64,000 bases of DNA from a virus (Duplodnaviria > Heunggongvirae > Uroviricota > Caudoviricetes), in the IMG/VR virus record IMGVR_UViG_2700989044_000001, positions 11,683 through 75,682 of that record; one strand, given 5' to 3'. This document shows positions 1 to 64,000 of the stretch, piece by piece. The position numbers and the translations under genes are program-made. Position 1 is the first letter of the stretch. Each line of letters opens with the position of its first letter. The notes under the pieces are model-generated. The model did no database searches and was not told where the DNA came from. It saw only the letters and a list, made by a program, of their open reading frames with translations.

Positions 1-240
1 AAGACAAAATCGACTAAGAAGAAAAGAAAGAAAAAGGCCAGCTTCACAATCGGAGATCAAGTTGAAGTAAATGATTCATATGGTACAGTAATATTTGGTC
101 CATATGAATCAGAAACTGGTAAAGATACTTATGAAATTGAATGTGAAGACGGTTCTATAGTTACATCAGAAGATGATGGTGTTTCAATTAAAGTATATGT
201 AGCTCCAATTGAAGAACCAGAAAAAGATGATTTATTATAA
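1..240 (+). CDS. hypothetical protein, 3' end (partial)
   Basis: Open frame running in from the window edge to TAA at 238-240; Lys-rich then acidic. Confidence 0.35.
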   Translation, partial: KTKSTKKKRKKKASFTIGDQVEVNDSYGTVIFGPYESETGKDTYEIECEDGSIVTSEDDGVSIKVYVAPIEEPEKDDLL

Positions 241-254
241 ACGGAGTTGTTATT

Positions 255-521
255 ATGAAACGTTTAATTAGCAAAACCGCTGCACGTTATGCTGCTTCAG
301 GTGAGATGGAAAAACTAATTGGCTACTTAGTTACAAGAAGTTCTGGTTTAAGATTAGAAAAACAACATTTTGATGATATTATCGAGCATTTTAATGAGAA
401 TGGCGGAAGTTTAAAAGGTATACAAGGTAAAGAAAAAGAAGATAAAGGTTTTTATTATGAAAAGCTTCATAACTCTATAGATAAGATTTTGAAAAAACAC
501 AAACTAAAAAATAAAAATTAA
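255..521 (+). CDS. hypothetical protein with MKRLISK N-terminal leader
   Basis: ORF with RBS gga-gttg upstream; N-terminus MKRLISK belongs to the recurrent leader family. Confidence 0.5.
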   Translation: MKRLISKTAARYAASGEMEKLIGYLVTRSSGLRLEKQHFDDIIEHFNENGGSLKGIQGKEKEDKGFYYEKLHNSIDKILKKHKLKNKN

Positions 522-653
522 TTACTAAAATTGGTGTTTTCTTAAAAGAAAATACCTTTTTTTTATAAAAAGAGTTATCATAATAAGATAATTAACATAT
601 TATATCCTTGAAGACAATTAGAACGTTTTATTTTAGAGAAGGTGGTGTAACAC

Positions 654-2600
654 GTGAGTGATCGTATCATCACGAATTTTACAGAAAAAGATTTCCAAAT
701 GGCTAAGCAAGCAGCATCAAAACCTAATGGCATGTCTAATAACCATGGCGGCGGAAGTTTGATGCGTAGTGCGTTGTTACAAGATAAGAACGGTTTACCT
801 AAAAATATACAAAGAAAAATGGCTTCCCCTTCAGTAGGTATGGGTAATATATCTATGGGTAACCCAAGTTTCTATCACCCAGTATTCCAAAACATGAACA
901 TCATGTTGCCACGTGATAGACGCGAAAGAAATGAATGGTGTAGACATTTCTATAGAACAGAACCAATTATAGCTACTTCATTAGATCTTCATACAGAATT
1001 CCCGATTTCAGATTTTAACAATGTTGTATCTGATGATGGGATTAAAGAGTTTTTTGATTACATGGCATTTGAAAGATTAGACTTAGTTAATTTATTGTTA
1101 GATATTGGTTTGGAGTATTGGAAATTAGGAGATGTATTCCCATTTGGTCAATTAAATGAACAAGACGGTATGTGGGAAAGATTTGTTATTTTAAATCCTG
1201 ACTATGTTGACATAAAAGCATCTATATTAGCTGGTGATCCAGTTATTGAATTAATACCTGACGAAACTGTAAAAGCTATTATTGATGCTGGTCCTCGTGG
1301 CGATTACTCTAGTATTTATAGTCAATTCCCAGAGGATGTAGTGAGACAAGTGAGAATGGGAAGAAACATTAGACTTGATAATAGATTAGTTTCTCACATT
1401 GCTCATAAAGCGTCTCAATATGAGACTTGGGGAACTCCAATTATGATGCGTTGTTTCAAAACTTTAATCTATAAAGACAAACTAAGAGAAGCTCAAAACG
1501 CAATTGCGAGTAGACATGTTACTCCATTAAGGATATTCAAAGTTGGCGCACCAGGTGAACCTATGCCTTCGCAAGAAGATTTAGATTCTTTACGTGATAC
1601 TTTAATCCAAGCTGATGATGATCCAAACTTCATGCTTGTATATCACTATGCATTACAAACTGACTATGTAGGTTCTGCTGGTAGAATTTTACCATTAAAC
1701 CAAGAATTTGATTTCATTCAAAAAGAGCTTATGAACGGTTTAGGCATTAACCAAGCTATGTTAAACGGTGAAGGTCCAACATATTCAAATGCTCAAGTTG
1801 GTATGGATGCATTAGCTAGAAGATACATGTCATATCGTTTAAGATTAGAGTCTTGGATTAGACAAAAAGTTTATAGACCAATTTCTGAAATACAAGGTTT
1901 TTATAAACCTACAAATGGCACTGTCGCAAGAAGATACTTAAGTTCAAAAGAACAAAGAAAACTTGCTGATAGAAAAGAAATGCAATTAATTGTTCCTGAG
2001 ATTTCTTGGAGTCAACAAGATTTAACTTCAAATCAATCTGTTCTTAACTTTATTCAACAATTACAATCTAAGGGACTTGTTTCTATGAGCACGATATTAC
2101 CAATGCTTAAACTTGACCCAGAAACAGAGCGTAAAAATCTTGAGCAAGAACGTGGTTCTGTATTTGATACTAATGCTCCTAAAGCACCAAGCGGTGGAGG
2201 CGCACCTGGAGGACCTAGTGGTGGAGCACCAAAACCTCCAACAACGCCTGACAGCCCTGGCCCTAATAATGGAAATAAACCGGGCGGGCCACCAACGCCA
2301 GGTGGGCCAAAAGGAAATGATGCGCCGGGTAAAGCTGATCCAAGTTCATTTGGATTCCCAGGTAAAGGCGCTCCTCCTGAAAACAAAGCTCCATCGCCAA
2401 ATGATAAGAGTCAAGGTGACAGTCCAGCTCCTACACCATCGTCTGCACCTACGCCACCACCAGTTGGACCAAAGCACTCTAGTTTATCGGATTTTTTAGC
2501 AAAAGACGGGGTTCAAAAAGAAGAGAAGATAGCGTCTATGGACTCCCGTTCTTCAGTAAAAGTCAGACGCTATCAGAAGGAAGACAAGACGGAGAAATAA
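654..2600 (+). CDS. portal protein (SPP1 gp6-like)
   Basis: 648-aa ORF, GTG start after GAAGGTGG RBS; portal-like conserved core; Pro/Gly-rich low-complexity C-terminal tail. Confidence 0.8.
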   Translation: MSDRIITNFTEKDFQMAKQAASKPNGMSNNHGGGSLMRSALLQDKNGLPKNIQRKMASPSVGMGNISMGNPSFYHPVFQNMNIMLPRDRRERNEWCRHFYRTEPIIATSLDLHTEFPISDFNNVVSDDGIKEFFDYMAFERLDLVNLLLDIGLEYWKLGDVFPFGQLNEQDGMWERFVILNPDYVDIKASILAGDPVIELIPDETVKAIIDAGPRGDYSSIYSQFPEDVVRQVRMGRNIRLDNRLVSHIAHKASQYETWGTPIMMRCFKTLIYKDKLREAQNAIASRHVTPLRIFKVGAPGEPMPSQEDLDSLRDTLIQADDDPNFMLVYHYALQTDYVGSAGRILPLNQEFDFIQKELMNGLGINQAMLNGEGPTYSNAQVGMDALARRYMSYRLRLESWIRQKVYRPISEIQGFYKPTNGTVARRYLSSKEQRKLADRKEMQLIVPEISWSQQDLTSNQSVLNFIQQLQSKGLVSMSTILPMLKLDPETERKNLEQERGSVFDTNAPKAPSGGGAPGGPSGGAPKPPTTPDSPGPNNGNKPGGPPTPGGPKGNDAPGKADPSSFGFPGKGAPPENKAPSPNDKSQGDSPAPTPSSAPTPPPVGPKHSSLSDFLAKDGVQKEEKIASMDSRSSVKVRRYQKEDKTEK

Positions 2601-2653
2601 TAATTGTAGAACAGGGCTGGAGAGAATTGCTTGAGAGAATGGGGGTGAGCAAA

Positions 2654-4003
2654 ATGGTTAAGCAATACATTTTATCAATAGATAGTGAAATGAAAGAATA
2701 TTTTGGTGAAAAAATTTCACTCCTTGAAAATCAAATGAAGGATGTTTTCTCTCAAGCAAATCTAGCTATTAATAATTCAAGTTATTTATATTTAATAGAA
2801 AACTTCATAAAAGACATTCTAGATACAAGTATTTCACTAATTGATTATTATGTTGATGGTATTTACAATAGTGGAAAAACAGTCAGTAGGAAAAAATTGA
2901 AATTGCAAAAACAAATCCCAGATGATGGAGAAAGATACGCGTTTACTGATAAAGATAAGTTATTTATTGAAAAATACAAATCAGAAAAATTAGTATCGTT
3001 ACAATTAGAATTACAAAAAGCAATATTTGCATATATCGAAAACAAATTATCTAATGAAATTGATAACAATGATTCAAAAGTTATTGATTTAATTAAAGAA
3101 GACCTAGATAGCTCTTATGAAGAAATTATAGATATTTTAGTTAGAGAAATACTAATGTTATTTAAAAGATCCCAAATAGAAGAGTATAAAAATTTAAATA
3201 TCAAAGAAATATCTATAATCACTGAAGATGAATCACTATGTTGTCCAGTTTGTATAGCTAAGTCTAATAAAATTTTAAAAATAGATGAAGTAATTAACGA
3301 TTTTGGTTTAAAGGATGGTAATCACCATTCATTCTGTAATTATTCGTTAGATCCAATAATTAGTCTTGGTAAAAATGAAGAACTAAATAATGAAGTTAAT
3401 ACAAATATTGATTTTAATATTTTATCTTTATCTTTTAAAAATGTACCAATTGAACTTGAATATAGAATTAATAAGTTAGTAAGTAAATTTAAGATATATG
3501 GTAAGAAGTATTTAAGAGAAATTGAATTTAATTTTGTTAAAAACATCACAGAAGAAAACGATTGGTTTAATTCTGTTAAGTCTCATTATTCAAACTCTGA
3601 AAACAAATCTGCTATTGATAATGTTTTACAGGCTCAGGATGATTTAAAAGATAAAACTATGTCTTTTGATTTTAATGACAAATGTTATATATCTATCAAT
3701 TCGCTCGATTATCAATCTGTAGAAGAAATTATTACTAGAAAACTTATGAATGATTCATTAGTTATTGATAATTGGGTAACTGATAGATATCAAACTAAGA
3801 TAGATAGTAAGTATGTTGGAAATGGTATTGTGATATATCAAGATCCGTTTGTAAATCAACTGGCTCAAGATTCACCTTTTGATTATTTATTAGAATCAAT
3901 TATTGTTTATGTAAATAAACCTAAGCAATTAGAAGTATTAGACAAGGAAATTTTTGATTACATTAAAGAAAAAATCTTCAATGGAATTCAATTTTTTAAG
4001 TAA
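2654..4003 (+). CDS. hypothetical protein (possible head morphogenesis protein, follows portal)
   Basis: ATG at 2654 after GGGGGTGAG RBS (ORF-track start 2627 is an upstream extension); Cys cluster CCPVC; position after portal. Confidence 0.45.
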   Translation: MVKQYILSIDSEMKEYFGEKISLLENQMKDVFSQANLAINNSSYLYLIENFIKDILDTSISLIDYYVDGIYNSGKTVSRKKLKLQKQIPDDGERYAFTDKDKLFIEKYKSEKLVSLQLELQKAIFAYIENKLSNEIDNNDSKVIDLIKEDLDSSYEEIIDILVREILMLFKRSQIEEYKNLNIKEISIITEDESLCCPVCIAKSNKILKIDEVINDFGLKDGNHHSFCNYSLDPIISLGKNEELNNEVNTNIDFNILSLSFKNVPIELEYRINKLVSKFKIYGKKYLREIEFNFVKNITEENDWFNSVKSHYSNSENKSAIDNVLQAQDDLKDKTMSFDFNDKCYISINSLDYQSVEEIITRKLMNDSLVIDNWVTDRYQTKIDSKYVGNGIVIYQDPFVNQLAQDSPFDYLLESIIVYVNKPKQLEVLDKEIFDYIKEKIFNGIQFFK

Positions 4004-4014
4004 GGTGTTTAGAT

Positions 4015-4389
4015 ATGAATGATAATAAAAATTTAGCAATTATTTGTGATATACGAAATAGGACTCCAATTGGAGTAATATGTTCTTGTCCAGTTACAGG
4101 CGATCTAGCTTTCTCAACAGAGAATAAAATGTTAGAAGAAACATTAGAAATAATTCTTAGCAGTAAATCATTTCTTTATTCAAAAGAAAAAGTAAATGAA
4201 CAATCAATGATAAATAGAGAAGAAATCAATCCCAATGATCATTATTACTTGATGGCAATTGATTTCTCTCTGCCATTTCCTTGGAGAATACTAGGAATAA
4301 CTTCTGTAGAAGGGGATATAGAACAAATAGTAGGAAATGCCATTGAAATGCTAAAAGAAGGAGGAAACAATTTTGAAACGATTGATTAA
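4015..4389 (+). CDS. hypothetical protein
   Basis: ORF in co-directional array, RBS-like GGTG upstream. Confidence 0.4.
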   Translation: MNDNKNLAIICDIRNRTPIGVICSCPVTGDLAFSTENKMLEETLEIILSSKSFLYSKEKVNEQSMINREEINPNDHYYLMAIDFSLPFPWRILGITSVEGDIEQIVGNAIEMLKEGGNNFETID

Positions 4390-4687
4390 AAAGTCTAACC
4401 ATGTTGAACCATCTATTCATAATGAGGTGGAAGACAAGATTATACATCCAAACACAAATATAAATGAGAATCAAAACCCATCATTTTTATTAACAAGACA
4501 ACTATTTGCAGATACTGCTTTCACGCCTACTGCAACTATTAGTTATCAATTTGCTAGAAAAATTGAAAATGGTGAGTTTAGTCACCTTGGTTCTATTGAA
4601 GAAGCAAGGGGTAATTGGTCAGAATGGTTGAACGCTTTAGATAGTTTTTTAGAAGAATCAGGTCACAAAGGTTTAAAAAAAAACTAA
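4373..4687 (+). CDS. hypothetical protein with MKRLIKK leader
   Basis: TTG start preceded by AAGGAGGAAACAA; N-terminal MKRLIKKS. Confidence 0.45.
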   Translation: MKRLIKKSNHVEPSIHNEVEDKIIHPNTNINENQNPSFLLTRQLFADTAFTPTATISYQFARKIENGEFSHLGSIEEARGNWSEWLNALDSFLEESGHKGLKKN

Positions 4688-4773
4688 GATTAGCAGCAAA
4701 TCAAAATAATTTCTATGGCGATAAATATGTTGATTCTTTATCTAGTGATAATTATTTAGATAGAGAAAAAGAT

Positions 4774-5019
4774 ATGCCAAATAGACCAGCAAAATCCCCA
4801 AGGACAGAAAAAGAGCATTTTATAAATGAAAGTTTTCAAATCGCTAAAGATTTAATTTATAGTTTGCCGATTGTACCTAGATATGATTTAATATCTCAAT
4901 TAGCACAAGATATTGAACGTGGAGACTTTGATGATTTAGGTGGCTTCTCAGAAAATAGACAAGGTTACTTAGATAGAGCTAAAACAATATTACGCTTAAG
5001 AAATATTATTATAAGTTAG
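4774..5019 (+). CDS. hypothetical protein
   Basis: ORF only. Confidence 0.35.
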   Translation: MPNRPAKSPRTEKEHFINESFQIAKDLIYSLPIVPRYDLISQLAQDIERGDFDDLGGFSENRQGYLDRAKTILRLRNIIIS

Positions 5020-5157
5020 TTTTCTATATAAAAAATGTTGGTTATTACTGACATTTTTTATTTTTTTGTAATAATAGATAAGAATAACAGTATTGATTAT
5101 AAGAAGATTGTTTTTATTTGTTATATTTAAAAGAAAATTTGTGGTGGTGAACACGAA

Positions 5158-6060
5158 ATGATAAAATATACATTTCCTGTTAAGATTGCAGGACATAGTA
5201 ATATGGTATCAAAAGTTACATTAGAGAAGAATAGAAGACCAGACTTATCTTTATTAAATAAATCCAATTCGCTTGGTTTAGTGAAAACAGCTGCTAAGGT
5301 TGTAAAGATTGCTCCTAAAGAAGATGATTTTTTATATGTTCGAGTTAGAGCGGTATCTGCGGGTAATGTTATAGAACACAAAAATGGTTTTGCTGAATTA
5401 GTTGAAATGCAAGATCTTATGAATAACTTAGATAAATACGCGGAGAAAATTCGTGGAGCAAATGATAACGGGGATTTTTTCTCTTACGATGAATTAAAAA
5501 GAACTTATAAAACATTTATTGGTAAAGCAGCATTCGTTGATCATCAAAATGAAAATGTTGAAGAAGCTAGAGGGATTATTTTAGATGCTATTTGGAATGA
5601 GCGTGGTAAATTTGTAGAATTACTTATCGCTGTTGATAAAAAAGCATTCCCTGAACTAACTCGTGGAATTGAAATGGGATATATCTCTGATGTTTCAATG
5701 GGATGTCGTTGTGAAAAATCGATTTGTTCTATTTGCGGAAATGAAGCCATTGTTGAAGAAGATTTCTGCGATCATATTTTAACCGCTAAAGGTAGAACTA
5801 TTGATAACAAACCTGTTTTTGAAGATAACTTAGGTATTGAATTTTTTGAAATCAGTTTTGTTAGTCAAGGTGCAGATAGACAAGCTAAAATCCTAGAGAA
5901 AGTTGCATCTAAATCTGGTATTAAAGGTATTGAAGCATTAACAAATGATATTTCTAAACCAGAATCAGTGTTATTAAAAATAGCTAGTGAAAAAAATAAG
6001 CGCGAAGATGCTAAATCAGTATCATTTAAAGATAAGCTTAACAACCTCCCTTGGAGTTAA
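5158..6060 (+). CDS. prohead protease-like head maturation protein
   Basis: Position between portal and scaffold/capsid; conserved His (AFVDHQNE) and Ser (ISDVSMG) segments reminiscent of HK97-family prohead proteases; unverified. Confidence 0.5.
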   Translation: MIKYTFPVKIAGHSNMVSKVTLEKNRRPDLSLLNKSNSLGLVKTAAKVVKIAPKEDDFLYVRVRAVSAGNVIEHKNGFAELVEMQDLMNNLDKYAEKIRGANDNGDFFSYDELKRTYKTFIGKAAFVDHQNENVEEARGIILDAIWNERGKFVELLIAVDKKAFPELTRGIEMGYISDVSMGCRCEKSICSICGNEAIVEEDFCDHILTAKGRTIDNKPVFEDNLGIEFFEISFVSQGADRQAKILEKVASKSGIKGIEALTNDISKPESVLLKIASEKNKREDAKSVSFKDKLNNLPWS

Positions 6061-6082
6061 AATTTTATAAAGGGGAAATATT

Positions 6083-6571
6083 ATGAGTAAAAAAATATCA
6101 CGTCTTAAGAAAACAGCATTAATGCCTACTCAAATGTTTGAATCTCAACTAGATCAAATTAGCGACAAAGGGAGAGATGTTTTAAAAGCTTTAGAAGATT
6201 ATAAGTTCTTTGTTGACCAAACTTCAAGAGTTATGAAAAATGATCCAGCTTTAATTGAAGTTATTGTTGGTAAGAAAAAGAATTTAGAGGAAGCATCTGC
6301 TAAAATTTATGATATAGTTTTTGATATTGAAAATCTTGACATTTCTGCTTTGTATGAAAGACAAGAAGAAAAGACTAATGAAAACCAAGGTATTCAAGTT
6401 CCTGAAAGTCAAGATGATTCCAATAAGGAAGAGGTCAAGGAAGAACCTGAAAAAGATTCCAATGAGGAAGTTCCTAAAGAAGAAAACAAAGAACAAGAAA
6501 ATCCTAATGAATCTAAAGATGAGAATACTAAGAATGAAGAAAAACAGGAAGAAAAAGATAAAAAAGAATGA
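6083..6571 (+). CDS. acidic Glu/Lys-rich protein (scaffold-associated?)
   Basis: ORF with RBS AAAGGGGAAATATT; C-terminal half is KEE/EEK low-complexity. Confidence 0.45.
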   Translation: MSKKISRLKKTALMPTQMFESQLDQISDKGRDVLKALEDYKFFVDQTSRVMKNDPALIEVIVGKKKNLEEASAKIYDIVFDIENLDISALYERQEEKTNENQGIQVPESQDDSNKEEVKEEPEKDSNEEVPKEENKEQENPNESKDENTKNEEKQEEKDKKE

Positions 6572-8046
6572 GAGGGAGAATTGAAGTGGAAGAAAAGTTC
6601 GATGCGAGAAAAAAATTAGCAAGAGCCGAACAACAAGAATACGCTCACCAATACACTCCAAAGACAAGGGAAGAAAATTATCAATACCCCGATGAAGATA
6701 AAAGATTTACTAACAAAGTTAAAGATGAAACAAATCTATATGGTGTACAACCAGAAGATTCTGTCTTTGCCGGCCCAACTGAAGGTAGAATAAAAGCGAT
6801 TGTTGATGTGAAAAAAGTAACTGAAGATCATAGACAACGCTCTTATAAGATTAAGACTCAACCTCCAATTTTTAGTAGAACTGATATTGATAAGACTGAA
6901 GATGTTAACAACACTCATCGTGAAGATGAAATCAATAAATTAAGAGAAACTTCTAAATCATTTGCTCAGCAAATTGAAAAAGAACAAAGTGTTGATATTT
7001 CAAATCCTATTGAAAGATTTTCAGAAGAAATTGATCCCTCACTTGGTGAAGATGATTGTGAAATCGTATTTAATGTTGGCGATCAAGTTGTTGATGTTGA
7101 AGAAAATATTAATGGTAAAATTACTTTTGCAAATAGTAAGAGATTATCTGTTGTTTGGGAAGATAATACAAAAGAAAGATTTGCTATTAAAGAAGCAAAA
7201 GAATTCTTAAAAATAACAAAAGCTTATGTTGGCGATGTTCAAGAACAGATTGATCCTATACACACTGAAGATTGGCCTAAAAATGAAGTGTTAGAGAATA
7301 AAATTGATAACACTCTTAGTTCCATGGAGCAAGAAGAAGAAATCGACCAGAAAACAGCTAATATAGATTTAGAAAAAATTAAACTGCAAAGACAGGTTAA
7401 TGAACTAGAAAATAAAGTAAATGAAATAGATGTTATGAAAGTTAAAACTAAAGCTGCTAATGAAGTTATCACACTTATGCAGAAAAAAGGTATATTAAGT
7501 AATAACGAAGCTGAAGTTAAAAATCAATTTGACTCTATTATAGAAATGGACGATGTTTCTTTTGAGGCATTTAAAAATGCAATTATTTCTAAAAAGGTTC
7601 TTGACGATGACATGTATGCTTTCTTAGATGAAGAAGAAGATTTTTCTGACATCGAAGATGGTAATGAATTCGCAAAACAAAGAGAAGAGATCAAAAAAAC
7701 AGCTAAGAGCGCGCCTAGATCATTAGGTGGAATCGAAATGGGTGACACTAGTTTATTTGAAAATGGTGGATTATCTAACTTCAAAGGTAATATTGGAGAT
7801 TTCTCTGGTGCAGCGACTTCTATGAGTTCATCTACTAAAGAATCAAGAAGTTTATCTGCAGCTGCAGAAGGGAACAAAAGAAAACCTATTGAAAGAAAAT
7901 CAAACTCATTAGATATGTCAGGTTTCCAAGATATACAAGGTCTAAAGACACCAATTAATATTCCAAATAGAGAATTATCTGCAGGTAAAAAATTCTCTGA
8001 ATTATTTAGTGATGGATTTGGTTGGTCAGGAGTACCAAAAAGATAA
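6568..8046 (+). CDS. scaffolding-like coiled-coil protein
   Basis: 492 aa, highly charged, predicted coiled coils, located between protease and capsid genes. Confidence 0.4.
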   Translation: MRGRIEVEEKFDARKKLARAEQQEYAHQYTPKTREENYQYPDEDKRFTNKVKDETNLYGVQPEDSVFAGPTEGRIKAIVDVKKVTEDHRQRSYKIKTQPPIFSRTDIDKTEDVNNTHREDEINKLRETSKSFAQQIEKEQSVDISNPIERFSEEIDPSLGEDDCEIVFNVGDQVVDVEENINGKITFANSKRLSVVWEDNTKERFAIKEAKEFLKITKAYVGDVQEQIDPIHTEDWPKNEVLENKIDNTLSSMEQEEEIDQKTANIDLEKIKLQRQVNELENKVNEIDVMKVKTKAANEVITLMQKKGILSNNEAEVKNQFDSIIEMDDVSFEAFKNAIISKKVLDDDMYAFLDEEEDFSDIEDGNEFAKQREEIKKTAKSAPRSLGGIEMGDTSLFENGGLSNFKGNIGDFSGAATSMSSSTKESRSLSAAAEGNKRKPIERKSNSLDMSGFQDIQGLKTPINIPNRELSAGKKFSELFSDGFGWSGVPKR

Positions 8047-8182
8047 ACTATTTTACTAAGCTATAGGTAATTAGACCTATAGCTTTTTTGTTAGACAATG
8101 GTAATATTATAGAAATTCAAAGATCATGTATTAAATTAACGGAGGTTTAGGCTTCCAAAATATATTTAAGAGGTGAATTTTT

Positions 8183-8929
8183 ATGTACAAAATAGCTATT
8201 TGTGCTGGTCATGGTTTCAACACTCCTGGTAAGAGAACTCCAGATGGTGAAAGAGAATGGAGCTTTAACAATAAGTTAGTTGTTGCTTTCGTTAACACTA
8301 TGAATCAGTATGAGAATGTTACTGTTAAGCGTTATGATGATCCAACGGGTAAAACTGACGTGCCTTTAATTACTCGTACTAATGGGGCAAACGCTTGGGG
8401 AGCAAACATCTACATTTCATTCCACCACAACGCTAATACTGCTAAATGGGGTACTTGGACAGGTGTTGAAACTTTCTACTATCCAGGTTCTACGACTGGA
8501 TTGAACTTAGCTAAAGCTATTCACCCAGCAGTTGTTCAATCTTATGGATTGAAAGATAGAGGCGTTAAGTCTGGAAATCTTCACATCGTTAGAGAAACAA
8601 AAATGCCAGCTATTTTAATCGAAGGTGGATTCATGGATTCTACTATCGATATTAAAAAACTTAGAAGCGACGCTGTATTAAAAGCTGCTGGTGAAAACAT
8701 TGCTCATGCTGTAGCTAAGTACGCTGGTTTAAAGAAAAAATCTTCTACTTCTACTCCTAAACCGCCAACTCCTACTACTCCAAATGCTGCAACTTACACT
8801 GTAGTTAAAGGAGATACTCTGTATGGAATTTCTCAAAAATTTGGAATCAGTGTCGATACTATCAAATCATTAAATGGTTTGAAAACTAATACTATCTCTA
8901 TTGGGCAGGTATTAAAGGTAAAAAAGTAG
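8183..8929 (+). CDS. N-acetylmuramoyl-L-alanine amidase (Amidase_3) with C-terminal LysM domain
   Basis: N-terminus IAICAGHG...PG motif typical of CwlA/Amidase_3; C-terminus YTVVKGDTLYGISQKFGISVDTIKSLNGL is a LysM repeat; RBS AAGAGGTGA. Confidence 0.85.
   Translation: MYKIAICAGHGFNTPGKRTPDGEREWSFNNKLVVAFVNTMNQYENVTVKRYDDPTGKTDVPLITRTNGANAWGANIYISFHHNANTAKWGTWTGVETFYYPGSTTGLNLAKAIHPAVVQSYGLKDRGVKSGNLHIVRETKMPAILIEGGFMDSTIDIKKLRSDAVLKAAGENIAHAVAKYAGLKKKSSTSTPKPPTPTTPNAATYTVVKGDTLYGISQKFGISVDTIKSLNGLKTNTISIGQVLKVKK
8920..8926 (+). other. A_AAA_AAG slippery heptamer (candidate -1 frameshift site) at amidase stop
   Basis: Sequence A AAA AAG in the amidase zero frame immediately before TAG; the -1 frame continues open into the glucosaminidase ORF. 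Confidence 0.5.
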
Positions 8930-9186
8930 AAGATGTAACTGCTGATAGTTTCTATCGAGTTTTTGTTAATGGAAAACAGGTAGGCGCATTTTCAGTTAAA
9001 GAGAATGCTTATGAAGACGGTTGGAAACAATATAATTCTGGAAAAACAGATGCTTATTTAGTAGAACCAAATGGTAGTAAATATACTTTCAACGCTCACC
9101 AATCTGAAAACCCTAACAAAAAACAAGACGAAACTAATTCTACAAAAAACCCTATTTTAGGTAAATCAGTAGTTACATCTAGTCAA

Positions 9187-9852
9187 ATGGTAACTCTTGT
9201 AAAATCAAAAAACCCTAATGCTAAAAATATTGAAGAAATTGCTGAAGCCTTCTTAAAGGTTGGCGAAAAATACGGACTTCGTGGAGATATTGCATTTTGT
9301 CAGTCAATTATCGAAACGGGTTGGTTTAGATTTGATGGCGGTACTGCGGTTACTCCAGATCAACATAACTATTGCGGACTTGGAGTTACGAGTACGGGTA
9401 TTAAAGGAGCTGTATTTGCCACTATTAAAGATGGTGTAACTGCACAAATACAACATCTTTATGCTTATGCTACTAAATCGGCACTACCAGCTGGAGAAAC
9501 TCTATTGGATCCAAGATTCCAATACGTTACAAGAGGTATAGCTCCAAATTGGGAAGATTTAAGTAATAGATGGGCTATGAATGCTAATTATGGAACTCAA
9601 ATCTTGAATATGTATAATCAATTATTACAAGTTCCTGCATCTAATACTTCTCCTGAAAAACCAAATACACCAAAACCTAAAGAAGAAAAAAAGGATGTTC
9701 TTTTTACACATTCAGAAATCAACAATAAACAATATGCTTCTGTCGTAATTGACGGAAAAGGATATATAGCGGTTTCAGATGTTGCAGATTTACTTGATTT
9801 AAAAGTAGTATTTGACAAGGTTACTAAAGAAATTATCTTCATTAAAAAATAA
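9187..9852 (+). CDS. peptidoglycan hydrolase, glucosaminidase-domain (LytD-like); frame open upstream to 8926 without a start codon
   Basis: AFCQSIIETGWF...YCGLG glucosaminidase motifs; same frame is stop-free for 86 codons upstream and encodes a SPOR-like segment (YRVFVNGKQVGAFSVKENA). Confidence 0.7.
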   Translation: MVTLVKSKNPNAKNIEEIAEAFLKVGEKYGLRGDIAFCQSIIETGWFRFDGGTAVTPDQHNYCGLGVTSTGIKGAVFATIKDGVTAQIQHLYAYATKSALPAGETLLDPRFQYVTRGIAPNWEDLSNRWAMNANYGTQILNMYNQLLQVPASNTSPEKPNTPKPKEEKKDVLFTHSEINNKQYASVVIDGKGYIAVSDVADLLDLKVVFDKVTKEIIFIKK

Positions 9853-9879
9853 TCTTTTAGTCAAACAAGTTAAAGAGAG

Positions 9880-10410
9880 GTGGCAATTATGGAACAAGTT
9901 ATTGATTTAATCATACCGTTCATTGCTTTAGCTTTTCTTAGTGTGATGATTGATAAGTTCACTTTGTTTTTAGAGCAAATTGTTCATAAAATCCCACACT
10001 TCCCAGATTACTTTGAATGGTATACCGCTTATGCTGTAGTATTAATTATAAGTACTATGGTTTGTTGGCAGGGTGATTTTAGATTTTTTGACTATTTAAA
10101 TCTTTATTTCCCTGTTTGGTTAGATTATTTTATGAGTGGTTTAGTTATTAGTGGAGGAAGTGCATTTGTTAGAACTCAATTCAGTATGATAGAAGCAATC
10201 CCTTCTACTGTTACTGGCATAGCATCTTCATTTACTAGACTTTTACCAGGTAGAAAAGATAGCAATGTAGATCAATCAAATAACAATTCAACTGCTCCTA
10301 ATAAAAATAGCCAACCTAATGTAACTCCAAACTATACTGAGGAAGAGTATTATCCTCCAGCAACTGAAGAAATAGATACTAACTCAAATCGTTATACTGA
10401 TGATATTTAA
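9880..10410 (+). CDS. membrane protein (holin-like, 3-4 TM segments)
   Basis: Hydrophobic helices, follows lysin genes; RBS AAGAGAGGTGG. Confidence 0.5.
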   Translation: MAIMEQVIDLIIPFIALAFLSVMIDKFTLFLEQIVHKIPHFPDYFEWYTAYAVVLIISTMVCWQGDFRFFDYLNLYFPVWLDYFMSGLVISGGSAFVRTQFSMIEAIPSTVTGIASSFTRLLPGRKDSNVDQSNNNSTAPNKNSQPNVTPNYTEEEYYPPATEEIDTNSNRYTDDI

Positions 10411-10426
10411 ATAAAAGGAGGGAAAA

Positions 10427-10786
10427 ATGATGAATGAATTATTATCTTCAATTTTAAGTGATCTTTTAATTCTTGTAACTACAGTTGGTGCAAGCTATTT
10501 AGTATTATTCCTTAAAAATAAACTTGGTGTTGAAAAGTTAAAGAAAATTCAACAAGAATCTGAATTATTAAGAGAAGTGGTTGAAGCTGGTGTTAGATAT
10601 GCAGAACAACGTTTTAGTAGTGGTGAGAAATTAGATGAAGCTGCTAAATGGATTTCTGAAAGACTTGGCGAAAAAGGAATTAACGCTACTCCTGAAGAAA
10701 TTAACGGTTTAATTGAGTCTACTGTACGTCGTTTTAAAGATGAATTTGGTAATGAATGGGCAAACGCAGTAAAAGATGAAAAATAA
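10427..10786 (+). CDS. holin-like protein (single N-terminal TM, LL-H holin-like architecture)
   Basis: N-terminal TM helix followed by charged C-terminus; RBS AAAGGAGGG; adjacent to lysins. Confidence 0.45.
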   Translation: MMNELLSSILSDLLILVTTVGASYLVLFLKNKLGVEKLKKIQQESELLREVVEAGVRYAEQRFSSGEKLDEAAKWISERLGEKGINATPEEINGLIESTVRRFKDEFGNEWANAVKDEK

Positions 10787-10792
10787 TTTCAA

Positions 10793-10820
10793 AGAGAGCT
10801 TATTGCTCTCTTTTTTTATT
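10793..10820 (+). terminator. rho-independent terminator
   Basis: AGAGAGC-TTATT-GCTCTCT stem followed by T7. Confidence 0.75.
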
Positions 10821-11083
10821 TCCAATAAAACGGCGCGTTTTGAATTATCTTTTCAAAAAAATATAAAAAAAATTTTCTAAAACTGTTATATAAAATGCAA
10901 CTATCTGTATTTTTAACATGAGAGAACAACATGAGAACGTCGAATACGCTTGTTCAACAAACTAGGATTTTGTGTACTGCACTCATAACCCCCTATTTAT
11001 TTCCTAGTAAGCTGCAAGTTATTTCCGAGTCTCAAAGAAAACAATTTGATTTTCTCTCGATAACACTCGGAGGTGTATTTAAC

Positions 11084-11581
11084 ATGGCAGGTGGATTCAA
11101 AAATTTCGGTCCTACGTACAACTCAACTCCATATGTACGTTTAGGATATGAGGGCATTCTTAACGGTGCTCATGATATAGATGTTGCAGGTTTAAACGGT
11201 GTAGAACAATTAGCGGGTAAATTCGCTACTATTGGTGCTAATGGTGTTAAATTAGCAGGAGACAATGGTACTAATGCAGTAGGTCTTTTCCGTGAAGACT
11301 TAGGCGATATGGTTAATGCTTCTGAAAAAGCTTCCTTCTATTTCCGTGGTGGAGAATACTACGTAAACATTTCACGTACTTCTTTAACAGCTGCTGGTAT
11401 TGCTGCTGGCGACGAAATTACTTGTGATGCTGATGGTAAAATGATTAAATTCACTGGTACTGGTAAAGCTCTAGGTGTTGTAACACACGTTGGCGAATAT
11501 CGCGCTGGTAACATGTACGAAAAAGCTACTCAAGGTGTAACTGATACAGATACGTTTATCGGTTTCATCATGTACGTTTAA
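11084..11581 (+). CDS. head structural protein (decoration-like), highly expressed codon usage
   Basis: ATG after GGAGGTG RBS (ORF-track start 10931 is an extension); Gly/Ala-rich; codon usage shifts to cgt/ggt/gct as in the capsid gene. Confidence 0.45.
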   Translation: MAGGFKNFGPTYNSTPYVRLGYEGILNGAHDIDVAGLNGVEQLAGKFATIGANGVKLAGDNGTNAVGLFREDLGDMVNASEKASFYFRGGEYYVNISRTSLTAAGIAAGDEITCDADGKMIKFTGTGKALGVVTHVGEYRAGNMYEKATQGVTDTDTFIGFIMYV

Positions 11582-11606
11582 TAAGGGATAATAGGAGGTT
11601 AATATA

Positions 11607-12455
11607 ATGAGTCAATTATCAAATCAAGAAAAAGAATATTTAATTTCAAAAGCTCTTGAAACTGAAGAAGGCCGTGTAGCATTAGCTCAAGCAATGGCTA
11701 ACCCAATTCGTGTTTCTCTAGACTACCAAGGTGTAGGTCGTAAACTTTTAGTTGTTGACCCACTACCACAAGGCGCATTACCAGTTTACGATAAAGATGT
11801 TGACGCGAAAGCGTTCGTTATCTCTAAACGTGGTCAAGTACCTGATCAAGTTATCGAAGGTGACAGAATTCAAGTTCCAACTTTCGAAATCGTTTCTTAC
11901 CCACAAGTAAGATTCTCACAAGTTAAAGAGCGTCGTTTCAACGTTATTGACCGTGCTCAACAACGTGCTAAAGCTGATATCATGGCTGTTGAAGATGCTG
12001 AAATCTTCTCACTTTTAGAAGGTGCTGCTACAGCAGTTAACGCAGTTACTATCTCTTCTGGTGGTTTACAACGTGCAGCTTTAACTAAAGCTTTCCAAGA
12101 AGTAGAAAAACATGACTTAGTTGTTACTAAAATCGTTATGAACGCTTCTGCTTTCGCTGATATCCGTGCATGGGGACAAAACGAGTTCGACCCTGTAACT
12201 CAACACGAAGTATTACAAACTGGTTTATTCGGACACATCTGGACTGCAGATATCTTAATCTCTAAGAAAGTTCCTCAAAACACAGTTTATGTACTTGCTG
12301 ATCCTGAATTCGTAGGTGTTATGCCTATCCGTCAAGATATTCAAGTAATTCCAGCTGACAAGCCCGAAGAATTACGTCTCGGCTGGGTAATTTACGAAGA
12401 ATTGGGCCTTGCGGTAGTTAACTCTTTAGCAATTGCTAAAATTTCAATCCAATAA
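11607..12455 (+). CDS. major capsid protein (HK97 fold)
   Basis: 282 aa; capsid-like sequence; strong RBS TAGGAGG; high-expression codon bias; strong terminator downstream. Confidence 0.6.
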   Translation: MSQLSNQEKEYLISKALETEEGRVALAQAMANPIRVSLDYQGVGRKLLVVDPLPQGALPVYDKDVDAKAFVISKRGQVPDQVIEGDRIQVPTFEIVSYPQVRFSQVKERRFNVIDRAQQRAKADIMAVEDAEIFSLLEGAATAVNAVTISSGGLQRAALTKAFQEVEKHDLVVTKIVMNASAFADIRAWGQNEFDPVTQHEVLQTGLFGHIWTADILISKKVPQNTVYVLADPEFVGVMPIRQDIQVIPADKPEELRLGWVIYEELGLAVVNSLAIAKISIQ

Positions 12456-12483
12456 TATAAATTCAATTTATATATATAAATGA

Positions 12484-12510
12484 AAAGGACCTCTTAAAGG
12501 TCCTTTTTTT
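12484..12510 (+). terminator. rho-independent terminator
   Basis: AAGGACCTC-TTAA-AGGTCCTT followed by T7. Confidence 0.8.
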
Positions 12511-12566
12511 CTTGTTAAAGATTATCAACTTTCTTCATTAGAATAGAATATACTCTAATAAAAGGA

Positions 12567-13508
12567 ATGATTAGTTTGAAATGTCCAGTTTGCAATAAAG
12601 ATTTTAAAAGTAATAGTTTAAAAAGGCATCTAGGTTTAATGAAAGATGAAAATCATAATACCTTGTACAATAAACAAAAAGAAATTGCAATAAATTTATT
12701 TTATAATGTAGATTTTAAACCTAATAGTAATATAGGAGATTTTGATTTACTCATCACTTATAAAGATTGTAAAGTTTTATGGATGGATACATTTAGTGAA
12801 TCTGAAAGAAAAGAGAGGTCAAATAGATTAAAAAGTGAAGTTAAACCTTGGAATAAAGGTTTAACAGTTAGAGATCATAGAGTTAGAGAAATGCAAAATA
12901 AAAGAAATGAAACAACTAGTAAAGTGTTAAGAGAAAAATATAAAAATGGAGAAATGGCTGCATGGACTAAGGGGTTGAAGAAAGAAAATAACAAAAAATT
13001 AAGAATTTTAAGCCAAAAAATTTCTAAAACTATGTCAGAAAGAGAACAAAACAATAGTCGTGGCATTTCAGGTATTAGAAAAGACATTGGTCACCATGCA
13101 GCAAGTACTTATGAGGCTAACATATATAGAATTTTACAATATCATAGTTCAAGTTATTTAAAAGAATTTGAAATTATAAAAAAATTAAAAAGAGATAATG
13201 GAACCTTAAAATATTATAGATTAGATATAAAAGATATTGATGGTGTTTTTGGTGTTAAAAATGCTTTTATAGAAGTAAAGGGATTTATGAAAGAAGAAGA
13301 TAGAGAAAAAATAAGATTATTTAAACAACAATATCCCAATGAAACATTAATGATTATTGGGAATGGTGATAAGAGGGAAAATTATTTTTGGGAGCCAGAT
13401 GTTAATTATTTAGAATTAGAAAAAAAATATAAGCCTTTAATACCGTTGTGGGAAGATAGAAAGCAAAACTTAAGAACAACACCCGAGTTGTATAAAGATA
13501 ATGAATAG
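12567..13508 (+). CDS. Lys-rich protein with N-terminal C2H2-like zinc finger (possible free-standing nuclease/mobile ORF)
   Basis: CPVCNKDF...LKRHLG finger; flanked on both sides by terminators; very AT-rich. Confidence 0.4.
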   Translation: MISLKCPVCNKDFKSNSLKRHLGLMKDENHNTLYNKQKEIAINLFYNVDFKPNSNIGDFDLLITYKDCKVLWMDTFSESERKERSNRLKSEVKPWNKGLTVRDHRVREMQNKRNETTSKVLREKYKNGEMAAWTKGLKKENNKKLRILSQKISKTMSEREQNNSRGISGIRKDIGHHAASTYEANIYRILQYHSSSYLKEFEIIKKLKRDNGTLKYYRLDIKDIDGVFGVKNAFIEVKGFMKEEDREKIRLFKQQYPNETLMIIGNGDKRENYFWEPDVNYLELEKKYKPLIPLWEDRKQNLRTTPELYKDNE

Positions 13509-13534
13509 AGGACTGTACAAGGTCCTTTTTTTTA
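13508..13534 (+). terminator. rho-independent terminator
   Basis: AGGAC-TGTACA-AGGTCCT hairpin followed by T8. Confidence 0.7.
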
Positions 13535-13629
13535 TTTGTTAATTAAAGTGGCTATAATGCATTAAATTAACAACGTAATATAAATAATATATATTTTATT
13601 ACAACAAAACATTGAAATGAGGAATTCAA

Positions 13630-13815
13630 GTGGGTATATCAATTATTATGGCAATTTTCGTTTTCTTCTTATTATTCTTATTATTTTCCGCACTTTATGC
13701 AGCTTCCAACATAAAACCGAATTGTCCGAATTGCAATAAAGAATTTACAGTAAGTAAAAAAGAATATGACTATCATGTTGAATATCGTTGTTCAAATTGT
13801 GGATATAAATACTAA
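13630..13815 (+). CDS. small membrane protein with C-terminal zinc ribbon
   Basis: TM helix then CPNC...CSNC. Confidence 0.4.
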   Translation: MGISIIMAIFVFFLLFLLFSALYAASNIKPNCPNCNKEFTVSKKEYDYHVEYRCSNCGYKY

Positions 13816-13825
13816 GAGTTAGAAG

Positions 13826-14158
13826 GTGATTAAGATATTAGATAAGTTTAATGAACATGTAGAATCCATATTAACTATGACTGCTTTATTAAATTATGAT
13901 ATTTATAATGAAAACATAAGTTATCATGCAAGTAAAGGTAAAATGCATGAAAAAACGTATAGAGTTATAAAAAATGAAATGCATATAGATAATTTCTTTC
14001 GATTGAGGTTTGATAGTAGCTCAATAGTTGAAATTTCACTGATGTATAAGAATAATGAAGGCTATTGGCAAACGAAAGATTTAATTAAAGCTCCCAATGA
14101 AGAAGAAGTAAAAAATATGCTCGATCTTTTAATCATTAACAATAATGAGGGGAATTGA
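13826..14158 (+). CDS. hypothetical protein
   Basis: ORF in array. Confidence 0.4.
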   Translation: MIKILDKFNEHVESILTMTALLNYDIYNENISYHASKGKMHEKTYRVIKNEMHIDNFFRLRFDSSSIVEISLMYKNNEGYWQTKDLIKAPNEEEVKNMLDLLIINNNEGN

Positions 14159-14163
14159 TAGTT

Positions 14164-14481
14164 ATGGGTATGAGTACGGCGATTTGTAAAAATGAAGTAG
14201 AGAGATTTGAGTTAGTGAAACAAAATTACAATGGTAACTTACCTAAATTTATTAAAGAAGTGCATATGAATCTTGAAATCCCAAAAGGTTTTAGTTATCA
14301 GCAATTGGATTATGGTTCAAAGGGTATGAGTTTGACAAAAAGAGAATTATTGAATATCTTTGAACATAATTTAAATTCAAAATATTTAATGCTGTGGCAA
14401 AAAGAGTATTGTGAAGAGATTATTGAATTTGTAAAAAACCATGAAGATAGAACATTTATGTTGGTGCGGTATGAAATCTAA
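14164..14481 (+). CDS. hypothetical protein
   Basis: ORF; ATG after GAGGGG. Confidence 0.4.
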   Translation: MGMSTAICKNEVERFELVKQNYNGNLPKFIKEVHMNLEIPKGFSYQQLDYGSKGMSLTKRELLNIFEHNLNSKYLMLWQKEYCEEIIEFVKNHEDRTFMLVRYEI

Positions 14482-14824
14482 TCAGCTGCGTATATATGAT
14501 GAACTTAAAGATTTAAAGAAAAGATTTGTTAAAGATAAAGCATGTCCTATTTGTGGAAATACAAATTTGCAAACAATGTGGTTGTTTTCTGATTCAATTT
14601 CTTGTCCTCATGGATGCATTGATATATATCTAACAAGTAAAATTTTTACTGTAGATAACATGTTGGAATCAATAAAAATATGTGTAGTTAGAATATTTAA
14701 AGAGAGTATAGCAATGAATAATGATGATAGTGAAATTGAGCAAGAAGCAATTGAGAAAGTACAAAAAATGATAGATTATTGGAAAGAGAATGATAGATAT
14801 TTAGTAGAAATTTTATCAAAGTAA
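14471..14824 (+). CDS. zinc-ribbon paralog A (C-terminal YWKENDRYL motif family)
   Basis: CPICGN...C motif and C-terminal IDYWKENDRYLVEILSK. Confidence 0.5.
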   Translation: MKSNQLRIYDELKDLKKRFVKDKACPICGNTNLQTMWLFSDSISCPHGCIDIYLTSKIFTVDNMLESIKICVVRIFKESIAMNNDDSEIEQEAIEKVQKMIDYWKENDRYLVEILSK

Positions 14825-14856
14825 AGATAAAGTAAATTAAAGTTAGGAGAATAGTA

Positions 14857-15009
14857 TGATTACATGGTCGGTTTTAATTGGTTTGATTTTAGCAGCAGTG
14901 GGGGTTGTGGGACTTTATAAAGAAAAAAGTTGGGGTAAATTAGTATTATTTTTCTCTATGGGTTGGTTTATTGGAGAACTCCTAGGTAGAATTCTATCAA
15001 TTCTATAGT
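14857..15009 (+). CDS. small membrane protein (50 aa)
   Basis: Not in ORF track; AGGAGAATAGT-ATG; two TM helices. Confidence 0.35.
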
Positions 15010-15060
15010 ATATAGTAAAGTTATTATCAAAATAAATAATTATGAGGAGCGTAAGTAGAT

Positions 15061-15417
15061 ATGGATAATCCAGTAAATATTGGCGAATTTGTAGCTGGTA
15101 ATTTAAGAGGTGAATTTTTTAAGGATAGTACATGCCCTATTTGTAATAGTAAAAAAGGCGTAACACGTATATCTCTTGGGTCAGCGCGTTACACTCTTAC
15201 TTGTGAAGATGAATGTGTTAGTGTTATATTTGATGAAATTTTAAATTCTGTTGGAGACAAAACAATAAAAACAACAGAACATACAGTTAAAATATTTGAT
15301 GAAAAAATAACTATAGTGAATTGCGAAGAGATTGAAGAAAAGAAAAAAGAAGCGTGGGAGAAAATAAACTATTTAAAAGAGAATGATAGATACTTAGCTA
15401 AGAAGTTAGCAAAATGA
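15061..15417 (+). CDS. zinc-ribbon paralog B (YLKENDRYLAK motif)
   Basis: CPICNS...C and C-terminal INYLKENDRYLAKKLAK. Confidence 0.5.
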   Translation: MDNPVNIGEFVAGNLRGEFFKDSTCPICNSKKGVTRISLGSARYTLTCEDECVSVIFDEILNSVGDKTIKTTEHTVKIFDEKITIVNCEEIEEKKKEAWEKINYLKENDRYLAKKLAK

Positions 15418-15426
15418 GGTCACTAT

Positions 15427-15750
15427 ATGAACATAACTGAATTAAGAGATAGATTTTGTAATGGAAGTAAGTGTCCTATTTGTAGTAATGAAGTTACTAT
15501 AGATTATAAATTGTATTTTAGAATTGTTTGTCCTAATAGATGCATTTATATTTCTTTAAAGAAAAGAGTTATGAGTATTGTTGATGATAAAGTATCATCG
15601 GAAGACTTTTATACAATCAGTATATTTGGAGAAAAATGTAGTAATGAAGTGTTTGTTGAAATAGACAAAACAATAGTGAAAAATGTACAAGATAAAATAA
15701 AATATTGGAAAGAGAATGATAGATACTTAGCGAAAATATTGTCAAAATGA
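15427..15750 (+). CDS. zinc-ribbon paralog C (YWKENDRYLAK motif)
   Basis: CPICSN...CPNRC and C-terminal IKYWKENDRYLAKILSK. Confidence 0.5.
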   Translation: MNITELRDRFCNGSKCPICSNEVTIDYKLYFRIVCPNRCIYISLKKRVMSIVDDKVSSEDFYTISIFGEKCSNEVFVEIDKTIVKNVQDKIKYWKENDRYLAKILSK

Positions 15751-15831
15751 ATTATTTGATTCACTTAAGTTATTAAATATTTGTAGTGATAATTCTACGC
15801 AAAATTAAAGATGATAGTTGGTGAGGTGCGA

Positions 15832-16141
15832 AATGGATAGAGTAAGTTTAAATGTAGAAAAGCAGATTCATTCAATGTTAAGACAATATTATGTTTATGA
15901 TACAATAAAAGTGCCCGCAAATATGAATACAGTGACTGTTAAGAGAAAAGAAAAATTAAATGTAAGGAAGAAAATCTTATCAATAATACCAATCTATGAT
16001 TATAAAGAATGGGAAGAAGAATTAAGCGATTGGGAGATTTATGATATTCTTACGATTTTTGATAAGACGATATCTGTCTCAGTATGTATAGATTGTATTG
16101 GTGAAAAAGTTTATTGGAAGTATTTAGTAGAAGAAAAATAG
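15832..16141 (+). CDS. hypothetical protein
   Basis: ATG after GGTGAGGTG. Confidence 0.4.
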
Positions 16142-16165
16142 GATAGAAGAGGAGCAGTTTTTGAG

Positions 16166-16444
16166 ATGGATTTAGTTTGTAGAGATGGCTTGTGTCCAAT
16201 TTGTGGAAAAGAAATGATAGATCGAAAACATGCATTTTCTTATGGCAAAGAAAAAAGATGCATAAATGGTTGCTATTCATGTTCATCATTTGGTAAAACC
16301 TTTTATGACTTTATTGAATGGATTAAAATATTTAATCTTTACTATGCGCCAAGCGCGAAAGAAGAAATCATTGAAGAAATTAGAAAGTTAAAAGAAAATG
16401 ATAATTATATTACAGAAATAATTAAAATGTCGAAGTCTGAATAG
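16166..16444 (+). CDS. zinc-ribbon paralog D (degenerate, LKENDNYITEII)
   Basis: CPICGK...C motif, C-terminal IRKLKENDNYITEI. Confidence 0.45.
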   Translation: MDLVCRDGLCPICGKEMIDRKHAFSYGKEKRCINGCYSCSSFGKTFYDFIEWIKIFNLYYAPSAKEEIIEEIRKLKENDNYITEIIKMSKSE

Positions 16445-16535
16445 TTATATGTACTACTGATTTTAATAATCAGTAGTATTTTTTTATGAAAAAATAGTAT
16501 TAATAAAAGAATGAAGTTAATAAAAGGAGAGTTTT

Positions 16536-17051
16536 ATGAAGAGATTAATTAAGAAAGCTTCGGTCTATGATGTTCCTGAGGAATTTTTATTTTATTGGTG
16601 TTCAAGTCCAAGTGATATAAAATATAATTATCCAGAATCTATAGAAAAGATAGCTAATGAAAATACAGATTGTATTTTTAGTGGTGATGCTTATAGATAT
16701 ATTGAGTTACCTAATTTCGAGTATCAAGATAAAGAAATAGATCAATTACTTAAAGAAGCATGGGATGAAGTACAAACAGTCGAGAAGTATAGTTCATTCG
16801 CTTCATCAAAAAGAGGCGTAGAGCATTTTATTACAACTGATTATAGAAGTTTTGGAATTATTATTGAAGCGAATGTTAGCGGGATTGATATAAAGAAACT
16901 AACAAATAAGTATCGCGATACTGTAGATGAACAAGTTTTCGAATACGCTGATACAGAAGATGAAATAGTGACTTTGGATGTTGTTGATTCTTGGGATATA
17001 GCTGCAATAGTTATTGAAGAAGAGGTAGAGTGGATTCAGAGTGATATTTAA
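16536..17051 (+). CDS. hypothetical acidic protein with MKRLIKK leader
   Basis: RBS AAAAGGAGAG; N-terminal MKRLIKKAS. Confidence 0.5.
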   Translation: MKRLIKKASVYDVPEEFLFYWCSSPSDIKYNYPESIEKIANENTDCIFSGDAYRYIELPNFEYQDKEIDQLLKEAWDEVQTVEKYSSFASSKRGVEHFITTDYRSFGIIIEANVSGIDIKKLTNKYRDTVDEQVFEYADTEDEIVTLDVVDSWDIAAIVIEEEVEWIQSDI

Positions 17052-17080
17052 GAAGGTATGATAAAATACCTTCTTTTTTG
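17052..17080 (+). terminator. rho-independent terminator
   Basis: GAAGGTAT-GATAAA-ATACCTTC followed by T6. Confidence 0.7.
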
Positions 17081-17156
17081 TTGGAATCACTTTTTGTTAA
17101 ATACAGTTGACTATTTAATTAATATATAACAACATAATAAAGAAGGAGGACATCAT

Positions 17157-18197
17157 ATGATAGAAGAAGATGATTTGCTTGATGATTATGAGTTTCTTTC
17201 AAATAGAGAGAAAATTACACAGCGTCAATTTGAGTATTTGGTCCACTTAGTTGATTACTTTGATTTAGGTATGCATGAAAGAATGCTTGTATTTAATTAT
17301 TTAATCGATAAACACAAGATGATAGCTCACTTAACGAAAAATGAAGCAACAATTATTATTTCGCATTTAGAGGATTTAAAGAAAAAGCATAAATATAGTG
17401 CCTCATTCGCAAGAAAAGTTTTACTAGATGAGGTAGAAAAAAAGGTAGGAACAAAGAAAGTAGAAAAAACAAATGAAAGTGTTAGTGGAGTTAGAGAAAC
17501 TGAAGAAACTAAAGTTGTTAATGAAAAGGAGAATTCTACAATGAAATTTAAAAACTTGTTCGGTGGAGAAATTGGTAAAGACAAATCTGGTATGTTTAAA
17601 ATGTCTGCTTTAGGTTTAGCGGTAAAAAATGAAGAAGGTAATTACGTTTGTTATAATGGATCTAATATGGTAGATGTTTTAGACATGACGGTAGATATGG
17701 ACAACATCGTGTATAAGATTCCAGTGCAAAAAGTTGAAAAAGGTGATCTTATTATGTCTAATGGAAAGCCTGTATACGTTAAAAAGGTTAATGGTAATGA
17801 GTTAACAGTGTTTAATCCTTTTAACAATCGAAAAGAAAGTTACATTCCGCAAACAAATTTATTTGGATTTAACTTCTTCATTAAAGTTGTCAGCTTATTT
17901 GATCTTAGTAAACCAACCGATGGAAGCCAAGGTATGACATTCAATCCTATGTTCTTAGCTTTCGCTGACCGTGAAGAAGGCGATAAAAACGATATGTCTG
18001 AAATAATGATGATGAGCATGATGATGCAAGGTGGAAATCAACAAAACAATCAATTTAACAATATGCTGCCATTTATGATGATGAGTAAGGGTGAAAATTC
18101 TAACTTAATGGAAATGATGATGATGCAACAAATGATGGGTGGTCAAGGTTTTAACTTTAACCCATTCAATCAACCAGTTGATAACAACGAACAATAA
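17157..18197 (+). CDS. hypothetical protein with Met/Gln/Asn-rich low-complexity C-terminus
   Basis: RBS GAAGGAGGA; C-terminal MMMSMMMQGGNQQNNQFNNM... region. Confidence 0.5.
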   Translation: MIEEDDLLDDYEFLSNREKITQRQFEYLVHLVDYFDLGMHERMLVFNYLIDKHKMIAHLTKNEATIIISHLEDLKKKHKYSASFARKVLLDEVEKKVGTKKVEKTNESVSGVRETEETKVVNEKENSTMKFKNLFGGEIGKDKSGMFKMSALGLAVKNEEGNYVCYNGSNMVDVLDMTVDMDNIVYKIPVQKVEKGDLIMSNGKPVYVKKVNGNELTVFNPFNNRKESYIPQTNLFGFNFFIKVVSLFDLSKPTDGSQGMTFNPMFLAFADREEGDKNDMSEIMMMSMMMQGGNQQNNQFNNMLPFMMMSKGENSNLMEMMMMQQMMGGQGFNFNPFNQPVDNNEQ

Positions 18198-18212
18198 TTT
18201 GATCATTGATTG

Positions 18213-18245
18213 TAGGCGCAGATAAAATCTGCGCCTTTATTTTAT
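18213..18245 (+). terminator. rho-independent terminator
   Basis: AGGCGCAGAT-AAA-ATCTGCGCCT followed by T-rich run. Confidence 0.8.
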
Positions 18246-18315
18246 TAGAGAATAGAAGAGTAAAAAAAAGATGCTATAATGATTATTATTTAATAAATGA
18301 AAGGTGGTTTTTGGA

Positions 18316-18573
18316 ATGAACAACGAACAACATAAAGATGTAGGTAAATACAATAAAGAAGTAAAAGGTAAAAAAGCTGTTTTAAAAGAAGAGGTTTTTT
18401 TCTACACAGGTTATCATCGTACTGAAAAAACTAAAAAGACTTTTAAAGCTGGTACAACTATTACTGCTGCGCATGAAGTTATTGGTACTGGTTTAACAAC
18501 ATTTGATTTTAAATGTAATAAACAAGTTTTCCAACATGTCTTACGTAAAGATAAATTTGAATATATAGATTAA
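18316..18573 (+). CDS. hypothetical protein
   Basis: ATG after AAAGGTGG. Confidence 0.4.
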   Translation: MNNEQHKDVGKYNKEVKGKKAVLKEEVFFYTGYHRTEKTKKTFKAGTTITAAHEVIGTGLTTFDFKCNKQVFQHVLRKDKFEYID

Positions 18574-18592
18574 GATGTTGGAGGTTTAACTC

Positions 18593-18952
18593 TTGGAAAA
18601 AATTAATGAGGAAATAGATTCTTTTTTAGTATTACTAATTTTAAGCGAGGAAGAAGAAAAGGAATTTTCAAAATATTACAAATACCACAATGATGTAAAC
18701 AGTTACTTGTATTTTTATTATGATTCACATGCTTTTTTAACTATTAAAAAATCAGTAGGGTTCTTCTTAAAAGAAAATAAATATATCATTGAGTTTAAAC
18801 CAACTCTGAATTTACATTTTGATGTTAATATAGGAAAATCACTAAAGTCTTTAGGTTTTGATCATTTGATAACTATGGAAAGAGGAATCATTTTCAACAC
18901 TCCCGAAGAATGTGTAGATTTTTTAAAGGAATTCCTTGAAAAAATGATATAA
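18593..18952 (+). CDS. hypothetical protein
   Basis: ORF after GGAGGT. Confidence 0.4.
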   Translation: MEKINEEIDSFLVLLILSEEEEKEFSKYYKYHNDVNSYLYFYYDSHAFLTIKKSVGFFLKENKYIIEFKPTLNLHFDVNIGKSLKSLGFDHLITMERGIIFNTPEECVDFLKEFLEKMI

Positions 18953-18969
18953 GAGAGGGGAAACGAATT

Positions 18970-19428
18970 ATGCCACATATGAAGTTTTTTCAACAAGTAG
19001 CAGATATACAAAATCATCTTGAAAAAGTAATTGATGCCTTTCATGAAGAGAAATTTTTCTTATTAGAAAGTTGGGGTATTGATAAATCTGAGAGAATAGC
19101 TAATATTCTAGAAGAAATAGAGGTTTGCAGATATATTATAGGTTGCCGATTAAGTATAGTAAGAAAGAATAATGTTAAAAAGCCTTCTTATGAAGCTGTT
19201 TCACGTTGTTTTAATCGCCATTTATATTTCTTAGAAAAAATCCATAGAGTCAAGCCAAATTCAAGATATCCTTCTTCTGATTATAGATATCATGTAACTA
19301 AAGAAGCAAAAGCATGTAAACATTATTTATTTAAATTCAGTTTACCAGCTTGGGTTGATAAGTTGCCTGAAGAAATATTAACTTATGAAAACAAATACCC
19401 TAATCATAAAGAAAGATGGGGAAGTTAG
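18970..19428 (+). CDS. hypothetical protein
   Basis: ORF after GAGAGGGGAAA. Confidence 0.4.
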   Translation: MPHMKFFQQVADIQNHLEKVIDAFHEEKFFLLESWGIDKSERIANILEEIEVCRYIIGCRLSIVRKNNVKKPSYEAVSRCFNRHLYFLEKIHRVKPNSRYPSSDYRYHVTKEAKACKHYLFKFSLPAWVDKLPEEILTYENKYPNHKERWGS

Positions 19429-20082
19429 ATGTTAGAGAATAAAAATGAGGAAGAATTAATAGCAATAAAAGATAAATACTTAGATGAAGTACGAGATTTA
19501 CAAAGATTAATAGATGAAAAGAGAAAATCAATAAGAGAAATTGATGAACAATTACAAAGAAAACACGTTTGGTATGTCTATGATGTAGTTAGCACTATGT
19601 TAGAGCAATTAGAATTAAACAAGAATAGAATTTCTGATAATTCTTATTGGCTTTTACAAAGAGAAATAAAATCATTGTTATTAACTAATGCTACTGATAG
19701 TAAATTTTATAAACGTGGGAAAATAGTTAAGAATATTTATTTTAATTTCAAAAGCTTAATTGTAATGAAATTGTCAGAATATGATTTAATTACTAAAAGA
19801 TTTACCTATAGTCCTGTTTATAGATTTCAATTTAGTTTTGATGAGTTAAATAATAAAATTGATAGAAAATTCACATCTAATATTTTTTCAAAGCATTCAA
19901 AAAGGTTTTGTGATTTCGTTGTACCAATTGAGAATTTATCAGGTATGAATAAAGAAGTAATTAAATTAACAAAATCAAAGTATGATGATTATAAAGATAT
20001 TATGAATGATATAATATTGGTTACGCAATATATTGAGAATGAAATGGAAGCTAGATTTTTAGCTTGCAAATTGAATCAATAA
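19429..20082 (+). CDS. hypothetical protein
   Basis: ORF abutting previous stop. Confidence 0.4.
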   Translation: MLENKNEEELIAIKDKYLDEVRDLQRLIDEKRKSIREIDEQLQRKHVWYVYDVVSTMLEQLELNKNRISDNSYWLLQREIKSLLLTNATDSKFYKRGKIVKNIYFNFKSLIVMKLSEYDLITKRFTYSPVYRFQFSFDELNNKIDRKFTSNIFSKHSKRFCDFVVPIENLSGMNKEVIKLTKSKYDDYKDIMNDIILVTQYIENEMEARFLACKLNQ

Positions 20083-20094
20083 AAGGGTGATTAA

Positions 20095-20616
20095 ATGGCT
20101 AGAAAAAACATTAAAGTAGATTTTGGTTATCAGGAAGACAATACATTTAAGGGATCTGTTTTTATAGTTGATAAGTTTGAAGATTCTATCAATTGTCATT
20201 TAGAAAGAATTATTAAAACATTAGATGAAAGAGATTTTGAAAAAGTTGTCTTATACCCTTTACATGAAAATACATTAAAAAGAATGAATATAGATGTAAG
20301 TAAAAAATATTTTTCAAGGTTAGATGACTTGGAAAATTTAGTTAGTAATGTTAAAACATATATTCCAGTTAGTATAGATAAATTAGATGGAAAAAGAAAG
20401 AAATACACTCCATTGGATTTTATTTTAAATCACTTAACTGAAAAACATAAAAAACCATATTTTGTTTGTCTATCAAAAGATATTGCTAATAAATTTGCAA
20501 GTTATTCTTCGTTCGATACTTGGATTAAAGAAGTTAGATTAATAATAGCTGAAGATGTTACATTAGCTTTACACAAAAATTTAGAGAAAAATTCAAAAAG
20601 AATTGAATTTATTTGA
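20095..20616 (+). CDS. hypothetical protein
   Basis: ORF after AAAGGGTGA. Confidence 0.4.
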   Translation: MARKNIKVDFGYQEDNTFKGSVFIVDKFEDSINCHLERIIKTLDERDFEKVVLYPLHENTLKRMNIDVSKKYFSRLDDLENLVSNVKTYIPVSIDKLDGKRKKYTPLDFILNHLTEKHKKPYFVCLSKDIANKFASYSSFDTWIKEVRLIIAEDVTLALHKNLEKNSKRIEFI

Positions 20617-20718
20617 AATGGGAATATTTATATTTATTCCCATTCTTTTTTATTTTATTTAAATTTAGTTCACTATATAATAATAATATTAACTATAGGA
20701 GTTGAAAGGAGAATTAAA

Positions 20719-21111
20719 GTGGAATGGTTGAATGAACCGGATTTTCTGGAATGGGATTTTCATAATATGCATTGTTTGATAATAAGAAATGATCTTGGAG
20801 TTCTTTGTGGATATGTAGGTATAAGCAAAGAACACGAATTGTATCAAACTAATTATTGTAAGTTTAAAGTTCACGGAGGTATTTCTTTTACTGGTAATGA
20901 TGTGGCGGGAATGAAAGGAGATTTATTTTATTTTGGATTTGATTGTGCTCGCGCCAGAGATTTAATTCCAAAATTTGAAACATTTAATATTAATTTTATT
21001 GATGATGGAGGGTTTAAAACTTATAGAAATATAGAATACGTAAAAGAACATGTAAAAAATCTTGCATATCAATTGCATTATAGAACTTATATTATTGACG
21101 AGTTGTTGTAG
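20719..21111 (+). CDS. hypothetical protein
   Basis: GTG start after AAGGAG. Confidence 0.4.
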   Translation: MEWLNEPDFLEWDFHNMHCLIIRNDLGVLCGYVGISKEHELYQTNYCKFKVHGGISFTGNDVAGMKGDLFYFGFDCARARDLIPKFETFNINFIDDGGFKTYRNIEYVKEHVKNLAYQLHYRTYIIDELL

Positions 21112-21121
21112 GGGGTATTTT

Positions 21122-21424
21122 ATGTCATCATTCGAACATATTACTATTTGTCCAATATGTCAATCTGAATTAAGCAAACAAATATGGACTGGTGAAGGAT
21201 GGTTAGAAGAACTATATTTAAGGTGTGAGAATAAATGTTTTTATTACAGCTTCTCATATGGAGATACTAGAATTAGTGTTTTTGATAAAGAGGTAGAGTA
21301 TAGTTATAATGAAAAAGATAAGAGTGGTAAAGAAAAAATAGTTGAAAAAATGATTAAATATTGGAAAGAAAATGATAGATATTTAGCTAAGTTGATAAAG
21401 GGGATTAGTGATGAAGAAAGTTGA
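21122..21424 (+). CDS. zinc-ribbon paralog E (YWKENDRYLAK motif)
   Basis: ATG after GGGGGT (ORF-track 21062 start is an overlapping extension); CPICQS...C and IKYWKENDRYLAKLIKG. Confidence 0.5.
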   Translation: MSSFEHITICPICQSELSKQIWTGEGWLEELYLRCENKCFYYSFSYGDTRISVFDKEVEYSYNEKDKSGKEKIVEKMIKYWKENDRYLAKLIKGISDEES

Positions 21425-21608
21425 AGAATATACAGAAATAATGTGGGAAGTAGTATTTTTAGATTCAAAGGGTAAACTAATTGACCTTTGGGGAAACACT
21501 GAAAATGAAGATGAAATAGAACTTTTAAAAGAAAGAGCTATGAAAAAGGGGTATGATTGTATGGAAGTTAGTAAAATAACAAAAGAAGCAAAGAGATATA
21601 AATTATAA
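21408..21608 (+). CDS. hypothetical protein
   Basis: ORF only. Confidence 0.35.
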   Translation: MMKKVEEYTEIMWEVVFLDSKGKLIDLWGNTENEDEIELLKERAMKKGYDCMEVSKITKEAKRYKL

Positions 21609-21659
21609 TTTTAAACGTATATCTAACTGCCAGACAAAAAAGAAAGAAGGTAGATAGAT

Positions 21660-22073
21660 ATGATGAATTTCATAAAGAAATCACTTGGATTATTAAATGC
21701 CGCCGAGGGATTTATTCATATTTTTATTGCATGTATCGGGTTTTGGGGAATTTTCGCTACAGGCATTTATGATTGGAGAATTATTTCAGCGCCAGCTATT
21801 AATTTAGTTCTTGGAGTGTTTTCAATTTTTACAGGATACATTTTATTATACGATAAGGTTGGCATACTGAAAAAGATATTAGCAATTTTAAACACTCTTG
21901 AGGGTATTATCCATATAGTTGTAGCTCTTATTGGTTATTGGGGAATTTTTGCATATATGGTATTTGATTGGAGAATTTGGGCTACGCCAACAGAGCACTT
22001 ATTTTTTGGGTTATTCTCAATTTTAACGGGATATATACTTGGTAAAAATCACCATCACCATCATCACCATTAA
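21660..22073 (+). CDS. membrane protein with internal tandem duplication and C-terminal His7
   Basis: Two ~60-aa repeats each with two TM helices (…GFWGIFATGIYDWRI… / …GYWGIFAYMVFDWRI…); ends KNHHHHHHH. Confidence 0.5.
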   Translation: MMNFIKKSLGLLNAAEGFIHIFIACIGFWGIFATGIYDWRIISAPAINLVLGVFSIFTGYILLYDKVGILKKILAILNTLEGIIHIVVALIGYWGIFAYMVFDWRIWATPTEHLFFGLFSILTGYILGKNHHHHHHH

Positions 22074-22083
22074 ATCAAATAGA

Positions 22084-22122
22084 AGGTAGAAAAGGTAAAA
22101 TATCTTTTTCTACCTTTTTTTA
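22084..22122 (+). terminator. rho-independent terminator
   Basis: AGGTAGAAAA...TTTTCTACCT hairpin followed by T7. Confidence 0.7.
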
Positions 22123-22211
22123 ATTTCTGTTTAAACTATCATCATTAAATAATTAATATATAGTATATGACATTAAAGAATCGAAACAATAAATATGGGG
22201 AGAGTGAAATT

Positions 22212-22403
22212 ATGGCAAGAAAAATTAAAATCATTCGTAGAGCCGACATTGAGAAAGAGTATGAAAGAATGTTGAAATTAGAGTTGGATTATGAATTAGC
22301 TTCTTTGTTTTCCGCAATGAATGAAAAAAATGAAGTTGACATTGAAAAAAGCAAAAAACGTCTAACTGAAATACAAATGGATTTAGAAAGTTTAAAAGTT
22401 TAG
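22212..22403 (+). CDS. hypothetical protein
   Basis: ATG after GGGGAGAGTG. Confidence 0.4.
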   Translation: MARKIKIIRRADIEKEYERMLKLELDYELASLFSAMNEKNEVDIEKSKKRLTEIQMDLESLKV

Positions 22404-22414
22404 AAGGTGAAAAT

Positions 22415-22834
22415 ATGTGGGTAGATCCAAAAAGTTTAGAAGAAAATAAAGTGTTGATTAGCACTCTATTATCTGAACTTGATAAAGGCAATAATAAGAG
22501 AGCTAAGAAACTCGTAGATCATTTACTTGAAAAGAATTGGACAGTTAATATTAATTACATTGAACAAGAAAAAAAGAAAAGAAAAATCAAAAACTTAGAT
22601 GTTGATTTTGAAGCTATACTCTTAGGTAAATTCAAGGGTGACTATCATTTAACTACAAAGTGTAAGAAATACGTAGTAAGAATAACTAGTCAGAGGGCTG
22701 TCTTTTGGAAAATGGAAAAGTGGGTTAAATTAGGGGAATTTTTATTTGAAGATATTGAATTAACAGAAAAAGGCATTAAAGTTGGAATTGTAAAGATAGA
22801 GGTAGATGACAATGAACAAGAAACGGGAAGTTGA
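22415..22834 (+). CDS. hypothetical protein
   Basis: ORF after GAAGGTGA. Confidence 0.4.
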   Translation: MWVDPKSLEENKVLISTLLSELDKGNNKRAKKLVDHLLEKNWTVNINYIEQEKKKRKIKNLDVDFEAILLGKFKGDYHLTTKCKKYVVRITSQRAVFWKMEKWVKLGEFLFEDIELTEKGIKVGIVKIEVDDNEQETGS

Positions 22835-23144
22835 ATTGATATTAGAAAAGAAAAATCCTAATTTCTTCGAAATCTATTTTTTTGCTAAAAAGTTTAAATT
22901 GCCGCAAAAGAAATATGATACTTATCCCCATATTCATATGAATAATAAGACAAATGATGTTATGGTTGATTTTAATATACTTCTTACAGTTTCTTATAGA
23001 GAGAGTTCAAATATATACCGCATTTTTGGTGGAACATTTAGTCTTGCATATCCAAGTGAAGTATCTAGAGAAGAACTTGATTTTTGGTTACCTAGACTAG
23101 TTATTGAAAGTGAAAAATTTATTTTAAAAAATAATCTTAGTTAG
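22806..23144 (+). CDS. hypothetical protein
   Basis: ORF after GAGGTAGA. Confidence 0.4.
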   Translation: MTMNKKREVELILEKKNPNFFEIYFFAKKFKLPQKKYDTYPHIHMNNKTNDVMVDFNILLTVSYRESSNIYRIFGGTFSLAYPSEVSREELDFWLPRLVIESEKFILKNNLS

Positions 23145-23152
23145 GAGAAAGT

Positions 23153-23386
23153 ATGATGTCTTTAATAACAGAAATCAATATTAAAGTAACTGGTGACTAT
23201 TTACGAGGGACAATTAAAAATGATAAGTATTTAACTAATAATCTTATCTTACCACCAAGTATGGAAAGAAATAAACCGGAATTTGGATTAAATGTTATGC
23301 AAATAAGAAACATTATTAAAGAGTTAGAAGAATTAGCAGATTTAATGGATAGTTCAAATATAGCAAATACGTTAAAAAATAATTAA
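23153..23386 (+). CDS. hypothetical protein
   Basis: ORF after AGGAGAAAG. Confidence 0.4.
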   Translation: MMSLITEINIKVTGDYLRGTIKNDKYLTNNLILPPSMERNKPEFGLNVMQIRNIIKELEELADLMDSSNIANTLKNN

Positions 23387-23395
23387 ATTATTTTA

Positions 23396-23430
23396 AAAGG
23401 GACAATAAAAATTGTCTCTTTTTTTATTTT
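23396..23430 (+). terminator. rho-independent terminator
   Basis: GGGACAAT-AAAA-ATTGTCTC followed by T7. Confidence 0.7.
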
Positions 23431-23498
23431 TTGTAATAAATCTCGTTAATTAAGTCTATTCTTTTATATAGTGGAACCAAATAGGAGGATTTATAGAT

Positions 23499-24632
23499 AT
23501 GAAACGTTTAGTAAAAGCTGAACAACAGAGTAGTACTATCAAATTAATGCATGGTACATCTAGTAAATTAGCTGAATCTATTTTTGAAAACGGTCTTTTA
23601 CCGCAAGGATTGACTGATACAAAAATGTTTAATTATAGTGATTATGGTAGAGAAGGCGACGCAAGACATATTGAATGCGTATATTTAACTGATGATTTAG
23701 AAAATGCTGTTAGATACGCTAACAATGCTGTTAAACATAAGGGAGGATTTCCTTTAATTTTCGAAGTGGAAGTTGAGAAATCTGCTTTAACATGGGATGA
23801 CGATGCTTTTTATAAAAACTATGGCGATTTTGATTTTGGAGAAAAAGATGAAGAGTCTGGTACTTGGATCAAAAAACCATCTAAGCAATTGTGGGAACAA
23901 TCATTAACTATCAATAATCAATGTGCTCATTATGGCAAAATTGAAAGAGACAGTTTTAAAAGAATTAACTTAAATTCAAAATGGATCAATATTTATAATT
24001 TTATTAGAATTTACAATAGCTACGATAAGATGAATTTAAAACCAGAGTTGTTAAAAGAAAAAGAAGAATATTACTACAAAGAATTTAGTTTAGAAATAGA
24101 CGATAATTTAAAATTAATGGCTTCGATTATTGACAGAAATATATTTTTGTACAATTTAGAAATCGTAAAATCGCTTGATAAATTCGAAAAACAAGCTTTT
24201 TCATTGATCTTAATGGAATTTTTAAAGGACAATTTGAAAGAATTTGGAGCTAAAATTTTCTATACTTCAGATTTTAAATCATTAAATTTCAATCCAAAAA
24301 TTTCTAGTTTAAACTACGCTTTTGGTAGATTTGAAATAAATAGTTTAGAAAGCATACTTGATCACGTACAATTACGAATTCAACGTATGGATGAAGACTC
24401 TATAATGATGTCGAAGATAGTTAATTGCGAAGCTTCTGAAGAAGAATTTGACTTAATTTATGAGTATAGCATTGATTTCTCTGGAGATTTAATCGAATTC
24501 TGCGAAAAATCTTTACAAATGGATAATGATTCTATTCTTGATGTTTTAAAAAGAGTTAAACATCAGTATAACGATGCGTATAACGAGTTAGATGCTGAAA
24601 TCGAATACTTATTGTATAGAGATCATAAATGA
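23499..24632 (+). CDS. ADP-ribosyltransferase-fold protein (PARP/Tpt1-like NAD-binding lobe) with MKRLVK leader and ~270-aa C-terminal extension
   Basis: LMHGTSSKLAESIFENGLLPQGL...CVYLTDDLENAVRYA...FEVEVE resembles the HGT-GLLP-VHLSxDxExA pattern of KptA/Tpt1 and the H-Y-E lobes of PARPs; RBS AATAGGAGGA. Confidence 0.5.
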   Translation: MKRLVKAEQQSSTIKLMHGTSSKLAESIFENGLLPQGLTDTKMFNYSDYGREGDARHIECVYLTDDLENAVRYANNAVKHKGGFPLIFEVEVEKSALTWDDDAFYKNYGDFDFGEKDEESGTWIKKPSKQLWEQSLTINNQCAHYGKIERDSFKRINLNSKWINIYNFIRIYNSYDKMNLKPELLKEKEEYYYKEFSLEIDDNLKLMASIIDRNIFLYNLEIVKSLDKFEKQAFSLILMEFLKDNLKEFGAKIFYTSDFKSLNFNPKISSLNYAFGRFEINSLESILDHVQLRIQRMDEDSIMMSKIVNCEASEEEFDLIYEYSIDFSGDLIEFCEKSLQMDNDSILDVLKRVKHQYNDAYNELDAEIEYLLYRDHK

Positions 24633-25253
24633 TTTGAAAATCTTAAATGGTTGATTTCTCCCAGTTTCTTTATTAGTTTGACATGCTATTAGATTATTAT
24701 TTAAGTAAGCTAATAAAATGCTCTATGAAATAAATGGTGAGAAGGATAAATTATTGAAAACCTCTAGAAAGTCATCTAGAAATTTAGATTTTTAAAATGA
24801 AATAGTTTGGAAATGATTTGATTAATGAAATTGAAATGTTAACTCTGTATTCACTAATTTCAGTCCATGATTCACAGAGTGCAGCTATAAATATAATTAA
24901 TATTATTTATATTAGATTAATAAAAATAAGATATATAAAAATAAAAAGATATAAGAGATATGTTAGTGCTGCGCACACATTCTCTTCTTTTTATTTATTT
25001 TTAAAACATACTGATTTTTAATGAGTTATCAGTACTGAAAACCGTATCTAGAGATTATTTATTAGTGACATAATTTTAATTAGATACGCTTTTCTTTATA
25101 TTTTTATGTTTATTAATGTATCATTAAAAAAACAACCTCAGATTGAAGATTTATGTATTTAAAAAGTAGTCAAGAAGATTGTTGTTTATCTACTTTTTTG
25201 TTAATGAATTTACGTATTCCCATTAAAATATAAAATGGGAGGTTGGTTAAGTG

Positions 25254-26141
25254 ATGAATTCTAATTTTTTCGATGAAGTCCATGATTTTCAAAGGTTTGT
25301 AAGACAAAATGTAAAATTGTTGGGTAACTATTTAATTATTTCAGAACAATTATATATGAGAAATGATGAAACTGGAATACTTGATATGTTAGCCGTTGAT
25401 AATGATTCTAAAGTATTAACTATTATTGAAATTAAAAATGATATCACAACTGATAAAAATGTTTGGCAACCCATTCGTTATTACGATCTCGCTAAAAGAG
25501 GTGAAGATGATCTTAGAGAACTTCTTGTAAAGGCTTCCTCTAAATTTGATTATGATATACAGGAAATTGATTTAACTCCAAAATTATTGTTAGTGGTGCC
25601 TAAATGTAATTCTCAGCTGTTAAGAACTTTATCGTATTTTGGAGACATAGATTCAGAAGTTATTGAATTAACAAGAGATGTTAAAAAATATGGTGTTGAA
25701 ATAAAGAAAGAGAGTTATAAGCCGAGATCAATTTTTCACAAAGATGATCTAGTAAATGTACAAAAGAAGATTTCCCAAGAATGGAGTTTTGATGAATATT
25801 TAAAACACGGAATCAATAGTGATAAAGTTAATTTAGCAAAGAGAATATCTACTCAAATTCAATATCTTTTCAATGAGAAAGACATTAAATTTGATATATT
25901 CTTTAGTGAAACGAAAATTACGATAACTAAAGATAAAAAAGTTTGGTTACATCTTTTTATTAAGAATAGGATACTTGATAATAAATTGACTATATCTTTT
26001 AAAACTCATAAAGATTGTGTTATTAATAAAAATGATTTTATATATAATTCATCAATAGAATCATTCACTATTCAGAAGAGCAGTATAAAGTTAACATTAA
26101 TAGAAGCTTTATCACTAAATGTATTTGAACGATATTTATGA
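25254..26141 (+). CDS. PD-(D/E)xK nuclease family protein (NucS/DUF91-like)
   Basis: GILDMLAVDNDSKVLTIIEIKND matches the G-IDLLA-D...IE-K nuclease core; RBS GGGAGGTTGG. Confidence 0.5.
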   Translation: MNSNFFDEVHDFQRFVRQNVKLLGNYLIISEQLYMRNDETGILDMLAVDNDSKVLTIIEIKNDITTDKNVWQPIRYYDLAKRGEDDLRELLVKASSKFDYDIQEIDLTPKLLLVVPKCNSQLLRTLSYFGDIDSEVIELTRDVKKYGVEIKKESYKPRSIFHKDDLVNVQKKISQEWSFDEYLKHGINSDKVNLAKRISTQIQYLFNEKDIKFDIFFSETKITITKDKKVWLHLFIKNRILDNKLTISFKTHKDCVINKNDFIYNSSIESFTIQKSSIKLTLIEALSLNVFERYL

Positions 26142-26156
26142 AAGAGGTGTTTATTT

Positions 26157-26684
26157 ATGCCAATGAAAGCAAGAAAAATAACAACAACTGAGCTACGCTC
26201 AAAAACAATTGAAACACTAGAAGAAAGAGGTATTACACTTCACGATATTGCTGAAATTGTAGTCACTATCCAAAAGAGATATTCTCCAGATTTAACTATC
26301 GATGTGGCTATTCACAACATCTTAAGAGTCTTGCAAAAGAGAGAAGTATGCAATGCTATTTTAACAGGGTTAGCACTTGATAAATTAGCAGAACAAAATC
26401 TTTTACCCTCTCCAATACAAGAAATTATCATGTCAGATGAACCACTATATGGCATAGATGAAGTTATACCACTTTCTATTATTAATATCTATGGTACAAT
26501 TGGTTTTACTAGTTTTGGTTACTTAGATAAAGAAAAAATTGGTATCATTAAGAAGTTGGATGAAATGGAAGACACTGTTCATACTTTTGCTGATGACATT
26601 GTGTGTGCTATCGCAGCAGCTGCTGCAAGCCGAGTTGCTCATAGAAGTAGAGATATTGAGGATAATGTAGAAAAAGGTAGCTAA
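26157..26684 (+). CDS. hypothetical protein
   Basis: ORF after AAGAGGTG. Confidence 0.4.
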   Translation: MPMKARKITTTELRSKTIETLEERGITLHDIAEIVVTIQKRYSPDLTIDVAIHNILRVLQKREVCNAILTGLALDKLAEQNLLPSPIQEIIMSDEPLYGIDEVIPLSIINIYGTIGFTSFGYLDKEKIGIIKKLDEMEDTVHTFADDIVCAIAAAAASRVAHRSRDIEDNVEKGS

Positions 26685-26764
26685 TTTTTTTTAAAAAAAA
26701 AATGATTATATTTTTTAAAAGGGTTCTTATATTCATCATGAATAACTCATGAAGGAGATTTACG

Positions 26765-27220
26765 ATGAAGAAATTTTCTAGGTTACAGAAAAAAGCAGCT
26801 GGAGTTCCAGTTGAGAATCTATTAAATGATTTAAGTCAAAAAGGTTTAGATGCAAGTGCTGAAGGCGAAAAGATAACTGTAAGAAATGGTAACATTGAAG
26901 ATTTTGCAGAAGTTTTGAAAAAATATAGAATGTTAGACGAGTATGGTTTCTTTTTGTATGGTGGTTTCCAATCAGATGGGACAGTTCTTATTTCAAATGA
27001 AGAAGTAAAAGATGCTGAGGTTCTTTTTACTTATTCTTACAATGGGTATGTTGATGTAGATTACACAGCGGATGAGCTTTTTAATCATCAAAGTATACAA
27101 CTAAAAAGATTGGCGAGTAACTTTAATAAAGTTTTTGCTAATTTGGGTAATTGTGTATTTGCATTCCAAGATACAGAAATAGAATTCTTTGAGTTAAGTC
27201 GTATGATTAATCCATCTTAA
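26765..27220 (+). CDS. hypothetical protein
   Basis: ORF after GAAGGAGATT. Confidence 0.4.
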   Translation: MKKFSRLQKKAAGVPVENLLNDLSQKGLDASAEGEKITVRNGNIEDFAEVLKKYRMLDEYGFFLYGGFQSDGTVLISNEEVKDAEVLFTYSYNGYVDVDYTADELFNHQSIQLKRLASNFNKVFANLGNCVFAFQDTEIEFFELSRMINPS

Positions 27221-27230
27221 CAAAAGTAAA

Positions 27231-27258
27231 AAGAAGAGAATAACTCTTCTTTTTTTAT
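27231..27258 (+). terminator. rho-independent terminator
   Basis: AAGAAGAGAATAACTCTTCTT hairpin followed by T7. Confidence 0.7.
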
Positions 27259-27340
27259 TCACTAAAACTCATATGAAGTTCCGTTAAAAATAAACTGGCT
27301 TGTTTATATAATAAAAATATCACAGGAGGTAAAAGACAAG

Positions 27341-27949
27341 ATGAAAAAGAGACTTTTAAAGAAAATTTCAGCGCCTTCTTTAGAAAGAATCTTACCAGGT
27401 TACCCTAATGATTTCATACATTCTGAAAAAGGTTTAGAAATAGTTAATGTTGATGATATTATTGGTATGAGTTTTAGCAGAGCTGATGAATATGATGATA
27501 ACTTTCAACCTATTGGCGAACCAGATGATAGATGGAAAAGTTTACATGATAGAGCTTTACAGGAAGGTAATTTAGACTTCGCAGGACCTATCCATTTAGT
27601 TCAACAAAGTGGTGATAATAAGTATTATGTTTATGATGATGGTAACCATAGGCTTTCAGTTGCTAAATTTCTCAATATCCCAACTCTTCAAGCTGTAGTT
27701 ACGGTTTTGATTCCTAAAAACGATGAAATCGAAGCTGAAATAGAAGGAATAATGAAAGAAATAAAAAAACAAGAATCAATATTGAATCAACTAACAAAAG
27801 AGCAAAATAATCTATGGAATGATGATTTATCTTTAGATGAAATTAATTTAAAGGTAGATGAAATAGAAGAAAAGAAAAAACCATTGTATGAAACGATAGA
27901 TAATCTTTGGCTTAAATTAACAAATTATCAAAATAATTTAATAAATTAA
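27341..27949 (+). CDS. ParB/Srx-like nuclease domain protein with MKKRLLKK leader and C-terminal coiled coil
   Basis: DDGNHRLSVAKF matches the DGxHR..A ParB-N motif; RBS ACAGGAGGTAAAA. Confidence 0.5.
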   Translation: MKKRLLKKISAPSLERILPGYPNDFIHSEKGLEIVNVDDIIGMSFSRADEYDDNFQPIGEPDDRWKSLHDRALQEGNLDFAGPIHLVQQSGDNKYYVYDDGNHRLSVAKFLNIPTLQAVVTVLIPKNDEIEAEIEGIMKEIKKQESILNQLTKEQNNLWNDDLSLDEINLKVDEIEEKKKPLYETIDNLWLKLTNYQNNLIN

Positions 27950-27969
27950 AAGATTGGAGATTTTAAATA

Positions 27970-28782
27970 ATGACTAAAGAATTAACACATAAAGATATTT
28001 GCCCTTACTTCGAAGATAACTGCTCAAGCGTAGGGTGTGTTTGTCCTAAATACTTAGCTTACCAAGATGTAAATAATCCTGAAATTGTAGCCCGTGAAAT
28101 TAAAAAAATGGGTATTGACCCTAATAGTGATAAATTAACTCTAATGATGGAAATGCAAAAATCTTTTGCAGCAAAATTCCACAAGATTGATGGTTTTGAA
28201 AAAACGGAAGTGGATTATTGGATTAAAGCATATGACACTTGTGTTACTGATGAAATTGCAGAGGTACATGAATTTTTAGAGGTTCTTCCTGACATGCAAG
28301 CGAAAGATAATCTATTGGAATTACAAAAAGAATTCATTGATATTTGGCACTTCCTAATGGATATGTTTATTGTTGCTAATATGAATGCAGATGACTTAAT
28401 CAAAGTTTATAGCAAGAATCATAAAGATGTTGAAGGTTACTCAAAACCATTAGAAGCAATGTTTGAAAATGAAAAACAATATTTAATTTCAAAAATCAAC
28501 AACTTCGATTCTTTAAGTAAAGAAGAAAACGATTTAGAAATCTTAAAGTATTCTTCAATGGTTATGCAAGGTACTCGAAAAGTACGACAACAAATTTCTT
28601 GGAAGCATTGGAAAAAACCTTCCAATGAAATTAACTATGAGTTTCTTCACGCAGCTCTTGTAGATACTTTCCGTTCATTAGTTCAATGTTTTGTATTAGC
28701 TGGTTTAGATGCAGAAAAATTAACAAACATCTATAAAAACAAAAATATCGAAAACGTTTTACGTCAATTACATGGTTATTAA
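27970..28782 (+). CDS. all-alpha NTP pyrophosphohydrolase (dimeric dUTPase/MazG-like)
   Basis: EIAEVHEFLEV...ELQKEFIDIWHFLMDMF carries the E..E..E...E..D metal-binding spacing of MazG/dimeric dUTPases. Confidence 0.4.
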   Translation: MTKELTHKDICPYFEDNCSSVGCVCPKYLAYQDVNNPEIVAREIKKMGIDPNSDKLTLMMEMQKSFAAKFHKIDGFEKTEVDYWIKAYDTCVTDEIAEVHEFLEVLPDMQAKDNLLELQKEFIDIWHFLMDMFIVANMNADDLIKVYSKNHKDVEGYSKPLEAMFENEKQYLISKINNFDSLSKEENDLEILKYSSMVMQGTRKVRQQISWKHWKKPSNEINYEFLHAALVDTFRSLVQCFVLAGLDAEKLTNIYKNKNIENVLRQLHGY

Positions 28783-28795
28783 TTGATTATTATTT

Positions 28796-28830
28796 AAGAA
28801 GCTATCTTATTAGATAGCTTCTTTTTTATT
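28796..28830 (+). terminator. rho-independent terminator
   Basis: AAGAAGCTATC-TTAT-TAGATAGCTTCTT followed by T6. Confidence 0.8.
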
Positions 28831-28930
28831 AAACGAATATATAGTTTTAGAGATGTCTAGATTTTGTAAAAACTATTCAATATATTTATTATAATTTATG
28901 TATCTTAATTGAAAAAGGGGAAATAATAGA

Positions 28931-29203
28931 ATGACTTTCGATAAAATCTTACCGTTATTAAAAGAAGGAAAAAAAGCTTTTAGATTAGGTTGGAATGGTA
29001 AAGAGATGTTTGTTGTGTTTCAAAAAGGTTATCCAGATGGGATTCCTTGTAATAAACAAACAGCAGAAGCTTGGGGGTTACAAGAGGGAGACTTATTTAA
29101 AGTAGAACCTTATTTGCAAATTCGCACTGCTCGTGGCACACATGCTATGTGGGTTCCATCTATCGGAGATATACTTGCTGATGATTGGGAAATAATCAAA
29201 TAG
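28931..29203 (+). CDS. DUF2829 family protein (Tad2-like candidate anti-Thoeris sponge)
   Basis: N-terminal MTFDKILPLLKEGKKAFRLGWNGKEMFV and C-terminal DILADDWEII match the DUF2829 pattern. Confidence 0.55.
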   Translation: MTFDKILPLLKEGKKAFRLGWNGKEMFVVFQKGYPDGIPCNKQTAEAWGLQEGDLFKVEPYLQIRTARGTHAMWVPSIGDILADDWEIIK

Positions 29204-29211
29204 TTTTAATT

Positions 29212-29246
29212 AAGAGCTGAAAGTAAATATTCAGCTCTTTTTAATA
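29212..29246 (+). terminator. rho-independent terminator
   Basis: AGAGCTGAA...TTCAGCTCT hairpin followed by T5. Confidence 0.7.
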
Positions 29247-29267
29247 AATAAGATGGGAGAGATTTAA

Positions 29268-29981
29268 ATGGAGCTTATTCGTTTATTATTGTTTACGATT
29301 TTCTTTTATATTCCAATTATTCTTTTCGTTGGTCATAGATTTAAAAATATGCTTGCTTTCTTTGCTGTTTTTCTAATTCCAACTGCCCTCGCCATGTTTA
29401 TTGATAATGAACTCATAGGATTTACTGACATATTTTTATTAATAGTATGTTCATTAATAATCCAAAGCGTATTGAAAAAATCTTTACCTTATGATTTATC
29501 AGAAAACAAGACAAATCATTCTCTTAATAAGATAATAGAAATTATTCCAACATTTGTGTTTTTAAAGTTTGTTACTACTGCTTTAGCAGCAATAGTCGTT
29601 TCTAGTATTGAATTCCTTTTAAAGACGGAGAACGTAAGACAAGAAATTGTAACAAAAATGGATAGTAGTGATAGCATATCTGTAACTATTATGTTACTTA
29701 TTTCAGTTTGTATTTTTGCTCCTATAGCAGAAGAGTATGCTTTTAGATATTTTTTATATGATTATTGTTTGAAAAACATAGTAAAGCTTAATGTGTATGC
29801 ATCGGCTATCATATCTTCTTTAATCTTTGCAGTATTACATGATGGCTTATCTGGTATGGTAAATGCATTTATTTCAGGTTTGGTTTTAGCTTGGGTATAT
29901 CAAAAGCACGGATTGTTATATTCTATAATAGCCCATTTTACATTTAATTTGATATCCAGCATTTTTATAATTTTCCTTTAA
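29268..29981 (+). CDS. CPBP family intramembrane metalloprotease (CAAX protease/Abi-like)
   Basis: Multi-TM protein with APIAEEYAFRYFLY (EExxxR) and FAVLHDG (FxxxH) motifs. Confidence 0.7.
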   Translation: MELIRLLLFTIFFYIPIILFVGHRFKNMLAFFAVFLIPTALAMFIDNELIGFTDIFLLIVCSLIIQSVLKKSLPYDLSENKTNHSLNKIIEIIPTFVFLKFVTTALAAIVVSSIEFLLKTENVRQEIVTKMDSSDSISVTIMLLISVCIFAPIAEEYAFRYFLYDYCLKNIVKLNVYASAIISSLIFAVLHDGLSGMVNAFISGLVLAWVYQKHGLLYSIIAHFTFNLISSIFIIFL

Positions 29982-30042
29982 AATTTTGAACTCTTATAAA
30001 TATAATTCTTTTATCTTAAATAAAGAATGCGAGGTATTGCAA

Positions 30043-30180
30043 ATGGCACACTTTGGAACAAAAGGTTATTATGTAGCGGAACTTAAAAAATTAGGTATTC
30101 GTTCAATTGAAGGCCGTAAACTTGAAAGTTTTAAAGCTCACGTTTTACTTAATGCTTTAGAAGAAGCAAAAAATAAGTAA
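30043..30180 (+). CDS. small hypothetical protein (46 aa)
   Basis: ATG after GCGAGGT (ORF-track 29986 is an extension). Confidence 0.35.
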   Translation: MAHFGTKGYYVAELKKLGIRSIEGRKLESFKAHVLLNALEEAKNK

Positions 30181-30206
30181 TTTTTAGAAGAAAATAGCAC
30201 AAATGT

Positions 30207-30245
30207 AAAAGAACAACTAAAAAAAGTTGTTCTTTTTGTTTTTAA
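30207..30245 (+). terminator. rho-independent terminator
   Basis: AGAACAACT-AAAAAA-AGTTGTTCT followed by T-run. Confidence 0.75.
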
Positions 30246-30314
30246 GTATAATTTTGTTACTTCCTTGAGCTATATAAGAATCGTAGATAATAAGGGAGTA
30301 AGGGAGTATGCTTA

Positions 30315-30533
30315 ATGTCACAATTTCCAGAAAGATTAAAATATTTGAGAAAAGAGAATCTTTTAACTCAAAAAGAAATTGCAAATTTATTAAATATCCA
30401 AAGAGTTACTTACAGTCACTATGAAACAGGCCGCTCGCAACCAAGTATTGATACACTTATTTTGCTTTCTAACATTTTTGATTGTTCAATTGACTACTTA
30501 GTTGGTATATCTGATAATAAGAAAAAAGTCTAA
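30315..30533 (+). CDS. XRE-family helix-turn-helix transcriptional regulator
   Basis: LTQKEIANLLNIQRVTYSHYETG HTH_3 motif; RBS AGGGAGTATG. Confidence 0.8.
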   Translation: MSQFPERLKYLRKENLLTQKEIANLLNIQRVTYSHYETGRSQPSIDTLILLSNIFDCSIDYLVGISDNKKKV

Positions 30534-30619
30534 CTGTAATGAGTTGGGCTTTTTATTTTTGGTTAAATGTTTAATGAAAGTACATATAATCTTATTATTC
30601 AAGTAATAGGAGGAGAAAT

Positions 30620-31180
30620 ATGGAAAAGTCAATTCATATTATTTTATCAGAAATTGAAAATGGTTTTGAAGGTGAAGAAATAACTACTTTAGATAAAGAA
30701 ACATTAGGTAGACTTTATCAATTGGTTGTTGAATCTGAAAAGCTTAACAAATTTGCAGAAAAATTTGACATTAAAAAACAAAAAGCTCTAAGAGAATCAA
30801 ACAAATTAATGAGACGAATAATTGATAGTCATGGTATTAAGTACGATAAAGATACTCAAGCTGTTGGTATTTCTGATGACGATGTTATTTACATTGGAGA
30901 AAAAGAACGAGTTATTAATAGCCCATCTGCTGACCCATTAGATACTGACGAATTAAAAGGTAAAATCACGAAGTATGAACGACGTAAATACAATGAACTT
31001 ATCGACCAATTTAATTATTTAAATAACCAAGCAATGGATCATAATAAGAAAGTTGTAGCTAATGAAAACAACTTAATTGACTTTGAACGCAAAACATTAC
31101 AAGGTAAAGAATATTCTAGAGAAAATGATTACTTAGTTATATTTAGTAAAAACGGTAAAGTTGTTTTATGCAGACGATAA
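30620..31180 (+). CDS. hypothetical protein
   Basis: ORF after TAGGAGGAGAAAT. Confidence 0.45.
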   Translation: MEKSIHIILSEIENGFEGEEITTLDKETLGRLYQLVVESEKLNKFAEKFDIKKQKALRESNKLMRRIIDSHGIKYDKDTQAVGISDDDVIYIGEKERVINSPSADPLDTDELKGKITKYERRKYNELIDQFNYLNNQAMDHNKKVVANENNLIDFERKTLQGKEYSRENDYLVIFSKNGKVVLCRR

Positions 31181-31281
31181 ATATTTAAAACATTGTTAAA
31201 TAAAGACACTATTTATTCTATATTATTATCAAATAAATGATTATCATTTATTGAACAGAGTACATAAGAAAGGAGAAAACA

Positions 31282-31536
31282 ATGAAAAAATTGCCTTGGA
31301 TTAGAATTATTATTACAATTGTTGCCTGGGTAGGCTTAACTATGTATCAAAATTATTTTATGGTTTTTGATACAAATAAAATAGCTATGGGTCAACTTGA
31401 AAACAGTAATGAAGCTTATGCTAAATGGCAAGCTTGGAAACATGTTATTGATTATTATTGGGTACTGTACTTATTGCCATTATTAATGTTTATTCCTTAT
31501 GCTTTTAAAAACAAAAACAAATTGGGGGAATTGTAG
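31282..31536 (+). CDS. small membrane protein
   Basis: Two TM helices; RBS AAAGGAGAAAACA. Confidence 0.45.
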   Translation: MKKLPWIRIIITIVAWVGLTMYQNYFMVFDTNKIAMGQLENSNEAYAKWQAWKHVIDYYWVLYLLPLLMFIPYAFKNKNKLGEL

Positions 31537-31538
31537 AA

Positions 31539-32495
31539 ATGAAAATCAAAAAGAAAGCGTCATTAATTATCATGACAGCATTATTAGCTTCAACATTGGC
31601 AGGTTGTCGTCAACCATACGATAAACCAGAATTTGTTGAAATTGGCCCTAATGAAACTGCCTTCGTACTTCAAATGGAAGGTGACACAAAAGATCAAGGA
31701 AAGTTTGAAAGTGAAGAATTCCTAATGGAAAACTTAGTTGCTGCAAAACGTATTGAAATTCCTCATAAATGGATAAAAACAGGCCGTGGATGGTGGAAAG
31801 GTAAATATGTAGATAAAATTCGTGTAATCAAAGTTGACCGTACAACTGTTACACGCGAATGGACTACTGAAGGCGAGAAGAAACAAGGAATTAAAGTTGA
31901 ATCAAAAGATTCTATTAAGTTCTCTGTTGGTACAAGCGCAACAGCTCAAATTGTAGATCATGAATCCGCTGCAAAGTTCTTATTCTGGTACAGTGGCCGT
32001 ACTTTAGCTGATGTAATGGATACAGAAATTCGTAACCGTTTTGAAACAGCTTATATTGAAGAAATTTCTAAACTCACAATGGAAGAAATCCGTGGCGATA
32101 AATCAAATTCTATGAATGTTGTTCGTAAACAAGTTGAAAGTTATTTCGCTGAACGTGGCATTACTTTATCTAACATTGGTTATAAAGGTGAGTTAGTTTA
32201 TGATGATCCTGAAGTTCAAAAAGCTTTATCTGCTCAATTCGTAGCTGAACAAAATAAAAAGGCGCAAGACACTATTAACTCAACAAATGAAGAGAAAGCT
32301 AACTCTGAAGCTAGAGCAGCAGCTACTCGTCAAAAATCTTTAGAAGCTCAAACACGTATTATGGAACTTGAAAACCAAAAAGCTTTAATTGAAAAACTTG
32401 ATAAAGTTGATCTTCCAAAAGTATGGATGAGCGGTAGTAATAGTACAATCTTAGATTTACCCGCTGATTTACTAGAAGGTACATCTAAAAAATAG
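31539..32495 (+). CDS. lipoprotein (possible SPFH/band-7-like)
   Basis: Signal peptide with lipobox LAGC; C-terminal coiled coil; RBS GGGGGAATTG. Confidence 0.45.
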   Translation: MKIKKKASLIIMTALLASTLAGCRQPYDKPEFVEIGPNETAFVLQMEGDTKDQGKFESEEFLMENLVAAKRIEIPHKWIKTGRGWWKGKYVDKIRVIKVDRTTVTREWTTEGEKKQGIKVESKDSIKFSVGTSATAQIVDHESAAKFLFWYSGRTLADVMDTEIRNRFETAYIEEISKLTMEEIRGDKSNSMNVVRKQVESYFAERGITLSNIGYKGELVYDDPEVQKALSAQFVAEQNKKAQDTINSTNEEKANSEARAAATRQKSLEAQTRIMELENQKALIEKLDKVDLPKVWMSGSNSTILDLPADLLEGTSKK

Positions 32496-32502
32496 CAAAA
32501 GG

Positions 32503-32533
32503 AAAGAGATGATTTTAAATCATCTCTTTTTTA
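32503..32533. terminator. bidirectional rho-independent terminator
   Basis: AAAGAGATGATTTTAAATCATCTCTTT flanked by A-run and T-run; sits between convergent genes. Confidence 0.75.
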
Positions 32534-33064
32534 ATTGTATTTAACTACTTCTTTTTTAAAAGGATTGAATCTTAAAATCCTTTTCTTTCGTGATTCTGCA
32601 TACTTAAAACAATTCCTTGTTCCTCCATTAGAACCATCCCAAACTGCTATGATTAAATCTGAATGATTCACCATCCACTCATTTCTAACTTGTAAAATGT
32701 AGTTCCCAACAGCATCAAAAGATCCTTTGTGTACATATATAGTTTCATCCGCTAAAGAAACTAATTTATAAAATTGTTGCTTGACTTCGTCAGGCCATCG
32801 TTCACCAAAGCCTTTGTAAGGTATAGCCATTGTCAGTTTTATATTTTTGTTAGTGTGTAACTTCTTCTTTTCTAGTATTATTTCAGCAGCCCACAAATCA
32901 ACTCCTTGCGCCCCTCCTGAAATAAACCTTACGTAGTCAAAACGTTGTATCATTTTTTCTATTGTTTGGTCTAACCAATTGTAAACTAATTGAAACTCTT
33001 CTTCGTTTTCTCCATAATTGCCTATTTTGTCGGGTCTATGCCCTGTAAAAGAAATAGAAACCAC
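32531..33064 (-). CDS. YpsA/SLOG family protein (DUF1273)
   Basis: ISFTGHRP...FISGGAQGVDLWAAE matches the B. subtilis YpsA TGYKP...GQLGVELWAAE core. Confidence 0.6.
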   Translation of the reverse strand: MVSISFTGHRPDKIGNYGENEEEFQLVYNWLDQTIEKMIQRFDYVRFISGGAQGVDLWAAEIILEKKKLHTNKNIKLTMAIPYKGFGERWPDEVKQQFYKLVSLADETIYVHKGSFDAVGNYILQVRNEWMVNHSDLIIAVWDGSNGGTRNCFKYAESRKKRILRFNPFKKEVVKYN

Positions 33065-33123
33065 GATATCACCTCTTACTAAATCATATGTAATAAAGTA
33101 AGAGAAATTAAAAAAAGGTACAT

Positions 33124-33516
33124 TTAAGTACCTAAAGAGAAAGTATTCTTTGTTTTTTCAACGATTTTCTTGATAGTTGAACCTCCATAGATTCTCTTCT
33201 TGTAAACTTCCAATTGTTCTAATTCATCTAGTATTGTATAGAAAATTTCTGTTGATGCAGAGTCTTTTGGTTTTATGATCCAACTTCTATCGTAATTCGC
33301 AACTACGCCTTCCCAGAATTCATCTTCATTCATATCTTCTTCCATGTTACCTTTTCTTACAACTAACTTTATAACTCTACCTTTGTCTAAACCATTTTTA
33401 TTTTTTTCATCGTCAACTTTTGCGTACCAGTCGTATGTAGATTTATGATGTTCAGCAGTTCCTGTTACCCAAATGCTATCGTCTTCAATTTTGTCAATAT
33501 GCACTTTAGTTGTCAT
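33124..33516 (-). CDS. hypothetical protein
   Basis: ORF co-directional with the YpsA-like gene; RBS AGGAGGAT on the minus strand. Confidence 0.45.
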   Translation of the reverse strand: MTTKVHIDKIEDDSIWVTGTAEHHKSTYDWYAKVDDEKNKNGLDKGRVIKLVVRKGNMEEDMNEDEFWEGVVANYDRSWIIKPKDSASTEIFYTILDELEQLEVYKKRIYGGSTIKKIVEKTKNTFSLGT

Positions 33517-33737
33517 GCTAATCCTCCTTTTATTTTATTGTATTCAAAGTCAATGAAATGTATACCAAAAACAATGTTTTAATTAAATTTTTTCTACTTA
33601 GTTCATATAATATAATTATTATTTAATAACAGAAACAATAAAATAACGTATAAGTATAGAAACATGCATTATGTTATGTAATTTGAAATATTTTGATTCT
33701 AAATCACATGAAGTTAATATGGAGAGGAGAATAGAGA

Positions 33738-33998
33738 ATGGAAAAGACATATTTAACAGAAACTGAAACTATGACATTGAAACATCTTTTAGGATTTAAT
33801 AAACAAACTATAAAACGTTTTGAAGATTTAAATTTAGATGATGAAACTAGATCATTTATTGTGTTCGATATGATAGCAAAAGCTCAACAAAAAGAACGAA
33901 ATAAATGGGAAAAAGAAGTAGAAGAATTGAAAAAGAAAAACAATGGGTTTTTTAAAAATTTATTTAAAAAACGTGGTGACAATAATGGAAGAGTTTAA
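33738..33998 (+). CDS. hypothetical protein
   Basis: ORF after GGAGAGGAGAATAG. Confidence 0.4.
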   Translation: MEKTYLTETETMTLKHLLGFNKQTIKRFEDLNLDDETRSFIVFDMIAKAQQKERNKWEKEVEELKKKNNGFFKNLFKKRGDNNGRV

Positions 33999-34605
33999 AT
34001 ATGAAGAGCATGTTGGTTTGGTGATGAAAGGTATTAAAAAGACATTTGGTAGTATTGAAAGTGCTGCTTTTATAGCGAAAGCAAATTCTTATGATTTAGA
34101 AGATTATATTCAAGTAGGTATGATAGGGCTATTTGCAGCAAGAGAGAAATTTGATGAGTCAAAAAATTATAAGTTTTCAACTTTTGCAATGTCATATATT
34201 TGCGGTTATTTATTAAAAGAAATAGAAAGGAATACTTTAGTTAAGTTTCCTAGAAGTATACAAAAAGAAGAGAGAATTGATTTTATGAATTCTATTTTCT
34301 CTGTAAATTCTGAATATGTCAGTTTAGATAAAGATATCAAGGCTATGAGAGATGTTGGAGAATCAGAGTTATTAATAAGACGTACCTCTTTAGAAGAAGA
34401 AGTTTTATCTAACTTAGAATTTGATAGAGCTCTAAATACTCTAAATGAAAAGAATAAACAAGTTGTTTTAATGAAACTAGAAGGTCATAGTAATATAGAA
34501 ATTAGTAAATACACAGGCATTTCTACCAAAATGATAAGTAAAATATTTTGTAACAGTAAAAAGAAAATAGCACAACATTACACTACATTAGGAGAGTTAG
34601 CATGA
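33985..34605 (+). CDS. sigma-70 family RNA polymerase sigma factor
   Basis: Region 2 (IQVGMIGLFAAREKFD...FSTFAMSYICGYL) and region 4 HTH (LEGHSNIEISKYTGISTKMISKI); ATG after GGTGACAAT. Confidence 0.7.
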   Translation: MEEFKYEEHVGLVMKGIKKTFGSIESAAFIAKANSYDLEDYIQVGMIGLFAAREKFDESKNYKFSTFAMSYICGYLLKEIERNTLVKFPRSIQKEERIDFMNSIFSVNSEYVSLDKDIKAMRDVGESELLIRRTSLEEEVLSNLEFDRALNTLNEKNKQVVLMKLEGHSNIEISKYTGISTKMISKIFCNSKKKIAQHYTTLGELA

Positions 34606-35930
34606 AACAAAAACCATTAGCGCATCGTATGAGACCAGAATCATTAAGTGAATTCATAGGACAAAAGCATATTCTTGGAGAAGGTATGCTCCTAAGAAAA
34701 GCAATTGAAAAAGATATGTTGCGTTCTATAATCTTTTACGGCCCTCCCGCCTGTGGTAAGACATCATTAGCATATGTAATTTCAAAAACGACTAAATCAA
34801 TTTTTGTACAATTAAACGCAGTAACTGCTAAGAAATCAGATATTATGGACGTAATTGACCAAGCTAAAAAAATGGAAATAGGCATGGGTAAAAAAACAAT
34901 TTTGTTTTTAGACGAAATACATCGTTTCAATAAAGGACAGCAAGATTCGTTATTACCTTATGTTGAAGATGGAACAATTACGTTAATTGGTGCAACAACT
35001 GAAAATCCATTTTTTGAAATTAACGGAGCTTTAATTTCTAGATCAACAATATTCAAGTTGGAACCATTAAGTAAAAAAGATATTAGAGATGCTCTAGTTG
35101 TAGCAATTGATAAAGAGTACAGTGACGTTAATGCCGATTTAGACGCATTAGAACATATTGCAGATGTTGCAAATGGAGATCTGAGAGCTGCTTATAATTC
35201 TTTAGAGTTAGCAGTATTGATGTCTGAACCAAGTGAAAAATCAGTAGCTGATTCAGATAAATTACTTAAAAGGATAACTTTGCAAATTGTTGAAGAATCA
35301 AGTCAAAAGAGAGCTATTAATTATGGTAAAGGTGATAGTAATCATTACGACATTATGTCTGCTTTTTCTAAATCTATGCGAGGTAGCGATTCTACGGCAG
35401 CCCTACATTGGTTTGCAAGAATGTTGCAAGCTGGAGAAGATCCAAAAGCTATAATGAGAAGAGTTATGACACATGCTGCTGAAGATGTAGGTTTAGCAAA
35501 TCCGCAAGCATTGGTTGTTGCTACATCTGCGATGACAGCTTTAGAATTTACAGGAATGCCAGAGGCCCGTATACCAATGTCTCAAGCGATAATCTATATT
35601 TGCGAATCACCAAAGAGTAATGCTGTTTATAGAGCTATAGATAGAGCAATTAACGATGTTAATAATAAAGAGTTAGGCGAAGTACCTTTATCATTAAGAG
35701 ACACTCACTATAAAGGTGCTAAAGATTTTGGACATGGAGAAGGTTATATTTACCCGCATAATATCCCAGGAAATTGGTTGCCTCAACAATATGCTCCTGA
35801 CAACATACATGGCTCTGATTATTACAAACCTACTAATAATGGGTTTGAAATTAAAGTTAAAGAATTAAGAAAAAGAAGAGAAGATAATTATGCTAAATAT
35901 AAGGGGCATTACGAAGATAAAAAAGAGTAG
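34602..35930 (+). CDS. AAA+ ATPase, replication-associated recombination protein A (RarA/MgsA-like)
   Basis: MRPESLSEFIGQKHILGEG...FYGPPACGKTSLA Walker A and MgsA-type C-terminal domain. Confidence 0.8.
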   Translation: MKQKPLAHRMRPESLSEFIGQKHILGEGMLLRKAIEKDMLRSIIFYGPPACGKTSLAYVISKTTKSIFVQLNAVTAKKSDIMDVIDQAKKMEIGMGKKTILFLDEIHRFNKGQQDSLLPYVEDGTITLIGATTENPFFEINGALISRSTIFKLEPLSKKDIRDALVVAIDKEYSDVNADLDALEHIADVANGDLRAAYNSLELAVLMSEPSEKSVADSDKLLKRITLQIVEESSQKRAINYGKGDSNHYDIMSAFSKSMRGSDSTAALHWFARMLQAGEDPKAIMRRVMTHAAEDVGLANPQALVVATSAMTALEFTGMPEARIPMSQAIIYICESPKSNAVYRAIDRAINDVNNKELGEVPLSLRDTHYKGAKDFGHGEGYIYPHNIPGNWLPQQYAPDNIHGSDYYKPTNNGFEIKVKELRKRREDNYAKYKGHYEDKKE

Positions 35931-35942
35931 AGGAGATTTGAA

Positions 35943-36221
35943 ATGGAAAAGATAATTAAGCACATTAAATCTTGTCCGATGTATGTGTATTTAACGTTCA
36001 TTCTTAGTCACGTTATAATTACAACATCATTTTTTGGAATTGATTATTACATTAGGCAAGATTATTCTTTAGATAACTGGATAGACGCAATAATTGTTTC
36101 TCTTATATCTTTTACTATTACTGCTGTTGTTATCGTAATTGTTAAGAAAGTAAAGAGACGAAAGAAATTAAAAGATGCTTATAAAGAAAAATTACCTCCA
36201 TTTTTAAGAAGAGGGAAATAG
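35943..36221 (+). CDS. small membrane protein
   Basis: Two TM helices. Confidence 0.4.
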   Translation: MEKIIKHIKSCPMYVYLTFILSHVIITTSFFGIDYYIRQDYSLDNWIDAIIVSLISFTITAVVIVIVKKVKRRKKLKDAYKEKLPPFLRRGK

Positions 36222-36223
36222 AG

Positions 36224-36589
36224 ATGAATGAAATTACATTAAAAAGTAATGATTCTAATATGATAGTTAAATTACAATATTCATCTCAAAATATCCAAAG
36301 TAGTTTAGATGAAATTTTTATTGGCGCTTCTCTATTAGATTATGAGGTACGATTCTCTCGAGTAACTTCTATGGGTAATTATAAATACGGAGTTTCTAAT
36401 ACAAGAGAAGAATTGACTTTTTATAAAGGAGAAAAACTACATTATCTACGTTTCAAATTCGTAGATTCAAGCAATAGAGTTATTGATTTTGTAGAAGTTT
36501 TCGTAGATGAAAATTATATCAAAATGTATATATGTAATGATGAACAAAGTTTTTTAGATGCTCTAGAAAAATTAAAGTCAAATTTATAA
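36224..36589 (+). CDS. hypothetical protein
   Basis: ORF only. Confidence 0.4.
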   Translation: MNEITLKSNDSNMIVKLQYSSQNIQSSLDEIFIGASLLDYEVRFSRVTSMGNYKYGVSNTREELTFYKGEKLHYLRFKFVDSSNRVIDFVEVFVDENYIKMYICNDEQSFLDALEKLKSNL

Positions 36590-36615
36590 AAGCCGGAAAC
36601 GGCTTTTTTATTTTG
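36590..36615 (+). terminator. rho-independent terminator
   Basis: AGCCGGAAACGGCT followed by T6. Confidence 0.75.
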
Positions 36616-36686
36616 TTATAAAAATGATAGAACTTATACATAATATATATAGTATATAAGTGATTAAGATAAAAGGGTGAAGCATA

Positions 36687-38315
36687 TTGAAGAATATACT
36701 TAATAATTTTCCATTTGAAACTGTAAGAGATAGACAGGAAGAGGTCATTAAGAAATTAGAAGATAATTGGGATAAATATAAGTGCTTTGTTGTTGAAGCA
36801 CCCACAGGCTTTGGAAAGTCGCCAGTTGCAAACGCTATAGGTATGAGTGTTGATAGTACATTTTTATTGACTTCAACAAAACAACTTCAAAATCAATACA
36901 TTGAAGATTTTGGAAGTAAAGAAGTTGTAGATTTAAAAGGTAAAGCTAATTATAGATGTAATATAGAACCAGGGTTAAATGTGGAGTGTGGACCTTGTAC
37001 TGTCAATAAAGATTTATTGAAAAACTGTAAAGACAATGGTATTTGTTCCTACTACACTCAAAGAGAAAAAACTTTAAATGCAAATATAGCGGTTTTAAAT
37101 ACTTCATTCTTTTTATACGCTACAACTTGTGGTAGATATTTTAAACCACGCGATGTTATTATTGTTGATGAATGCCATTTGTTGGAATCACAATTAGTCC
37201 AATGGGCAACAACTTTAATTTCTCCCACAATATTAGAAGAAGAATATGATATTAAAGTTCCAAAATATAAAGAAGCATCTGGTTATAATGCTAACAAAAG
37301 ATGGTTAAATAAAGTTTGGAAGATCATTATTGATAGAAGAATTGAGTTAGAAGAAGAAATAAAAGAAATGTTAGATGGACAAGATCCAAATACTATGAGT
37401 GAAGACTTATTAGAAGAAGTAACTATTTCACATAGTGCATACTATAAAATAGATAAATTGTATAAAACAATGGAAAGATTCTTTAAATCTACTAATAAAG
37501 AATCATGGTTATGTGAGCCTCAAGATGATGGTTTAATAGTTACACCTGTTGAAGTATCAGACTTGTTCCAAAGATTTATAGCGTCTCAATCATTAGAGAA
37601 AGTTGTATTCATGAGTGCTACGATTTTAGATATGGTTGGTTTTTGTAAAACTTTTGGAATTAAGAAAGAAGAAGTTGGTTTGTTAAAAGTTGAATCAGAG
37701 TTCCCACCTGAAAAATCTCCAATTATCTATAAGCCTTGTGGTTCTATGAATATGAAAAATATTGATGCTACTATGCCAAATGTAATAGAAACTATAAGAG
37801 ATATTTTAGCAAAACACCCTAATGAAAAAGCTGTCATTCATTCTTCTAATTATAAAATAGCAGAACAAATATACCAAGCTTTAAATGACCCAAGATTAAT
37901 TATCAAACAAGAAGGCGAAAACAATGAAATGATTATTAAGAAACACATGGAAAGTACAGAGCCTACTGTTTTGTTATCTCCTTCTTTGACTACTGGAACT
38001 GATTTAAAAGATGATTTAAGTAGATTTCAGATTATAGTTAAAATGCCTTTCTTATCTTTAGCTGATCAAAGGGTTGCTAGAAAAAATGAATTAAATAACG
38101 ATTGGTATGTAGCTGAAATGCTTAGGACAGTTGTACAGGCAGCTGGTAGAAGTACCAGGAATGAAAATGATTGGTCTGTTACTTATGTTTTAGATTCTTC
38201 ATTTTATTACTTTATTGTAAAATATAGACGTTGGCTGTCTAAAAACTTCTTACAAAGAATTAAATTTAAAAGTTCTGATTTTGATATTGAGAAATTTAAA
38301 GATGAAAATAAATAA
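36687..38315 (+). CDS. SF2 DNA helicase, DinG/Rad3-like (DEAH box)
   Basis: VVEAPTGFGKS Walker A, IIVDECHLL DEAH box, VQAAGRSTRN motif VI; TTG start after AAGGGTGAAG. Confidence 0.75.
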   Translation: MKNILNNFPFETVRDRQEEVIKKLEDNWDKYKCFVVEAPTGFGKSPVANAIGMSVDSTFLLTSTKQLQNQYIEDFGSKEVVDLKGKANYRCNIEPGLNVECGPCTVNKDLLKNCKDNGICSYYTQREKTLNANIAVLNTSFFLYATTCGRYFKPRDVIIVDECHLLESQLVQWATTLISPTILEEEYDIKVPKYKEASGYNANKRWLNKVWKIIIDRRIELEEEIKEMLDGQDPNTMSEDLLEEVTISHSAYYKIDKLYKTMERFFKSTNKESWLCEPQDDGLIVTPVEVSDLFQRFIASQSLEKVVFMSATILDMVGFCKTFGIKKEEVGLLKVESEFPPEKSPIIYKPCGSMNMKNIDATMPNVIETIRDILAKHPNEKAVIHSSNYKIAEQIYQALNDPRLIIKQEGENNEMIIKKHMESTEPTVLLSPSLTTGTDLKDDLSRFQIIVKMPFLSLADQRVARKNELNNDWYVAEMLRTVVQAAGRSTRNENDWSVTYVLDSSFYYFIVKYRRWLSKNFLQRIKFKSSDFDIEKFKDENK

Positions 38316-38368
38316 GTTTTGAAAACAGTTTACATTAACCATATCATGTTATATAATATAAATATAAC

Positions 38369-38668
38369 ATGATATGGTTTGAGAAAGGAATGAGAAAAAT
38401 GATCAGAGGATTCCTACAGTTGTTTTCTAAAAGTGTTAAATCCTTTAATGCTAAATTTTCAGGAACTTTTCTTAGTTTTAACCTTGATGATCAAAATGAA
38501 AAGATTTTGATGAATAAGATTAAAGAGGTAATGGAACTTGAAAAAGACAATAAGATTCAAGCATTAGAAGTTAGTGAAACTTATAGTGGTACTAAACGCG
38601 GTTATAGAATTTTAGTTAAGTATCTTGGAAGCGACATTATTAAAACGTATTATGTTAATAAAAAATAG
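38369..38668 (+). CDS. hypothetical protein
   Basis: ORF only. Confidence 0.4.
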   Translation: MIWFEKGMRKMIRGFLQLFSKSVKSFNAKFSGTFLSFNLDDQNEKILMNKIKEVMELEKDNKIQALEVSETYSGTKRGYRILVKYLGSDIIKTYYVNKK

Positions 38669-38671
38669 GAG

Positions 38672-38941
38672 TTGAGTATTTTGAAAAACATAACCTTTTC
38701 TGATGAATTAATGGAATTGTTCAAACACTCTCAATTTTTTAAACATGAAGCAAAATTAGTAAATTTAAATTCTGGTAAAGAAGTTGATATTGAACCAGAT
38801 GAAGATGGTTACGTATATATTCCAGAAGTAACTGAATTTTCTCCAACTTCATTAGTTAAAAATGGTGATGATGAAGATGCTCAACATGATTATGTTTTTA
38901 TGGTAAAATTGATTAATGAATTTAGAAATCAAGCAAAATAA
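38672..38941 (+). CDS. hypothetical protein
   Basis: TTG start after AGGAG. Confidence 0.4.
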   Translation: MSILKNITFSDELMELFKHSQFFKHEAKLVNLNSGKEVDIEPDEDGYVYIPEVTEFSPTSLVKNGDDEDAQHDYVFMVKLINEFRNQAK

Positions 38942-38964
38942 AAAAAGATAAGGTGGTTAATAAA

Positions 38965-39366
38965 ATGAGTGGAGAAATTATTATTGGTCAAACAGCAAAT
39001 AAAGAAGTAGAACAAATTGATGATATTCATCGTTTAGTTAACTCTTTTGCTACAAATCGAAAACTTTCAGGTCAAGAAGTTTTAGTTAAAAAAATCAACA
39101 ATGGTGATGGTTCTATTGTACGTGTTGAGAGGCATGATCATAAATTATTAGAAGTAAAATACAGTGAAAGTATGTTCCAAATTAACGTTATCTTCAATTT
39201 ACAACCAGTATTAGATGATCAACTTATTCGAACAGTTAAAAATTTAGCAGAAGTAGATAAAGAAGATTTAGATCGATTCTTTATTGAAGAAGATAAAAAT
39301 ACTTACGGTGCGATTTTGTTTGGCTTTGACCAATTTAAAGAATTGTTTCCAAAGATGTATTCTTAA
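38965..39366 (+). CDS. hypothetical protein
   Basis: ATG after AAGGTGG. Confidence 0.4.
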   Translation: MSGEIIIGQTANKEVEQIDDIHRLVNSFATNRKLSGQEVLVKKINNGDGSIVRVERHDHKLLEVKYSESMFQINVIFNLQPVLDDQLIRTVKNLAEVDKEDLDRFFIEEDKNTYGAILFGFDQFKELFPKMYS

Positions 39367-39389
39367 TAAAAGTTAAAGAAGGTGCCTTT

Positions 39390-39602
39390 ATGAAACATTC
39401 TGACTTAGAAGAATTAGCTCAAGAGACTGTCAAGTATGCAATGGAAAATGAAATGGATGAATTCTGTTTTTTTAATGGCGTTGGAATAGATTCTATATTT
39501 TATAAAGTATATAATGACTTAGCAAATAAAAATCTTATTGTTGGTAGTATGTTTGCCATGTTATTAGAAAACAAATATGAAATCAAAATTCCAATAAAAT
39601 AG
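39390..39602 (+). CDS. hypothetical protein
   Basis: ORF after GAAGGTG. Confidence 0.4.
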   Translation: MKHSDLEELAQETVKYAMENEMDEFCFFNGVGIDSIFYKVYNDLANKNLIVGSMFAMLLENKYEIKIPIK

Positions 39603-39712
39603 CTTATATTGATTTTTTAGATTAATTATTTAGGTTCCATAAATATATTCAGATTTGGTTCAGAATTCAACTCTGATTCATCTAGATTAATTGAATAATA
39701 TATATATAATAA

Positions 39713-39747
39713 TAAAAACCGTACTGAATCCAGTACGGTTTTTTTAT
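39713..39747. terminator. bidirectional rho-independent terminator
   Basis: AAAAACCGTACTG-AATC-CAGTACGGTTTTTTT between convergent genes. Confidence 0.8.
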
Positions 39748-39748
39748 A

Positions 39749-40450
39749 TTAGTTCTGCTCTTCTATTTCATCTTCTTGAAGTTGTTCAGATAAGCAGTTG
39801 TTGAATTTTTCTTCATCTTCTTTTCTGATGTATTTAAAGCCCCATTCTTCAGAACTGTTTTGAGCTATCAGCAATAAATGTTTTTCTTCACTATAACTCT
39901 CTATTTCTTCATCATCAGTTTCTAATGCTAAGAATTTCATGCCGCCAACCATCTTTTTAACTTCAACCCAAAGTAGTTTATGTGATTCTGCATAATTATC
40001 AAATTCATCAAGTAGAATACTAAAGTCGTCTAACAAATCATTGTAAAATTCTAATTGATTTAAAATTTTCATTGTTTGTTTTGGGTTAGACTTGTGAATA
40101 TATAATGGCTCTGGTAGGTCTTCTAAAAGAATTTCTTCATCTTCAAATTCTTCGTCACTTTTGCCTTTCTTTAGATCTTCCACATTATAAATTTCTATTT
40201 TGTGATTTTCTCTAACGAATATAGCTTGTTTAGATTGTTCGAAGTTTTCAAGACCTAGAACATTACTTAAATACATATTGACACGTTTATCTGCAGCAAC
40301 GATGTCTTCGTTCATTTCTTCTAATTCACTTTCTAAACTTTTTAATTGGATAGTAACTTCTGCAATTTCTTTTGCGTATTTCTTAATTTGCTTATTACCA
40401 TCAATCTCCCATATTGGGACATTTGAAATTATCTTTTTAAAATCAGACAT
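39749..40450 (-). CDS. hypothetical acidic coiled-coil protein
   Basis: 233-aa minus-strand ORF with RBS AGAGAGGTAC. Confidence 0.5.
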   Translation of the reverse strand: MSDFKKIISNVPIWEIDGNKQIKKYAKEIAEVTIQLKSLESELEEMNEDIVAADKRVNMYLSNVLGLENFEQSKQAIFVRENHKIEIYNVEDLKKGKSDEEFEDEEILLEDLPEPLYIHKSNPKQTMKILNQLEFYNDLLDDFSILLDEFDNYAESHKLLWVEVKKMVGGMKFLALETDDEEIESYSEEKHLLLIAQNSSEEWGFKYIRKEDEEKFNNCLSEQLQEDEIEEQN

Positions 40451-40636
40451 ACTTGTACCTCTCTTTCGGGTTAAAATTGATTAATAGGACTATATTATTA
40501 TAATTAGTTTTAACGTGCTTTTTATACTAATTCTTAAGAAATAAAATTTTTTATTCTTAGCTATTACAAAAAACAATACTTGTTGTATTAAATAAATGAA
40601 AGGAGGCGATAAAAAAAGTCGGGAGGTGAGGGTCGT

Positions 40637-41116
40637 ATGCATATTTCTAAAGTTAATGATATTTTAGATTCAATCAAGGAGATTGATGTTGCAACATACG
40701 ATCATTTAGAGCGTACAGCTATGTTTACTTTTGCTATTGCGAAAGAGTTAAAATTTGAGTCAAAACAAATGGAACAAGCTTATTTTGCCGGTTTATTGCA
40801 TGATATTGGTGTTTTATCTGCTACTAATAGAAACAAAAAAGAATGCGCTGAGTTTGGTAGTTTAATGTTAAGATTTGTTGACGATTCAAAATTCTTATCA
40901 GACGTTATTAAACACATGCATGATTTCTATTTACAAGAAGAGAGTTTTAATACTTTACTTTCTGAAATAGTAGCTGTTTCCAGTGAATACGATGAACTTA
41001 AGAATGTAGAAGGTTTAGAGTATGACAAAGTTTTTGAAGTTCTTAAATCAAAGAAATATCAAGATAGAATATTAGACAGTTTTGATAAAGTTTTAAAGAA
41101 AGAAGAATTAATTTAA
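40637..41116 (+). CDS. HD domain phosphohydrolase
   Basis: H...LLHDIGV HD motif; RBS GGGAGGTGAGGG. Confidence 0.6.
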   Translation: MHISKVNDILDSIKEIDVATYDHLERTAMFTFAIAKELKFESKQMEQAYFAGLLHDIGVLSATNRNKKECAEFGSLMLRFVDDSKFLSDVIKHMHDFYLQEESFNTLLSEIVAVSSEYDELKNVEGLEYDKVFEVLKSKKYQDRILDSFDKVLKKEELI

Positions 41117-41135
41117 ACTTAAAAAACCGCCTTCG

Positions 41136-41168
41136 AAAACAGCTATTGAGTTAGCTGTTTTTTTATTT
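41136..41168 (+). terminator. rho-independent terminator
   Basis: AAACAGCTA-TTGAG-TTAGCTGTTT followed by T6. Confidence 0.8.
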
Positions 41169-41269
41169 GTAAAAAGTGATACAAATAGGTACAACAAAAG
41201 TAATTTATATATAATAAAAAAACAGCAATCTTCCCTTGTAAAAATTTTGAGGATTTTCAATTTTAAAAA

Positions 41270-41310
41270 GAAGATGTTATTTAACTTCACAGAGATTCTA
41301 TATCTTCTGT
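41270..41310 (+). promoter_or_regulatory. imperfect palindrome upstream of the nrd operon (candidate NrdR-box-like operator)
   Basis: AGAAGAT...ACAGAGATTCTATATCTTCTGT inverted symmetry about 60 nt upstream of nrdH. Confidence 0.25.
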
Positions 41311-41370
41311 ACCTGGGAGATTCAAGTTGAATTTCTACAAGAACGAATACAATTTCAAGGAGGCAATAAG

Positions 41371-41601
41371 ATGAAAGTTGTTGTTTACTCACAACCAGAT
41401 TGTGGGCCATGTAAAATGGTAAAAGCTTATTTAAATCATAAAGGCATTGATTTTGAGGAAAAGAATATTAGAGAAGATGAAGCCGCTTACAAAGAATTAG
41501 TTGCTCAAAATTTCTCAAAAACTCCAGTTACTTTTATTGATGGCGAACCAGTAGTTGATTTTAACATTGAAGAATTAAATTCAAAATTAAATATAGAATA
41601 G
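41371..41601 (+). CDS. nrdH: NrdH-like glutaredoxin
   Basis: CGPC redox motif, 76 aa, first gene of the nrd operon; RBS CAAGGAGG. Confidence 0.75.
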   Translation: MKVVVYSQPDCGPCKMVKAYLNHKGIDFEEKNIREDEAAYKELVAQNFSKTPVTFIDGEPVVDFNIEELNSKLNIE

Positions 41602-41701
41602 TTTAATTGGCTATAAACTATATAAGACTTTTAACATATAATAAACATTAACAATAAAAACTTGCAATGAGCGTAGTTTGTAAGATTGGAGGTGTTTTGA
41701 G

Positions 41702-42073
41702 TTGTTAATAGCGTACGATTCTAAAACAGGAAACGTTCAACGTTTCATAAATAAACTGGATATGAATGCTATTAGAATTGAAGAAGATTTAATCTTAAGT
41801 GAACCTTTTATATTAGTTACTTATACAACTAACTTTGGACAGGTTCCAAAGAAAACTGCTAGTTTTTTAAAGAACAATCATACAAATTTAATTGGCGTCG
41901 CTTCAAGCGGAAATAAAAATTGGGGAGATAATTTCTGTAAAAGTGCCGTTAAAATATCAGATATGTATAGAATCCCTATAGTTCTTAAGTTTGAACTATC
42001 TGGCACAAATAATGATGTGCAAAAATTTAAAGACGAGGTGGCAAAAATTGAATCACATAGAACTAAACAATGA
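41702..42073 (+). CDS. nrdI: NrdI flavodoxin-like protein
   Basis: MLIAYDSKTGNVQRF matches the NrdI N-terminus; RBS GGAGGTG. Confidence 0.8.
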   Translation: MLIAYDSKTGNVQRFINKLDMNAIRIEEDLILSEPFILVTYTTNFGQVPKKTASFLKNNHTNLIGVASSGNKNWGDNFCKSAVKISDMYRIPIVLKFELSGTNNDVQKFKDEVAKIESHRTKQ

Positions 42074-44135
42074 GATTACAATGAGAGGAGAAGATGGATT
42101 TTTCCAACTTCACAAAGATAAAGAAGCAGTTGAAGCTTTTAGAAAAGAGCTAGAAACTAAAAAAATTAAATTTAAAGATGTAGAAGAAAAAATCAACTAC
42201 ATGATTAATAACGACTACTACTTTAATGTTTTAGAACAATATACTATGGATCAAATCAAAAAGATTTATTCTACATTGTATGCTTATAACTTTAAATTCC
42301 AATCATATATGGCGATTTCAAAGTTTTATAAAGATTATGCTTTAAAAACAAACGATAAAAAATTCTACTTAGAATCTTATGAAGATCGTATTGCTATTGT
42401 TTCTTTATTCTTAGGACAAGGTAATTTCAATAAAGCAAAAAGTTTAGCTGTTTCTATGATTGAACAAAGATACCAACCAGCTACTCCAACTTTCCTAAAT
42501 GCTGGTAGAAGCAGACGCGGAGAAATGGTTTCTTGTTTCTTATTAGAAATGGATGATAGCTTGAATTCAATTGGTTTCAATATCAATACTGCAATGCAAT
42601 TATCTAAAATTGGCGGCGGCGTTGCCTTAAACCTTTCTAAACTTAGAGGAAGAAAAGAGCAAATTAAAGGTATTGATGATGCTGCTTCTGGAGTAGTACC
42701 AGTTATGAAACTTTTAGAAGATAGCTTCTCTTATGCTAATCAGCTTGGCCAAAGAAAAGGCGCTGGAGCTGTTTACTTAAACATCTTCCACTGGGATATT
42801 ATTGAATTCTTAGATACTAAAAAGATCAATGCTGATGAAAAAGCCAGAATTCAATCTTTATCTATTGGATTAATTGCTGAAAAAATCTTCTTCCAATTAG
42901 CAAAAAGAAACGAAGAAATGTATGTTTTTGCTCCTCACTCGGTTTACAGAGCTTATGGTGAACATTTAGATGACATGGATTTAAATGTTATGTATGATAA
43001 GTTAGTTAAAAACCCAGCTGTTAAGAAACGTAAGTTAAATTTAACTGCTCGCGAAATGCTTATTAAAATTGCTATTATTCAATTAGAATCTGGCTACCCT
43101 TATTTTATGTACAAAACTAACGCTAATGATACTCACGCATTAAAAGATATTGGCCAAGTTAAAATGAGTAATCTTTGTACGGAAATCTTCCAATTACAAG
43201 AGACATCTACTATTAATAACTATGGTACTGATGATGAAATCAAGAGAGATATCAACTGTAATTTAGGTTCATTAAATATTGTTAATGTAATGGAATTAAA
43301 AGCAATTAGAGATTCAGTTCATGCTGGTGTCGAAGCATTAACATCAGTTTCTGATATTACTTCAATTGAAAATGCCCCTACAGTTAAGAAAGCTAATGAT
43401 GAACTTCACGCTATTGGTTTGGGTTCTATGAACTTACACGGATGGTTAGCTAAAAATAAAATTAATTACGAATCTCCTGAAGCTCTAGATTTCGTTAGAA
43501 CTTTCTATATGGCAGTAAACTACTATTCTATTGAGAAAAGTATGATGATCGCTAAAGAAACTGGGGTTAAGTTTAAAGACTTTGAAAGATCAGAATATGC
43601 AAAAGGTACTTATTTTGCTAAATATCTTAAAAACGATTACTCTCCTAGAACTGAAAAAATCAAACAAATGTTTGATGGAATTGAAATTCCTTCTCAATCA
43701 GATTGGGAGAATTTAATGTTTGATGTTAAGAAATATGGTTTATACCATGCTTACCGTCTGGCAACAGCACCAACACAAAGTATTTCTTATATTCAAAATG
43801 CAACGCCAAGTGTTATGCCAATTGTAGATCATATTGAAGCTAGAACATATGCTAACTCTACAACATACTATCCAATGCCTTATTTGTCATTAGATACTTT
43901 CTGGTATTATAAATCAGCATATAATACAAATCAATTTAAATTAATTGACATTATTGCTGAAATGCAAGAACATGTAGACCAAGGTATTAGTACAATTTTA
44001 TATGTAAATAGCGATATTACCACTAGCGAATTAGCTAGATATTATATTTATGCAAGTGAAAAAGGATTAAAGAGTCTTTACTACACTAGAACGAATAATT
44101 TAGGTGTTAACGAATGTGAGACTTGTTCAGTTTAA
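42048..44135 (+). CDS. nrdE: ribonucleoside-diphosphate reductase class Ib alpha subunit
   Basis: Colinear with Bacillus NrdE along its length (NNEIT..KDKEAV...PTFLNAGR...NLCTEI...CETCSV); TTG at 42048 after GAGGTGG, overlapping the nrdI end (ORF-track 41991 start rejected); no intron or intein. Confidence 0.85.
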   Translation: MNHIELNNEITMRGEDGFFQLHKDKEAVEAFRKELETKKIKFKDVEEKINYMINNDYYFNVLEQYTMDQIKKIYSTLYAYNFKFQSYMAISKFYKDYALKTNDKKFYLESYEDRIAIVSLFLGQGNFNKAKSLAVSMIEQRYQPATPTFLNAGRSRRGEMVSCFLLEMDDSLNSIGFNINTAMQLSKIGGGVALNLSKLRGRKEQIKGIDDAASGVVPVMKLLEDSFSYANQLGQRKGAGAVYLNIFHWDIIEFLDTKKINADEKARIQSLSIGLIAEKIFFQLAKRNEEMYVFAPHSVYRAYGEHLDDMDLNVMYDKLVKNPAVKKRKLNLTAREMLIKIAIIQLESGYPYFMYKTNANDTHALKDIGQVKMSNLCTEIFQLQETSTINNYGTDDEIKRDINCNLGSLNIVNVMELKAIRDSVHAGVEALTSVSDITSIENAPTVKKANDELHAIGLGSMNLHGWLAKNKINYESPEALDFVRTFYMAVNYYSIEKSMMIAKETGVKFKDFERSEYAKGTYFAKYLKNDYSPRTEKIKQMFDGIEIPSQSDWENLMFDVKKYGLYHAYRLATAPTQSISYIQNATPSVMPIVDHIEARTYANSTTYYPMPYLSLDTFWYYKSAYNTNQFKLIDIIAEMQEHVDQGISTILYVNSDITTSELARYYIYASEKGLKSLYYTRTNNLGVNECETCSV

Positions 44136-44210
44136 TTAGTTTTAAAATATCAGCTTCTATTAATTTAGAAGCTGATATATAAATTTTAAAATATGAGGTG
44201 TATGAATAGA

Positions 44211-45182
44211 ATGGCACGTGGCGTCAATTGGAATAAATTAGAAGATGAATATAGTTTAATGTTCTGGAAGCAAAATATTTCGCAATTCTGGACCGAAGAA
44301 GAAATTGCAATTTCTTCAGATAAAAATACTTGGTTCGATTTAACTAAAGCTGAAAAGAAAGCTTATAAAAATATACTAGGTGGTCTTACTTTACTTGACA
44401 CTAAACAAGGTGGAGAAGGTATGCCGCTTATCTTGCTTCACACTAAGAATCTACAAGCAAAAGCAGTTTTAGCTTTCATGGGGGCAATGGAAGAAATTCA
44501 CGCTAAGAGCTATTCTAGTATCTTTACCACTCTCGTTGCTGAAGATGAAATTGAAGATATTTTTGAATGGGTAGATAAAAATCCACAATTAACTACAAAA
44601 TCAGATTTAATTACTCAAAGATACCATGCTTTGTTTAAACCGCAAGTTACTAATAAAGAACTCTATATGGCGATGGTTGCTTCTGTATTCCTTGAAAGTT
44701 ATCTTTTCTATAGTGGTTTCTTCTATCCATTATACTTAGCTGGCCAAGGGAAAATGACAGCTTCTGGTGAAATTATTAACTTGATTATTCGTGATGAATC
44801 TATCCATGGAGTATTTGTTGGTATGCTTGCACAAGAGGTTTATTCTCAAATGTCAGAGCAAGAACAAAAAGAAGTAGATAAAGAAACTTATGATTTGTTG
44901 ATTGATTTATATGAAAATGAATTGGTTTATACAGAAGAGATTTATTCTGAAATTGGTTTAGTTGATGAAGTTAGGAAATTTGTTCGTTATAATGCCAATA
45001 AAGCTCTTATGAATTTAGCTTTAGAACCCTACTTTGAAGAGGAAGAAATTAACCCAATCGTATTTAATGGTTTGAAAACAAATACTAAAAATCATGATTT
45101 CTTCTCAGTTAAAGGTAATGGGTATATTAAAACTTTAAACATTACGCAATTAAAAGACGAAGATTTCAACTTTAACTTTTAA
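44211..45182 (+). CDS. nrdF: ribonucleoside-diphosphate reductase class Ib beta subunit
   Basis: Matches Bacillus NrdF (VNWNKLEDE...FWTEEEIA...SGEIINLIIRDESIHG...NANKALMNL); ATG 44211 is 9 nt after GAGGTG. Confidence 0.85.
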   Translation: MARGVNWNKLEDEYSLMFWKQNISQFWTEEEIAISSDKNTWFDLTKAEKKAYKNILGGLTLLDTKQGGEGMPLILLHTKNLQAKAVLAFMGAMEEIHAKSYSSIFTTLVAEDEIEDIFEWVDKNPQLTTKSDLITQRYHALFKPQVTNKELYMAMVASVFLESYLFYSGFFYPLYLAGQGKMTASGEIINLIIRDESIHGVFVGMLAQEVYSQMSEQEQKEVDKETYDLLIDLYENELVYTEEIYSEIGLVDEVRKFVRYNANKALMNLALEPYFEEEEINPIVFNGLKTNTKNHDFFSVKGNGYIKTLNITQLKDEDFNFNF

Positions 45183-45186
45183 TCAT

Positions 45187-45226
45187 TAAACCTACTTGGA
45201 CTTTAATTCAAGTAGGTTTAATTTTC
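45187..45226 (+). terminator. rho-independent terminator
   Basis: AAACCTACTTG...CAAGTAGGTTT hairpin followed by T-run. Confidence 0.8.
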
Positions 45227-45345
45227 TTTAATTTTTGTAAATAAAAATATTAATTTTAAATATAATTTTAATGTAATTACTTATTAATTTCTGAGAAAGA
45301 AAATTAACAGTTTATATAAAGGATAAAAAGGAGTTTTTATTTGCA

Positions 45346-45921
45346 ATGAGAAAAAGATGGAATAAAGAAGAAGATAAAGAGTTACTATCATATATTTTAA
45401 AATTCGTAGAAGAAGGAAATTCCTTAAGAGAAGCTGTGAAATTAGCGAGCGAAGAAATTAATAGAACATTTGAATCTTGTTACGCTAGATGGAATAATTT
45501 CCTAAGAATAGAGTATGAAGATCGATTAGAAACAGCAAAGTCATCTGCAAAAGAAAATGGAAATGTCTTTTATGAAAAATGGACTTCAGATGATGATGAA
45601 ATGTTAGCCGATATTATTTTAAATGAAATTAGTAACGGTAGCTCTACTAGAAAGGCGGTCAACGCTTCTGCTAAGAAACTAAATAGATCCTTTACTTCTT
45701 GCTATAATAGATGGCAAACAGTTGTAAGTAAGCGTTTTGAACAAAAATTTGTTTTTAAAGATTGTGAAAATGAAAGTAATAATGACTTAGAAAACTTAAA
45801 AGAAAGATTTTTACTTTTAGAGAATAATTTTCATAATGTTCTAGAACAAAATGAAAAAATTATTGCGCAAAATGAAGAATTATTTAAGATGTTACAAAAA
45901 GAGAAAGGGACTAATAGCTAA
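45346..45921 (+). CDS. RsfA-family (Myb/SANT-like) transcriptional regulator, two repeats
   Basis: RWNKEEDKELL...LREAV...NRTFESCYARWNN and a second WTSDDDEML...NRSFTSCYNRWQT repeat, as in Bacillus prespore regulator RsfA. Confidence 0.6.
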   Translation: MRKRWNKEEDKELLSYILKFVEEGNSLREAVKLASEEINRTFESCYARWNNFLRIEYEDRLETAKSSAKENGNVFYEKWTSDDDEMLADIILNEISNGSSTRKAVNASAKKLNRSFTSCYNRWQTVVSKRFEQKFVFKDCENESNNDLENLKERFLLLENNFHNVLEQNEKIIAQNEELFKMLQKEKGTNS

Positions 45922-45938
45922 TATTAGTCCTTTTTTTA
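45906..45938 (+). terminator. rho-independent terminator overlapping the stop codon
   Basis: GGACTAATA-GC-TAATATTAGTCC followed by T7. Confidence 0.65.
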
Positions 45939-46080
45939 TATAAATTGGTTATTATGTAAAAAATTGACAATAATGTGGATGAGTTTTTTAACTATTTTGT
46001 TAATTTATTATATAATACATGTATACGCAAAGGGGTAAAAACTACGAACGTAGTATAAATTAATGTAGGGGGAGTTTCGT

Positions 46081-46446
46081 TTGTCTAAAAGATGGACAGC
46101 AGAAGAAGATAAATTGTTAGCAGTATTAATGCTAAAATATATACAAGGTGGGGAGAGTGTTAGAAAATCCGCTCTAATTGCTTCAAAAGAAATGAAAAAT
46201 AGAACATATGAAGCATGTTATACAAGATGGACTAAGACTTTAAAAAAGAAAAATGATTCCCCTTTGAAAAAAGAAGATTATGATAAAGCTTTCATAACTT
46301 TAATAATTGATCTTTTTAAAGAAAACCAACTATTGAGTTATAGACTAACTGGGTTAGAAAGAAAATATCAAAAAATAGAGAAAAAAATAGAAATAGAACA
46401 AAAACCAGTTAGAAGAATAGGGTTTCTTATTGAAGAGAATGAATAA
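46081..46446 (+). CDS. RsfA-family (Myb/SANT-like) transcriptional regulator, single repeat
   Basis: RWTAEEDKLL...NRTYEACYTRWTK; TTG start after GGGGGAG. Confidence 0.55.
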   Translation: MSKRWTAEEDKLLAVLMLKYIQGGESVRKSALIASKEMKNRTYEACYTRWTKTLKKKNDSPLKKEDYDKAFITLIIDLFKENQLLSYRLTGLERKYQKIEKKIEIEQKPVRRIGFLIEENE

Positions 46447-46867
46447 TTCTCTTTTCTTTTTGTAGTTCTTTATTAATTTATACTATGTTAAAAAAATGAA
46501 TATTTTGTTAAAACTATGTGACTAAATATATATTATTTATTATCTCAATTTTACAGTTCAAGCTAGAAAATACATCAAAAAAAAGATAGTTGAAAAATAA
46601 AAATAAAAAAATTAAAAATAACTGTTATAAAAAGTGATAGTTATGTATATAATATAATCAAATAAAACAATTGAACGAAAGTTGAGAGGTGAAAGATAAT
46701 GATGAAATGTTCGTGGTTTGAATTTGATACTGATTTTACGGATGTATTTTATTGCGAATATACATTTTATTCATTATACACTTTTTTAGATATACGAAAA
46801 CAACTCCAGAAAAGCAGAGGATGTCTTACATAAACTAGATTTAGTTTAGATATCATAAAAAATGCTC

Positions 46868-46898
46868 GGAGCTGATTCGTATAGAATCAGCTTTTTAT
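46868..46898 (+). terminator. hairpin followed by T-run upstream of the tRNA cluster
   Basis: GAGCTGATTC-GTATA-GAATCAGCT followed by TTTTTA. Confidence 0.45.
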
Positions 46899-46901
46899 TA
46901 T

Positions 46902-46972
46902 GCGTTTATAGCCAAGTGGTAAGGCCTCGGTCTGCAAAACCGATATCGCGAGTTCAAATCTCGCTAAACGCT
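46902..46972 (+). tRNA. tRNA-Cys (GCA)
   Basis: Cloverleaf read by eye; anticodon loop CTGCAAA; T-loop GTTCAAATC; similar to Bacillus tRNA-Cys. Confidence 0.85.
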
Positions 46973-46979
46973 TTATAAT

Positions 46980-47055
46980 GGCTCCGTGGTGTAGCGGTTA
47001 ACACGCCTGCCTGTCACGTAGGAGATCGCCGGTTCGAATCCGGTCGGGGCCGCCA
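46980..47055 (+). tRNA. tRNA-Asp (GTC)
   Basis: Anticodon loop CCTGTCACG, T-loop GGTTCGAATCC, encoded CCA. Confidence 0.85.
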
Positions 47056-47084
47056 TTAAGTATTTAATGGAAAGAGGTGAAAAC

Positions 47085-47396
47085 ATGTCTAAAGCGTCTA
47101 TGATTGCTAAAATGCTACAAGAGGGTAAAACTATCGAACGTTATAAAGAGGCAGGAAATAGTATGTTACCTATTTTAAAGTCGAAACAACCAGTAACTTT
47201 AGAACCAGTTACTATTGATATTGTTTTAAAAGAAAATGATATTGTGTTTTGTAGAGTGAAGGGTAATTACTATACTCATAAAATCACTGGAATAAGAAAC
47301 AATCAATATCAAATTTCAAACAATCGTGGTTTTGTTAATGGTTGGATATCAAGAGATAAAATCTTCGGTAAAGTTACAAAAATTTGGGATAAATAA
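47085..47396 (+). CDS. S24/S26-like peptidase domain protein (LexA/signal-peptidase fold)
   Basis: GNSMLPIL resembles the GDSM/GSMxP catalytic Ser motif; ATG after AGAGGTGAAAAC. Confidence 0.4.
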   Translation: MSKASMIAKMLQEGKTIERYKEAGNSMLPILKSKQPVTLEPVTIDIVLKENDIVFCRVKGNYYTHKITGIRNNQYQISNNRGFVNGWISRDKIFGKVTKIWDK

Positions 47397-47431
47397 CTTA
47401 CAAAAACAGTTTAATAGTGAGGAGAATTATG

Positions 47432-47557
47432 ATGATGCATAAGATTGATTGGTTATCAGTAAAATTATTATGTTTAGGTGGCATAGTTACTATTGCATTA
47501 ACTGAATTAGCTATAATTATAGCTCACACTATTATCTGGAGTGGTATGGATGTATAA
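47432..47557 (+). CDS. small membrane protein (41 aa)
   Basis: Not in ORF track; RBS AGTGAGGAGAATT; single TM helix. Confidence 0.35.
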   Translation: MMHKIDWLSVKLLCLGGIVTIALTELAIIIAHTIIWSGMDV

Positions 47558-47613
47558 TTTAAAGAAGTTCCTTATACATACCGATAGTTTTAAAAAAGGA
47601 ACTTTATAATAAC

Positions 47614-47689
47614 GGAGGAGTAGCTCAGTTGGTAGAGCGGCAGATTGAAGATCTGCGCGTCGGGGGTTCAAGTCCCTTTTCCTCCACCA
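47614..47689 (+). tRNA. tRNA-Phe (GAA)
   Basis: GGAGGAGTAGCTCAGTTGGTAGAGC D-arm; anticodon loop TTGAAGA; CCA encoded. Confidence 0.85.
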
Positions 47690-47694
47690 TATAT

Positions 47695-47779
47695 GGGGAG
47701 ATAGACCGTAAGTGGAAGCGGGCAGGACTGTAAATCCTGTGAGAAATCCTTGGGTGTTCGATTCGCCCTCTCCCCACCA
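47695..47779 (+). tRNA. tRNA-Tyr (GTA)
   Basis: Anticodon loop ACTGTAAAT, long variable arm, CCA encoded, 85 nt. Confidence 0.8.
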
Positions 47780-47792
47780 TTTTATTAATTAT

Positions 47793-47868
47793 GGCGCGTT
47801 AGCCAAGTGGTAAGGCATCCGGCTTTCTACCGGAGATTACACGAGTTCGAACCTCGTACGCGCTACCA
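47793..47868 (+). tRNA. tRNA-Glu (TTC) (anticodon assignment tentative)
   Basis: Bacillus tRNA-Glu-like architecture; anticodon loop CTTTCTA gives TTC but carries an unusual pyrimidine at position 37. Confidence 0.55.
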
Positions 47869-47873
47869 TTTTT

Positions 47874-47948
47874 GCCGGTTTAGCTCAGCGGTAGAGCGCT
47901 CCCCTTGTAAGGGAGATGTCGTGGGTTCAAATCCTATAACCGGCTCCA
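47874..47948 (+). tRNA. tRNA-Thr (TGT)
   Basis: GCCGGTTTAGCTCAGCGGTAGAGC; anticodon loop CTTGTAA. Confidence 0.85.
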
Positions 47949-47972
47949 TGTTATTTTAAAGGAGGAATTCGC

Positions 47973-48176
47973 ATGATATCTAAGCTTATCAATTTGTTTT
48001 CTAGAAAGAAAACTCCCGCTGAATTAGTCCGATTAAGAAAAGTAAGCAATTTAGAATCGCAAGGTGATATGATGTCAGGAGTTATTAGACAATACCAACA
48101 AATGAATAATAAACAAATGGCTAATCAGATTTTAAAAGAATCTATTGAACCATTAAAGAAAGCTAAATTTAAATAA
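47973..48176 (+). CDS. hypothetical protein
   Basis: ORF after AAAGGAGGAATTCGC. Confidence 0.45.
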   Translation: MISKLINLFSRKKTPAELVRLRKVSNLESQGDMMSGVIRQYQQMNNKQMANQILKESIEPLKKAKFK

Positions 48177-48440
48177 TATTTGCAGGTTGTAAGTGGAATG
48201 ATAGCCACTAGAATCCATATAGCACAACGAAAACATGAGGTAGCTCCTCATTCGTCTTAGGTGAACCTCCCTGTGCAAAAGAGAGTTTGATTCTCTCCAC
48301 CTGCTCCATATATGTCATCGGTAGTTTAAATAGAATAGGCTTAGATAATCTGCGACCAAAAGATAGTGGACCTAAGTTCTAAGAACAGTCCCATTGTGAT
48401 GGGGAAAGTTAAGGTGCGATTCCTTATCGAGACACCATTC

Positions 48441-48530
48441 GGAGGGTTACTCTAATTGGTAAGAGAACAGTCTTGAAAACTGTCGTAGGTATAAAAGCCG
48501 ATGGGGGTTCGAGTCCCTCACCCTCCGCCA
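48441..48530 (+). tRNA. tRNA-Ser (TGA)
   Basis: Anticodon loop CTTGAAA, 20-nt variable arm, 90 nt. Confidence 0.8.
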
Positions 48531-48552
48531 TATAATTTATTAGGAGAAATCT

Positions 48553-48858
48553 ATGAAAAAATATGAATTTAAAGTTAAAGGATATGTTATTCACTCCACT
48601 TTAAAGGAGTTTTTCCCTAATAATAAAATTGTTTATACAATTGACTGTTATTCTTTAACTGGAAGAAATTGGTGTGATTCTGTTGTCACAAATAGTATTG
48701 CATTTAGAGTAAATTGGGATGAATATAGTAAAATTATGCAAGCTAATTTTAATTGTGTTTTTAAAAAAATGAAATTATATTATGGATCTTACGATGAATG
48801 TAAAAGGGCAATTGAATTTTCAAAAACTCTTATTGTTATGAATAAATTGTTAAAATAA
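48553..48858 (+). CDS. hypothetical protein
   Basis: ORF after TAGGAGAAATCT. Confidence 0.4.
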   Translation: MKKYEFKVKGYVIHSTLKEFFPNNKIVYTIDCYSLTGRNWCDSVVTNSIAFRVNWDEYSKIMQANFNCVFKKMKLYYGSYDECKRAIEFSKTLIVMNKLLK

Positions 48859-48919
48859 ATATCAGAAGATAATTGTATTCGAGATATGTCGGTTCAATTC
48901 CCAAATCTTCTAATTATAT

Positions 48920-48997
48920 AGGGGATTAAAGATAATTGGATAATCGTCTGGCCTCCAAAGCCATGATACGCGGGTTCGATTCCTGCATCCCCTGCCA
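48920..48997 (+). tRNA. tRNA-Trp (CCA) candidate with atypical D-arm
   Basis: Acceptor AGGGGAT/ATCCCCT, anticodon loop CTCCAAA identical to Bacillus tRNA-Trp, T-loop GGTTCGATTCC; no clean D-stem pairing found. Confidence 0.5.
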
Positions 48998-49008
48998 TAA
49001 AAACAAAA

Positions 49009-49041
49009 GGAGAATGCTTAATGAAAATTTTTAGCATCGAT
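49009..49041 (+). repeat. 33-nt direct repeat copy 1 (RBS + MKIFSID mini-ORF start)
   Basis: GGAGAATGCTTAATGAAAATTTTTAGCATCGAT; 31/33 identical to copy 2. Confidence 0.8.
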
Positions 49042-49120
49042 ATCATACCAAGCTCATAAGACTATAAATTCCTTGAGGTATCTTATGAGCTTGGTTTTTA
49101 ACTCAAGGAGGTATGATATC

Positions 49121-49399
49121 ATGAAAAACAGAAGTCTTGATTATTATCGTCATCACAGAAAACGTATTATTGCTAGAAAAGTTTATATTTTTACTCATAT
49201 TTGGGGAAATGAATTATTCGAATATGAGAACAGAGACTATAAACCATTTCCAATTGGAAAATATTCAAAAGGAAAAGTACATTGTAGTTGTAAGGTTTGC
49301 AAATATGACAAGCATTTTGAGATTAAAAAACATAAAGTCAAATCAAAAGAACAAGCAATGAAACAAGAAATTGATGATTATTTTAATAATAAAGAATAA
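49121..49399 (+). CDS. hypothetical basic protein with C-x2-C...C-x2-C motif
   Basis: ATG after AAGGAGGTATGATATC (ORF-track 49073 start rejected). Confidence 0.45.
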   Translation: MKNRSLDYYRHHRKRIIARKVYIFTHIWGNELFEYENRDYKPFPIGKYSKGKVHCSCKVCKYDKHFEIKKHKVKSKEQAMKQEIDDYFNNKE

Positions 49400-49438
49400 C
49401 GTTTTACAATTTTCATGTAATAAGTAAAGGAGAATGTT

Positions 49439-49471
49439 TAATGAAAATTTTTAGCATTGATTTTGAACACC
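49439..49471 (+). repeat. 33-nt direct repeat copy 2 (RBS + MKIFSID mini-ORF start)
   Basis: GGAGAATGTTTAATGAAAATTTTTAGCATTGAT. Confidence 0.8.
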
Positions 49472-49504
49472 TTTAGTGAAGTCATAAACTAAAGGAGAAA
49501 TTAT

Positions 49505-49900
49505 ATGTTACAAGAAGAAGTAATTGACATGATCATGGAAGAGATATCTGAGTTCGTAGAAAATTATATTATTATGTCATCATTGATGCAAGATGCTCTT
49601 TATACTGAGGTCGATCCAGGCAAATCAATAAGATTTTTAACTCGTTCCGAAAGATACGGTAGTATTTATTCTGAGGTAAGACATCAAATAATAAAAAGAG
49701 GTAGAACAAGAATTGCATTCAGCTTTAGATTTCTTAAAGAAGAGGCTGATTATGCTATGGAATTAGTTCATTTATTGGAAAGTTATGTTGAATATAGTTT
49801 TGGTAATTATTCAAATCACTATAGTTGCAACTTTGTTTTAGATGTAGGTTCTAAGAAAAATGGTATTGAACTATTTGAAAAAGTTAGTTTCTTAAAATAG
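49505..49900 (+). CDS. hypothetical protein
   Basis: ORF after AAAGGAGAAATTAT. Confidence 0.45.
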   Translation: MLQEEVIDMIMEEISEFVENYIIMSSLMQDALYTEVDPGKSIRFLTRSERYGSIYSEVRHQIIKRGRTRIAFSFRFLKEEADYAMELVHLLESYVEYSFGNYSNHYSCNFVLDVGSKKNGIELFEKVSFLK

Positions 49901-49927
49901 ACAAAATATTTTGTCTATTTTTTTTAT
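49899..49927 (+). terminator. rho-independent terminator
   Basis: TAGACAAAATATTTTGTCTA palindrome followed by T9. Confidence 0.8.
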
Positions 49928-50008
49928 CGTAAAGTTACGAAAAAAGATTTACAATTTTGACTAAATTTGATATAATCTATATATAACATAAAAATAGAGG
50001 GTGATACA

Positions 50009-50194
50009 GTGGACGAATTGCTGCATAGGAGAGCTACTAAAAACTTAGAAGAATTTAAGTGTCTTCAAGAAGATTTAAGATTATTTGTCTTAGAAAATGG
50101 TAAGGATCCAGATGTATTTATGCAAGAATTTGGTAAATTGTATTTAGATGAAATAACTCCAGAAAAAATTCAAGAAATTATGGATAGGATATAG
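50009..50194 (+). CDS. hypothetical protein
   Basis: GTG start after AGAGGGTGATACA. Confidence 0.4.
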   Translation: MDELLHRRATKNLEEFKCLQEDLRLFVLENGKDPDVFMQEFGKLYLDEITPEKIQEIMDRI

Positions 50195-50202
50195 ATGAGT
50201 TT

Positions 50203-50487
50203 ATGATGGAAAAGAAGCCAAAGAAGCCAAAGTATAAAATGCTAAAAGATTTTAGATTAAAGCTTTTGTTATTTGAAAGCTTAGAAGACAAGCGCATAAA
50301 CTCAATATCAAATATAGATATTTACTATACAAAAGTTAAATCCGGTAAGTTTTTATTTCCATGTAAGAAGAAAATATTAGTTAGACTTACTGTCGAAGAA
50401 GAATTATTTGTTTTAGAATGTATGACAAAAAATTTGGATTTACAAAAACTAACTATGGGATACGAATATGAAATAGAATATAAATGA
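50203..50487 (+). CDS. tandem paralog 1 (EYEIEYK family)
   Basis: Shares the VKSGK...ECMTKNLDLQKL...EYEIEYK core. Confidence 0.5.
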   Translation: MMEKKPKKPKYKMLKDFRLKLLLFESLEDKRINSISNIDIYYTKVKSGKFLFPCKKKILVRLTVEEELFVLECMTKNLDLQKLTMGYEYEIEYK

Positions 50488-50496
50488 GGTTAAATT

Positions 50497-50775
50497 ATGG
50501 TAAATAGGGGTGCGTACGAAAAACTAGCTGATGTACAAATAAAAGGCGGCATCATTAAAGATCTTGTAAAACAAGATATAGAGTCAATATCAGATATAGA
50601 GATTTATCATAAGAAAGTTAAAACTGGTAAACGCTATTTCTCTCGTAAAAAAGACGTAAGAGTTATTAAATTTATTATACGTAGTGAAGAGTTATTTGTT
50701 ATTGAATGTATGACTAAGAACTTAGATTTACAAGAATTAGCAGGCGGAAATGAGTATGAAATAGAATATAAGTGA
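50497..50775 (+). CDS. tandem paralog 2
   Basis: ...VKTGK...ECMTKNLDLQELAGGNEYEIEYK. Confidence 0.5.
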   Translation: MVNRGAYEKLADVQIKGGIIKDLVKQDIESISDIEIYHKKVKTGKRYFSRKKDVRVIKFIIRSEELFVIECMTKNLDLQELAGGNEYEIEYK

Positions 50776-50784
50776 GGGGAAATA

Positions 50785-51069
50785 ATGTCTCAAAGTACAA
50801 CATTCGATGTATTGCATAACGCAGCGATTGAAGCCTTTATTAAAAAGAAAGTTGAAGAAAGAGATTTAAAATCTATATTAGAAGTGGAAGTTCGTTTTAA
50901 ATCAGTTAAAACTGGTAAAAAAGTTTTCTTTTTCTTTTCAAAAAAGAAACAAATAGGTATTGTGAGATTTAAGGTTAATGAAGAGTTGTCTATTATAGAA
51001 CACATGACAAAAGGATTAGATTTTAAAGAATTAGCGGGTAAAAGAGAATATGAAATAATATACGTTTAA
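50785..51069 (+). CDS. tandem paralog 3
   Basis: ...VKTGKK...FKVNEELSIIEHMTKGLDFKELAGKREYEIIYV. Confidence 0.5.
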   Translation: MSQSTTFDVLHNAAIEAFIKKKVEERDLKSILEVEVRFKSVKTGKKVFFFFSKKKQIGIVRFKVNEELSIIEHMTKGLDFKELAGKREYEIIYV

Positions 51070-51093
51070 GAAACAAGCGAGAGGAGAAGAACT

Positions 51094-51393
51094 ATGACTA
51101 AAGGCGAAATGTCTAATAGAGATAAAGTTACTATTTTAAGAAATGCAGCTATTAAATCTTCCGTTAGAAAAAATATTGAACAAAGAGATTTAGAATCCAT
51201 ATTGGAAGTAGAAGTTTGTTTCCAAATAGTTAAAACTGGTGAATACGTTTCACTAGTTGAAAATAGAGATGAAGCAGTAACTATTGTGAGATTTAAAGTC
51301 GATGAAGAATTATCTCTCATAGAGCATATGATAAAGGGATTAGACTTTAAAGAATTAGCGGGTAAAAGAGAATATGAAATAATATATGTTTAA
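51094..51393 (+). CDS. tandem paralog 4
   Basis: ...VKTGE...FKVDEELSLIEHMIKGLDFKELAGKREYEIIYV; 3' ~75 nt about 90% identical to paralog 3. Confidence 0.5.
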   Translation: MTKGEMSNRDKVTILRNAAIKSSVRKNIEQRDLESILEVEVCFQIVKTGEYVSLVENRDEAVTIVRFKVDEELSLIEHMIKGLDFKELAGKREYEIIYV

Positions 51394-51403
51394 GGAGCTT
51401 TTT

Positions 51404-51685
51404 ATGTCTGATAAAAATGATTTCCATAGATTATTTAACAGTTTAGATATACAAAGAATTATGGATACAATTTCAGAGAAAAAATTCAAATCAATATTAG
51501 AAGTAGATATTAATTACAAGAAAATCCCAACGGGTAAAAAATTTCTTTTTTTCCAACGTAAAGAGATGATTTTTATTTTCAAATTTAAAGTTAATGAAGA
51601 GCTTTCAATTATTGAGCATATGACAAAAGGCTTGAATTTCCAAGAATTAACAAAAGGTTGTAAGTATGAAATAGAATATGTATGA
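51404..51685 (+). CDS. tandem paralog 5
   Basis: ...IPTGKK...FKVNEELSIIEHMTKGLNFQELTKGCKYEIEYV; ATG after AAGGAG. Confidence 0.5.
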   Translation: MSDKNDFHRLFNSLDIQRIMDTISEKKFKSILEVDINYKKIPTGKKFLFFQRKEMIFIFKFKVNEELSIIEHMTKGLNFQELTKGCKYEIEYV

Positions 51686-51986
51686 GGTGTTTAAATTGCC
51701 TAACGATAAAGAGATAGATGAATTCTATTTTAGTGCTATTCATTTTTTGATGGAACATTCAGTTAGAGAAGGTCCATTTAAAAGTATTGAAAAGGTAGAA
51801 GTAATAAGTAAAGAATTTAAATATACAAGGTTTTGTTTCACTCTCAAGAAATCTGTAACAGTTGTTAAGTTTGTTGTAAATGAAAGTATACTTGTTGCTG
51901 AAACTTTAATGAATAATTTAAATATTGAGAATTTCTTGAATTCTATATGTGGAAAGGAATACAAATGGGAAATTGAGTATATTTAA
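51678..51986 (+). CDS. tandem paralog 6 (divergent)
   Basis: Divergent but ends KFVVNES...GKEYKWEIEYI. Confidence 0.45.
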   Translation: MYEVFKLPNDKEIDEFYFSAIHFLMEHSVREGPFKSIEKVEVISKEFKYTRFCFTLKKSVTVVKFVVNESILVAETLMNNLNIENFLNSICGKEYKWEIEYI

Positions 51987-52002
51987 TAAGAGGTGAATTG
52001 TT

Positions 52003-52545
52003 ATGGACCTTTATGAAGCTGGTAATATAAAGAGTCTTGAAAACCGGATAAAAGACACAATTTGGGTAGATAGTCAATCTTCTATTCAATATTTAATAAA
52101 AAAGAAGTATTTCCGTAAAAAAGTGATAAAAGATAAAGGTACTAAAAATGAATATGTTAGTTATTTCTTTTTTAGGTATAAAGAAGATAAGATGTTATTT
52201 ATGAAAGAATATTACAAAAAATTATCAAAGACAGATGGTATAAGAGAAATACATGATAAAATTGGTTTATTATTTGGTTACCCGCCAAAGGCTGTGCAAA
52301 AATTTCACTCTAGAGATTATACTTCCAACATTTATTTTAATTTTTGTGGTATGGTTTTCTCTTCTTACCCTGAGACAATTATAGAAGACGTGAAATGGCT
52401 TCTATTAAATAAACCTTTGATAGAAGGAGAAGTTATTGAAATAGAAAAAGGGGTTATCACTCTTAAAAGAGAATCAGTTACAATTGGAGATTATGATTGG
52501 GAAAGAAAGTTGCAAAATTTAGTTTTAAAGTATAGTTCTAATTAG
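52003..52545 (+). CDS. hypothetical protein
   Basis: ORF after AAGAGGTGAATTGTT. Confidence 0.45.
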   Translation: MDLYEAGNIKSLENRIKDTIWVDSQSSIQYLIKKKYFRKKVIKDKGTKNEYVSYFFFRYKEDKMLFMKEYYKKLSKTDGIREIHDKIGLLFGYPPKAVQKFHSRDYTSNIYFNFCGMVFSSYPETIIEDVKWLLLNKPLIEGEVIEIEKGVITLKRESVTIGDYDWERKLQNLVLKYSSN

Positions 52546-52560
52546 AAAGGAGAGTTATTT

Positions 52561-53169
52561 GTGGATTGGGGAGAAACAAAACTTAAAAGCATAAAAGAAG
52601 AGATATTGTATGTGTTTCCGTTTGGTTCAAAAGTTTATGGAAATGTTACAAAAAATTCTGATACAGATTTGATTGTAGTTGTTAAGGGCAACGAAGAATT
52701 GAAATATCAAATATGCGATGATGACGGTGATATTCACGTGTATAGTAGAAAAACGTTTGAGGGATTAATAGATAGACATGATATCTCTGCATTAGAGTGT
52801 ATTTTTTCTAACGATACAGATTTTGATTTTGTGTTAGATTTTGAGAAATTAAGAAGATCGATTTCTGCAGTTGCGTCTAATAGTTTTGTAAAGTGTAAGA
52901 AAAAATTAACTTCAGGCTCAGATTATAACCCGTACATAGCAAAGAAAAGTATGTTTCATTCAATAAGAATACTTGAATTTGGAATTCAAATTGCTAAGTA
53001 TGGTAAAATTACAGATTTTGGTTGCGCCAATCACTATTATGAAATGCTGTTGGAGATGGATGATTGGGGAACTATTAAAAATTATTTTCAACCAATTGCA
53101 AATAAATTGAAATCTGAGTTTAAAAAATTAGCACCTTTAGATAAAGATATATATAACAAAAAATGGTAG
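52561..53169 (+). CDS. nucleotidyltransferase (Pol beta superfamily) domain protein
   Basis: FPFGSKVYGNVTKNSDTDLIVV matches the hG[GS]x9-13Dh[DE]h NTase motif; downstream acidic DDDGD. Confidence 0.5.
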   Translation: MDWGETKLKSIKEEILYVFPFGSKVYGNVTKNSDTDLIVVVKGNEELKYQICDDDGDIHVYSRKTFEGLIDRHDISALECIFSNDTDFDFVLDFEKLRRSISAVASNSFVKCKKKLTSGSDYNPYIAKKSMFHSIRILEFGIQIAKYGKITDFGCANHYYEMLLEMDDWGTIKNYFQPIANKLKSEFKKLAPLDKDIYNKKW

Positions 53170-53185
53170 AAAAGAGTGTGAACAT

Positions 53186-53557
53186 ATGGGTTATTTAAGT
53201 TTTTCTGACGCAAAAGATGAAAGAAAGAAACTAGTGAATGGTTGGACTTATATTGAAAAAGCGCTTCCTGGATCTAAAGATGTATTACAACAAATATGTG
53301 CTATGTTAACTTTAGCCCATTCTCCAACTTCTGTTCGTCAAAATAAAAAGAGTGAAAAGAAGAAAAATCTCGTAGTATATAAGTATCATATTGTTTTTGA
53401 AAATGGTAAGAAATTCGCTACTATTTATATTGATATAAATAATAAAGATAATTATAAAGTTAGATTGTTTTATAAAGATAAGAAACCACATGAAGCAAAA
53501 GTTGTTGGATTCTCTACTTTAGATGAATTACAAGAACATATCGCTGATTTCTTATAA
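53186..53557 (+). CDS. hypothetical protein
   Basis: ORF only. Confidence 0.4.
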   Translation: MGYLSFSDAKDERKKLVNGWTYIEKALPGSKDVLQQICAMLTLAHSPTSVRQNKKSEKKKNLVVYKYHIVFENGKKFATIYIDINNKDNYKVRLFYKDKKPHEAKVVGFSTLDELQEHIADFL

Positions 53558-53568
53558 GGAGAATATAA

Positions 53569-53958
53569 ATGAAAAAAAGATTGAAAAGAAAATCTAATAG
53601 TATATTAAATGTCAATGATATATGCGTTAATTACGATTATGTACATGGTGCGTTAGAAAATATTACTTTTGGTCGCATTAGTCAATCAGAAGGACAACCT
53701 TTAGAAATATGGAAAGCAGAGGATGGTAACTTGGTTTTAATTAACGGTTACCATCGCTTTGTAGAAGGTATATTGAAGGGTTTAAATGAGTTTGATGTTA
53801 TTTATGTTGAGTATGATGATGAAAATAAAGAATATATTGATGAGTATAATCCTTCAGCATATGATTTCCTTAATAAGAATTCAAAATATAGAGGGTTAGA
53901 AGATTTCAAGAGTGAAGAAGAATTAGATGAACTCGCATCACTACTATTAGAAGGGTAG
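53569..53958 (+). CDS. hypothetical protein with MKKRLKRK leader (possible ParB-like GYHR motif)
   Basis: LINGYHRFVEG resembles the ParB-N DGxHR motif; N-terminal MKKRLKRK. Confidence 0.4.
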   Translation: MKKRLKRKSNSILNVNDICVNYDYVHGALENITFGRISQSEGQPLEIWKAEDGNLVLINGYHRFVEGILKGLNEFDVIYVEYDDENKEYIDEYNPSAYDFLNKNSKYRGLEDFKSEEELDELASLLLEG

Positions 53959-53965
53959 GTAAATT

Positions 53966-54154
53966 ATGAAAAAGATTGAAACTTTACAAGATGTATCAGA
54001 TTTTGTTGAAAAAGTAAATAGTGTTTCAATAGATAACATAAATGATCTTTTTAAGCAATTAGAAATAAAGAAACAAAATGGTGAAAATGTAGATAAACAA
54101 TTTGAAATGTTAGAAAATTTTAAGAAAATGAAAACAATTTTTAACTCTAATTAG
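53966..54154 (+). CDS. hypothetical protein
   Basis: ORF only. Confidence 0.35.
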   Translation: MKKIETLQDVSDFVEKVNSVSIDNINDLFKQLEIKKQNGENVDKQFEMLENFKKMKTIFNSN

Positions 54155-54167
54155 TAAGGAGATTTGC

Positions 54168-54455
54168 ATGGAAAAGATATATGAAGCTTTAAAAGGTGTA
54201 GTAGCTTCTGTTAAGTTGATAAACCCTAATTTAAGTGATGAATTAGAGTTGGAATATAATGAAATTCAAGTTCGTTTTGCAAATAGCACTAATATGTTTT
54301 ATTTTATAGAATTTGAAGATGGGAAACTAAAGGTTTATGACTATGTGTTTTTAGATGGGCAAAAAAGAATTTACAATAATGTCGATTCTTTTATTAGTCA
54401 TATAGAATTTAATTTTTCACAATTAGTAAGTATAATTGAAAAAATATCAAAGTAA
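54168..54455 (+). CDS. hypothetical protein
   Basis: ORF after AAGGAGATTTGC. Confidence 0.4.
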   Translation: MEKIYEALKGVVASVKLINPNLSDELELEYNEIQVRFANSTNMFYFIEFEDGKLKVYDYVFLDGQKRIYNNVDSFISHIEFNFSQLVSIIEKISK

Positions 54456-54471
54456 AGAAAGAGGTATTAAA

Positions 54472-55302
54472 ATGTCTAGAGATCAATTAGCTAAAATAGC
54501 AAAAGAAACAATTGAAATCGTAAAAAAAGGCAGTTATGTAAATAAAAAGAAAAAGACAATATCAGTCAAAGATGATGTGGATTTTTCTGTAAAAAATACT
54601 AAGTTGTATTCACCAGAAGATGGAGATGAGTTACTTAAAAATTTAACTCAAAATGATATTTTACATCAAACAAAATTTGAATGTAAAAATGAAACAACTT
54701 TATTTGCTGCAAAGAGACTATTAGATGAAGGTTTTAATAATGTAGTTGCTTTAAACTTTGCTTCAGCAAGAAATCCAGGTGGAGGTTTCTTAAAAGGGTC
54801 TTCAGCACAGGAAGAAAGTTTAGCAAGGTCTTCTGCATTGTATGATAGTATTTCTCAAATGAGAGAAATGTATGATTACAATTCTAAAAATAAGAGTGGA
54901 TTATACTCTGACTATATGATTTACTCGCCTTCAGTACCTGTATTTAGAGATAACACAGGGGAGTTACTAGAAAAAAGTTTTAATTGCTCCTTTGTTACTT
55001 CTCCGGCTGTTAATTTAAAAGTTTTACAACAGGAAGAAAAACAAAAGGCTAGAGTTGTCATGGAGCAACGAATCAGAAAGATACTTACTGTGGCACTAGA
55101 AAATAATTGTGATGCTATTGTGCTTGGAGCGTTTGGTTGTGGTGTATTTGGAAATAGACCAGTAGATGTAGCTCAGATTTTTAGACAAGTTTTGAATAGT
55201 ACACAGTTTAAGGGCAAATTTAAAAAAGTATCATTTGCAGTTTACGACAAGACTCCTAATAAACAAATTTTTAATGTTTTTAAAAATACCTTTGGGAGAT
55301 AA
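54472..55302 (+). CDS. microbial-type poly(ADP-ribose) glycohydrolase (DUF2263/PARG)
   Basis: LNFASARNPGGGFLKGSSAQEES contains the PARG signature GGG-X7-QEE; ATG after AAGAAAGAGGTATTAAA. Confidence 0.6.
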   Translation: MSRDQLAKIAKETIEIVKKGSYVNKKKKTISVKDDVDFSVKNTKLYSPEDGDELLKNLTQNDILHQTKFECKNETTLFAAKRLLDEGFNNVVALNFASARNPGGGFLKGSSAQEESLARSSALYDSISQMREMYDYNSKNKSGLYSDYMIYSPSVPVFRDNTGELLEKSFNCSFVTSPAVNLKVLQQEEKQKARVVMEQRIRKILTVALENNCDAIVLGAFGCGVFGNRPVDVAQIFRQVLNSTQFKGKFKKVSFAVYDKTPNKQIFNVFKNTFGR

Positions 55303-55309
55303 TTGATAT

Positions 55310-55540
55310 ATGGGTATTACATTATATAAGATGAGGAAAATGATAGAAGATCATGAGTATGTTGAAGAAATGATAGATATGAGTGATTGGTATCTTGGTA
55401 AAGTATATTTACGCCTTAAATGTAATGATAAATACATTGCAGATATTTTAAGTGGTAACAATGAATTAGACGAATACATTAAACAAGTCAGTTTACTTGT
55501 GCCGTATAATTGTACTATTGAATATGATATAGAAACATAA
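55310..55540 (+). CDS. hypothetical protein
   Basis: ORF only. Confidence 0.4.
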   Translation: MGITLYKMRKMIEDHEYVEEMIDMSDWYLGKVYLRLKCNDKYIADILSGNNELDEYIKQVSLLVPYNCTIEYDIET

Positions 55541-55593
55541 GCAAACAAATTTTGTTTGCTTTTTTAATAAACATTTTTAAAGGGGATTTGGGG

Positions 55594-55998
55594 ATGTATA
55601 AGGCTACTGGTAAAATAGTATTTAATCCCGTAACAAGAGAAGGAGATATGCCAGATAAGTTATGGTGGGTGATGGTAGAATGCCCTCATGATATTATCGA
55701 ATATTATAGGTATTGGGTAACTAAAAACAAAAACTTTAAAATAAGTTACCCACTATTTGGATCACATATATCTATCATTAGGAACGAAGAGCCACCTGAT
55801 GAATTTAAACACTTGTGGGGTAAGAGAAATGGTATGGAAGTTGAGTTTACCTATACTCCAGACTTTGAAACAAACGGAAACTACTGGTGGTTAAAAGTGG
55901 ATTGTCCACAATTAGATGATATTAGAGAAGAGTTGGGTTTACCTAGAAAGCCTTTTTTTGATTATCATTTAAGTATAGGTAAACTCATAAGGGTATAA
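55594..55998 (+). CDS. hypothetical protein
   Basis: ATG after AAAGGGGATTTGGGG. Confidence 0.4.
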   Translation: MYKATGKIVFNPVTREGDMPDKLWWVMVECPHDIIEYYRYWVTKNKNFKISYPLFGSHISIIRNEEPPDEFKHLWGKRNGMEVEFTYTPDFETNGNYWWLKVDCPQLDDIREELGLPRKPFFDYHLSIGKLIRV

Positions 55999-56049
55999 TT
56001 AACGCAATCAATATTCTTATTAAGTTAAAAAGCAATGGAGGTGTAGTTA

Positions 56050-56253
56050 ATGAAAAAATTGATTAGTAAGTTTAAATCTTTTTTTGAGAGAGTTGGAGAA
56101 CTTTTATTTAAAATTTTAGATCGTAGAGTATCTGTAGCTAAAGTAGCAAAAGCTGAAGATCTTGTAATTAGTAATGCTTCTTTAAAAAATATAAAAAGGG
56201 GAATGAGAAAAGTTTATAATGAAGTGTATGGTGCCAGAGAAGATAAAAAATAA
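56050..56253 (+). CDS. hypothetical protein with MKKLISK leader
   Basis: ORF after AATGGAGGTGTAG; N-terminal MKKLISKF. Confidence 0.4.
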   Translation: MKKLISKFKSFFERVGELLFKILDRRVSVAKVAKAEDLVISNASLKNIKRGMRKVYNEVYGAREDKK

Positions 56254-56268
56254 AAAGAGGTGAAAGTT

Positions 56269-56556
56269 ATGCCAGGCGCTGTTAGATTAAATGATACGTG
56301 TAGTGGACATGACGATTTTGGTTCAAGACCTAATAATCAAGCGAGTACAGACGTGTTTGTGAATGGTAGAGGTGCTCATAGACAGGGAGATTCTTGGGCT
56401 GTACATTGTAACCCTGTTCCATCATGTCATGGCGGCAATGCTGCAAATGGAAGTCCTAATGTTTTTGTAAATGGAAAACCAATGTGTAGAATTGGTGATA
56501 GCGTGAATTGTGGTTCCACAATGGTTAATGGTTCGAGTAATGTTTTTGTTAATTAA
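56269..56556 (+). CDS. PAAR-repeat domain protein
   Basis: VFVNGRGAHRQGDSW...C...VFVNGKPMCRIGDSVNCGS...VFVN repeats typical of PAAR spike-tip proteins; ATG after AGAGGTGAAAG. Confidence 0.6.
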   Translation: MPGAVRLNDTCSGHDDFGSRPNNQASTDVFVNGRGAHRQGDSWAVHCNPVPSCHGGNAANGSPNVFVNGKPMCRIGDSVNCGSTMVNGSSNVFVN

Positions 56557-56584
56557 ACATTAATAGAGAAGAGGTTAGTAATAG

Positions 56585-56821
56585 ATGGGTATATTTGAAG
56601 AGATTTCTACATTTATTAAGATGGTTATTAAATCACCTATGAGAATAGTTTGTAAGAGAAAAAAAGATCATGATTGGTATAAACGTGGTGGTGGTTTTAA
56701 CATTTTTGGAACTAAATACCCTTATATTTGCAAAAAATGCGGTTGTAGAAGTAATGGTACCTTTGATGATTTAAAGAAGAAAGGGTTTAAAGGTAAAGCG
56801 AAAATTTATATTAAAAAATAA
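56585..56821 (+). CDS. small zinc-ribbon protein
   Basis: CKR...H...CKKCGC; RBS AGAGGTTAGTAATAG. Confidence 0.4.
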   Translation: MGIFEEISTFIKMVIKSPMRIVCKRKKDHDWYKRGGGFNIFGTKYPYICKKCGCRSNGTFDDLKKKGFKGKAKIYIKK

Positions 56822-56829
56822 TCTGTTAA

Positions 56830-57345
56830 ATTAGATGACTATTTTACAGATAATATATTTATCAAATAATTGAATTTCAATGCAGTTGACCACGTTTGCA
56901 AGGTGGGTAAACGTAATTTAGTAGGGCTATATCGGTATCGCTGCTGGATATAGGGAAAAATTACGTGGATAAGGACTAGTATCCTCGTGGAGTTCAGCGA
57001 TAGAACAACTTCCCATGTTTGAAATTCAAAATGTCCCTAAGTTGCTAGGGGTTATTGAAAAGCAACCGGGTTAGAGAGGCTCATATAAGATACGGTATGA
57101 GTTGTAAGAGCTAAGAAGCCATTGTAAATTCTCTAATCAGGAGTGATGTTCACATGATAGGGCTTAGTGAACTAAATAAAATATGCTTAGTATCAATAAA
57201 TTTAAGAGGTGAGAACAATGTAGTACTTAACTGTGCTATTACCCCTATTTTCACAATTTTTAACGGGGGATTCCTTTTCAAGTTTGTTCTTAATAAACTT
57301 TGAGCCGATCGATGGTTAAAAGACGGAAAATTGTAAATAATTAAG
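56830..57345 (+). ncRNA. candidate large structured noncoding RNA / leader upstream of guaC
   Basis: ~520 nt free of ORFs with multiple nested perfect helices (AAACGTAATT...AATTACGT, CTATATC...GATATAG, GGATA...TATCC); ends in a terminator. Confidence 0.4.
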
Positions 57346-57375
57346 CTGTCCTTCTGCGGAAGGACTAATTTTTTG
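57346..57375 (+). terminator. rho-independent terminator immediately upstream of the guaC RBS
   Basis: GTCCTTC-TGCG-GAAGGAC followed by T6. Confidence 0.75.
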
Positions 57376-57402
57376 TCAAAATTATGTTCTAGGAGTGTAG
57401 AT

Positions 57403-58386
57403 ATGAATAACGTATTTGATTATGAAGATATTCAATTGGTACCAGCAAAGTGTATAGTTGAGAGCCGTTCCGAGTGTGATACATCTATTAGTTTAGGGAA
57501 TCGAAAATTTAAATTACCAGTAGTTCCATCTAATATGCAAACGATTATTGATGAGAAAATAGCTGCTTATTTAGCAGAAAATGGCTATTTCTATGTAATG
57601 CATAGATTTGAACCCGAGACTAGACTTGATTTTATTAAAGATATGCAAACTCGCAACTTATATGCTTCTATTAGTGTTGGTGTAAAAGAAGAAGAGTATC
57701 AATTTATTAATCAATTAGCTGATGAAAAACTTGTTCCAGAATATATCACTATTGATATAGCTCACGGACATTCTAATGCTGTTATTAAAATGATTCAACA
57801 TATAAAGAAGATGTTACCAAATAGTTTTGTTATTGCTGGTAATGTTGGTACACCTGAAGCTGTTCGTGAACTTGAAAATGCAGGCGCAGATGCTACAAAA
57901 GTTGGTATTGGCCCAGGTAAAGTATGTATTACTAAAATCAAAACTGGTTTTGGTACTGGCGGCTGGCAGTTAGCTGCATTGCGTTGGTGTTCAAAAGTAG
58001 CTACTAAACCAATAATTGCTGATGGTGGTATTCGTACTAACGGTGATATTGCTAAATCTGTACGTTTTGGCGCTTCAATGGTTATGATTGGTTCGCTATT
58101 TGCGGGTCACGAGGAATCACCAGGTGAGACGATAGAAAAAAATGGTAAATTATATAAAGAGTATTTTGGATCCGCTTCTGAATATCAAAAGGGTGAAAAG
58201 AAGAACGTTGAAGGAAAGAAGATACATGTAGAATGTAAAGGGAGTTTGAAAGATACGTTGATTGAAATGGAACAAGATCTTCAATCTTCAATTTCTTATG
58301 CTGGTGGTAAAGATTTATTAGCAATTAGAAATGTAGATTATGTCGTTGTTAAGAACTCCATTTTCAATGGAGATAAAAGTTATTAG
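57403..58386 (+). CDS. guaC: GMP reductase
   Basis: [25 protein letters not shown]...[11 protein letters not shown]...GGIR; ~328 aa without CBS domains (GuaC rather than IMPDH); ATG after TAGGAGTG (ORF-track TTG 57373 rejected); recalled Bacillus GuaC is very similar. Confidence 0.85.
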
Positions 58387-58397
58387 GAGGTTATTAA

Positions 58398-58652
58398 ATG
58401 CTTTCAGATACAAAACAAATGTATAGTTTTATCAAGATGAGAGGTTTCAAACAATCAAAAGATGTACTAGGTACTTATTTTGATAAAGGTGATCACAAGC
58501 TAACAATTAATAAACAAGCTGGTTGGTTTATTTGTTATTATAATAGAAAATCTGGAATGTCATGGCAGTTAATAGCTAAAAGCCAAACTCTTGATAATTT
58601 CTCTTCAGCTTTAGGTTGGGTTGTTCAAGAAATACAGAAAAATCAACTATAA
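58398..58652 (+). CDS. hypothetical protein
   Basis: ORF after TAGGAGGTTATT. Confidence 0.45.
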   Translation: MLSDTKQMYSFIKMRGFKQSKDVLGTYFDKGDHKLTINKQAGWFICYYNRKSGMSWQLIAKSQTLDNFSSALGWVVQEIQKNQL

Positions 58653-58667
58653 GAAAGGCGGTTTAGA

Positions 58668-59147
58668 ATGATAACAGCTTTTAGAAGTGATTTAACTAAA
58701 TTGCAAAACGTAGATTATATAGTGAACGCTGCGAATGCAAAAGGTCCCATGGATTCTGGAATAGCTGGGGCAATAAGAATAAATGGTGGAACTGAAATAC
58801 AAGATGCTGCAATGTTAATATGTTCTAAATTAAATTATCAACCTGGAGATATTTATGTTACACATGCTGGTAGATTATCATTTAAGAAAATAATTCACCT
58901 TGTAACAATGGAAAACCCAGGTGGAGTAACTTCATATGATATTGTTAGAAAATGCCTTCAGAATTTAATTTTATACTGTAAAGTTAATAATATTAAGAAA
59001 ATCGCTTTACCAGCTTTAGGTACAGGTGTAGGTGGTTTAGATATTGATAAAATAGCAGGAATTTTTAAAGAAATATTGGGTAGTGTAGAAGAAATAGAGT
59101 TTTTAGTTGTAGATATTGATCCAATGTTTATTTACAATTTTAAATGA
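58668..59147 (+). CDS. Macro domain protein (ADP-ribose binding/hydrolase)
   Basis: YIVNAANAKGPMDSGIAGAI matches the macro-domain VNAAN...G..GAI signature; RBS AAAGGCGG. Confidence 0.55.
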   Translation: MITAFRSDLTKLQNVDYIVNAANAKGPMDSGIAGAIRINGGTEIQDAAMLICSKLNYQPGDIYVTHAGRLSFKKIIHLVTMENPGGVTSYDIVRKCLQNLILYCKVNNIKKIALPALGTGVGGLDIDKIAGIFKEILGSVEEIEFLVVDIDPMFIYNFK

Positions 59148-59182
59148 AATAAGTTGTTTTAAGAAAGATTATTTGATGTATA

Positions 59183-59218
59183 TAGGATATAGCTAGTTTA
59201 GCTATATCCTATTTTTTT
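59183..59218 (+). terminator. rho-independent terminator
   Basis: AGGATATAGCTA-GTT-TAGCTATATCCT followed by T7. Confidence 0.8.
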
Positions 59219-59246
59219 GATTTTAATATTGAAGAGGGTGTTTATA

Positions 59247-60167
59247 TTGAAAAGATTAAAGAGACAATCAAAAGTATTTAGACAATCAAGATTGAAAAAG
59301 AAATCTTGGGATGCAGTGAGTTTAAAACACTATACTAGTACCCAACATTTTATCGAGATAATGAACGAAGGCCAAATAACTCCTGGTGGTTACAATGGGA
59401 ATATCTCAGGTGGTGGACATGTTAAGTATTTATCGATGAGTGATGGCAGCAATACTACAAAAAAAATGTCACCATCAGAAATAGATAGATTATTCTCTAG
59501 TGATTTATGGGAAATTGATAAAGATTTATTGAACTATGTGAATGAAACGAAAGATACTGATGAATGGTACTCAAAACAAATTAATGTAAATATTATTCAA
59601 CCTAGTCATGATCAAAATGGTGTTTATTTAACTAATAGGTCTGATGAAAATGATTACGGAAAAGAAGCTGTTAATAATGGTTTAAGTGACGATTATCCTA
59701 ACTTTGAAATAACTTTAGAATTTAATGTTCAAACTGATGCATTAGGTCCTGACTTAGATGATGGTAAAATAGATAAAGAGAGCGAAACTCCACTTTGGAG
59801 ACAAACTATTGATTCTATAGGTCAGTGTGTACATTATGGTCCTATTTCTATTGACTCAATTAGCCAAGTGATAATAAAGGATTATGGTCAAATAAATGGA
59901 TATGAAATGAGGTTTTCAGATAGAGATAATTTTTTAAGTTGGGCTAGTGAATTTATAAGTTTTGAACAAGGTTTAAGTGCAGCAGATGCATATTCGCAAA
60001 TTCAAAAAATGTATGAAGAATTTGACAATTATTATGAAGAAGAAGACTTTGATGATGAAAATATTAATATCAACGACGATGATGATTTTGATGATGATGA
60101 TATTGATTTTGACATAGATGATTTCGAATTCCCTGAAGATGAATTAAATGATGATGATTTAAAGTAG
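59247..60167 (+). CDS. hypothetical protein with MKRLKRQ leader and poly-acidic C-terminus
   Basis: TTG at 59247 after AGAGGGTG (ORF-track 59217 start is an extension); C-terminal DDDDFDDDDIDFDIDDFEF. Confidence 0.45.
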   Translation: MKRLKRQSKVFRQSRLKKKSWDAVSLKHYTSTQHFIEIMNEGQITPGGYNGNISGGGHVKYLSMSDGSNTTKKMSPSEIDRLFSSDLWEIDKDLLNYVNETKDTDEWYSKQINVNIIQPSHDQNGVYLTNRSDENDYGKEAVNNGLSDDYPNFEITLEFNVQTDALGPDLDDGKIDKESETPLWRQTIDSIGQCVHYGPISIDSISQVIIKDYGQINGYEMRFSDRDNFLSWASEFISFEQGLSAADAYSQIQKMYEEFDNYYEEEDFDDENININDDDDFDDDDIDFDIDDFEFPEDELNDDDLK

Positions 60168-60232
60168 TTAAAATTGTAAAGATTAATCAAACTTATTCAT
60201 ATAATTATCTTGTCTAAGAAGGAGGATGAATA

Positions 60233-61069
60233 GTGAGCAACGCAGATATACAATATAATAAATTAGTATCTAACATTCTATTAAATGGATTGTGGGATAA
60301 AGATCAAGAAGTAAGAACAAGATGGAAAGATGGTACCTCAGCTTACTCTAAAAGTATAATAGGGGCTCAGTTTAAATTTGATAATTCTGAAGTTCCAATT
60401 CTTACAACAAAAGAAGTAAAATGGGAAGCTGCTATTAAAGAAATCTTATGGATTTGGAAACAAAAAAGCAATGTAGTGCAAGATTTAAAAGATGTTGGTG
60501 TAAATATTTGGAATGATTGGGAATTAGCTGATGGCACTATTGGTAAAGCGTATGGGTATCAACTTGGCAAAAAATGTTTAAATTTAAATGGCGAAAAAGT
60601 AGATCAAGTTGATTATTTATTACACAATTTAAAAAACACTCCCGCTTCCAGACGACACATTACTACATTATGGTCTATAGAAGATTTAAATGATATGAGT
60701 TTAACTCCTTGTGTTTGGAAAACTCAGTGGTTTGTAAAACAAAATAAATTGCATTTAATTGTAGAAGCTCGTTCGAGTGATACAGGTTTAGGGTTACCAT
60801 TTAATATCTTTCAATACAATGTTCTACAGAGAGTATTTGCTCAAGTTTTAGGTTATGAATTAGGCGATTATGTTTTCAACATTGGGGATGCCCATATCTA
60901 CGAAAGACATATTGAACCTTTAACTTCTCAATTGGAATTACCTCAACATGATGTTCCAACTTTATGGATTAATCCAGAAAAGAAGAACTTTTACGATTTT
61001 GACATATCAGATTTCAAATTAATTGGTTACGAGCATGGTCCTTTCATTAGATTACCAATAGCTATTTAG
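60233..61069 (+). CDS. thyA: thymidylate synthase (ThyA family; uracil-type Asn retained, His after catalytic Cys replaced by Val)
   Basis: TLWSIEDLNDMSLTPCVW catalytic Cys region; GLGLPFNIFQY (N of the dUMP-specific LPFN); GTG start after AAGGAGGATGAATA. Confidence 0.75.
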   Translation: MSNADIQYNKLVSNILLNGLWDKDQEVRTRWKDGTSAYSKSIIGAQFKFDNSEVPILTTKEVKWEAAIKEILWIWKQKSNVVQDLKDVGVNIWNDWELADGTIGKAYGYQLGKKCLNLNGEKVDQVDYLLHNLKNTPASRRHITTLWSIEDLNDMSLTPCVWKTQWFVKQNKLHLIVEARSSDTGLGLPFNIFQYNVLQRVFAQVLGYELGDYVFNIGDAHIYERHIEPLTSQLELPQHDVPTLWINPEKKNFYDFDISDFKLIGYEHGPFIRLPIAI

Positions 61070-61080
61070 GAGGGTAAGAT

Positions 61081-61560
61081 TTGATTAATTTAATAGTAGC
61101 TTTAGATAAAAATAATCTAATAGGTAAAGATAATGACCTCCCTTGGCGTTTGCCTAGAGATTTACAGTACTTTAAGTCAAGAACTTTAAATAGTCCTATT
61201 GTTATGGGTAGAAAAACTTTCCAATCGCTTCCAGGTTTGTTACCAGATAGACAACATGTCATTTTAACGAAAAGTGGATATGCTGTAAGAACGCCAAGAG
61301 CTGAATCTCATTCTTCAGTTGAAAGTGTATTAGAAAAATTTAAAGACAAAGATATATACGTAATTGGTGGTTCTGAAATCTTTAATTTGTTTTTATCTTA
61401 TGTAGATAGAATGTATGTTACTTACATCGATGAAGAATTCGAAGGAGATACTTATTTTCCAGATGTTTTAGATAATTGGAAAATGGTATCTAATGAAAAA
61501 GGGATAAAAGACGACAAAAACCCTTATGATTATTACTTTAGAGTATATGAAAAAAAATAA
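61081..61560 (+). CDS. dfrA: dihydrofolate reductase
   Basis: LIVALDKNNLIGKDNDLPWRLPRDLQYFK...IVMGRKTF...YVIGG; TTG start after TAGGAGGGTAAGA. Confidence 0.8.
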   Translation: MINLIVALDKNNLIGKDNDLPWRLPRDLQYFKSRTLNSPIVMGRKTFQSLPGLLPDRQHVILTKSGYAVRTPRAESHSSVESVLEKFKDKDIYVIGGSEIFNLFLSYVDRMYVTYIDEEFEGDTYFPDVLDNWKMVSNEKGIKDDKNPYDYYFRVYEKK

Positions 61561-61647
61561 ATTTATAATTTTTAAAAGGTATTTTTTGGATTATAATTTT
61601 GATTTCTCGTCCCTATTATGTATATGTAATGGGGAGGGGAAATTCAA

Positions 61648-62007
61648 ATGAAACGTCTTATTAAAAAGTCAGAAAAGACTTATGAAACTAAGAATGATAA
61701 TAATGAAGTTGAACAGCGTGAAGAAGTAGATAATGAAGTTCATGAAGAAGTACAAGAAACAAATCATGAAGAAGTACATCCTGCAGATATGGAGAGAGAA
61801 GACCCTTATCTTGGAAGATATGTAGAAATCACAAATCGTAGATCAAAGTATTATGGTTATCACGCAAGAGTAGATGATAAATTTTATACTGATAGATATA
61901 AAATTTACTTAGAACCAAAAAGAAGTGATGACGATGGTGGAAAAGGGTATATTATCAATTTTGTAGGTGTAAATGTTGCTTCTAACTGGTTTACTGTTGT
62001 TGAGTAA
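61648..62007 (+). CDS. hypothetical acidic protein with MKRLIKK leader
   Basis: RBS GGGGAGGGGAAATTCAA; N-terminal MKRLIKKSEK. Confidence 0.5.
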   Translation: MKRLIKKSEKTYETKNDNNEVEQREEVDNEVHEEVQETNHEEVHPADMEREDPYLGRYVEITNRRSKYYGYHARVDDKFYTDRYKIYLEPKRSDDDGGKGYIINFVGVNVASNWFTVVE

Positions 62008-62024
62008 GGGGAGATTAGTAAAAA

Positions 62025-62347
62025 TGACTTTAGATGAAATGCAGAAATGGTTTGAACTTTTTGCGGAAAAAGAAGGATGGCTCGAACATAAAAGTTTCGT
62101 GGATATTGGTTTTTTATTAGAAGAAGCTGGCGAAGTTGCAAGAGAAGTTCGGAGACACGAGATCGGTAGGCATGCACACGTAGATGAGAATGGTATGTCT
62201 AATAATGAAATGAAAGAAAAGTTAGCAGAAGAAATAGGAGATACATTACAGGCTCTATCAGTAATAGCATCTAGATATGATATTTCTCTAGCAGAAGCAT
62301 TTAATATTCATAAAGAAAAAGTAATTAGAGAATATGGTGATATGTAA
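62025..62347 (+). CDS. MazG-like nucleotide pyrophosphohydrolase
   Basis: EEAGEVAREV...EEIGDTLQAL matches the MazG EExxE...ExxD core; ATG 62025 after GGGGAGATTAG (ORF-track 61973 start rejected). Confidence 0.6.
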
Positions 62348-62400
62348 GTTGTACCGTTAATAATTATTTTTCTTTTTAAAACAGAAAGAGGTTAAAAATA

Positions 62401-62985
62401 ATGGCGAATAAAACTCGCATATACTTTGACTGTGAATTTACAGGCTTACATCAAAATACAACTATGATTTCAATTGGGTTACTTGCTGATAATGGAGATT
62501 ATTTTTATGCTGAGTTTAATGACTACGATAGAGATCAAATAAACGACTGGTTAAAGGATAACGTACTAGCTAATTTGTTTTTCTTAAAACAAGTTGAAGA
62601 AAGACAATTAGTTTTTCCTAAGTCTATGAAAGTTGAAAAATATTTGATGTGTGGAAACACTAATCAAGTTGTTGAAAGATTAAAAGAGTGGTTGTCGAAA
62701 TTTGAAGAAATAGAGATATGGTCTGATTGTTTATCTTATGATTGGGTTCTATTTAATCAACTGTTTGGTGGAGCGCTCAATATACCAAAAAACATTTACT
62801 ATATACCATTCGATATTTGTACGCTCTTTAAGATGAAAAATGTTGATCCAGATATTAGCAGAGAAGAATTTGGGAAAAATCACATAAGAGAAGATAACTA
62901 TTTTAAATCTAATGTTAAAAAGCATAATTCTCTATGGGATGCATATTTAATAGAAGCTTGCTATAATAGATTGGAGGAAAAATAA
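62401..62985 (+). CDS. DEDDh 3'-5' exonuclease (DnaQ/oligoribonuclease-like)
   Basis: YFDCEFTGL (Exo I), SYDWVLF (Exo II region), HNSLWDAYL (Exo III with His). Confidence 0.65.
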   Translation: MANKTRIYFDCEFTGLHQNTTMISIGLLADNGDYFYAEFNDYDRDQINDWLKDNVLANLFFLKQVEERQLVFPKSMKVEKYLMCGNTNQVVERLKEWLSKFEEIEIWSDCLSYDWVLFNQLFGGALNIPKNIYYIPFDICTLFKMKNVDPDISREEFGKNHIREDNYFKSNVKKHNSLWDAYLIEACYNRLEEK

Positions 62986-63461
62986 TGGTAATGCCGTATA
63001 GTAACAAAACTATTCAACATCAACTAGATCTTTTTGACTCACCTATTGATTGGACGATTGATCAAAGTTATAATCCTGAAATCAAAAAATTAGAAAACAC
63101 TATTAAGGGTATTTCTGATAATATGCGTCAACAAATGCTTATTCTCCAAGGTTTAATTTTAGAATTACAGGGAAAAGCTAGTAACACTGGGAAATTTGAC
63201 AAAAAATTATACGAAGAAATAATGAAATATGCTGAAGTAGTTGAACAAACAAAGTCGACTTTAGGCGGTTTTAATGAATCACTAAATGGAGTAAAAGATA
63301 TTATTGATTCTTTACAAGTAGGGCAAGAATTATTAGATGGTTTTAACGAATATAAAGAGAAACAAAAAGTGCGGCACCAAGATTTTTTCGTCGGTGGGGC
63401 AGACACTTTCATATCAGATAATGTTAGAAATTATACTTTAAAACATAAGTTATATTTATAA
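62985..63461 (+). CDS. hypothetical protein
   Basis: ORF overlapping previous stop (ATGA). Confidence 0.4.
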   Translation: MVMPYSNKTIQHQLDLFDSPIDWTIDQSYNPEIKKLENTIKGISDNMRQQMLILQGLILELQGKASNTGKFDKKLYEEIMKYAEVVEQTKSTLGGFNESLNGVKDIIDSLQVGQELLDGFNEYKEKQKVRHQDFFVGGADTFISDNVRNYTLKHKLYL

Positions 63462-63488
63462 ATGTAGGTAAGGAAAGGGAGATTTGTT

Positions 63489-63791
63489 TTGAATTTTGAT
63501 CCAATTAAGGAATTAAAAGATTTAGTAGTAGAAATAGAGGGAAAAGTGCCAACGGATATTATTGATTTATTAGATAAAAAAGTTGAGTATTACAAATCAA
63601 ATGGTATTCATGATAGAATGCACATTGGGAAAACGGATTGGGATCTAGTTAGTGCATCTGAATGGTTACTTAGTATGTTTATCGGAATTATTAAAAAGGG
63701 AAAAGAAGATAAACGAAACTTTAATGTATTTGGTAATTGGTTAGAACACGTGTATCACTTCGTTATTAATAATAAACAAGGTTTTAAGTAA
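63489..63791 (+). CDS. hypothetical protein
   Basis: TTG start after AAGGAAAGGGAGATTTG. Confidence 0.4.
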   Translation: MNFDPIKELKDLVVEIEGKVPTDIIDLLDKKVEYYKSNGIHDRMHIGKTDWDLVSASEWLLSMFIGIIKKGKEDKRNFNVFGNWLEHVYHFVINNKQGFK

Positions 63792-63818
63792 AGAGAGGTT
63801 TTCCTCTCTTTTTTTACA
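63790..63818 (+). terminator. rho-independent terminator
   Basis: AAGAGAGGTTTTCCTCTCTT followed by T7. Confidence 0.8.
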
Positions 63819-63892
63819 TAAAAGTGAATTAATTGTTATTACATTTTAACTCTTCTATATTCTTTATATGAATAGAAAGGAGGGGGAAAGTT

Positions 63893-64000
63893 GTGAGTGA
63901 TTTTGATAAAACATTAATGGGGAACATTGATGATGTTTTAAGAGATTTGCAAAATACAAAAGGGGTACGTTTAGATAAAGATAAAGTTGAGTTTTTAAAA
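63893..64000 (+). CDS. hypothetical protein, 5' end (partial)
   Basis: GTG after AAGGAGGGGGAAAGTT; open to the window end. Confidence 0.35.
   Translation, partial: MSDFDKTLMGNIDDVLRDLQNTKGVRLDKDKVEFLK

Follow-up and report, generated by a model that had tools for sequence, protein, structure and literature searches.

Organisation of the gp99-gp100 locus

The window, the whole stretch of 64,000 nucleotides analysed here, derives from the 497,513-bp genome of Bacillus phage G (JN638751.1), and all features described below lie on its plus strand. A tRNA-Trp gene with anticodon CCA (48921..48997; G_98 in JN638751.1), recognised by the Rfam tRNA model at 37 bits and missed by ARAGORN, is the last of a tRNA cluster. 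Its 3' CCA abuts the first copy of a 44-nt repeat (48998..49041), which places the leader of the following gene directly 3' of the cluster. This copy supplies a Shine-Dalgarno (SD) sequence, AAAGGAG (SD1, 49006-12), an AUG at 49021 and codons 1-7 of uORF1, a 12-codon frame read directly from the sequence (MKIFSIDIIPSS*, 49021..49059) that belongs to a family-wide conserved class of uORF. The gp99 gene follows at 49121..49399, its start 61 nt beyond the uORF1 stop. The second copy of the repeat (49418..49461) begins 19 nt past the gp99 stop codon and carries the same SD (49426-32), an AUG at 49441 and codons 1-7 of uORF2 (MKIFSIDFEHL*, 49441..49476, likewise read from the sequence), the stop of which lies 28 nt before the start of gp100 (49505..49900). 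An A/U-rich perfect palindrome followed by a T-run, visible as an inverted repeat directly 3' of gp100 (49894..49925), is likely to end a transcription unit comprising the tRNAs, gp99 and gp100 as a putative terminator, and a strong promoter lies 3' of it at 49948-49976.

The core of the repeat is a 33-mer, GGAGAATG[C/T]TTAATGAAAATTTTTAGCAT[C/T]GAT, with two exact-pattern matches in the window, at 49009-49041 and 49429-49461, that are identical at 31 of 33 positions; none of 100 dinucleotide-preserving shuffles matched it. The original prediction had described two copies with this identity and located the first correctly, while its position for the second (49439-49471) is displaced by 10. The AAAGGAG ribosome binding site and the 11-12-codon ORF that it assigned to each copy are borne out by direct reading of the sequence, the SD standing 8 nt 5' of the ATG in both. 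The longer 44-nt repeat is 89% identical between copies, which are 420 bp apart and directly flank gp99. The core has diverged less (2/33) than the 11 nt that precede it (3/11), and both core differences are functionally silent, one falling in the SD-AUG spacer and the other being a synonymous Ile change (ATC to ATT). Homology ends abruptly past codon 7 of the mini-ORF. Mini-ORFs with a GGAG SD and an ATG seldom occur upstream of genes in phage G: there are seven among 281 genes, uORF1 and uORF2 included.

Reuse of the cassette across the genome was considered and is rejected. A search for further copies on both strands of all 497,513 bp, allowing up to 7 mismatches, yielded none beyond the two, and a degenerate SD plus MKIFSID pattern had no match in IMG/VR or in JGI metagenomes. 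The original prediction had named the existence of only two copies, together with a lack of effect of their deletion on downstream expression, as counting against a cassette. Two copies are literally what phage G contains, yet the idea survives, since it is in other genomes and not elsewhere in phage G that conservation is seen. The block also contains an imperfect palindrome, ATGCT-N14-AGCAT, and this 5-bp inverted repeat, together with the capacity of direct repeats around a gene to mediate deletion or exchange, could point to a role at the level of DNA as a regulator site or as a target for recombination or homing, with the ORFs coincidental. Such a role is very improbable given that the 497 kb contain no more than two sites, that the JN638751.1 annotation places no recombinase or endonuclease gene alongside, and that other genomes keep the SD, start codon and frame within unrelated sequence, which implies a function at the level of translation.

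Predicted structure of the gp99 leader

Folding of the phage G leader before gp99 (leader 1) gives a minimum free energy (MFE) of -33.7 kcal/mol (z = -4.4) and two nested helices. The inner helix, P2, is a perfect 14-bp stem formed by CCAAGCTCATAAGA (49048..49061; columns 31-46 of alignment A2) and TCTTATGAGCTTGG (49081..49094), the latter assigned from the fold and from covariation, around a 19-nt loop. The uORF1 stop TAA (49057-59) lies inside its 5' arm. The outer helix, P1, adds nine base pairs between GATATCATA (49039..49047), within uORF1 codons 7-9, and TATGATATC (49112..49120), which fills the spacer between the gp99 SD and the gp99 AUG; it is supported by the MFE fold and by duplex analysis (-10.1 kcal/mol, z = -1.9). 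The original prediction of an 11-bp hairpin (49051-49094) thus identified a real structure and underestimated its size. Within the P2 loop, the anti-SD TCCTTGAG (49070..49077) is complementary to CTCAAGGA (49102-09) in the SD2 region of gp99, CTCAAGGAGG (49102..49111), where the AGG/GGAG columns of A2 are nearly invariant. This loop duplex has a predicted energy of -13.5 kcal/mol (RNAduplex, z = -4.0). An H-type pseudoknot combining P2 with the loop anti-SD:SD pairing was considered and appears sterically doubtful, a linker of 6-7 nt having to span a helix of 14-16 bp, and the two are therefore treated as alternative structures.

In phage G the P2 3' arm is followed by five U (49095-99). A 14-bp stem followed by a U-run, with the uORF stop in its 5' arm and the whole directly 3' of the last tRNA, could represent a transcription attenuator in which P2 and UUUUU end the tRNA operon and a ribosome on uORF1 blocks the terminator to allow read-through into gp99. 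The original prediction had raised attenuation as a possibility; taken as transcription termination, it is poorly supported, as most of the 80 aligned leaders lack the U-run and have GUUUCU, CCUUAU or no run of U following P2, and the hairpin is not primarily a terminator. Further points render an attenuator improbable: a loop of 19 nt is larger than is usual in terminators, a simple terminator scan gave no call, the leader before gp100 has no terminator at all, and the features that are conserved, namely the anti-SD, the SD and the P1 geometry, point to translational control. In Bacillus, moreover, transcription and translation proceed largely independently of each other, a circumstance unfavourable to antitermination by ribosomes.

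Conservation of the leader across Bacillota and phages

The layout of the gp99 leader recurs 5' of gp99 homologues in about 80 loci of Bacillota and phages. The bacterial loci belong to Bacillaceae, Planococcaceae, Paenibacillaceae, Thermoactinomycetaceae and Clostridia, and two prophage-like IMG/VR contigs also carry the leader upstream of a gp99 homologue. It is present too on two metagenomic contigs where the gp99 homologue adjoins tRNA genes, one of them (L017) clearly related to phage G and carrying a close gp89 homologue, the other (L102) probably related to it. In phages the gp99-type gene sits inside tRNA clusters. Leader and gene always occur together, in genomic contexts that are otherwise unrelated.

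Conservation of the uORF is a matter of frame and position. An SD and start codon lie 8-20 codons 5' of the conserved stop in frame 0 at 73 of 79 loci, against 0/79 and 1/79 for the other two frames, and all loci (100%) have frame 0 open over 11 codons or more, compared with 46% and 73% for the other frames. The uORFs are about 12-16 codons long (mode 14). Their peptides are not conserved, and even the phage-G-like contigs differ (MKIFSIDIIPSS, MQKIYFSHDTPTLCL, MNQRKHNPNIKTRCLRG), which argues against a specific nascent-peptide arrest motif.

Across the family the P2 hairpin measures 14-16 bp and has the uORF stop within its 5' arm, and compensatory changes are found at 15 of its 16 pairs among the 80 aligned sequences. 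When P2 is taken with the five core anti-SD:SD pairs, 92% of alignment cells are paired, compared with 76.8% in shuffles (0 of 500 reach 92%) and 37-60% once the 3' partners are shifted out of register. Taken separately, the five core anti-SD:SD pairs are paired in 88.7% of cells, and four of the five covary. Duplexes of the loop anti-SD with the SD have a family mean z of -2.65, with 84% of sequences below -1.64, and P1 duplexes between the upstream region and the SD and spacer have a family mean z of -2.41. Comparison of sequences therefore provides good support for copy 1 being the 5' module of a predicted, conserved cis-regulatory mRNA leader of the gp99 family.

A covariance model of this structured uORF leader defined here, R1, scores phage G leader 1 at 62.1 bits, a value that follows by construction from the presence of phage G in the seed alignment; the leader has all features of the class, namely the SD and uORF, P2 with the stop, the loop anti-SD and P1. 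Rfam 15 covariance models (E <= 1) matched only tRNAs between 44000 and 54000 of the window, and Rfam 15 gave no match to the leader at seven homologous loci. A published description of this leader type was not found in the literature searched, the coverage of which is incomplete and gives no proof of novelty.

Variation within the family is instructive as to what the leader requires. In one variant (L104) CAA stands in place of the usual stop, and the uORF continues through P2 to a TGA 3 nt 5' of the SD region; leader variants such as this keep the regulatory logic. The same variant, together with an annotated UUA-anticodon tRNA of phage G, gave rise to the idea of stop-codon read-through. 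As a signal of the family this is unsupported: the next in-frame stop lies near the main SD in 53% of loci and falls in the hairpin loop or 3' arm in 33%. A frameshift fusion of the uORF with gp99 is rejected, as the offset varies and the distances of 49-73 nt are not constant modulo 3.

The gp99 protein family

The gp99 protein (92 aa) combines a basic N-terminal helix with a KGKxHCSCxxC motif that is invariant, and its sole PHROG match is phrog_4499, of unknown function; neither Pfam nor NCBIfam gave a match. The family, defined by alignments A1, A3 and A4, comprises 1,322 proteins, every one of them named 'hypothetical'; separately, 174 genomic loci of the family were collected. Its members are short, strongly basic proteins in which an H-C-x-C-x-x-C motif is invariant and a long N-terminal helix is predicted. 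This analysis also corrects the start annotated for gp99. An AlphaFold2 model of gp99 is of low confidence (pLDDT 68.7, pTM 0.38).

These properties bear on whether the hairpin is mainly a protein operator. Several P2 pairs are near-invariant beyond what pairing requires (GC-YUG-UAR; G35:C85, C36:G84, U38:A82, G39:C81 and A41:U79), and such conservation could indicate a protein-binding site. In the simplest form, gp99, with its arginine-rich N-terminal helix and zinc knuckle motif, would repress its own translation, the uORF would be secondary and the 44-nt duplicate would have no regulatory meaning. The constant co-travel of leader and gene through unrelated contexts is in keeping with this. 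The invariant nucleotides, however, include the uORF stop and the Leu codon before it and are equally explained by the uORF, and an operator leaves the conservation of SD1, the start codon and the open frame (73/79 against 0-1/79) unexplained. RNA binding by gp99 is putative, and the protein model is of low confidence. We regard the operator reading as unlikely, and its mechanism could in any case coexist with control by the uORF.

A partial copy of the leader precedes gp100

The product of gp100 (131 aa) is an ORFan with no relation to gp99, and descent of the two genes from a tandem duplication is rejected. No gp100 homologue was found in GenBank phages, in IMG/VR (where the only matches were spurious and 18 aa long) or in a set of 5.8 billion proteins, nor was there a match in Pfam, NCBIfam or among functional PHROGs. 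Copy 2 corresponds to the first 44 nt of the leader only, joined to unrelated sequence, and its function is putative. The leader before gp100 (leader 2) lacks P2, and R1 has no match there.

Leader 2 nevertheless has a predicted masking helix of its own. In the MFE fold the anti-SD CCTTTAGT (49470..49477) pairs with ACTAAAGG (49488-95), a segment containing the SD of gp100, and the uORF2 stop TAG (49474-76) lies inside this anti-SD. The 8-bp duplex (-10.4 kcal/mol, z = -3.6) is equalled in 2 of 1000 shuffles and, when 281 phage G genes are compared, falls within the top 3.6%. With a ribosome footprint on distal uORF2, the folding model raises gp100 SD accessibility from 0.23 to 0.84-0.92. Global SD accessibility of gp99 and gp100 is unremarkable against the same 281 genes (gp100 at the 37th percentile); only the local anti-SD complementarity is unusual. 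Since gp100 has no homologues to compare, it is folding predictions that argue for a function of copy 2.

It is possible, if somewhat doubtful, that copy 2 is instead a non-functional recombination scar and that the overlap of uORF2 with the anti-SD is accidental. One route to a scar would be tandem duplication of leader and gp99 followed by a deletion fusing uORF codon 7 to the gp100 upstream region; another would be ectopic recombination or insertion leaving 44-nt direct repeats around a gp99 cassette. The copy number of two, the 420-bp spacing directly around gp99 and the abrupt halt of homology past codon 7 fit such an origin, and the high identity of the copies suggests a recent event. 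Lysinibacillus-type loci flank the gp99-family cassette with direct repeats of a terminator hairpin, which fits a mobile cassette. The ORFan status of gp100, the lack of an R1 match at copy 2 and the ordinary global SD accessibility of gp100 are also compatible with a scar. Against this, the SD, AUG and reading frame of copy 2 are intact, both core substitutions are silent, divergence is 2/33 in the core as opposed to 3/11 in the 11 nt before it, and the uORF2 stop falls inside an anti-SD:SD helix that few shuffles or phage G genes match.

A model for uORF control of gp99 and gp100

Our preferred reading, to which we assign a probability of about 0.6, is that a conserved uORF-controlled leader governs gp99 and that the front of this leader has been partially duplicated before gp100. 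The original prediction of a leader-peptide or translational-coupling cassette before two genes is upheld for copy 1 by comparative evidence and falls with respect to reuse across the genome; for copy 2 it finds its backing in folding predictions.

In the proposed mechanism the main SD and AUG would be masked by either P1 or the loop anti-SD, and the position and dwell time of a ribosome on the uORF would choose which masking helix forms. The modelling suggests that the SD may be most open with a ribosome on uORF codons ~3-8, a position that covers the 5' arm of P1 and leaves P2 intact, and that a ribosome at the uORF stop may re-mask it. Translation of gp99 would then depend on translation of the uORF or on pausing within it, in the manner of cat/erm-type translation attenuation or of uORF coupling. 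In phage G leader 1, masking of the ribosome footprint changes SD accessibility from 0.56 to 0.30-0.39 and does not open the SD, and nested folding across the family gives 0.20 for the free leader, a maximum of 0.32-0.37 and 0.17-0.19 with a ribosome at the stop. The main SD of the family leader is thus predicted by nested folding to be largely paired at every ribosome position, and folding does not account for the ON state and the trigger of the family leader.

For gp100, copy 2 would be the outcome of a local duplication that took in just the leader's first 44 nt and fused them to unrelated sequence. Completion of uORF2 by a ribosome would free the gp100 SD from its mask, and gp99 and gp100 would then rely on the same upstream initiation site.

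A broader and tentative interpretation, which we hold to be possible although not probable, is that the leader is a widespread undescribed ribosome-sensing riboregulator in which the uORF would report the kinetics of elongation or termination and toggle two anti-SD helices. The zinc-knuckle protein gp99 may in that case act on RNA or the ribosome, and the sensor would have been copied in phage G onto a new platform. If this is true, the copying of an SD and seven codons represents natural module shuffling in a riboregulator, with an orphan gene placed under the same signal.

If the preferred reading of a uORF-controlled leader is correct, the phage G repeat reveals a large leader family that is unannotated in Rfam 15, Pfam and NCBIfam. 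This family, with its uORF, covarying hairpin and two anti-SD elements, would front more than 1,300 zinc-knuckle proteins in Bacilli, Clostridia and phages and would provide a new testable case of ribosome-mediated translational control in Gram-positive bacteria. The inducing condition of the leader would offer a handle on gp99-family function. A phage would also be seen to bring a neighbouring orphan gene under shared control by duplicating an initiation and sensor module.

Comparison with known systems

Mobile cassettes such as 'morons' and the PeSL-flanked cassettes of T4-like phages comprise a small gene with its own signals. The gp99 gene resembles them in its short flanking direct repeats, of 44 nt in phage G and of terminator hairpins in Lysinibacillus-type loci. 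The phage G repeat differs in being a translation initiation region rather than a promoter or a terminator stem-loop, and mobility is putative.

Coupling by a ribosome that unfolds an SD-masking hairpin is classic in RNA phages and polycistronic operons. Leader 2 is comparable in that its upstream ORF terminates within the anti-SD arm and the next start lies 28 nt further on, with predicted release of the SD. In contrast to classic coupling, the upstream ORF is no real gene, being an 11-codon mini-ORF derived from a partial duplication. Relative to trp and his attenuators, gp99-family leaders have no conserved intrinsic terminator despite the U5 of phage G, and no amino acid is consistently enriched in their uORF peptides; that of phage G contains four Ile, whereas those of other members do not.

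Close parallels in layout are the cat-86/cmlA- and ermC-type attenuators. Like leader 1, these have a short leader ORF with its own strong SD, and computational and comparative evidence suggests that in the gp99 and gp100 leaders, as in the cat/erm type, the 3' part of this ORF is the 5' arm of a helix masking the downstream SD. The position of the ribosome on the leader ORF would be expected to set downstream opening in both. In the cat-type layout, reportedly described by Lovett and colleagues, a single long helix holds the leader stop in its 5' arm, an arrangement that the gp99 leader resembles. Differences are nonetheless considerable: gp99-family uORFs share no IFVI-type or +x+ arrest motif, only stem-encoded residues; the regulated genes gp99 and gp100 match no resistance determinant (rRNA methylase, acetyltransferase, efflux pump or ABC-F); the gp99-type leader has an extra anti-SD in the hairpin loop; and it shows no homology, in sequence or structure, to any Rfam leader. 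ErmCL begins MGIFSIFVI (PMC5915450), and the MKIFSIDII of phage G shares six of nine residues with it, a superficial likeness that lacks the IFVI.

A further group of uORFs act as sensors of translation stress, among them the vmlR leader of B. subtilis (PMC9226507) and toiL upstream of topAI-yjhQ in E. coli (PMC12121999), to which the candidate uORFC-6-1 upstream of hflX in Bacillales may be added (PMC8632094). They share with the gp99 leader a short uORF within a conserved RNA structure, a single downstream gene, loose conservation of the peptide and regulation proposed to act through ribosomes pausing on the uORF. The gp99 leader differs from these systems in its RNA family and in the family of its downstream gene. 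Several of them are also reported to act via transcription termination or Rho, whereas the gp99 leader, with no conserved terminator, would act by masking of the SD.

Results

Over the region 48400-50200 identity to Bacillus phage G is 100% (JN638751.1, 497,513 bp; subtracting 11,682 from a record position gives the window position), and gp99 and gp100 lie at the tail of a tRNA cluster. ARAGORN calls tRNAs Cys, Asp, Phe, Tyr, Glu, Thr and Ser, in that order, as the first elements of the region. They are followed by tRNA-Trp (48921-48997, anticodon CCA), which is identified by the Rfam tRNA model (37 bits) and by the GenBank annotation, has no ARAGORN call and may be atypical. Next come gp99, gp100, an A/U-rich palindrome with a T-run (49894-49925) and a strong sigma-70-like promoter (49948-49976) 5' of gp101. 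The -35 region of this promoter (49948-49958) is the 11-mer TTTACAATTTT, which also occurs just 5' of copy 2 (49403-49413), there with no -10 box after it. Between gp95 and tRNA-Ser, 30 nt at 48285-48314 (GTTTGATTCTCTCCACCTGCTCCATATATG, repeat family D6) resemble the T-arm and acceptor end of the adjacent tRNAs; ARAGORN and Rfam both report no tRNA at this place, and the segment may be a decayed tRNA gene. Six paralogous genes in tandem, gp102-gp107 (50203-51986, ~92-102 aa each), carry 113-nt C-terminal segments that recur every ~290-320 nt (D1, D2, D11, D14) and end in EYEIEYK/V. The adjacent RsfA-family transcription factor genes gp84 and gp85 (45352-46235) have internal repeats in common (D3, D4), and phage G has a third gene of the RsfA family, gp631, at another place in its genome.

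The original prediction held that a 33-nt block, carrying a ribosome-binding site and the start of a mini-ORF, is duplicated ahead of two consecutive genes. The duplication is real (31 of 33 positions identical, 0 shuffles giving a match), with copy 1 at 49009-49041 and copy 2 at 49429-49461, the position first assigned to the latter having been off by 10. In both copies AAAGGAG lies 8 nt 5' of the ATG, opening mini-ORFs of the predicted lengths: uORF1 of 12 codons (MKIFSIDIIPSS, then stop; 49021-59) and uORF2 of 11 (MKIFSIDFEHL, then stop; 49441-76). Similarity reaches 44 nt (48998-49041 versus 49418-49461, 89%) and ends abruptly after codon 7. Within the 33-nt core the copies differ at two positions: the SD-AUG spacer has a C/T change, and an Ile codon changes synonymously from ATC to ATT. 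Within the repeat (49014-49037 and 49434-49457) AUGCU and AGCAU can pair over 5 bp to form a hairpin whose loop holds the uORF AUG; both substitutions fit this hairpin, as far as two sequences go, and the copy 2 version (AUGUU/AGCAU) has one more A:U pair. When the remainder of the phage G genome was fetched, reassembled and searched on both strands, as had been proposed, only these two copies were present, with no third at up to 7 mismatches. Action of the repeat at the DNA level is unlikely.

The two downstream genes are unrelated to one another and neither matches Pfam. The sole match of gp99 is phrog_4499, of unknown function; a profile search returned 1,322 family proteins, every one named hypothetical, which have in common that the N-terminus is basic and the KGKxHCSCxxC motif invariant. 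The AlphaFold2 model of gp99 is helical, at low confidence (pLDDT 68.7). GenBank places gp99 at 49073-49399 (record 60755-61081, 108 aa), starting at TTG 49073. All homologues and the PHROG alignment start at the equivalent of ATG 49121 (MKNRS), which has AAGGAGG 9 nt upstream, and judged by these alignments the annotated gene probably begins 16 codons too early. This probably also holds for the metagenomic homologue P0002 (L017:307 versus 352).

The gp99 leader (RNA 48998-49125) is predicted to fold into a bipartite helix at -33.7 kcal/mol (z = -4.4, 0/200 shuffles). Helix P1 pairs uORF1 codons 7-9 (GAUAUCAUA, 49039-47) with the spacer abutting the gp99 AUG (UAUGAUAUC, 49112-20), and helix P2 pairs CCAAGCUCAUAAGA (49048-61), which holds the uORF1 stop UAA (49057-59), with UCUUAUGAGCUUGG (49081-94). 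The 19-nt loop of P2, in which the annotated TTG start falls, contains an anti-SD, UCCUUGAG (49070-77), perfectly complementary to the gp99 SD region CUCAAGGA (49102-09; duplex -13.5 kcal/mol, z = -4.0).

Homologues of gp99 occur in two IMG/VR contigs and, beside tRNA genes, in two metagenomic contigs, L017 (61% identical) and L102 (56%). L017 is clearly related to phage G, as judged by a close gp89 homologue that it also carries, and L102 probably is. Among bacterial contigs, one genome per species, 174 places held a homologue and 80 were retrieved, from bacilli (Lysinibacillus, Sporosarcina, Psychrobacillus, Bacillus, Cytobacillus, Paenibacillus, Brevibacillus, Thermoflavimicrobium) and many Clostridia (Oscillospiraceae, Flavonifractor, Ruminococcus, Lachnospiraceae). 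Their gene neighbourhoods bear no relation to each other, and in the 170 nt 5' of the gene nearly every locus has the same leader. An SD with an in-frame ATG, GTG or TTG lies 8-20 codons 5' of a stop at a fixed alignment position in 73 of 79 leaders, against 0/79 and 1/79 in the other two frames; the uORF is 14 codons long in 50 of the 73. Every locus keeps frame 0 open over 11 codons or more, against 46% and 73% of loci for the other frames.

Pairing is conserved likewise. RNAalifold on A2, the alignment of 80 family leaders, gives P2 16 pairs, 15 with compensatory changes. For P2 plus the five core pairs between loop anti-SD and SD, 92.0% of cells are paired; shuffles give 76.8% (0/500) and sliding the partners gives 37-60%. 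The covariation score is 0.546 versus 0.262. Per-sequence duplexes average z = -2.65 for the P2 loop against the SD region and z = -2.41 for the uORF interior against the SD/spacer. The P1 arms differ wholly in sequence between clades while keeping complementarity (GATATCATA/TATGATATC, TATCAGC/GCTGATA, TTGCCATCA/TGATGGCAA, CGTCATACC/GGTATGACG, CAATATCAA/TTGATATTG). The uORF N-terminal peptide is not conserved, even among phage-G-like contigs: that of L017 (MQKIYFSHDTPTLCL) is somewhat like phage G's, that of L102 (MNQRKHNPNIKTRCLRG) unlike it. What is under selection is therefore that a uORF exists, how long it is, where it lies and that it overlaps P1 and P2, rather than any particular peptide. 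On this comparative evidence copy 1 is the native 5' module of a leader conserved across the family.

In Lysinibacillus-type loci, leader and gene are bracketed by two copies of one terminator-like hairpin (GCTGTAGCG...CGCTGCGGCTTTTT; L012 2845-2880 and 3290-3320, also L013, L022, L027, L030, L033, L035, L036, L039 and L101), which suggests that the unit moves as one cassette. A variant leader (L104 2391-2486, also L105 and L106) has CAA at the usual uORF stop; the L104 uORF of 31 codons reads through the whole of P2 to a TGA 3 nt 5' of the main SD region. Its neighbour on the opposite strand codes for an RNase R-like protein with RNB and S1 domains.

Scanned over all of phage G, an A2 covariance model matches in full only once, at the gp99 leader (62 bits, phage G being in the seed), and has no match at copy 2. 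Copy 2 begins 19 nt 3' of the gp99 stop and reproduces only the uORF ribosome-binding site and codons 1-7, with unrelated sequence thereafter. That it is a recombination scar is possible, though less likely than not. The uORF2 stop UAG (49474-76) lies inside CCUUUAGU (49470-77), which is predicted to pair with ACUAAAGG (49488-95), including the gp100 SD (-10.4 kcal/mol, z = -3.6, 2/1000 shuffles reaching this energy). The pairing ranks in the top 3.6% among 281 phage G genes at the same window geometry; by a broader measure of SD accessibility gp100 is ordinary (37th percentile). Forcing a ribosome footprint on distal uORF2 raises the modelled unpaired probability of the gp100 SD from 0.23 to 0.84-0.92. 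No gp100 homologues were detected in GenBank phages, IMG/VR or a 5.8-billion-protein set, nor was the cassette found in IMG/VR or JGI metagenomes.

Discussion

Our results suggest a model in which the position of a ribosome on the uORF sets access to the main SD. Folding predicts that the main SD of ribosome-free family leaders is largely paired (accessibility 0.20). Accessibility is highest (0.32-0.37) with a ribosome over uORF codons ~3-8, which would mask the P1 5' arm and leave P2 intact. With the ribosome at the uORF stop it falls to 0.17-0.19, because the P2 loop anti-SD would be released to capture the SD. We consider P2 and the helix between loop anti-SD and SD to be alternatives rather than a pseudoknot, since a 6-7-nt linker would hardly span a 14-16-bp helix. 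Main-gene expression would then require that a ribosome lingers in the early or middle uORF. Alternatively, ribosomes fresh from unwinding the helices would couple efficiently to the main gene, an idea that fits L104 because its uORF passes P2 and stops 3 nt before the SD region. The module duplicated in phage G is exactly the uORF part where a paused ribosome would act, so gp99 and gp100 would respond to one event.

Other roles for the leader may be weighed. In phage G, P2 and the following U5 are a possible transcription attenuator, although the U-run is not conserved and attenuation is not a family property. P2 could also be a protein operator, perhaps for gp99 itself; this would explain the near-invariant GC-YUG-UAR/…CAGGC positions and may be compatible with uORF control. 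Frameshift fusion of the uORF to the main gene is ruled out by the varying frame offset between them. In only 53% of loci is the next in-frame stop near the main SD; 33% have it within the hairpin region, in the loop or the 3' arm. Read-through of the uORF stop is therefore not supported as a general feature. In phage G the next in-frame stop after the uORF1 UAA is UAA 49099-101, directly before the gp99 SD region, where read-through would bring the ribosome. The phage genome has an annotated 'tRNA-other' whose anticodon, UUA, would read UAA (JN638751.1 411932-412006; L009 37033-37107).

Searched against Rfam 15, the leader has no match in phage G or at seven other loci, the leader and protein families are absent from Rfam 15, Pfam and NCBIfam, and no description of either was found in the literature searched, whose coverage is incomplete. 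Control of SD masking by a uORF or leader peptide is an already known kind of system. Given the predicted masking pattern, the gp99 leader resembles a translation attenuator of the cat/erm type that has a second, fail-safe anti-SD. The uORF1 peptide MKIFSIDII resembles the ErmCL N-terminus MGIFSIFVI (PMC5915450), a likeness that is most likely coincidence. Set beside such systems, it is unusual that part of a leader module has been duplicated onto a second gene.

Follow-up and report, generated by a model that had tools for sequence, protein, structure and literature searches.

What do six small related genes do for Bacillus phage G, to our knowledge the sole cultivated "megaphage", two thirds of whose genes are without a function, and how did they come to stand back to back? 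The question arose from a first-pass annotation of a 64,000-nt stretch of viral DNA (hereafter the window), which described six tandem paralogous genes between positions 50203 and 51986 and took them for a diversifying family, for example of anti-defence or host-range factors. The window DNA is that of phage G. Its six ORFs correspond at 100% identity to gp102-gp107 of JN638751.1, which have no assigned function in GenBank and are grouped as PHROG 15464. This PHROG is in effect the same family as the array, and its entry says nothing of function, structure or context; what is newly worked out for it here are its relatives in metagenomes, the variation in copy number, the predicted fold, the embedding among tRNA genes and the genome-end position. 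The main texts of PMC7824862 and PMC12484599 mention neither gp102-gp107 nor a paralog array.

Gene structure, promoter and map position of the array

All six ORFs lie on the plus strand, are intact and encode full-length homologues of 92-99 aa, bearing out the description of a tandem paralogous array. Each copy matches PHROG 15464 along its full length (approximately positions 1-92 of 92), namely gp102 (50203-50487, GenBank start 50206; E 8e-37), gp103 (50497-50775; E 2e-38), gp104 (50785-51069; E 6e-40), gp105 (51094-51393; E 4e-38), gp106 (51404-51685; E 1e-39) and gp107 (51696-51986; E 5e-33), and the copies align end to end at 23-62% amino acid identity. The spacers between them measure 9, 9, 24, 10 and, counting gp107 from TTG 51696, again 10 nt. 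The separate ribosome-binding sites noted at first pass are clear in five of the six copies and weak ahead of gp102, while the sixth start placed at ATG 51678 did not hold: a gene starting at this codon would share 8 nt with copy 5 and would lack a Shine-Dalgarno sequence. TTG 51696, which is the GenBank start and has GAGGTG (51684-51689) 7 nt upstream, is most likely the true start of gp107. For gp106, ATG 51404, preceded by AAGGAG at 51393-51398, is likely to be used in place of the GenBank start (ATG 51386). No Rfam family matches the region, and a CRISPR array is ruled out, as the first-pass annotation had maintained, by a repeat unit of ~290 nt that corresponds to a whole gene, by the 62-88% identity between units, and by the fact that every unit is an ORF with its own ribosome-binding site.

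Upstream of the array, an intrinsic-terminator-like hairpin on the plus strand (49894-49925), with a 12-bp stem (49894-49921) followed by a U-tract, appears to close the preceding unit (gp100); its predicted RNA fold reaches -10.6 kcal/mol (z = -6.0), and none of 200 shuffled sequences folds as well. A consensus scan then placed a sigma-A/sigma-70-type promoter at 49948-49976 (plus strand), with TTTACA, a 17-nt spacer and an extended -10 element (TGnTATAAT). This candidate scored highest in a 10-kb scan, with 11 of 12 consensus positions plus TG, and is the sole 11/12 site with TG in the entire window. Both elements recur ahead of the array in the metagenomic relatives L059 and L011, where a hairpin and T-run occupy the equivalent place and TTTACA-17-TGATATAAT is followed by ATATAACATA, with a different spacer sequence. 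The first ORF of the predicted operon is gp101 (50009-50194, plus strand; 61 aa), which appears in both the ORF list and the GenBank annotation, is not a family member and has no Pfam or PHROG match above thresholds. Downstream, gp108 (180 aa) and gp109, a Pol-beta-type nucleotidyltransferase (NTase) by Pfam and PHROG matches, together span 52003-53169 on the same strand. They are probably co-transcribed with the array, being preceded by spacers of 16 and 15 nt, with the next plus-strand terminator at 55539-55561.

We next located the array on the physical map. The linear phage G genome (499,946 bp, terL at 440,572) carries a terminal repeat of 127 bp with 43.31% GC (PMC12484599). Mapping with the coordinates of that study and gp1 at 1-1683 places the repeat, and hence the physical left end, at 47567-47693 of the window. 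Indeed, the GC content of this segment is 43.31%, equal to the published value, and only this offset reproduces the A+T values that PMC12484599 gives for positions 1-406 and 611-986. The array thus occupies physical coordinates 2,637-4,420, that is, 2.6-4.4 kb from the left end, and its promoter lies at 2.4 kb. Promoter consensus and map position together suggest early expression of the array.

Age, conversion and turnover of the copies

Synonymous divergence (dS) exceeds 1 in 14 of the 15 paralog pairs and is 0.74 for gp104/gp105. The copies are old, since synonymous sites are saturated in every pair except that one, and a recent "gene accordion" amplification, with dS close to 0, is ruled out by the same values. 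The dN/dS comparison that the first-pass annotation had proposed as a check on diversification gave it no support: no positive selection was detected among the six copies. Pairwise ratios run from 0.2 to 0.8 but rest on saturated dS, and gp104/gp105, the sole usable pair, has 0.35. An excess of pN (0.58) over pS (0.37) at the hairpin tip of gp104/gp105 was discarded as a sign of diversifying selection, because the 15-codon window is too short for significance. With an overall dN/dS below 1, the sequences point to an old family under purifying selection.

The high identity noted at first pass between the 3' ends of paralogs 3 and 4 (~90%) is real, amounting to 88% over the last 113 nt of gp104 and gp105. 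Within it, the last 48 nt (51022-51069 in gp104 and 51346-51393 in gp105, plus strand) coincide at 47 positions, including a 41-nt perfect run; the permutation P value is 2.5e-4 when taken over the whole gene and 0.011 when restricted to the conserved half. Third codon positions agree in 14 of 15 cases in the tract vs 11 of 20 in the preceding 60 nt. Of the two origins that had been offered, gene conversion is the one that stands and recent duplication falls with the dS of 0.74: the near-identical ends mark a short 48-nt conversion tract, not a young duplicate, and through this tract gp104 and gp105 still exchange sequence.

Conservation is graded along the protein, in keeping with the divergent N-terminus described earlier, with mean identities of 16% in the N-terminal helix, 54% in helix alpha2 and 70% in the last strand. 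The N-terminus is nonetheless still homologous across copies, because the profile matches extend over positions 1-91. In the tree, gp102 pairs with gp103 (bootstrap 84) and gp104 with gp105 (bootstrap 98; 62% amino acid identity), whereas gp107, at 23-30% identity to the other copies, falls outside the gp102-106 clade and is indeed the most diverged. This topology indicates that gp102-106 form a phage-G-specific five-copy clade derived from one amplified lineage and that gp107 is older. After amplification, the hydrophobic core, helix alpha2 and last strand were kept, while the N-terminal helix, loop lengths and net charge were remodelled; the charge of the phage G copies ranges from +6.5 to -3.4.

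An exhaustive HMM search of 1.84 billion representative proteins returned 19 matches, 15 of them outside phage G, whereas a profile search of 5.8 billion proteins recovered phage G's six alone. Of two family alignments used to retrieve loci, one lacked a sufficiently conserved stretch and the other had no confirmed match in IMG/VR. Strong matches are confined to phage G and phage-G-like metagenomic contigs, on which all relatives that could be located reside. These contigs share with phage G the genes for RNR-beta, RsfA/Myb, tRNAs, the NTase (57-68% identical to gp109), PARG, PAAR, GMP reductase, Macro, ThyA and DHFR. Presence and copy number of the family are patchy: relatives carry one, two or three copies and phage G six. 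A characterised structural repeat protein of uniform copy number is not what was found, because the family has no characterised match and its copy number varies in this way. Turnover is also visible at short range, since one of the closely related metagenomic phages L059 and L010 has a whole copy more than the other, and their orthologous copy 2 has a dN of 0.19 vs at most 0.045 in 12 neighbouring genes. This is real fast turnover, and the notion of a tandem diversified small-protein family is upheld. Unequal crossover as the source of a chimeric L010 copy was rejected; copy A of L010 is ~80% identical to copy 2 of L059 throughout.

Fold, genomic context and candidate functions

AlphaFold, another of the checks suggested at first pass, confidently predicts an alpha-beta-beta-alpha-alpha-beta fold (pLDDT 82-86; 81.8 for gp102 and 86.2, with pTM 0.72, for gp104). 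The predicted segments (H2-25, E31-47, E51-64, H66-75, H80-84 and E88-93) would build a small soluble protein of ~95 aa in which a long N-terminal helix, the most variable segment of the family, leads into a long beta-hairpin, followed by two helices and by a strand at the C-terminus. Neither fold nor sequence has a significant match to any characterised family in Pfam, PDB or structure searches. A PDB sequence profile search gave no match below E 0.2, and the Pfam matches to YxiF (E 0.006), MinC_N_1 (E 0.015) and DBD_HTH (E 0.17), each in one of 21 members and below curated cut-offs, were rejected. In BFVD, the structure search retrieved only the family itself and two further phage G proteins that lack annotation, gp544 and gp483. 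Similarly, PADLOC defence models did not match the family, nor did PDB or BFVD structural searches yield an annotated anti-defence protein (Acr, Tad, Acb, Gad, Had, Ocr and others).

In the relatives, the family gene usually lies within or at the edge of a tRNA-gene island, often wedged directly between tRNA genes and without room for a promoter of its own. In seven lineages the gaps to tRNA genes are just 4-25 nt, so the ORF must there be co-transcribed with the tRNAs. Within phage G, the remote relative gp544 is located in the second tRNA island. The same tRNA genes have many other small, unrelated ORFs scattered between them, and position alone is therefore weak evidence for a tRNA-linked function. 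The neighbourhood in phage G is rich in genes of counter-defence type, which encode a microbial PARG (gp114; E 3e-53), a 2H phosphoesterase (gp116, named Acb1 in PMC12484599) and a Macro domain protein (gp122). The synteny with tRNA and counter-defence genes is not independent evidence, because it reflects shared ancestry in one phage lineage. A fixed HEPN/MNT-type module with the gp109 NTase was rejected: at 45 loci that encode a homologue of gp109 (38-62% identity), no member of the family lies within 10 kb, and several family loci (L002, L005 and L007) have no NTase nearby. One of the 45 NTase loci looks bacterial. Also set aside was gp108 as a conserved partner, as it is not clearly homologous to the 139-141-aa CxxC...CxxC protein that follows the family gene in relatives.

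Our favoured reading, held tentatively and at slightly less than even confidence, is that the array provides early-expressed, fast-turnover small binding modules for host takeover or counter-defence. We infer the anti-defence or host-range part of this role from context, namely the promoter, the genome-end position, the tRNA-island association and the neighbouring counter-defence genes. Host sigma-A RNA polymerase would transcribe the array from the near-consensus extended -10 promoter, whose distance of 2.4 kb from the left end would make expression early. Each paralog would be a small binding module whose scaffold stays constant while one face varies, and would bind a host protein so as to block or redirect it. 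Several diverged copies could widen or partition the targets, for instance different versions of one defence or housekeeping factor of the host. The array would then be a host-takeover or counter-defence family in a tRNA-rich "anti-defence island" part of the genome. A more specific version, which we regard as unlikely, posits a new tRNA-island counter-defence class in which alpha/beta scaffolds made beside co-transcribed phage tRNAs block infection-activated host effectors, tRNA-targeting nucleases being the most attractive, and in which the six copies of the first left-end operon form a panel against effector variants; as a corollary, RNase P and RNase Z would cut the relatives' mRNA out of tRNA-mRNA-tRNA precursors.

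The fold itself invites two other explanations. Type II KH domains (NusA, ribosomal protein S3, Era, KhpA/KhpB) have the topology predicted here, which, with the tRNA-adjacent ORFs of seven lineages and gp544 in the second island, would suit KH-like proteins that bind RNA or tRNA and serve the phage's own tRNA set, perhaps by chaperoning or protecting its transcripts or by assisting in their processing. Yet the GXXG loop that defines type II KH domains, between consecutive helices, is absent from all 21 aligned members, which carry TKGLD, TKNLD, NNLN, NDLS, GDMD and similar loops instead; none of the 21 matches a KH Pfam model even at E up to 1; a net charge running from +6.5 to -12.4 across the family is incompatible with a common nucleic-acid-binding surface; and the tRNA genes have unrelated small ORFs among them as well. 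Judged on the model, the KH likeness is one of fold resemblance, not membership, and a role in serving phage tRNAs is improbable. Somewhat less probable still is that the paralogs take distinct positions in one homo- or hetero-oligomeric ring or scaffold, through hairpins intertwined as in ring-building-motif or OsmC-like proteins. The predicted alpha-beta-beta-alpha-beta core has the topology of the ring-building motif (PrgH, PrgK, YscD and FliF of secretion and flagellar basal bodies), whose proteins recur among the weak structural matches of the family models; hairpin strands of 14-17 residues are longer than is usual in a monomer of 95 aa; and tight translational coupling would suit stoichiometric production. 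A six-part hetero-complex cannot, however, be the ancestral function, given relatives with a single copy. Moreover, ring-building-motif proteins are membrane-anchored or periplasmic and encoded in secretion or flagellar loci, whereas this family, from a phage early or tRNA region, has no visible signal peptide or hydrophobic segment and negative GRAVY values. An OsmC/Ohr peroxidase (an intertwined dimer fold of ~140 aa) is ruled out by the lack of a conserved Cys pair.

The early-type promoter and genome-end location would also fit small DNA-binding or transcription-modulating proteins, such as RNA-polymerase or nucleoid binders, that reprogram host or phage expression early. In phage G, four copies out of six have a basic pI (8.6-9.5), the RsfA-like factors gp84 and gp85 are encoded near the array, and phage G expands regulator families, with RsfA-like factors and ~35 zinc ribbons (PMC7824862). 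We consider this quite unlikely: apart from the lone DBD_HTH match in one member, no HTH, RHH, AbrB or other DNA-binding signature was found, and most members outside phage G are acidic (pI 4.3-6.6). Were the target a host protein such as RNA polymerase, this explanation would overlap with the favoured one. Least probable, and very much so, are functionless or nearly neutral ORFan duplicates that a very large, gene-rich genome has happened to keep. Such drift would account for the lack of detectable function or of homologues outside the lineage and for the patchy presence and copy number, but it sits badly with six intact frames that keep Shine-Dalgarno sequences despite saturated synonymous sites, with dN below dS, with a confident fold whose hydrophobic core is conserved across 23 members, and with retention of the family in at least 11 diverged phage lineages.

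Comparison with known systems

In poxvirus-type gene accordions, a host-interaction gene is amplified in tandem into near-identical, transient copies, whereas the copies of this array are ancient, with saturated dS, and individually maintained. SPO1 gp37-60, T7 gene 0.3 and the T5 pre-early region are terminal early host-takeover modules behind host-type promoters; we know of no homology between the array family and any SPO1, T7 or T5 early protein. The case is interesting, not extraordinary. The array offers experiments a compact, well-delimited family with a confidently predicted fold, a defined promoter and a place 2.6-4.4 kb from the genome end, and its evolutionary dynamics are clear, from one to six copies, with a hypervariable allele and a conversion tract. 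If host interference or anti-defence proves untrue, the array would be nothing out of the ordinary: an ORFan protein expanded within one lineage, in a phage with a large genome. The ~35 zinc ribbons and the RsfA-like Myb factors described by Iyer et al. 2021 (PMC7824862) reveal the same tendency of this genome to amplify small families, although they have recognisable domains and are scattered, whereas gp102-gp107 form a compact tandem array with an ORFan fold.

A precedent for the favoured host-takeover or counter-defence reading comes from T5/SP15, whose tRNA-rich region has been defined by experiment as an anti-defence island in which several small ORFs neutralise host defences (bioRxiv 10.1101/2023.03.15.532788). 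As does the array family in relatives, this island (Rad, ORF71-73, tRNA-Tyr) has small ORFs amid phage tRNA genes. Rad, in contrast, is a 189-aa Toprim/RNase-like protein with no sequence or fold kinship to the array family, from a different phage lineage and host phylum, and the anti-defence role of the array is putative. Should that role be true, the array would provide a new small inhibitor scaffold and add evidence for tRNA islands doubling as counter-defence islands beyond the T5 group.

Layout, conservation, and selection across the array

Across 49000-53500, the window shows 100% identity to Bacillus phage G (JN638751.1, Donellivirus gee, 497.5 kb), window positions being obtained by subtracting 11,682 from those of the record, and the six tandem ORFs at 50203-51986 correspond to gp102-gp107 (copies 1-6), for none of which GenBank gives a product. 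These genes lie head to tail on the same strand and encode proteins of 92-99 aa that align along their whole length, all six matching the entire PHROG 15464 profile (unknown function; E-values from 5e-33 to 6e-40). Copies 1-5 are separated by 9, 9, 24, and 10 nt, and copies 5 and 6 by 10 nt when gp107 is read from TTG 51696, most plausibly its start, which is also GenBank's choice and has GAGGTG 7 nt upstream. Starting it at ATG 51678, as the first-pass annotation proposed, would make it overlap copy 5, and that codon lacks a Shine-Dalgarno sequence. For copy 5 (gp106), the same annotation selected what is most plausibly the genuine start, ATG 51404, preceded by AAGGAG; GenBank places it at 51386.

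Mean identity among the six proteins rose from 16% for the N-terminal helix to 54% for helix alpha2 and 70% for the last strand, which bears out the earlier claim of a conserved C-terminal half and a variable N-terminus; the latter is still homologous across the family, since profile matches cover positions 1-91. Nei-Gojobori estimates revealed saturated synonymous divergence (dS >1) in 14 of 15 paralog pairs, with dS 0.74, dN 0.26, and omega 0.35 for gp104/gp105, indicating that the copies are old and under purifying selection overall. Pairwise dN/dS by this method detected no positive selection among the six paralogs. Direct-repeat analysis further uncovered 88% identity between gp104 and gp105 across their last 113 nt. 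The final 48 nt match at 47 positions, 41 of them consecutive (permutation P = 2.5e-4 over the whole gene, 0.011 when restricted to the conserved half), and third codon positions are identical at 14 of 15 sites in this tract versus 11 of 20 just upstream. This near-identity, previously ascribed to recent duplication or gene conversion, is a short conversion tract and not a recent duplication. Collectively, these data define a genuine family whose six old copies have each been maintained, the scaffold being conserved and the surface variable.

Distribution and turnover of the family

Outside phage G, the family was encountered only on phage-G-like metagenomic contigs, and it shows variable copy number and local hypervariability. 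Phage G was the sole match in a tblastn search of 50,697 phage records, and a profile search of 5.8 billion proteins returned the six array proteins alone. When 1.84 billion cluster representatives were searched exhaustively with the family HMM, 19 matches emerged at E <1e-3, four standing for phage G copies and 15 being full-length relatives (P0007-P0021, 91-116 aa), 13 of which were located on contigs; P0014 was assigned through an HMM match to the contig of P0007. The located contigs carry, in phage G order, RNR-beta, an RsfA/Myb factor, tRNA arrays, gp97 and gp100 homologues, the gp109 nucleotidyltransferase (57-68% identity to that of phage G), microbial PARG, PAAR, GMP reductase, Macro, ThyA, and DHFR.

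An HMM scan of six-frame ORFs counted one family copy at loci L002/3/4, L005, L006, L007, L060/61, L062, and L063/64; at least two in tandem in L008, a minimum because this contig spans 1.4 kb; two in L010/L011 (one divergent extra copy in L010; the L011 contig ends inside the second copy); three in L059, a close relative of L010/L011 (one divergent extra copy); three in L012 (one divergent); and six in phage G. Copy number across relatives is thus 1, 2, 3, or 6, and a characterized structural repeat protein of uniform copy number, which the first-pass annotation had set against its interpretation, is not what was found.

In a neighbor-joining tree of 23 family members (200 bootstraps), gp102-106 formed one clade (64%), within which gp104 and gp105 paired at 98%, gp106 joined them at 92%, and gp102 grouped with gp103 at 84%; the sister of the whole clade was the metagenomic relative L009_P0013. 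By placing gp107 outside this clade, equally close to metagenomic members (39%) and to its neighbors, the tree indicates that phage G retains at least one inherited older copy alongside a separate lineage that it expanded to five copies. Fast turnover was evident between L059 and L010/L011, whose flanking genes are 92-100% identical. L059 (3475-4355) has an extra first copy (P0010) with respect to L010 (414-985), and the second copy is 68% identical between orthologues (dN 0.19, dS 0.44), amid twelve neighboring genes with dN <=0.045; the third is 99% identical. This difference in copy number, together with the allelic divergence, identifies the locus as a local recombination or replacement hotspot, subject to gain, loss, and allelic replacement. 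A chimera via unequal crossover at this locus was considered and excluded.

Promoter, tRNA, and genome-end context

A conserved host-type promoter precedes the array, which is close to the genome end; ancestrally, the family is embedded in tRNA arrays. A 12-bp hairpin with a U-tract (49894-49925; -10.6 kcal/mol, z = -6.0) is followed by a predicted promoter (49948-49976; TTTACA, 17 nt, TGATATAAT), which scored highest in 10 kb; no other site in the 64-kb window combines an 11/12 match with TG. L059 and L011 share the hairpin, the promoter hexamers, and downstream ATATAACATA ahead of the array but differ in spacer sequence, a pattern that acts as a phylogenetic footprint. The next plus-strand terminator maps to 55539-55561, and the predicted operon therefore comprises gp101, gp102-107, gp108, and gp109, continuing through gp114 to gp115.

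Within it, gp109 (52561-53169) encodes a Pol-beta-type nucleotidyltransferase and gp114 (54472-55299) a microbial-type PARG (E 3e-53). Beyond it lie gp116 (55594-55995), a 2H phosphoesterase by a weak Pfam match, assigned as Acb1 via HHpred in PMC12484599, gp118 (56269-56553; PAAR protein), and gp122 (58668-59147; Macro domain protein), which form with gp114 a cluster of counter-signaling-type genes 3' of the array. Many other large viral contigs (L013-L057) encode gp109 homologues at 38-62% identity, and at least one homologue lies in a bacterial-looking context (L020, adjoining a chemoreceptor-like gene). A conserved protein of 139-141 aa with a CxxC...CxxC zinc-ribbon motif is encoded directly 3' of the family gene in L062 (10074-10493), L059 (4367-4786), L010 (997-1416), and L012 (2542-2967), and in the first three also 5' of the nucleotidyltransferase; the corresponding place in phage G is occupied by gp108, which looks unrelated.

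In L002 (9904-10387), tRNA-Lys is followed by 24 nt with AAGGAG, the family ORF, 4 nt, and tRNA-His. The ORF lies between tRNA-Tyr and tRNA-Gln in L007 (607-1083), tRNA-Lys and tRNA-Tyr in L012 (250-746), and two tRNA-Ser genes in L061 (17-500), precedes tRNA-His in L005 and L063 (401-780), and follows tRNA-Leu in L006. The packed ORFs (L002, L007, L012, L061, and L063) are separated by 22-25 nt from the preceding tRNA and by 1-5 nt from the following one, gaps too small for a promoter or terminator, so that they are likely co-transcribed with the tRNAs; such packing would imply tRNA-mRNA-tRNA polycistronic precursors whose mRNA ends are produced by tRNA processing. The phage G array is 1.2 kb past the last tRNA of its island (48921-48994). 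This eighth tRNA, tRNA-Trp in GenBank, scores 37 bits in Rfam (gathering score 29) and is not called by ARAGORN. Unusual tRNAs map to L011 (3682-3755), L059 (1712-1785), L005 (6582-6654), and the phage G record (411932-412006); one has the four-base anticodon gata (ARAGORN 'tRNA-???'), another an amber-reading CTA anticodon, labelled Pyl, and the phage G 'tRNA-other (tta)' adjoins a tmRNA gene. Such tRNAs may act in suppression or frameshifting. Immediately 5' of its tRNA array, L002, the carrier of P0016, has genes for a DMP19-family (DNA-mimic) protein, a SIR2-domain protein, and a sortase (7285-7758, 1-203, 4994-5662).

PMC12484599 describes the GenBank record as rotated to begin at terL, and the actual genome as a linear molecule of 499,946 bp that ends in identical 127-bp repeats (43.31% GC) and carries terL at 440,572-442,254. 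As gp1 occupies 1-1683 in GenBank, the physical right end falls at GenBank 59,375, that is, window 47,693. Window 47,567-47,693 is a 127-bp stretch of exactly 43.31% GC that matches the reported repeat. Taking 47,567 as physical position 1, segments 1-406 and 611-986 have A+T contents of 52.0% and 57.7% (52% and 58% in PMC12484599), and a blind scan of 6,000 offsets placed the best A+T fit at 47,560-47,575. The array therefore occupies physical positions 2,637-4,420, assuming no indel within the first 4 kb, with its promoter ~2.4 kb from the left end, and GenBank joins the right end (gp84-gp90, tRNA-Cys, tRNA-Asp) to the left end (tRNA-Phe, Tyr, Glu, Thr onward) inside the window. The repeat contains the entire tRNA-Phe gene (47614-47689), and the two segments, predicted as 'OriC' in PMC12484599, coincide with GC-rich tRNA genes.

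Predicted fold and candidate roles

AlphaFold2 models of gp102 (pLDDT 81.8, pTM 0.68; 6 sequences) and gp104 (pLDDT 86.2, pTM 0.72; 21 sequences) predict a helix (2-25) followed by a long hairpin whose strands span 31-47 and 51-64 and whose tip is of low confidence, then a second helix (66-75), a short helix (80-84), and a strand (88-93). Family and fold are without characterized relatives: Foldseek against PDB returned nothing at E <=1e-3 (TM <=0.42), PDB sequence search nothing at E <0.2, and no Pfam family was common to more than one of 21 members. Against BFVD, the Foldseek matches were Gp103, a member of the family, followed by two other phage G proteins, Gp544 (E 2.9e-3, probability 0.99) and Gp483 (E 0.15). 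Comparison by hhalign of the family profile with 134 small ORFs from 114 kb of phage G independently singled out the same two (gp544, 50% probability over 64 columns; gp483, 16%), every other ORF outside the array scoring <=1.2%. These remote relatives map to 35379-35639 (record 410379-410639) and 132-419, respectively, of the phage G locus L058, with tRNA-Ser(gct) and tRNA-Asn flanking gp544 in the second tRNA island.

We favor a reading in which the array would be expressed early and its products would serve as binding modules against host factors, in host takeover or counter-defence. A KH-like tRNA/RNA binder is a rival explanation; the KH hallmark GXXG is absent from family members. Net charge ranges from +6.5 to -3.4 among phage G copies and down to -12.4 in relatives, a spread that speaks for a variable interaction face and against a shared nucleic-acid-binding surface. 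The proteins could alternatively form an oligomeric assembly, act as small regulators, or be neutral ORFans. Several points count against host interference: the family showed no homology or structural link to known inhibitors, positive selection was not detected, and the synteny evidence, coming from one lineage, is non-independent.

Both gp102-107 and PHROG 15464 are already in public databases, and neither a jumbo-phage survey (PMC7824862) nor the 2025 phage G multi-omics paper (PMC12484599) discusses these genes. Lineage-specific expansion in tandem is already known for small accessory proteins of giant phages, and zinc-ribbon proteins are also expanded in the phage G genome (~35 paralogs). 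Fixed-end phages often keep early host-takeover or anti-restriction genes at their ends, as with T7 gene 0.3, the T5 pre-early region, and the SPO1 terminal module, to which the near-terminal array is likened by analogy only. An experimental precedent for the counter-defence reading comes from T5/SP15, whose tRNA-rich region is an anti-defence island with genes for Rad, other small inhibitors, and a protective tRNA (bioRxiv 10.1101/2023.03.15.532788).

Follow-up and report, generated by a model that had tools for sequence, protein, structure and literature searches.

Bacillus phage G encodes a bacterial-type PARG and a MacroD-like macrodomain among genes of an ADP-ribosyltransferase-fold family

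The window analysed here, a stretch of 64,000 nucleotides, matches Bacillus phage G at 100% identity, with window position 1 corresponding to record position 11683; the phage genome is 497 kb long. Two open reading frames, which the original prediction read as genes for a microbial PARG and a compact Macro domain, are real plus-strand genes that contain the peptides quoted for them. They are gp114 and gp122 (Table 1). The gp122 gene sits in a block of GMP reductase, gp121, Macro, ADP-ribosyltransferase (ART), ThyA and DHFR genes, within which the gp120-gp121-Macro segment is flanked by terminator-like hairpins.

Table 1. Features around gp114 and gp122, and the paralog gp53, in window coordinates.
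Feature	Position	Strand	Description	Basis
gp53	23499..24632	+	gp123 paralog; ART-fold domain is the N-terminal ∼160 aa, H18/Y62/E89	
gp109, gp110, gp111	52561..53958	+	Upstream of PARG; gp109 is a Pol-beta-type nucleotidyltransferase	
gp114	54472..55302	+	Bacterial-type poly(ADP-ribose) glycohydrolase (PARG), 276 aa	Profile, structure-sequence and motif matches
gp115	55310..55540	+	Small protein after PARG	
Hairpin	55539..55561	+	Terminator-like, 3' of gp115; an ART gene occupies this place in relatives	
gp116	55594..55998	+	2H phosphoesterase, two H-x-S motifs (GSHISI, YHLSIG)	
Hairpin	57348..57365	+	Terminator-like, immediately 5' of gp120	
gp120	57403..58386	+	GMP reductase; opens the gp120-gp121-Macro block	
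gp121	58398..58652	+	84 aa; in relatives, invariably the gene immediately 5' of Macro	
gp122	58668..59147	+	MacroD-like macrodomain, 159 aa, TTHA0132/Af1521 subtype	Profile and motif
Hairpin	59182..59212	+	14-bp terminator-like stem and T-run separating Macro from gp123	
gp123	59247..60167	+	ART-fold paralog; N-terminal MKRLKRQ tag, acidic C-terminal tail; directly 3' of the Macro gene	

gp114 passed the curated cutoffs of its family (PF10021/TIGR02452/DUF2263) over the full model length. It matched PF10021, microbial PARG, with E = 3e-53 (180.6 bits against a cutoff of 23.5; model positions 1–146 of 146), TIGR02452 with E = 6e-92 (307.9 bits against 50; positions 1–265 of 266), and T. curvata PARG (3SIG) with E = 3.3e-60 across residues 8–275. 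These matches lie far beyond chance and bear out the PARG call. Like T. curvata PARG and DrPARG (5ZDA), gp114 is a stand-alone protein of ∼276 aa that aligns over nearly its full length (E = 3e-60 and 2e-50), and it shares GGG-X7-QEE, the catalytic glutamate and the diphosphate loop with bacterial PARGs (T. curvata 3SIG, D. radiodurans 5ZDA and S. coelicolor SCO0909); unlike them, it is encoded by a phage, and one of 497 kb. The signature occupies residues 103–115 (G103-G104-G105, X7, Q113-E114-E115). Its second glutamate, E115, aligns with the residue that is replaced by Ala in 3SIJ and that PMC6445106 identifies as catalytic. All 40 columns that are invariant among 35 PARGs are kept, E115 included. 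The diphosphate-binding loop (G-x-G-x-F) reads GAFGCGVFGN, aligned with GAWGCGVFGN of 3SIG, and retains the residues invariant in the 35 homologues (G219, G222, C223, G224, V225, F226 and N228).

In T. curvata PARG, a salt bridge between Arg268 and Asp261 in the ribose cap blocks the adenosine 2'-OH (PMC6445106). This bridge is absent from gp114 in the 3SIG alignment, where the Asp is kept (D259) and the Arg position is Ile266. The Ile predicts an open site resembling that of DrPARG (Thr267) and not that of the obligate exo-enzyme TcPARG (PMC6445106); family membership is unaffected by the missing Arg. By analogy, gp114 probably has the chemistry of bacterial PARGs, acting on 1''-2' bonds in PAR, on 2'-O-ADPr RNA and on 5'-P-ADPr ends.

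gp122 matched PF01661 Macro with E = 7.4e-25 (87.6 bits against a cutoff of 22), and the compact Macro domain proposed at this locus is confirmed as MacroD-like. Its top solved relative was TTHA0132 (2DX6; 5e-15), and 2DX6, PARP14 macro1, YmdB, OiMacroD and MacroD1/2 all outranked DarG (5M31; 9e-7). Loop 1 reads N20-A-A-N23...D-S-G-I-A33-G-A-I and loop 2 reads G118-T-G-V-G-G123. Set against the MacroD patterns (loop 1, N-x6-GG[VLI]-[DA]; loop 2, G-[VIA]-[YF]-G), N23 and A33 are present, while Ser30 replaces the first loop-1 Gly and Gly122 the loop-2 aromatic, the latter as in TTHA0132. The fold, length, NAAN motif and Ala at the “catalytic Asp” position are shared with TTHA0132 and Af1521, and the GTGVGG loop 2 with TTHA0132; unlike both, gp122 has Ser30 where they have Gly or Ala, and is phage-encoded.

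The departures from canonical MacroD at Ser30 and Ala33 (loop 1) and Gly122 (loop 2) could be taken to mean that gp122, gp114 or both merely bind ADP-ribose as readers, without catalysis, or are in decay, as could the title of the best NCBIfam model for gp122, “ADP-ribose-binding protein,” whose cutoff lies far above the score obtained. We regard this as very improbable. Af1521 is active despite the same Asp-to-Ala change (PMC5413906), the gp122 motifs are unchanged in many relatives at 64–77% identity, gp114 keeps every invariant PARG residue, and the GC content of both genes is that of the genome.

It had also been proposed that these enzymes counter DarTG-type defences. Like AdfM (PhiKZ gp104) and DarG, gp122 may be a macrodomain that reverses ADP-ribosylation, here in a phage; its loop 2 is similar (LGxxxGGLD), and DarG profiles score 56–58 bits on it. 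Unlike them, it has a MacroD-type loop 1, and a hand motif alignment indicated that the DarG/TARG1 catalytic lysine (Taq DarG K80, TARG1 K84) is not conserved, the strand equivalent to FPTK being LVTME in gp122, with Met at the Lys position, and LVTMK in the orthologue of the related contig L011. The NCBIfam DarG model gave 58.3 bits, far under its cutoff of 250, and pairwise BLAST against AdfM, a phage anti-DarT macrodomain, gave E = 0.095, which is not close. DarG/TARG1-type enzymes efficiently strip ADPr from thymidine, a linkage on which MACROD1 and fly Parg are inactive (PMC12879935). A countermeasure to DarTG is thus disfavoured.

Phage G encodes ten paralogs of H-Y-E ADP-ribosyltransferase-fold proteins, including gp53, gp123, gp233 and gp336; at least ten ARTs had already been counted in this phage (Iyer et al. 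2022). Structure and profile work supports the ART fold for gp53 and gp123, in the H-Y-[EDQ] clade of the superfamily. The family alignment places the triad at H38/Y137/E168 in gp123 (316-aa ORF numbering) and at the residues of gp53 listed in Table 1; the Glu is missing in 4 of 13 aligned members. For gp53, which had been proposed as the writer, sequence alone gave a weak match to the PARP catalytic domain (PF00644; 2.5e-4, 21.1 bits, below the Pfam gathering cutoff of 26.7). A profile search found no PF00644 match in gp123, and PARP was matched at E ≤ 1e-3 by 8 of 85 family members; tblastn gave a match to a protein annotated “PARP catalytic domain protein” in a Vibrio phage (E = 1e-6). Some 20 mutually non-homologous proteins, among them most ART paralogs and gp334, share an N-terminal M-K-R-L-x-K-K tag, and this KRLxKK element is present on the writers and absent from the erasers.

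Several of these paralogs lie beside ADP-ribose hydrolases. Besides the gp122-gp123 pair, the ARH gp234 (PF03747, 3e-61), a third eraser class, has the ART paralog gp233 as its divergent neighbour, and gp336 is two genes from the DrHyd-family protein gp334 (a NUDIX hydrolase in a RefSeq note). Permutation tests gave P = 0.0024 for at least two of three hydrolases being adjacent to an ART paralog, computed post hoc with the pattern already seen, and P = 0.008, also post hoc, for at least three of eight NAD/ADPr genes having an ART paralog no more than two genes away. The PARG of phage G has no adjacent ART, the nearest being 4 kb off. In three related phage contigs (L011, L170 and L014), an ART-family member lies within one gene of PARG: the order is PARG-gp115-ART in L011 and L170, and ART-PARG with 79 nt between them in L014. 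L011 additionally carries a Macro-ART pair. The gene immediately after PARG is gp115 in phage G, L011 and L170, and L004 has one gene between the two; upstream, L004, L011 and L170 all carry gp109 and gp110, and of these only L004 has gp111.

Adjacent, co-conserved writer-eraser pairs thus comprise Macro-gp123, gp234-gp233, the L011 Macro-ART pair and PARG-ART in L011, L170 and L014. Adjoining writer and eraser genes are also found in DraT-DraG, DarT-DarG, Tre1-Tri1, SirTM-Macro and the phage ART-ARG pairs of Iyer et al. 2022. In the phage G lineage, putative writers drawn from a single ART family sit beside each of three different eraser classes; unlike in the known pairs, a hairpin separates Macro from gp123, and only the writers carry the KRLxKK tag. 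Among the roles first considered, servicing of the phage's own ARTs gains the most support. The relevant writer is the ten-member family and not only gp53, 30 kb away: gp123 abuts the Macro gene, and ART members adjoin PARG in relatives.

The neighbourhoods of PARG genes in bacteria differ from this arrangement. At 68 bacterial loci PARG was immediately flanked by further erasers and by genes for RNA repair and NAD salvage (NADAR, 20 of 133; Macro, 7; ARH, 5), which fits a general detoxification or repair role, and no ART family was among the 25 most frequent neighbour families. Unlike bacterial PARGs, gp114 has a context tied to the phage ART family and not to NADAR, ARH or repair genes. The bacterial clustering resembles a multi-linkage detoxification kit, and one PARG adjoins a CBASS operon. 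Both hydrolases might accordingly have been taken from Bacillales hosts to strip ADP-ribose placed by host ART toxins or abortive-infection systems on RNA, DNA or protein of the phage or the translation machinery, with the ART neighbours incidental. The nearest named cellular homologues of gp114 (∼50–54% identity, e.g. B. cereus) and gp122 (51–60%) indeed come from Bacillus, Priestia and Geobacillus, and a contig with Bacillales-like genes carries a gp114 homologue at 62%. There is precedent in AdfM, a proven phage eraser that defeats the host ART DarT2 (PMC13309987), in orphan antitoxin-like enzymes proven against DarTG1 (PMC11825919), and in bacterial PARGs that shield E. coli from the RNA-targeting toxin RhsP2 (PMC11833690). 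We consider this live rival possible but doubtful: the phage's host has no known ART defence that makes PARG- or MacroD-type linkages, DarT modifies thymine and guanine through linkages that require DarG/TARG1-type or NADAR enzymes, gp122 has neither the DarG lysine in the motif alignment nor closeness to AdfM, and the non-random ART adjacency, seen in four contigs, is left unexplained.

Finding a writer and two erasers together had been called notable. The PARG is the one part that phages rarely have, occurring in 20 of 50,697 phage records, with 64 loci in IMG/VR (median contig, 170 kb) and the motif kept in 34 of 47 viral PARG locus groups. Macro domains are common, being present in 56% of jumbo phages (Iyer et al. 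2022), so rarity was overstated. The system was understated, as phage G also encodes the ARH, a second Macro, KptA, 2H, Nudix enzymes and NAD salvage. KptA (gp280; PF01885, 4e-39) lies inside the NAD salvage cluster with Nudix gp273, and the phage has three RNA ligases, Thg1, two CCA-adding enzymes, a TROVE/Ro60 protein and at least 18 tRNAs.

This gene set suggests another live rival, in which a KptA-2H-Macro-PARG chain processes RNA-repair by-products and NAD metabolites. KptA would use NAD on the 2'-phosphate of repaired tRNA to yield ADP-ribose 1''-2'' cyclic phosphate, gp116 would open the cyclic phosphate and gp122 take off the 1''-phosphate, while PARG would clear ADP-ribose caps that KptA leaves on 5'-phosphates, with Nudix enzymes and NAD salvage recycling the products; in a variant, the targets are NAD-derived immune signals. 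A KptA-2H-Macro route has been proposed for jumbo phages by Iyer et al., and phage G has all three enzyme types of the Tpt1/KptA-2H-Poa1p tRNA splicing/repair pathway (gp280, gp116 and gp122), although dispersed. gp116 is kept in all phage-G-like relatives examined whose sequence covers the region, and 2H and gp121-Macro are conserved jointly across the wider lineage, within a nucleotide-metabolism block. KptA, Hen1, TROVE/Ro60, Thg1 and RlaP occur among bacterial and viral PARG neighbours, KptA is two genes from a Priestia PARG, DrPARG belongs to a repair operon with ligase and Pnk, and of the enzymes tested none hydrolyses 5'-P-ADPr RNA better than SCO0909 (PMC11833690). We nonetheless think the chain unlikely to be the main role. 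KptA is 134 kb from gp114 and gp122; gp122 lacks the loop-2 aromatic of characterised MacroD/Poa1p-type enzymes, leaving its substrate uncertain, and its designation as an Appr-1''-p phosphatase comes only from a RefSeq note and a PHROG label, “phosphatase.” Nor does the chain give a reason for ART paralogs beside three different hydrolases.

gp114 and gp122 thus appear to be intact enzymes of known kinds encoded amid a tag-writing family with ten members in this phage, and a writer-eraser partnership is most likely. We propose, with a probability of roughly 0.45, that they are catalytically competent hydrolases in the erase arm of phage G's own ADP-ribosylation system, whose write arm is the ten ART paralogs and KptA. 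Intact active sites, ART adjacency, the relatives' contigs, homologue biochemistry and the pathway genes argue for this. Against it count the lack of a PARG-adjacent ART in phage G, the strong hairpin that parts Macro from gp123, the bacterial PARG neighbours, the Glu missing in 4 of 13 ART members and the more distant relatives L158 and L159, which retain gp121-Macro and 2H but have no ART next to them and no PARG within the 20-kb stretches covered; the ancestral Macro role therefore did not need that ART.

In this erase arm, gp114 would hydrolyse alpha(1''-2') ribose-ribose O-glycosidic bonds, in poly(ADP-ribose) from a partner ART or in ADP-ribose on RNA 2'-OH, and may also strip ADP-ribose caps from 5'-phosphate ends such as KptA can make. 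Both cleavages have been measured for SCO0909 and DrPARG, and bacterial PARGs reverse the 2'-OH RNA ADP-ribosylation of RhsP2 as well as 5'-phospho-ADPr RNA (PMC11833690). gp122 would take mono-ADP-ribose off acidic residues or phosphate ends or, alternatively, dephosphorylate ADP-ribose-1''-phosphate from the KptA and 2H route. A bolder and quite improbable extension is that the phage G lineage has a complete writer-eraser system of its own with ribose-ribose linkages, as true poly(ADP-ribose) or 2'-O-ADP-ribosylated RNA: the M-K-R-L-x-K-K tag would send the proteins that bear it to the virion, or to some other compartment, so that they are delivered to the next host, and untagged PARG, Macro and ARH would remain as linkage-specific immunity in the producing cell. 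As a side possibility within this extension, gp114 may also open immune signals of the 1''-2' glycocyclic ADP-ribose type, in which this bond occurs as well.

If gp114 and gp122 do form the erase arm of the phage's own system, its modifications would be reversible, or kept off phage molecules, and free ADP-ribose would go back to the Nudix enzymes and phage NAD salvage. An incidental gain would be protection from host ART toxins that form identical linkages, since the hydrolases would neutralise them.

Window position 1 is record position 11683 of Bacillus phage G (JN638751 / NC_023719; 497,513 bp), to which the stretch from 54000 to 60200 of the window is identical (100%). Both peptides from which a PARG gene and a macrodomain gene had originally been predicted are encoded by the open reading frames of gp114 and gp122; in RefSeq, gp114 has no product name, and the sole annotation of gp122 is the note 'Appr-1-p processing domain'. 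Profile searches bore out the PARG assignment. gp114 matched PF10021, the microbial PARG catalytic domain, over the entire model (3e-53). Further matches were TIGR02452 (6e-92), 3SIG, which is the structure of T. curvata PARG (3.3e-60), and the D. radiodurans enzyme (DrPARG; 2e-50). The predicted signature is intact (G103-G104-G105-FLKGSSA-Q113-E114-E115), with E115 aligned to the residue that is mutated to Ala in 3SIJ; gp114 also retains the diphosphate loop GAFGCGVFGN and 40 of 40 residues invariant in an alignment of 35 homologues. Where T. curvata PARG has the 'ribose cap' residue Arg268, gp114 has Ile266, but it retains the partner Asp (D259); the cap residues of the T. curvata enzyme have been defined previously (PMC6445106). 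T. curvata PARG is an obligate exo-enzyme, whereas DrPARG, with Thr267 at the cap position, has both endo and exo activity; from the cap residue, we infer that gp114 is probably closer to DrPARG than to the obligate exo-enzyme. Recent horizontal acquisition of gp114 and gp122 was rejected, as the GC content of both is that of the genome.

The macrodomain assignment of gp122 likewise held (Pfam Macro, 7.4e-25). Its nearest relative of known structure is the MacroD-like TTHA0132 (2DX6, 5e-15), followed by PARP14 macro1, YmdB and OiMacroD. The NAAN motif is present, and Ala33 occupies the 'catalytic Asp' position, as Ala does in TTHA0132 and in the active enzyme Af1521 (PMC5413906); loop 2 reads GTGVGG, without the usual aromatic residue. 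That gp114 and gp122 are non-catalytic is very improbable. Three other readings are compatible with intact enzymes, are not mutually exclusive, and were ranked by probability. The second of them is counter-defence against host ADP-ribosyltransferase (ART) toxins, for which the phage anti-DarT macrodomain AdfM (PMC13309987) and anti-DarTG1 enzymes are precedents. The specific suggestion of a DarTG countermeasure fared poorly: gp122 is far from AdfM (E 0.095), its DarG profile scores are low (56–58 bits; NCBIfam 58 against a cutoff of 250, PADLOC 56), and the FPTK lysine position is, by motif alignment, Met. Despite the DarG profile matches, the weak pairwise similarity and absent lysine led us to reject gp122 as an AdfM/DarG-type anti-DarT enzyme. 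Linkage specificity also disfavours a role against DarT, since enzymes of the DarG/TARG1 type remove thymidine-linked ADP-ribose efficiently, and neither MACROD1 nor fly Parg was active on it (PMC12879935).

The original prediction had also proposed that the erasers might act on a writer of the phage's own, gp53. gp53 itself gave only a sub-threshold match to PARP (2.5e-4); what stood is that phage G has an ART family, of which another member, gp123, lies directly 3' of the Macro gene. gp123 and gp53 fall in one PHROG (1e-75 and 3e-18) and match each other by BLASTP (2e-6). Neither matched PDB sequences (phmmer; family profile), NCBIfam or PADLOC; assignment from sequence alone thus failed, and structure prediction was required. 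A family profile found 141 cluster representatives among 1.84 billion, and the Pfam families matched by more than one of the 85 representatives scanned were PARP (8), ART-PolyVal (3) and Tpt1/KptA (3). The gp53 N-terminus is 36% identical (1e-6) to a 'PARP catalytic domain protein' of a Vibrio jumbo phage. Scanning the entire phage G record with the family HMM gave ten paralogs (gp53, gp123, gp141, gp233, gp251, gp336, gp531, gp532, gp568 and gp610), in agreement with the at least ten ARTs reported for phage G by Iyer et al. 2022 (PMC9503650). In the family alignment, the His of L-Y-H-G-T-S is invariant, the V-Y-L motif has Tyr or Phe, and v-v-L-E-v has its Glu in 9 of 13 aligned sequences; these features form a predicted H-Y-E triad (gp123 H38/Y137/E168, numbered on the 316-aa ORF; gp53 H18/Y62/E89). 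Tpt1 was among the fold matches, but a KptA-like assignment was rejected because the Tpt1 Arg-His pair is absent from the L-Y-H-G-T-S motif and because phage G already has a bona fide KptA, gp280. The PARG gp114, the 2H phosphoesterase gp116, gp53, gp123 and eight further paralogs are at present unnamed in RefSeq. gp123 ends in an extreme acidic C-terminal tail (DDDDFDDDDIDFDIDDFEFPEDELNDDDLK) that is missing from homologues. gp123-family ARTs also occur as tandem pairs on two other contigs (L006, L005); one pair is 3' of tubulin and PPDK-like genes, as is gp141 in phage G, and the other shares a plasmid- or phage-plasmid-like contig with relaxase, TrbL and TraG.

Writers of this family lie beside erasers of several classes. 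In phage G, besides gp123 immediately 3' of the Macro gene, the ADP-ribosylglycohydrolase (ARH) gp234 (PF03747, 2.9e-61) and the ART gp233 adjoin each other in divergent orientation, with the NAD-dependent DNA ligase two genes away, and the ART gp336 is two genes past gp334 (DrHyd family; a NUDIX hydrolase according to the RefSeq note). In permutations of the ten ART positions among 694 features, run post hoc once the pattern had been seen, at least two of three hydrolases had an adjacent paralog with P = 0.0024, and at least three of eight NAD/ADP-ribose genes were within two genes of a paralog with P = 0.008. No ART adjoins PARG in phage G, where the slot 3' of gp115 contains only a terminator-like hairpin; the closeness of PARG and ART in three metagenomic relatives is independent evidence. 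The first (L011), whose proteins are 40–84% identical to those of phage G, has the order gp109, gp110, PARG (64%), gp115, a 190-aa ART, 2H (76%), PAAR, GMP reductase (82%), gp121, Macro (74%), a 152-aa ART, ThyA and DHFR. The second (L170) has gp109, gp110, PARG (66%), gp115, a 349-aa ART and 2H. On the third (L014, a 71-kb IMG/VR contig), a gene for a 187-aa ART-family protein ends 79 nt 5' of a PARG gene that shares its strand and whose product is 53% identical to gp114.

Hydrolases of three classes lie next to paralogs of one ART family in a pattern that is not random, and three independent contigs have PARG-ART. Both findings favour a reading in which gp114 and gp122 would erase what an ADP-ribosylation system of the phage itself writes; to this reading we assign a probability of about 0.45. 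There is some evidence limiting strict ART-eraser pairing: Macro and gp123 are separated by a 14-bp hairpin with a T-run, and in two more distant relatives (L158, L159), which retain 2H and gp121-Macro-ThyA-DHFR, the 20 kb seen contain neither an ART next to these genes nor a PARG. Macro beside PARG occurs only in phage G and L011 and was rejected as a general viral pattern.

Writers and erasers differ at their N-termini. Among the ORFs of phage G there are 23 instances of the motif [KR]RL[IKLVMR][KR][KRAT], where shuffles lead one to expect 0.8; about 20 of the instances are at the extreme N-terminus, right after the start codon, in mutually non-homologous proteins (consensus M-(K)-K/R-R-L-x-K/R-K). 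Tagged proteins include most ART paralogs, gp334, the ParB-like gp284, gp111 and gp126, with about 13 more genes outside the window. PARG, Macro and ARH lack the tag, which is the N-terminal consensus across ART homologues and is conserved in metagenomic relatives. The tag may serve in targeting or packaging. gp111 was rejected as a ParB-like paralog of gp284, as the motif alone is alike (E 0.07).

Coordinates of the features discussed
Feature	Coordinates	Frame	Description
gp17	4373-4687	window	tagged
gp38	16536-17051	window	tagged
gp48	21660-22073	window	membrane-like, internally duplicated, natural seven-histidine run at end
gp53	23499-24632	window	ART paralog, tagged
gp57	27341-27949	window	tagged
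tRNA	48921-48994	window	Rfam 37 bits; tRNA-Trp in RefSeq; missed by ARAGORN
gp111	53569-53958	window	tagged
gp114	54472-55302 (+)	window	PARG
Hairpin	55539-55561	window	terminator-like, 3' of gp115
gp118	56260-56556	window	PAAR-motif protein
Gap	56822-57402	window	between gp119 and GMP reductase gene
Hairpin	57348-57365	window	terminator-like, closes gap
gp122	58668-59147 (+)	window	Macro
Hairpin	59182-59212	window	14 bp and T-run
gp123	59247-60167 (RefSeq)	window	ART paralog, tagged
gp123 tail	60020-60167	window	acidic
gp126	61648-62007	window	tagged
gp233/gp234	163172-164823	record (L162 37490-39141)	ART and ARH
NAD salvage cluster	200123-207883	record (L163 24441-32201)	includes KptA
ART pair	4456-6457	L006	tandem
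ART pair	9165-10834	L005	tandem
PARG, CBASS pair	7268-10867	L003	516-kb metagenomic contig
gp122 homologue	3886-6489	L160	Geobacillus chromosome
PARG-domain protein	6059-11377	L076	viral contig

Outside the phage G lineage, the neighbour scans place PARG in the company of other erasers and of genes for RNA repair and NAD salvage. A Pfam scan of the 133 genes immediately flanking 68 bacterial PARG genes found NADAR (20), Macro (7), ARH and TROVE/Ro60 (5 each), NMN transporter and Nudix (3 each), and Hen1, KptA and isochorismatase (2 each), with no ART family among the 25 most frequent families listed; a Priestia PARG copy is two genes from KptA. BLAST clustering of 47 locus groups gave no single conserved partner gene for viral PARGs, whose immediate Pfam neighbours are scattered (YpsA and DprA-type SLOG, HD, Thg1, Ro60 vWA, RlaP, NAD ligase). 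Published PARG biochemistry fits this pattern. SCO0909 and DrPARG reverse the 2'-OH RNA ADP-ribosylation made by the toxin RhsP2, a linkage with the same 1''-2' bond as in PAR; SCO0909 was the most active enzyme on 5'-phospho-ADPr RNA, both PARGs protected E. coli from RhsP2, and the DrPARG gene lies within a ligase/Pnk repair operon (PMC11833690). Protection from RhsP2 by bacterial PARGs and the eraser clusters of bacteria speak for counter-defence by gp114 and gp122, which we nonetheless consider somewhat unlikely. On the metagenomic contig L003, a CBASS pair of SAVED effector and SMODS cyclase directly precedes a PARG 51% identical to gp114, and a DUF488 gene lies a further 4 kb along.

The wider phage G gene list, taken from RefSeq notes and confirmed where tested, bears on a third reading, in which KptA, 2H and Macro would process by-products and ADP-ribose end caps would be removed. 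KptA gp280 (PF01885, 4e-39) is inside an NAD salvage cluster with Nudix-NrtR gp273, isochorismatase gp275, NAPRTase gp277, NadD gp281 and NadE gp283, at whose end is gp284, N-terminally tagged. Phage G also encodes an NAD-dependent ligase, three RNA ligases, Thg1, two CCA-adding enzymes, a TROVE/Ro60 protein, at least 18 tRNAs and a tmRNA. gp116 gave a sub-threshold 2H-SAK match (3.4e-5) with both H-x-S motifs present, and a second Macro, gp437, scored 24.3 bits against a cutoff of 22. By-product processing is supported by this large RNA-repair and NAD-salvage gene set and by the fact that 2H and Macro are conserved together in the wider lineage, yet we consider it unlikely and rank it third. 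Between gp119 and GMP reductase, 580 nt without an annotated gene have a GC content (0.38) above the surroundings and are closed by a terminator-like hairpin 38 nt before the GMP reductase gene; a riboswitch was rejected (no Rfam match at E <= 1; fold z-score only -1.94), and the equivalent space in L011 holds a 201-aa ORF. gp118 lies between the PARG and Macro blocks, as does its counterpart in L011.

PARG homologues were present in 20 of 50,697 phage records, including phage G, fifteen Lak megaphages, two uncultured phages (595–642 kb) and one 23-kb contig. IMG/VR has 64 PARG loci in 2.9 million contigs, with a median contig of 170 kb and at least 100 kb in 49 of 64; the strict GGG-x(5-9)-QEE motif is kept in 34 of 47 distinct locus groups. 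These counts show that phage PARG is largely a trait of very large genomes. Homologues of the gp122 Macro occur in 281 phage records, and Macro domains have been reported in 56% of jumbo phages (Iyer et al., PMC9503650). The closest relatives of gp114 are metagenomic proteins (57–69% identity), and for several of these the contigs were examined (L004, L011, L170) and are phage-like; proteins of Bacillus, Priestia, Brevibacillus and Paenibacillus follow at ~50%, and one copy 62% identical is on a contig with Bacillales-like genes. gp122 homologues in Geobacillus and relatives are 51–60% identical. A Geobacillus chromosomal homologue (L160) overlaps a DUF488 gene and comes after an AAA_15/AAA_21 ATPase; the surroundings resemble a defence island. 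Two viral contigs (L076, L075) encode 1772- and 1435-aa proteins with a PARG domain, GGG...QEE intact.

gp114 and gp122 are members of well-described families, and both the many ARTs of phage G and the Macro domains of jumbo phages are already published. A literature search of incomplete coverage found no paper discussing a phage-encoded PARG. Several points are new here: a cultured phage encodes a bacterial-type PARG, and the family is biased to very large phage genomes; within the phage G lineage, ART genes recur beside PARG, Macro and ARH; and writers share an N-terminal tag that erasers lack. The ART-PARG pairs of the three metagenomic relatives are small, defined writer-eraser candidates for direct testing, and phage G, with one ART family beside three hydrolase classes, could map linkage specificity.
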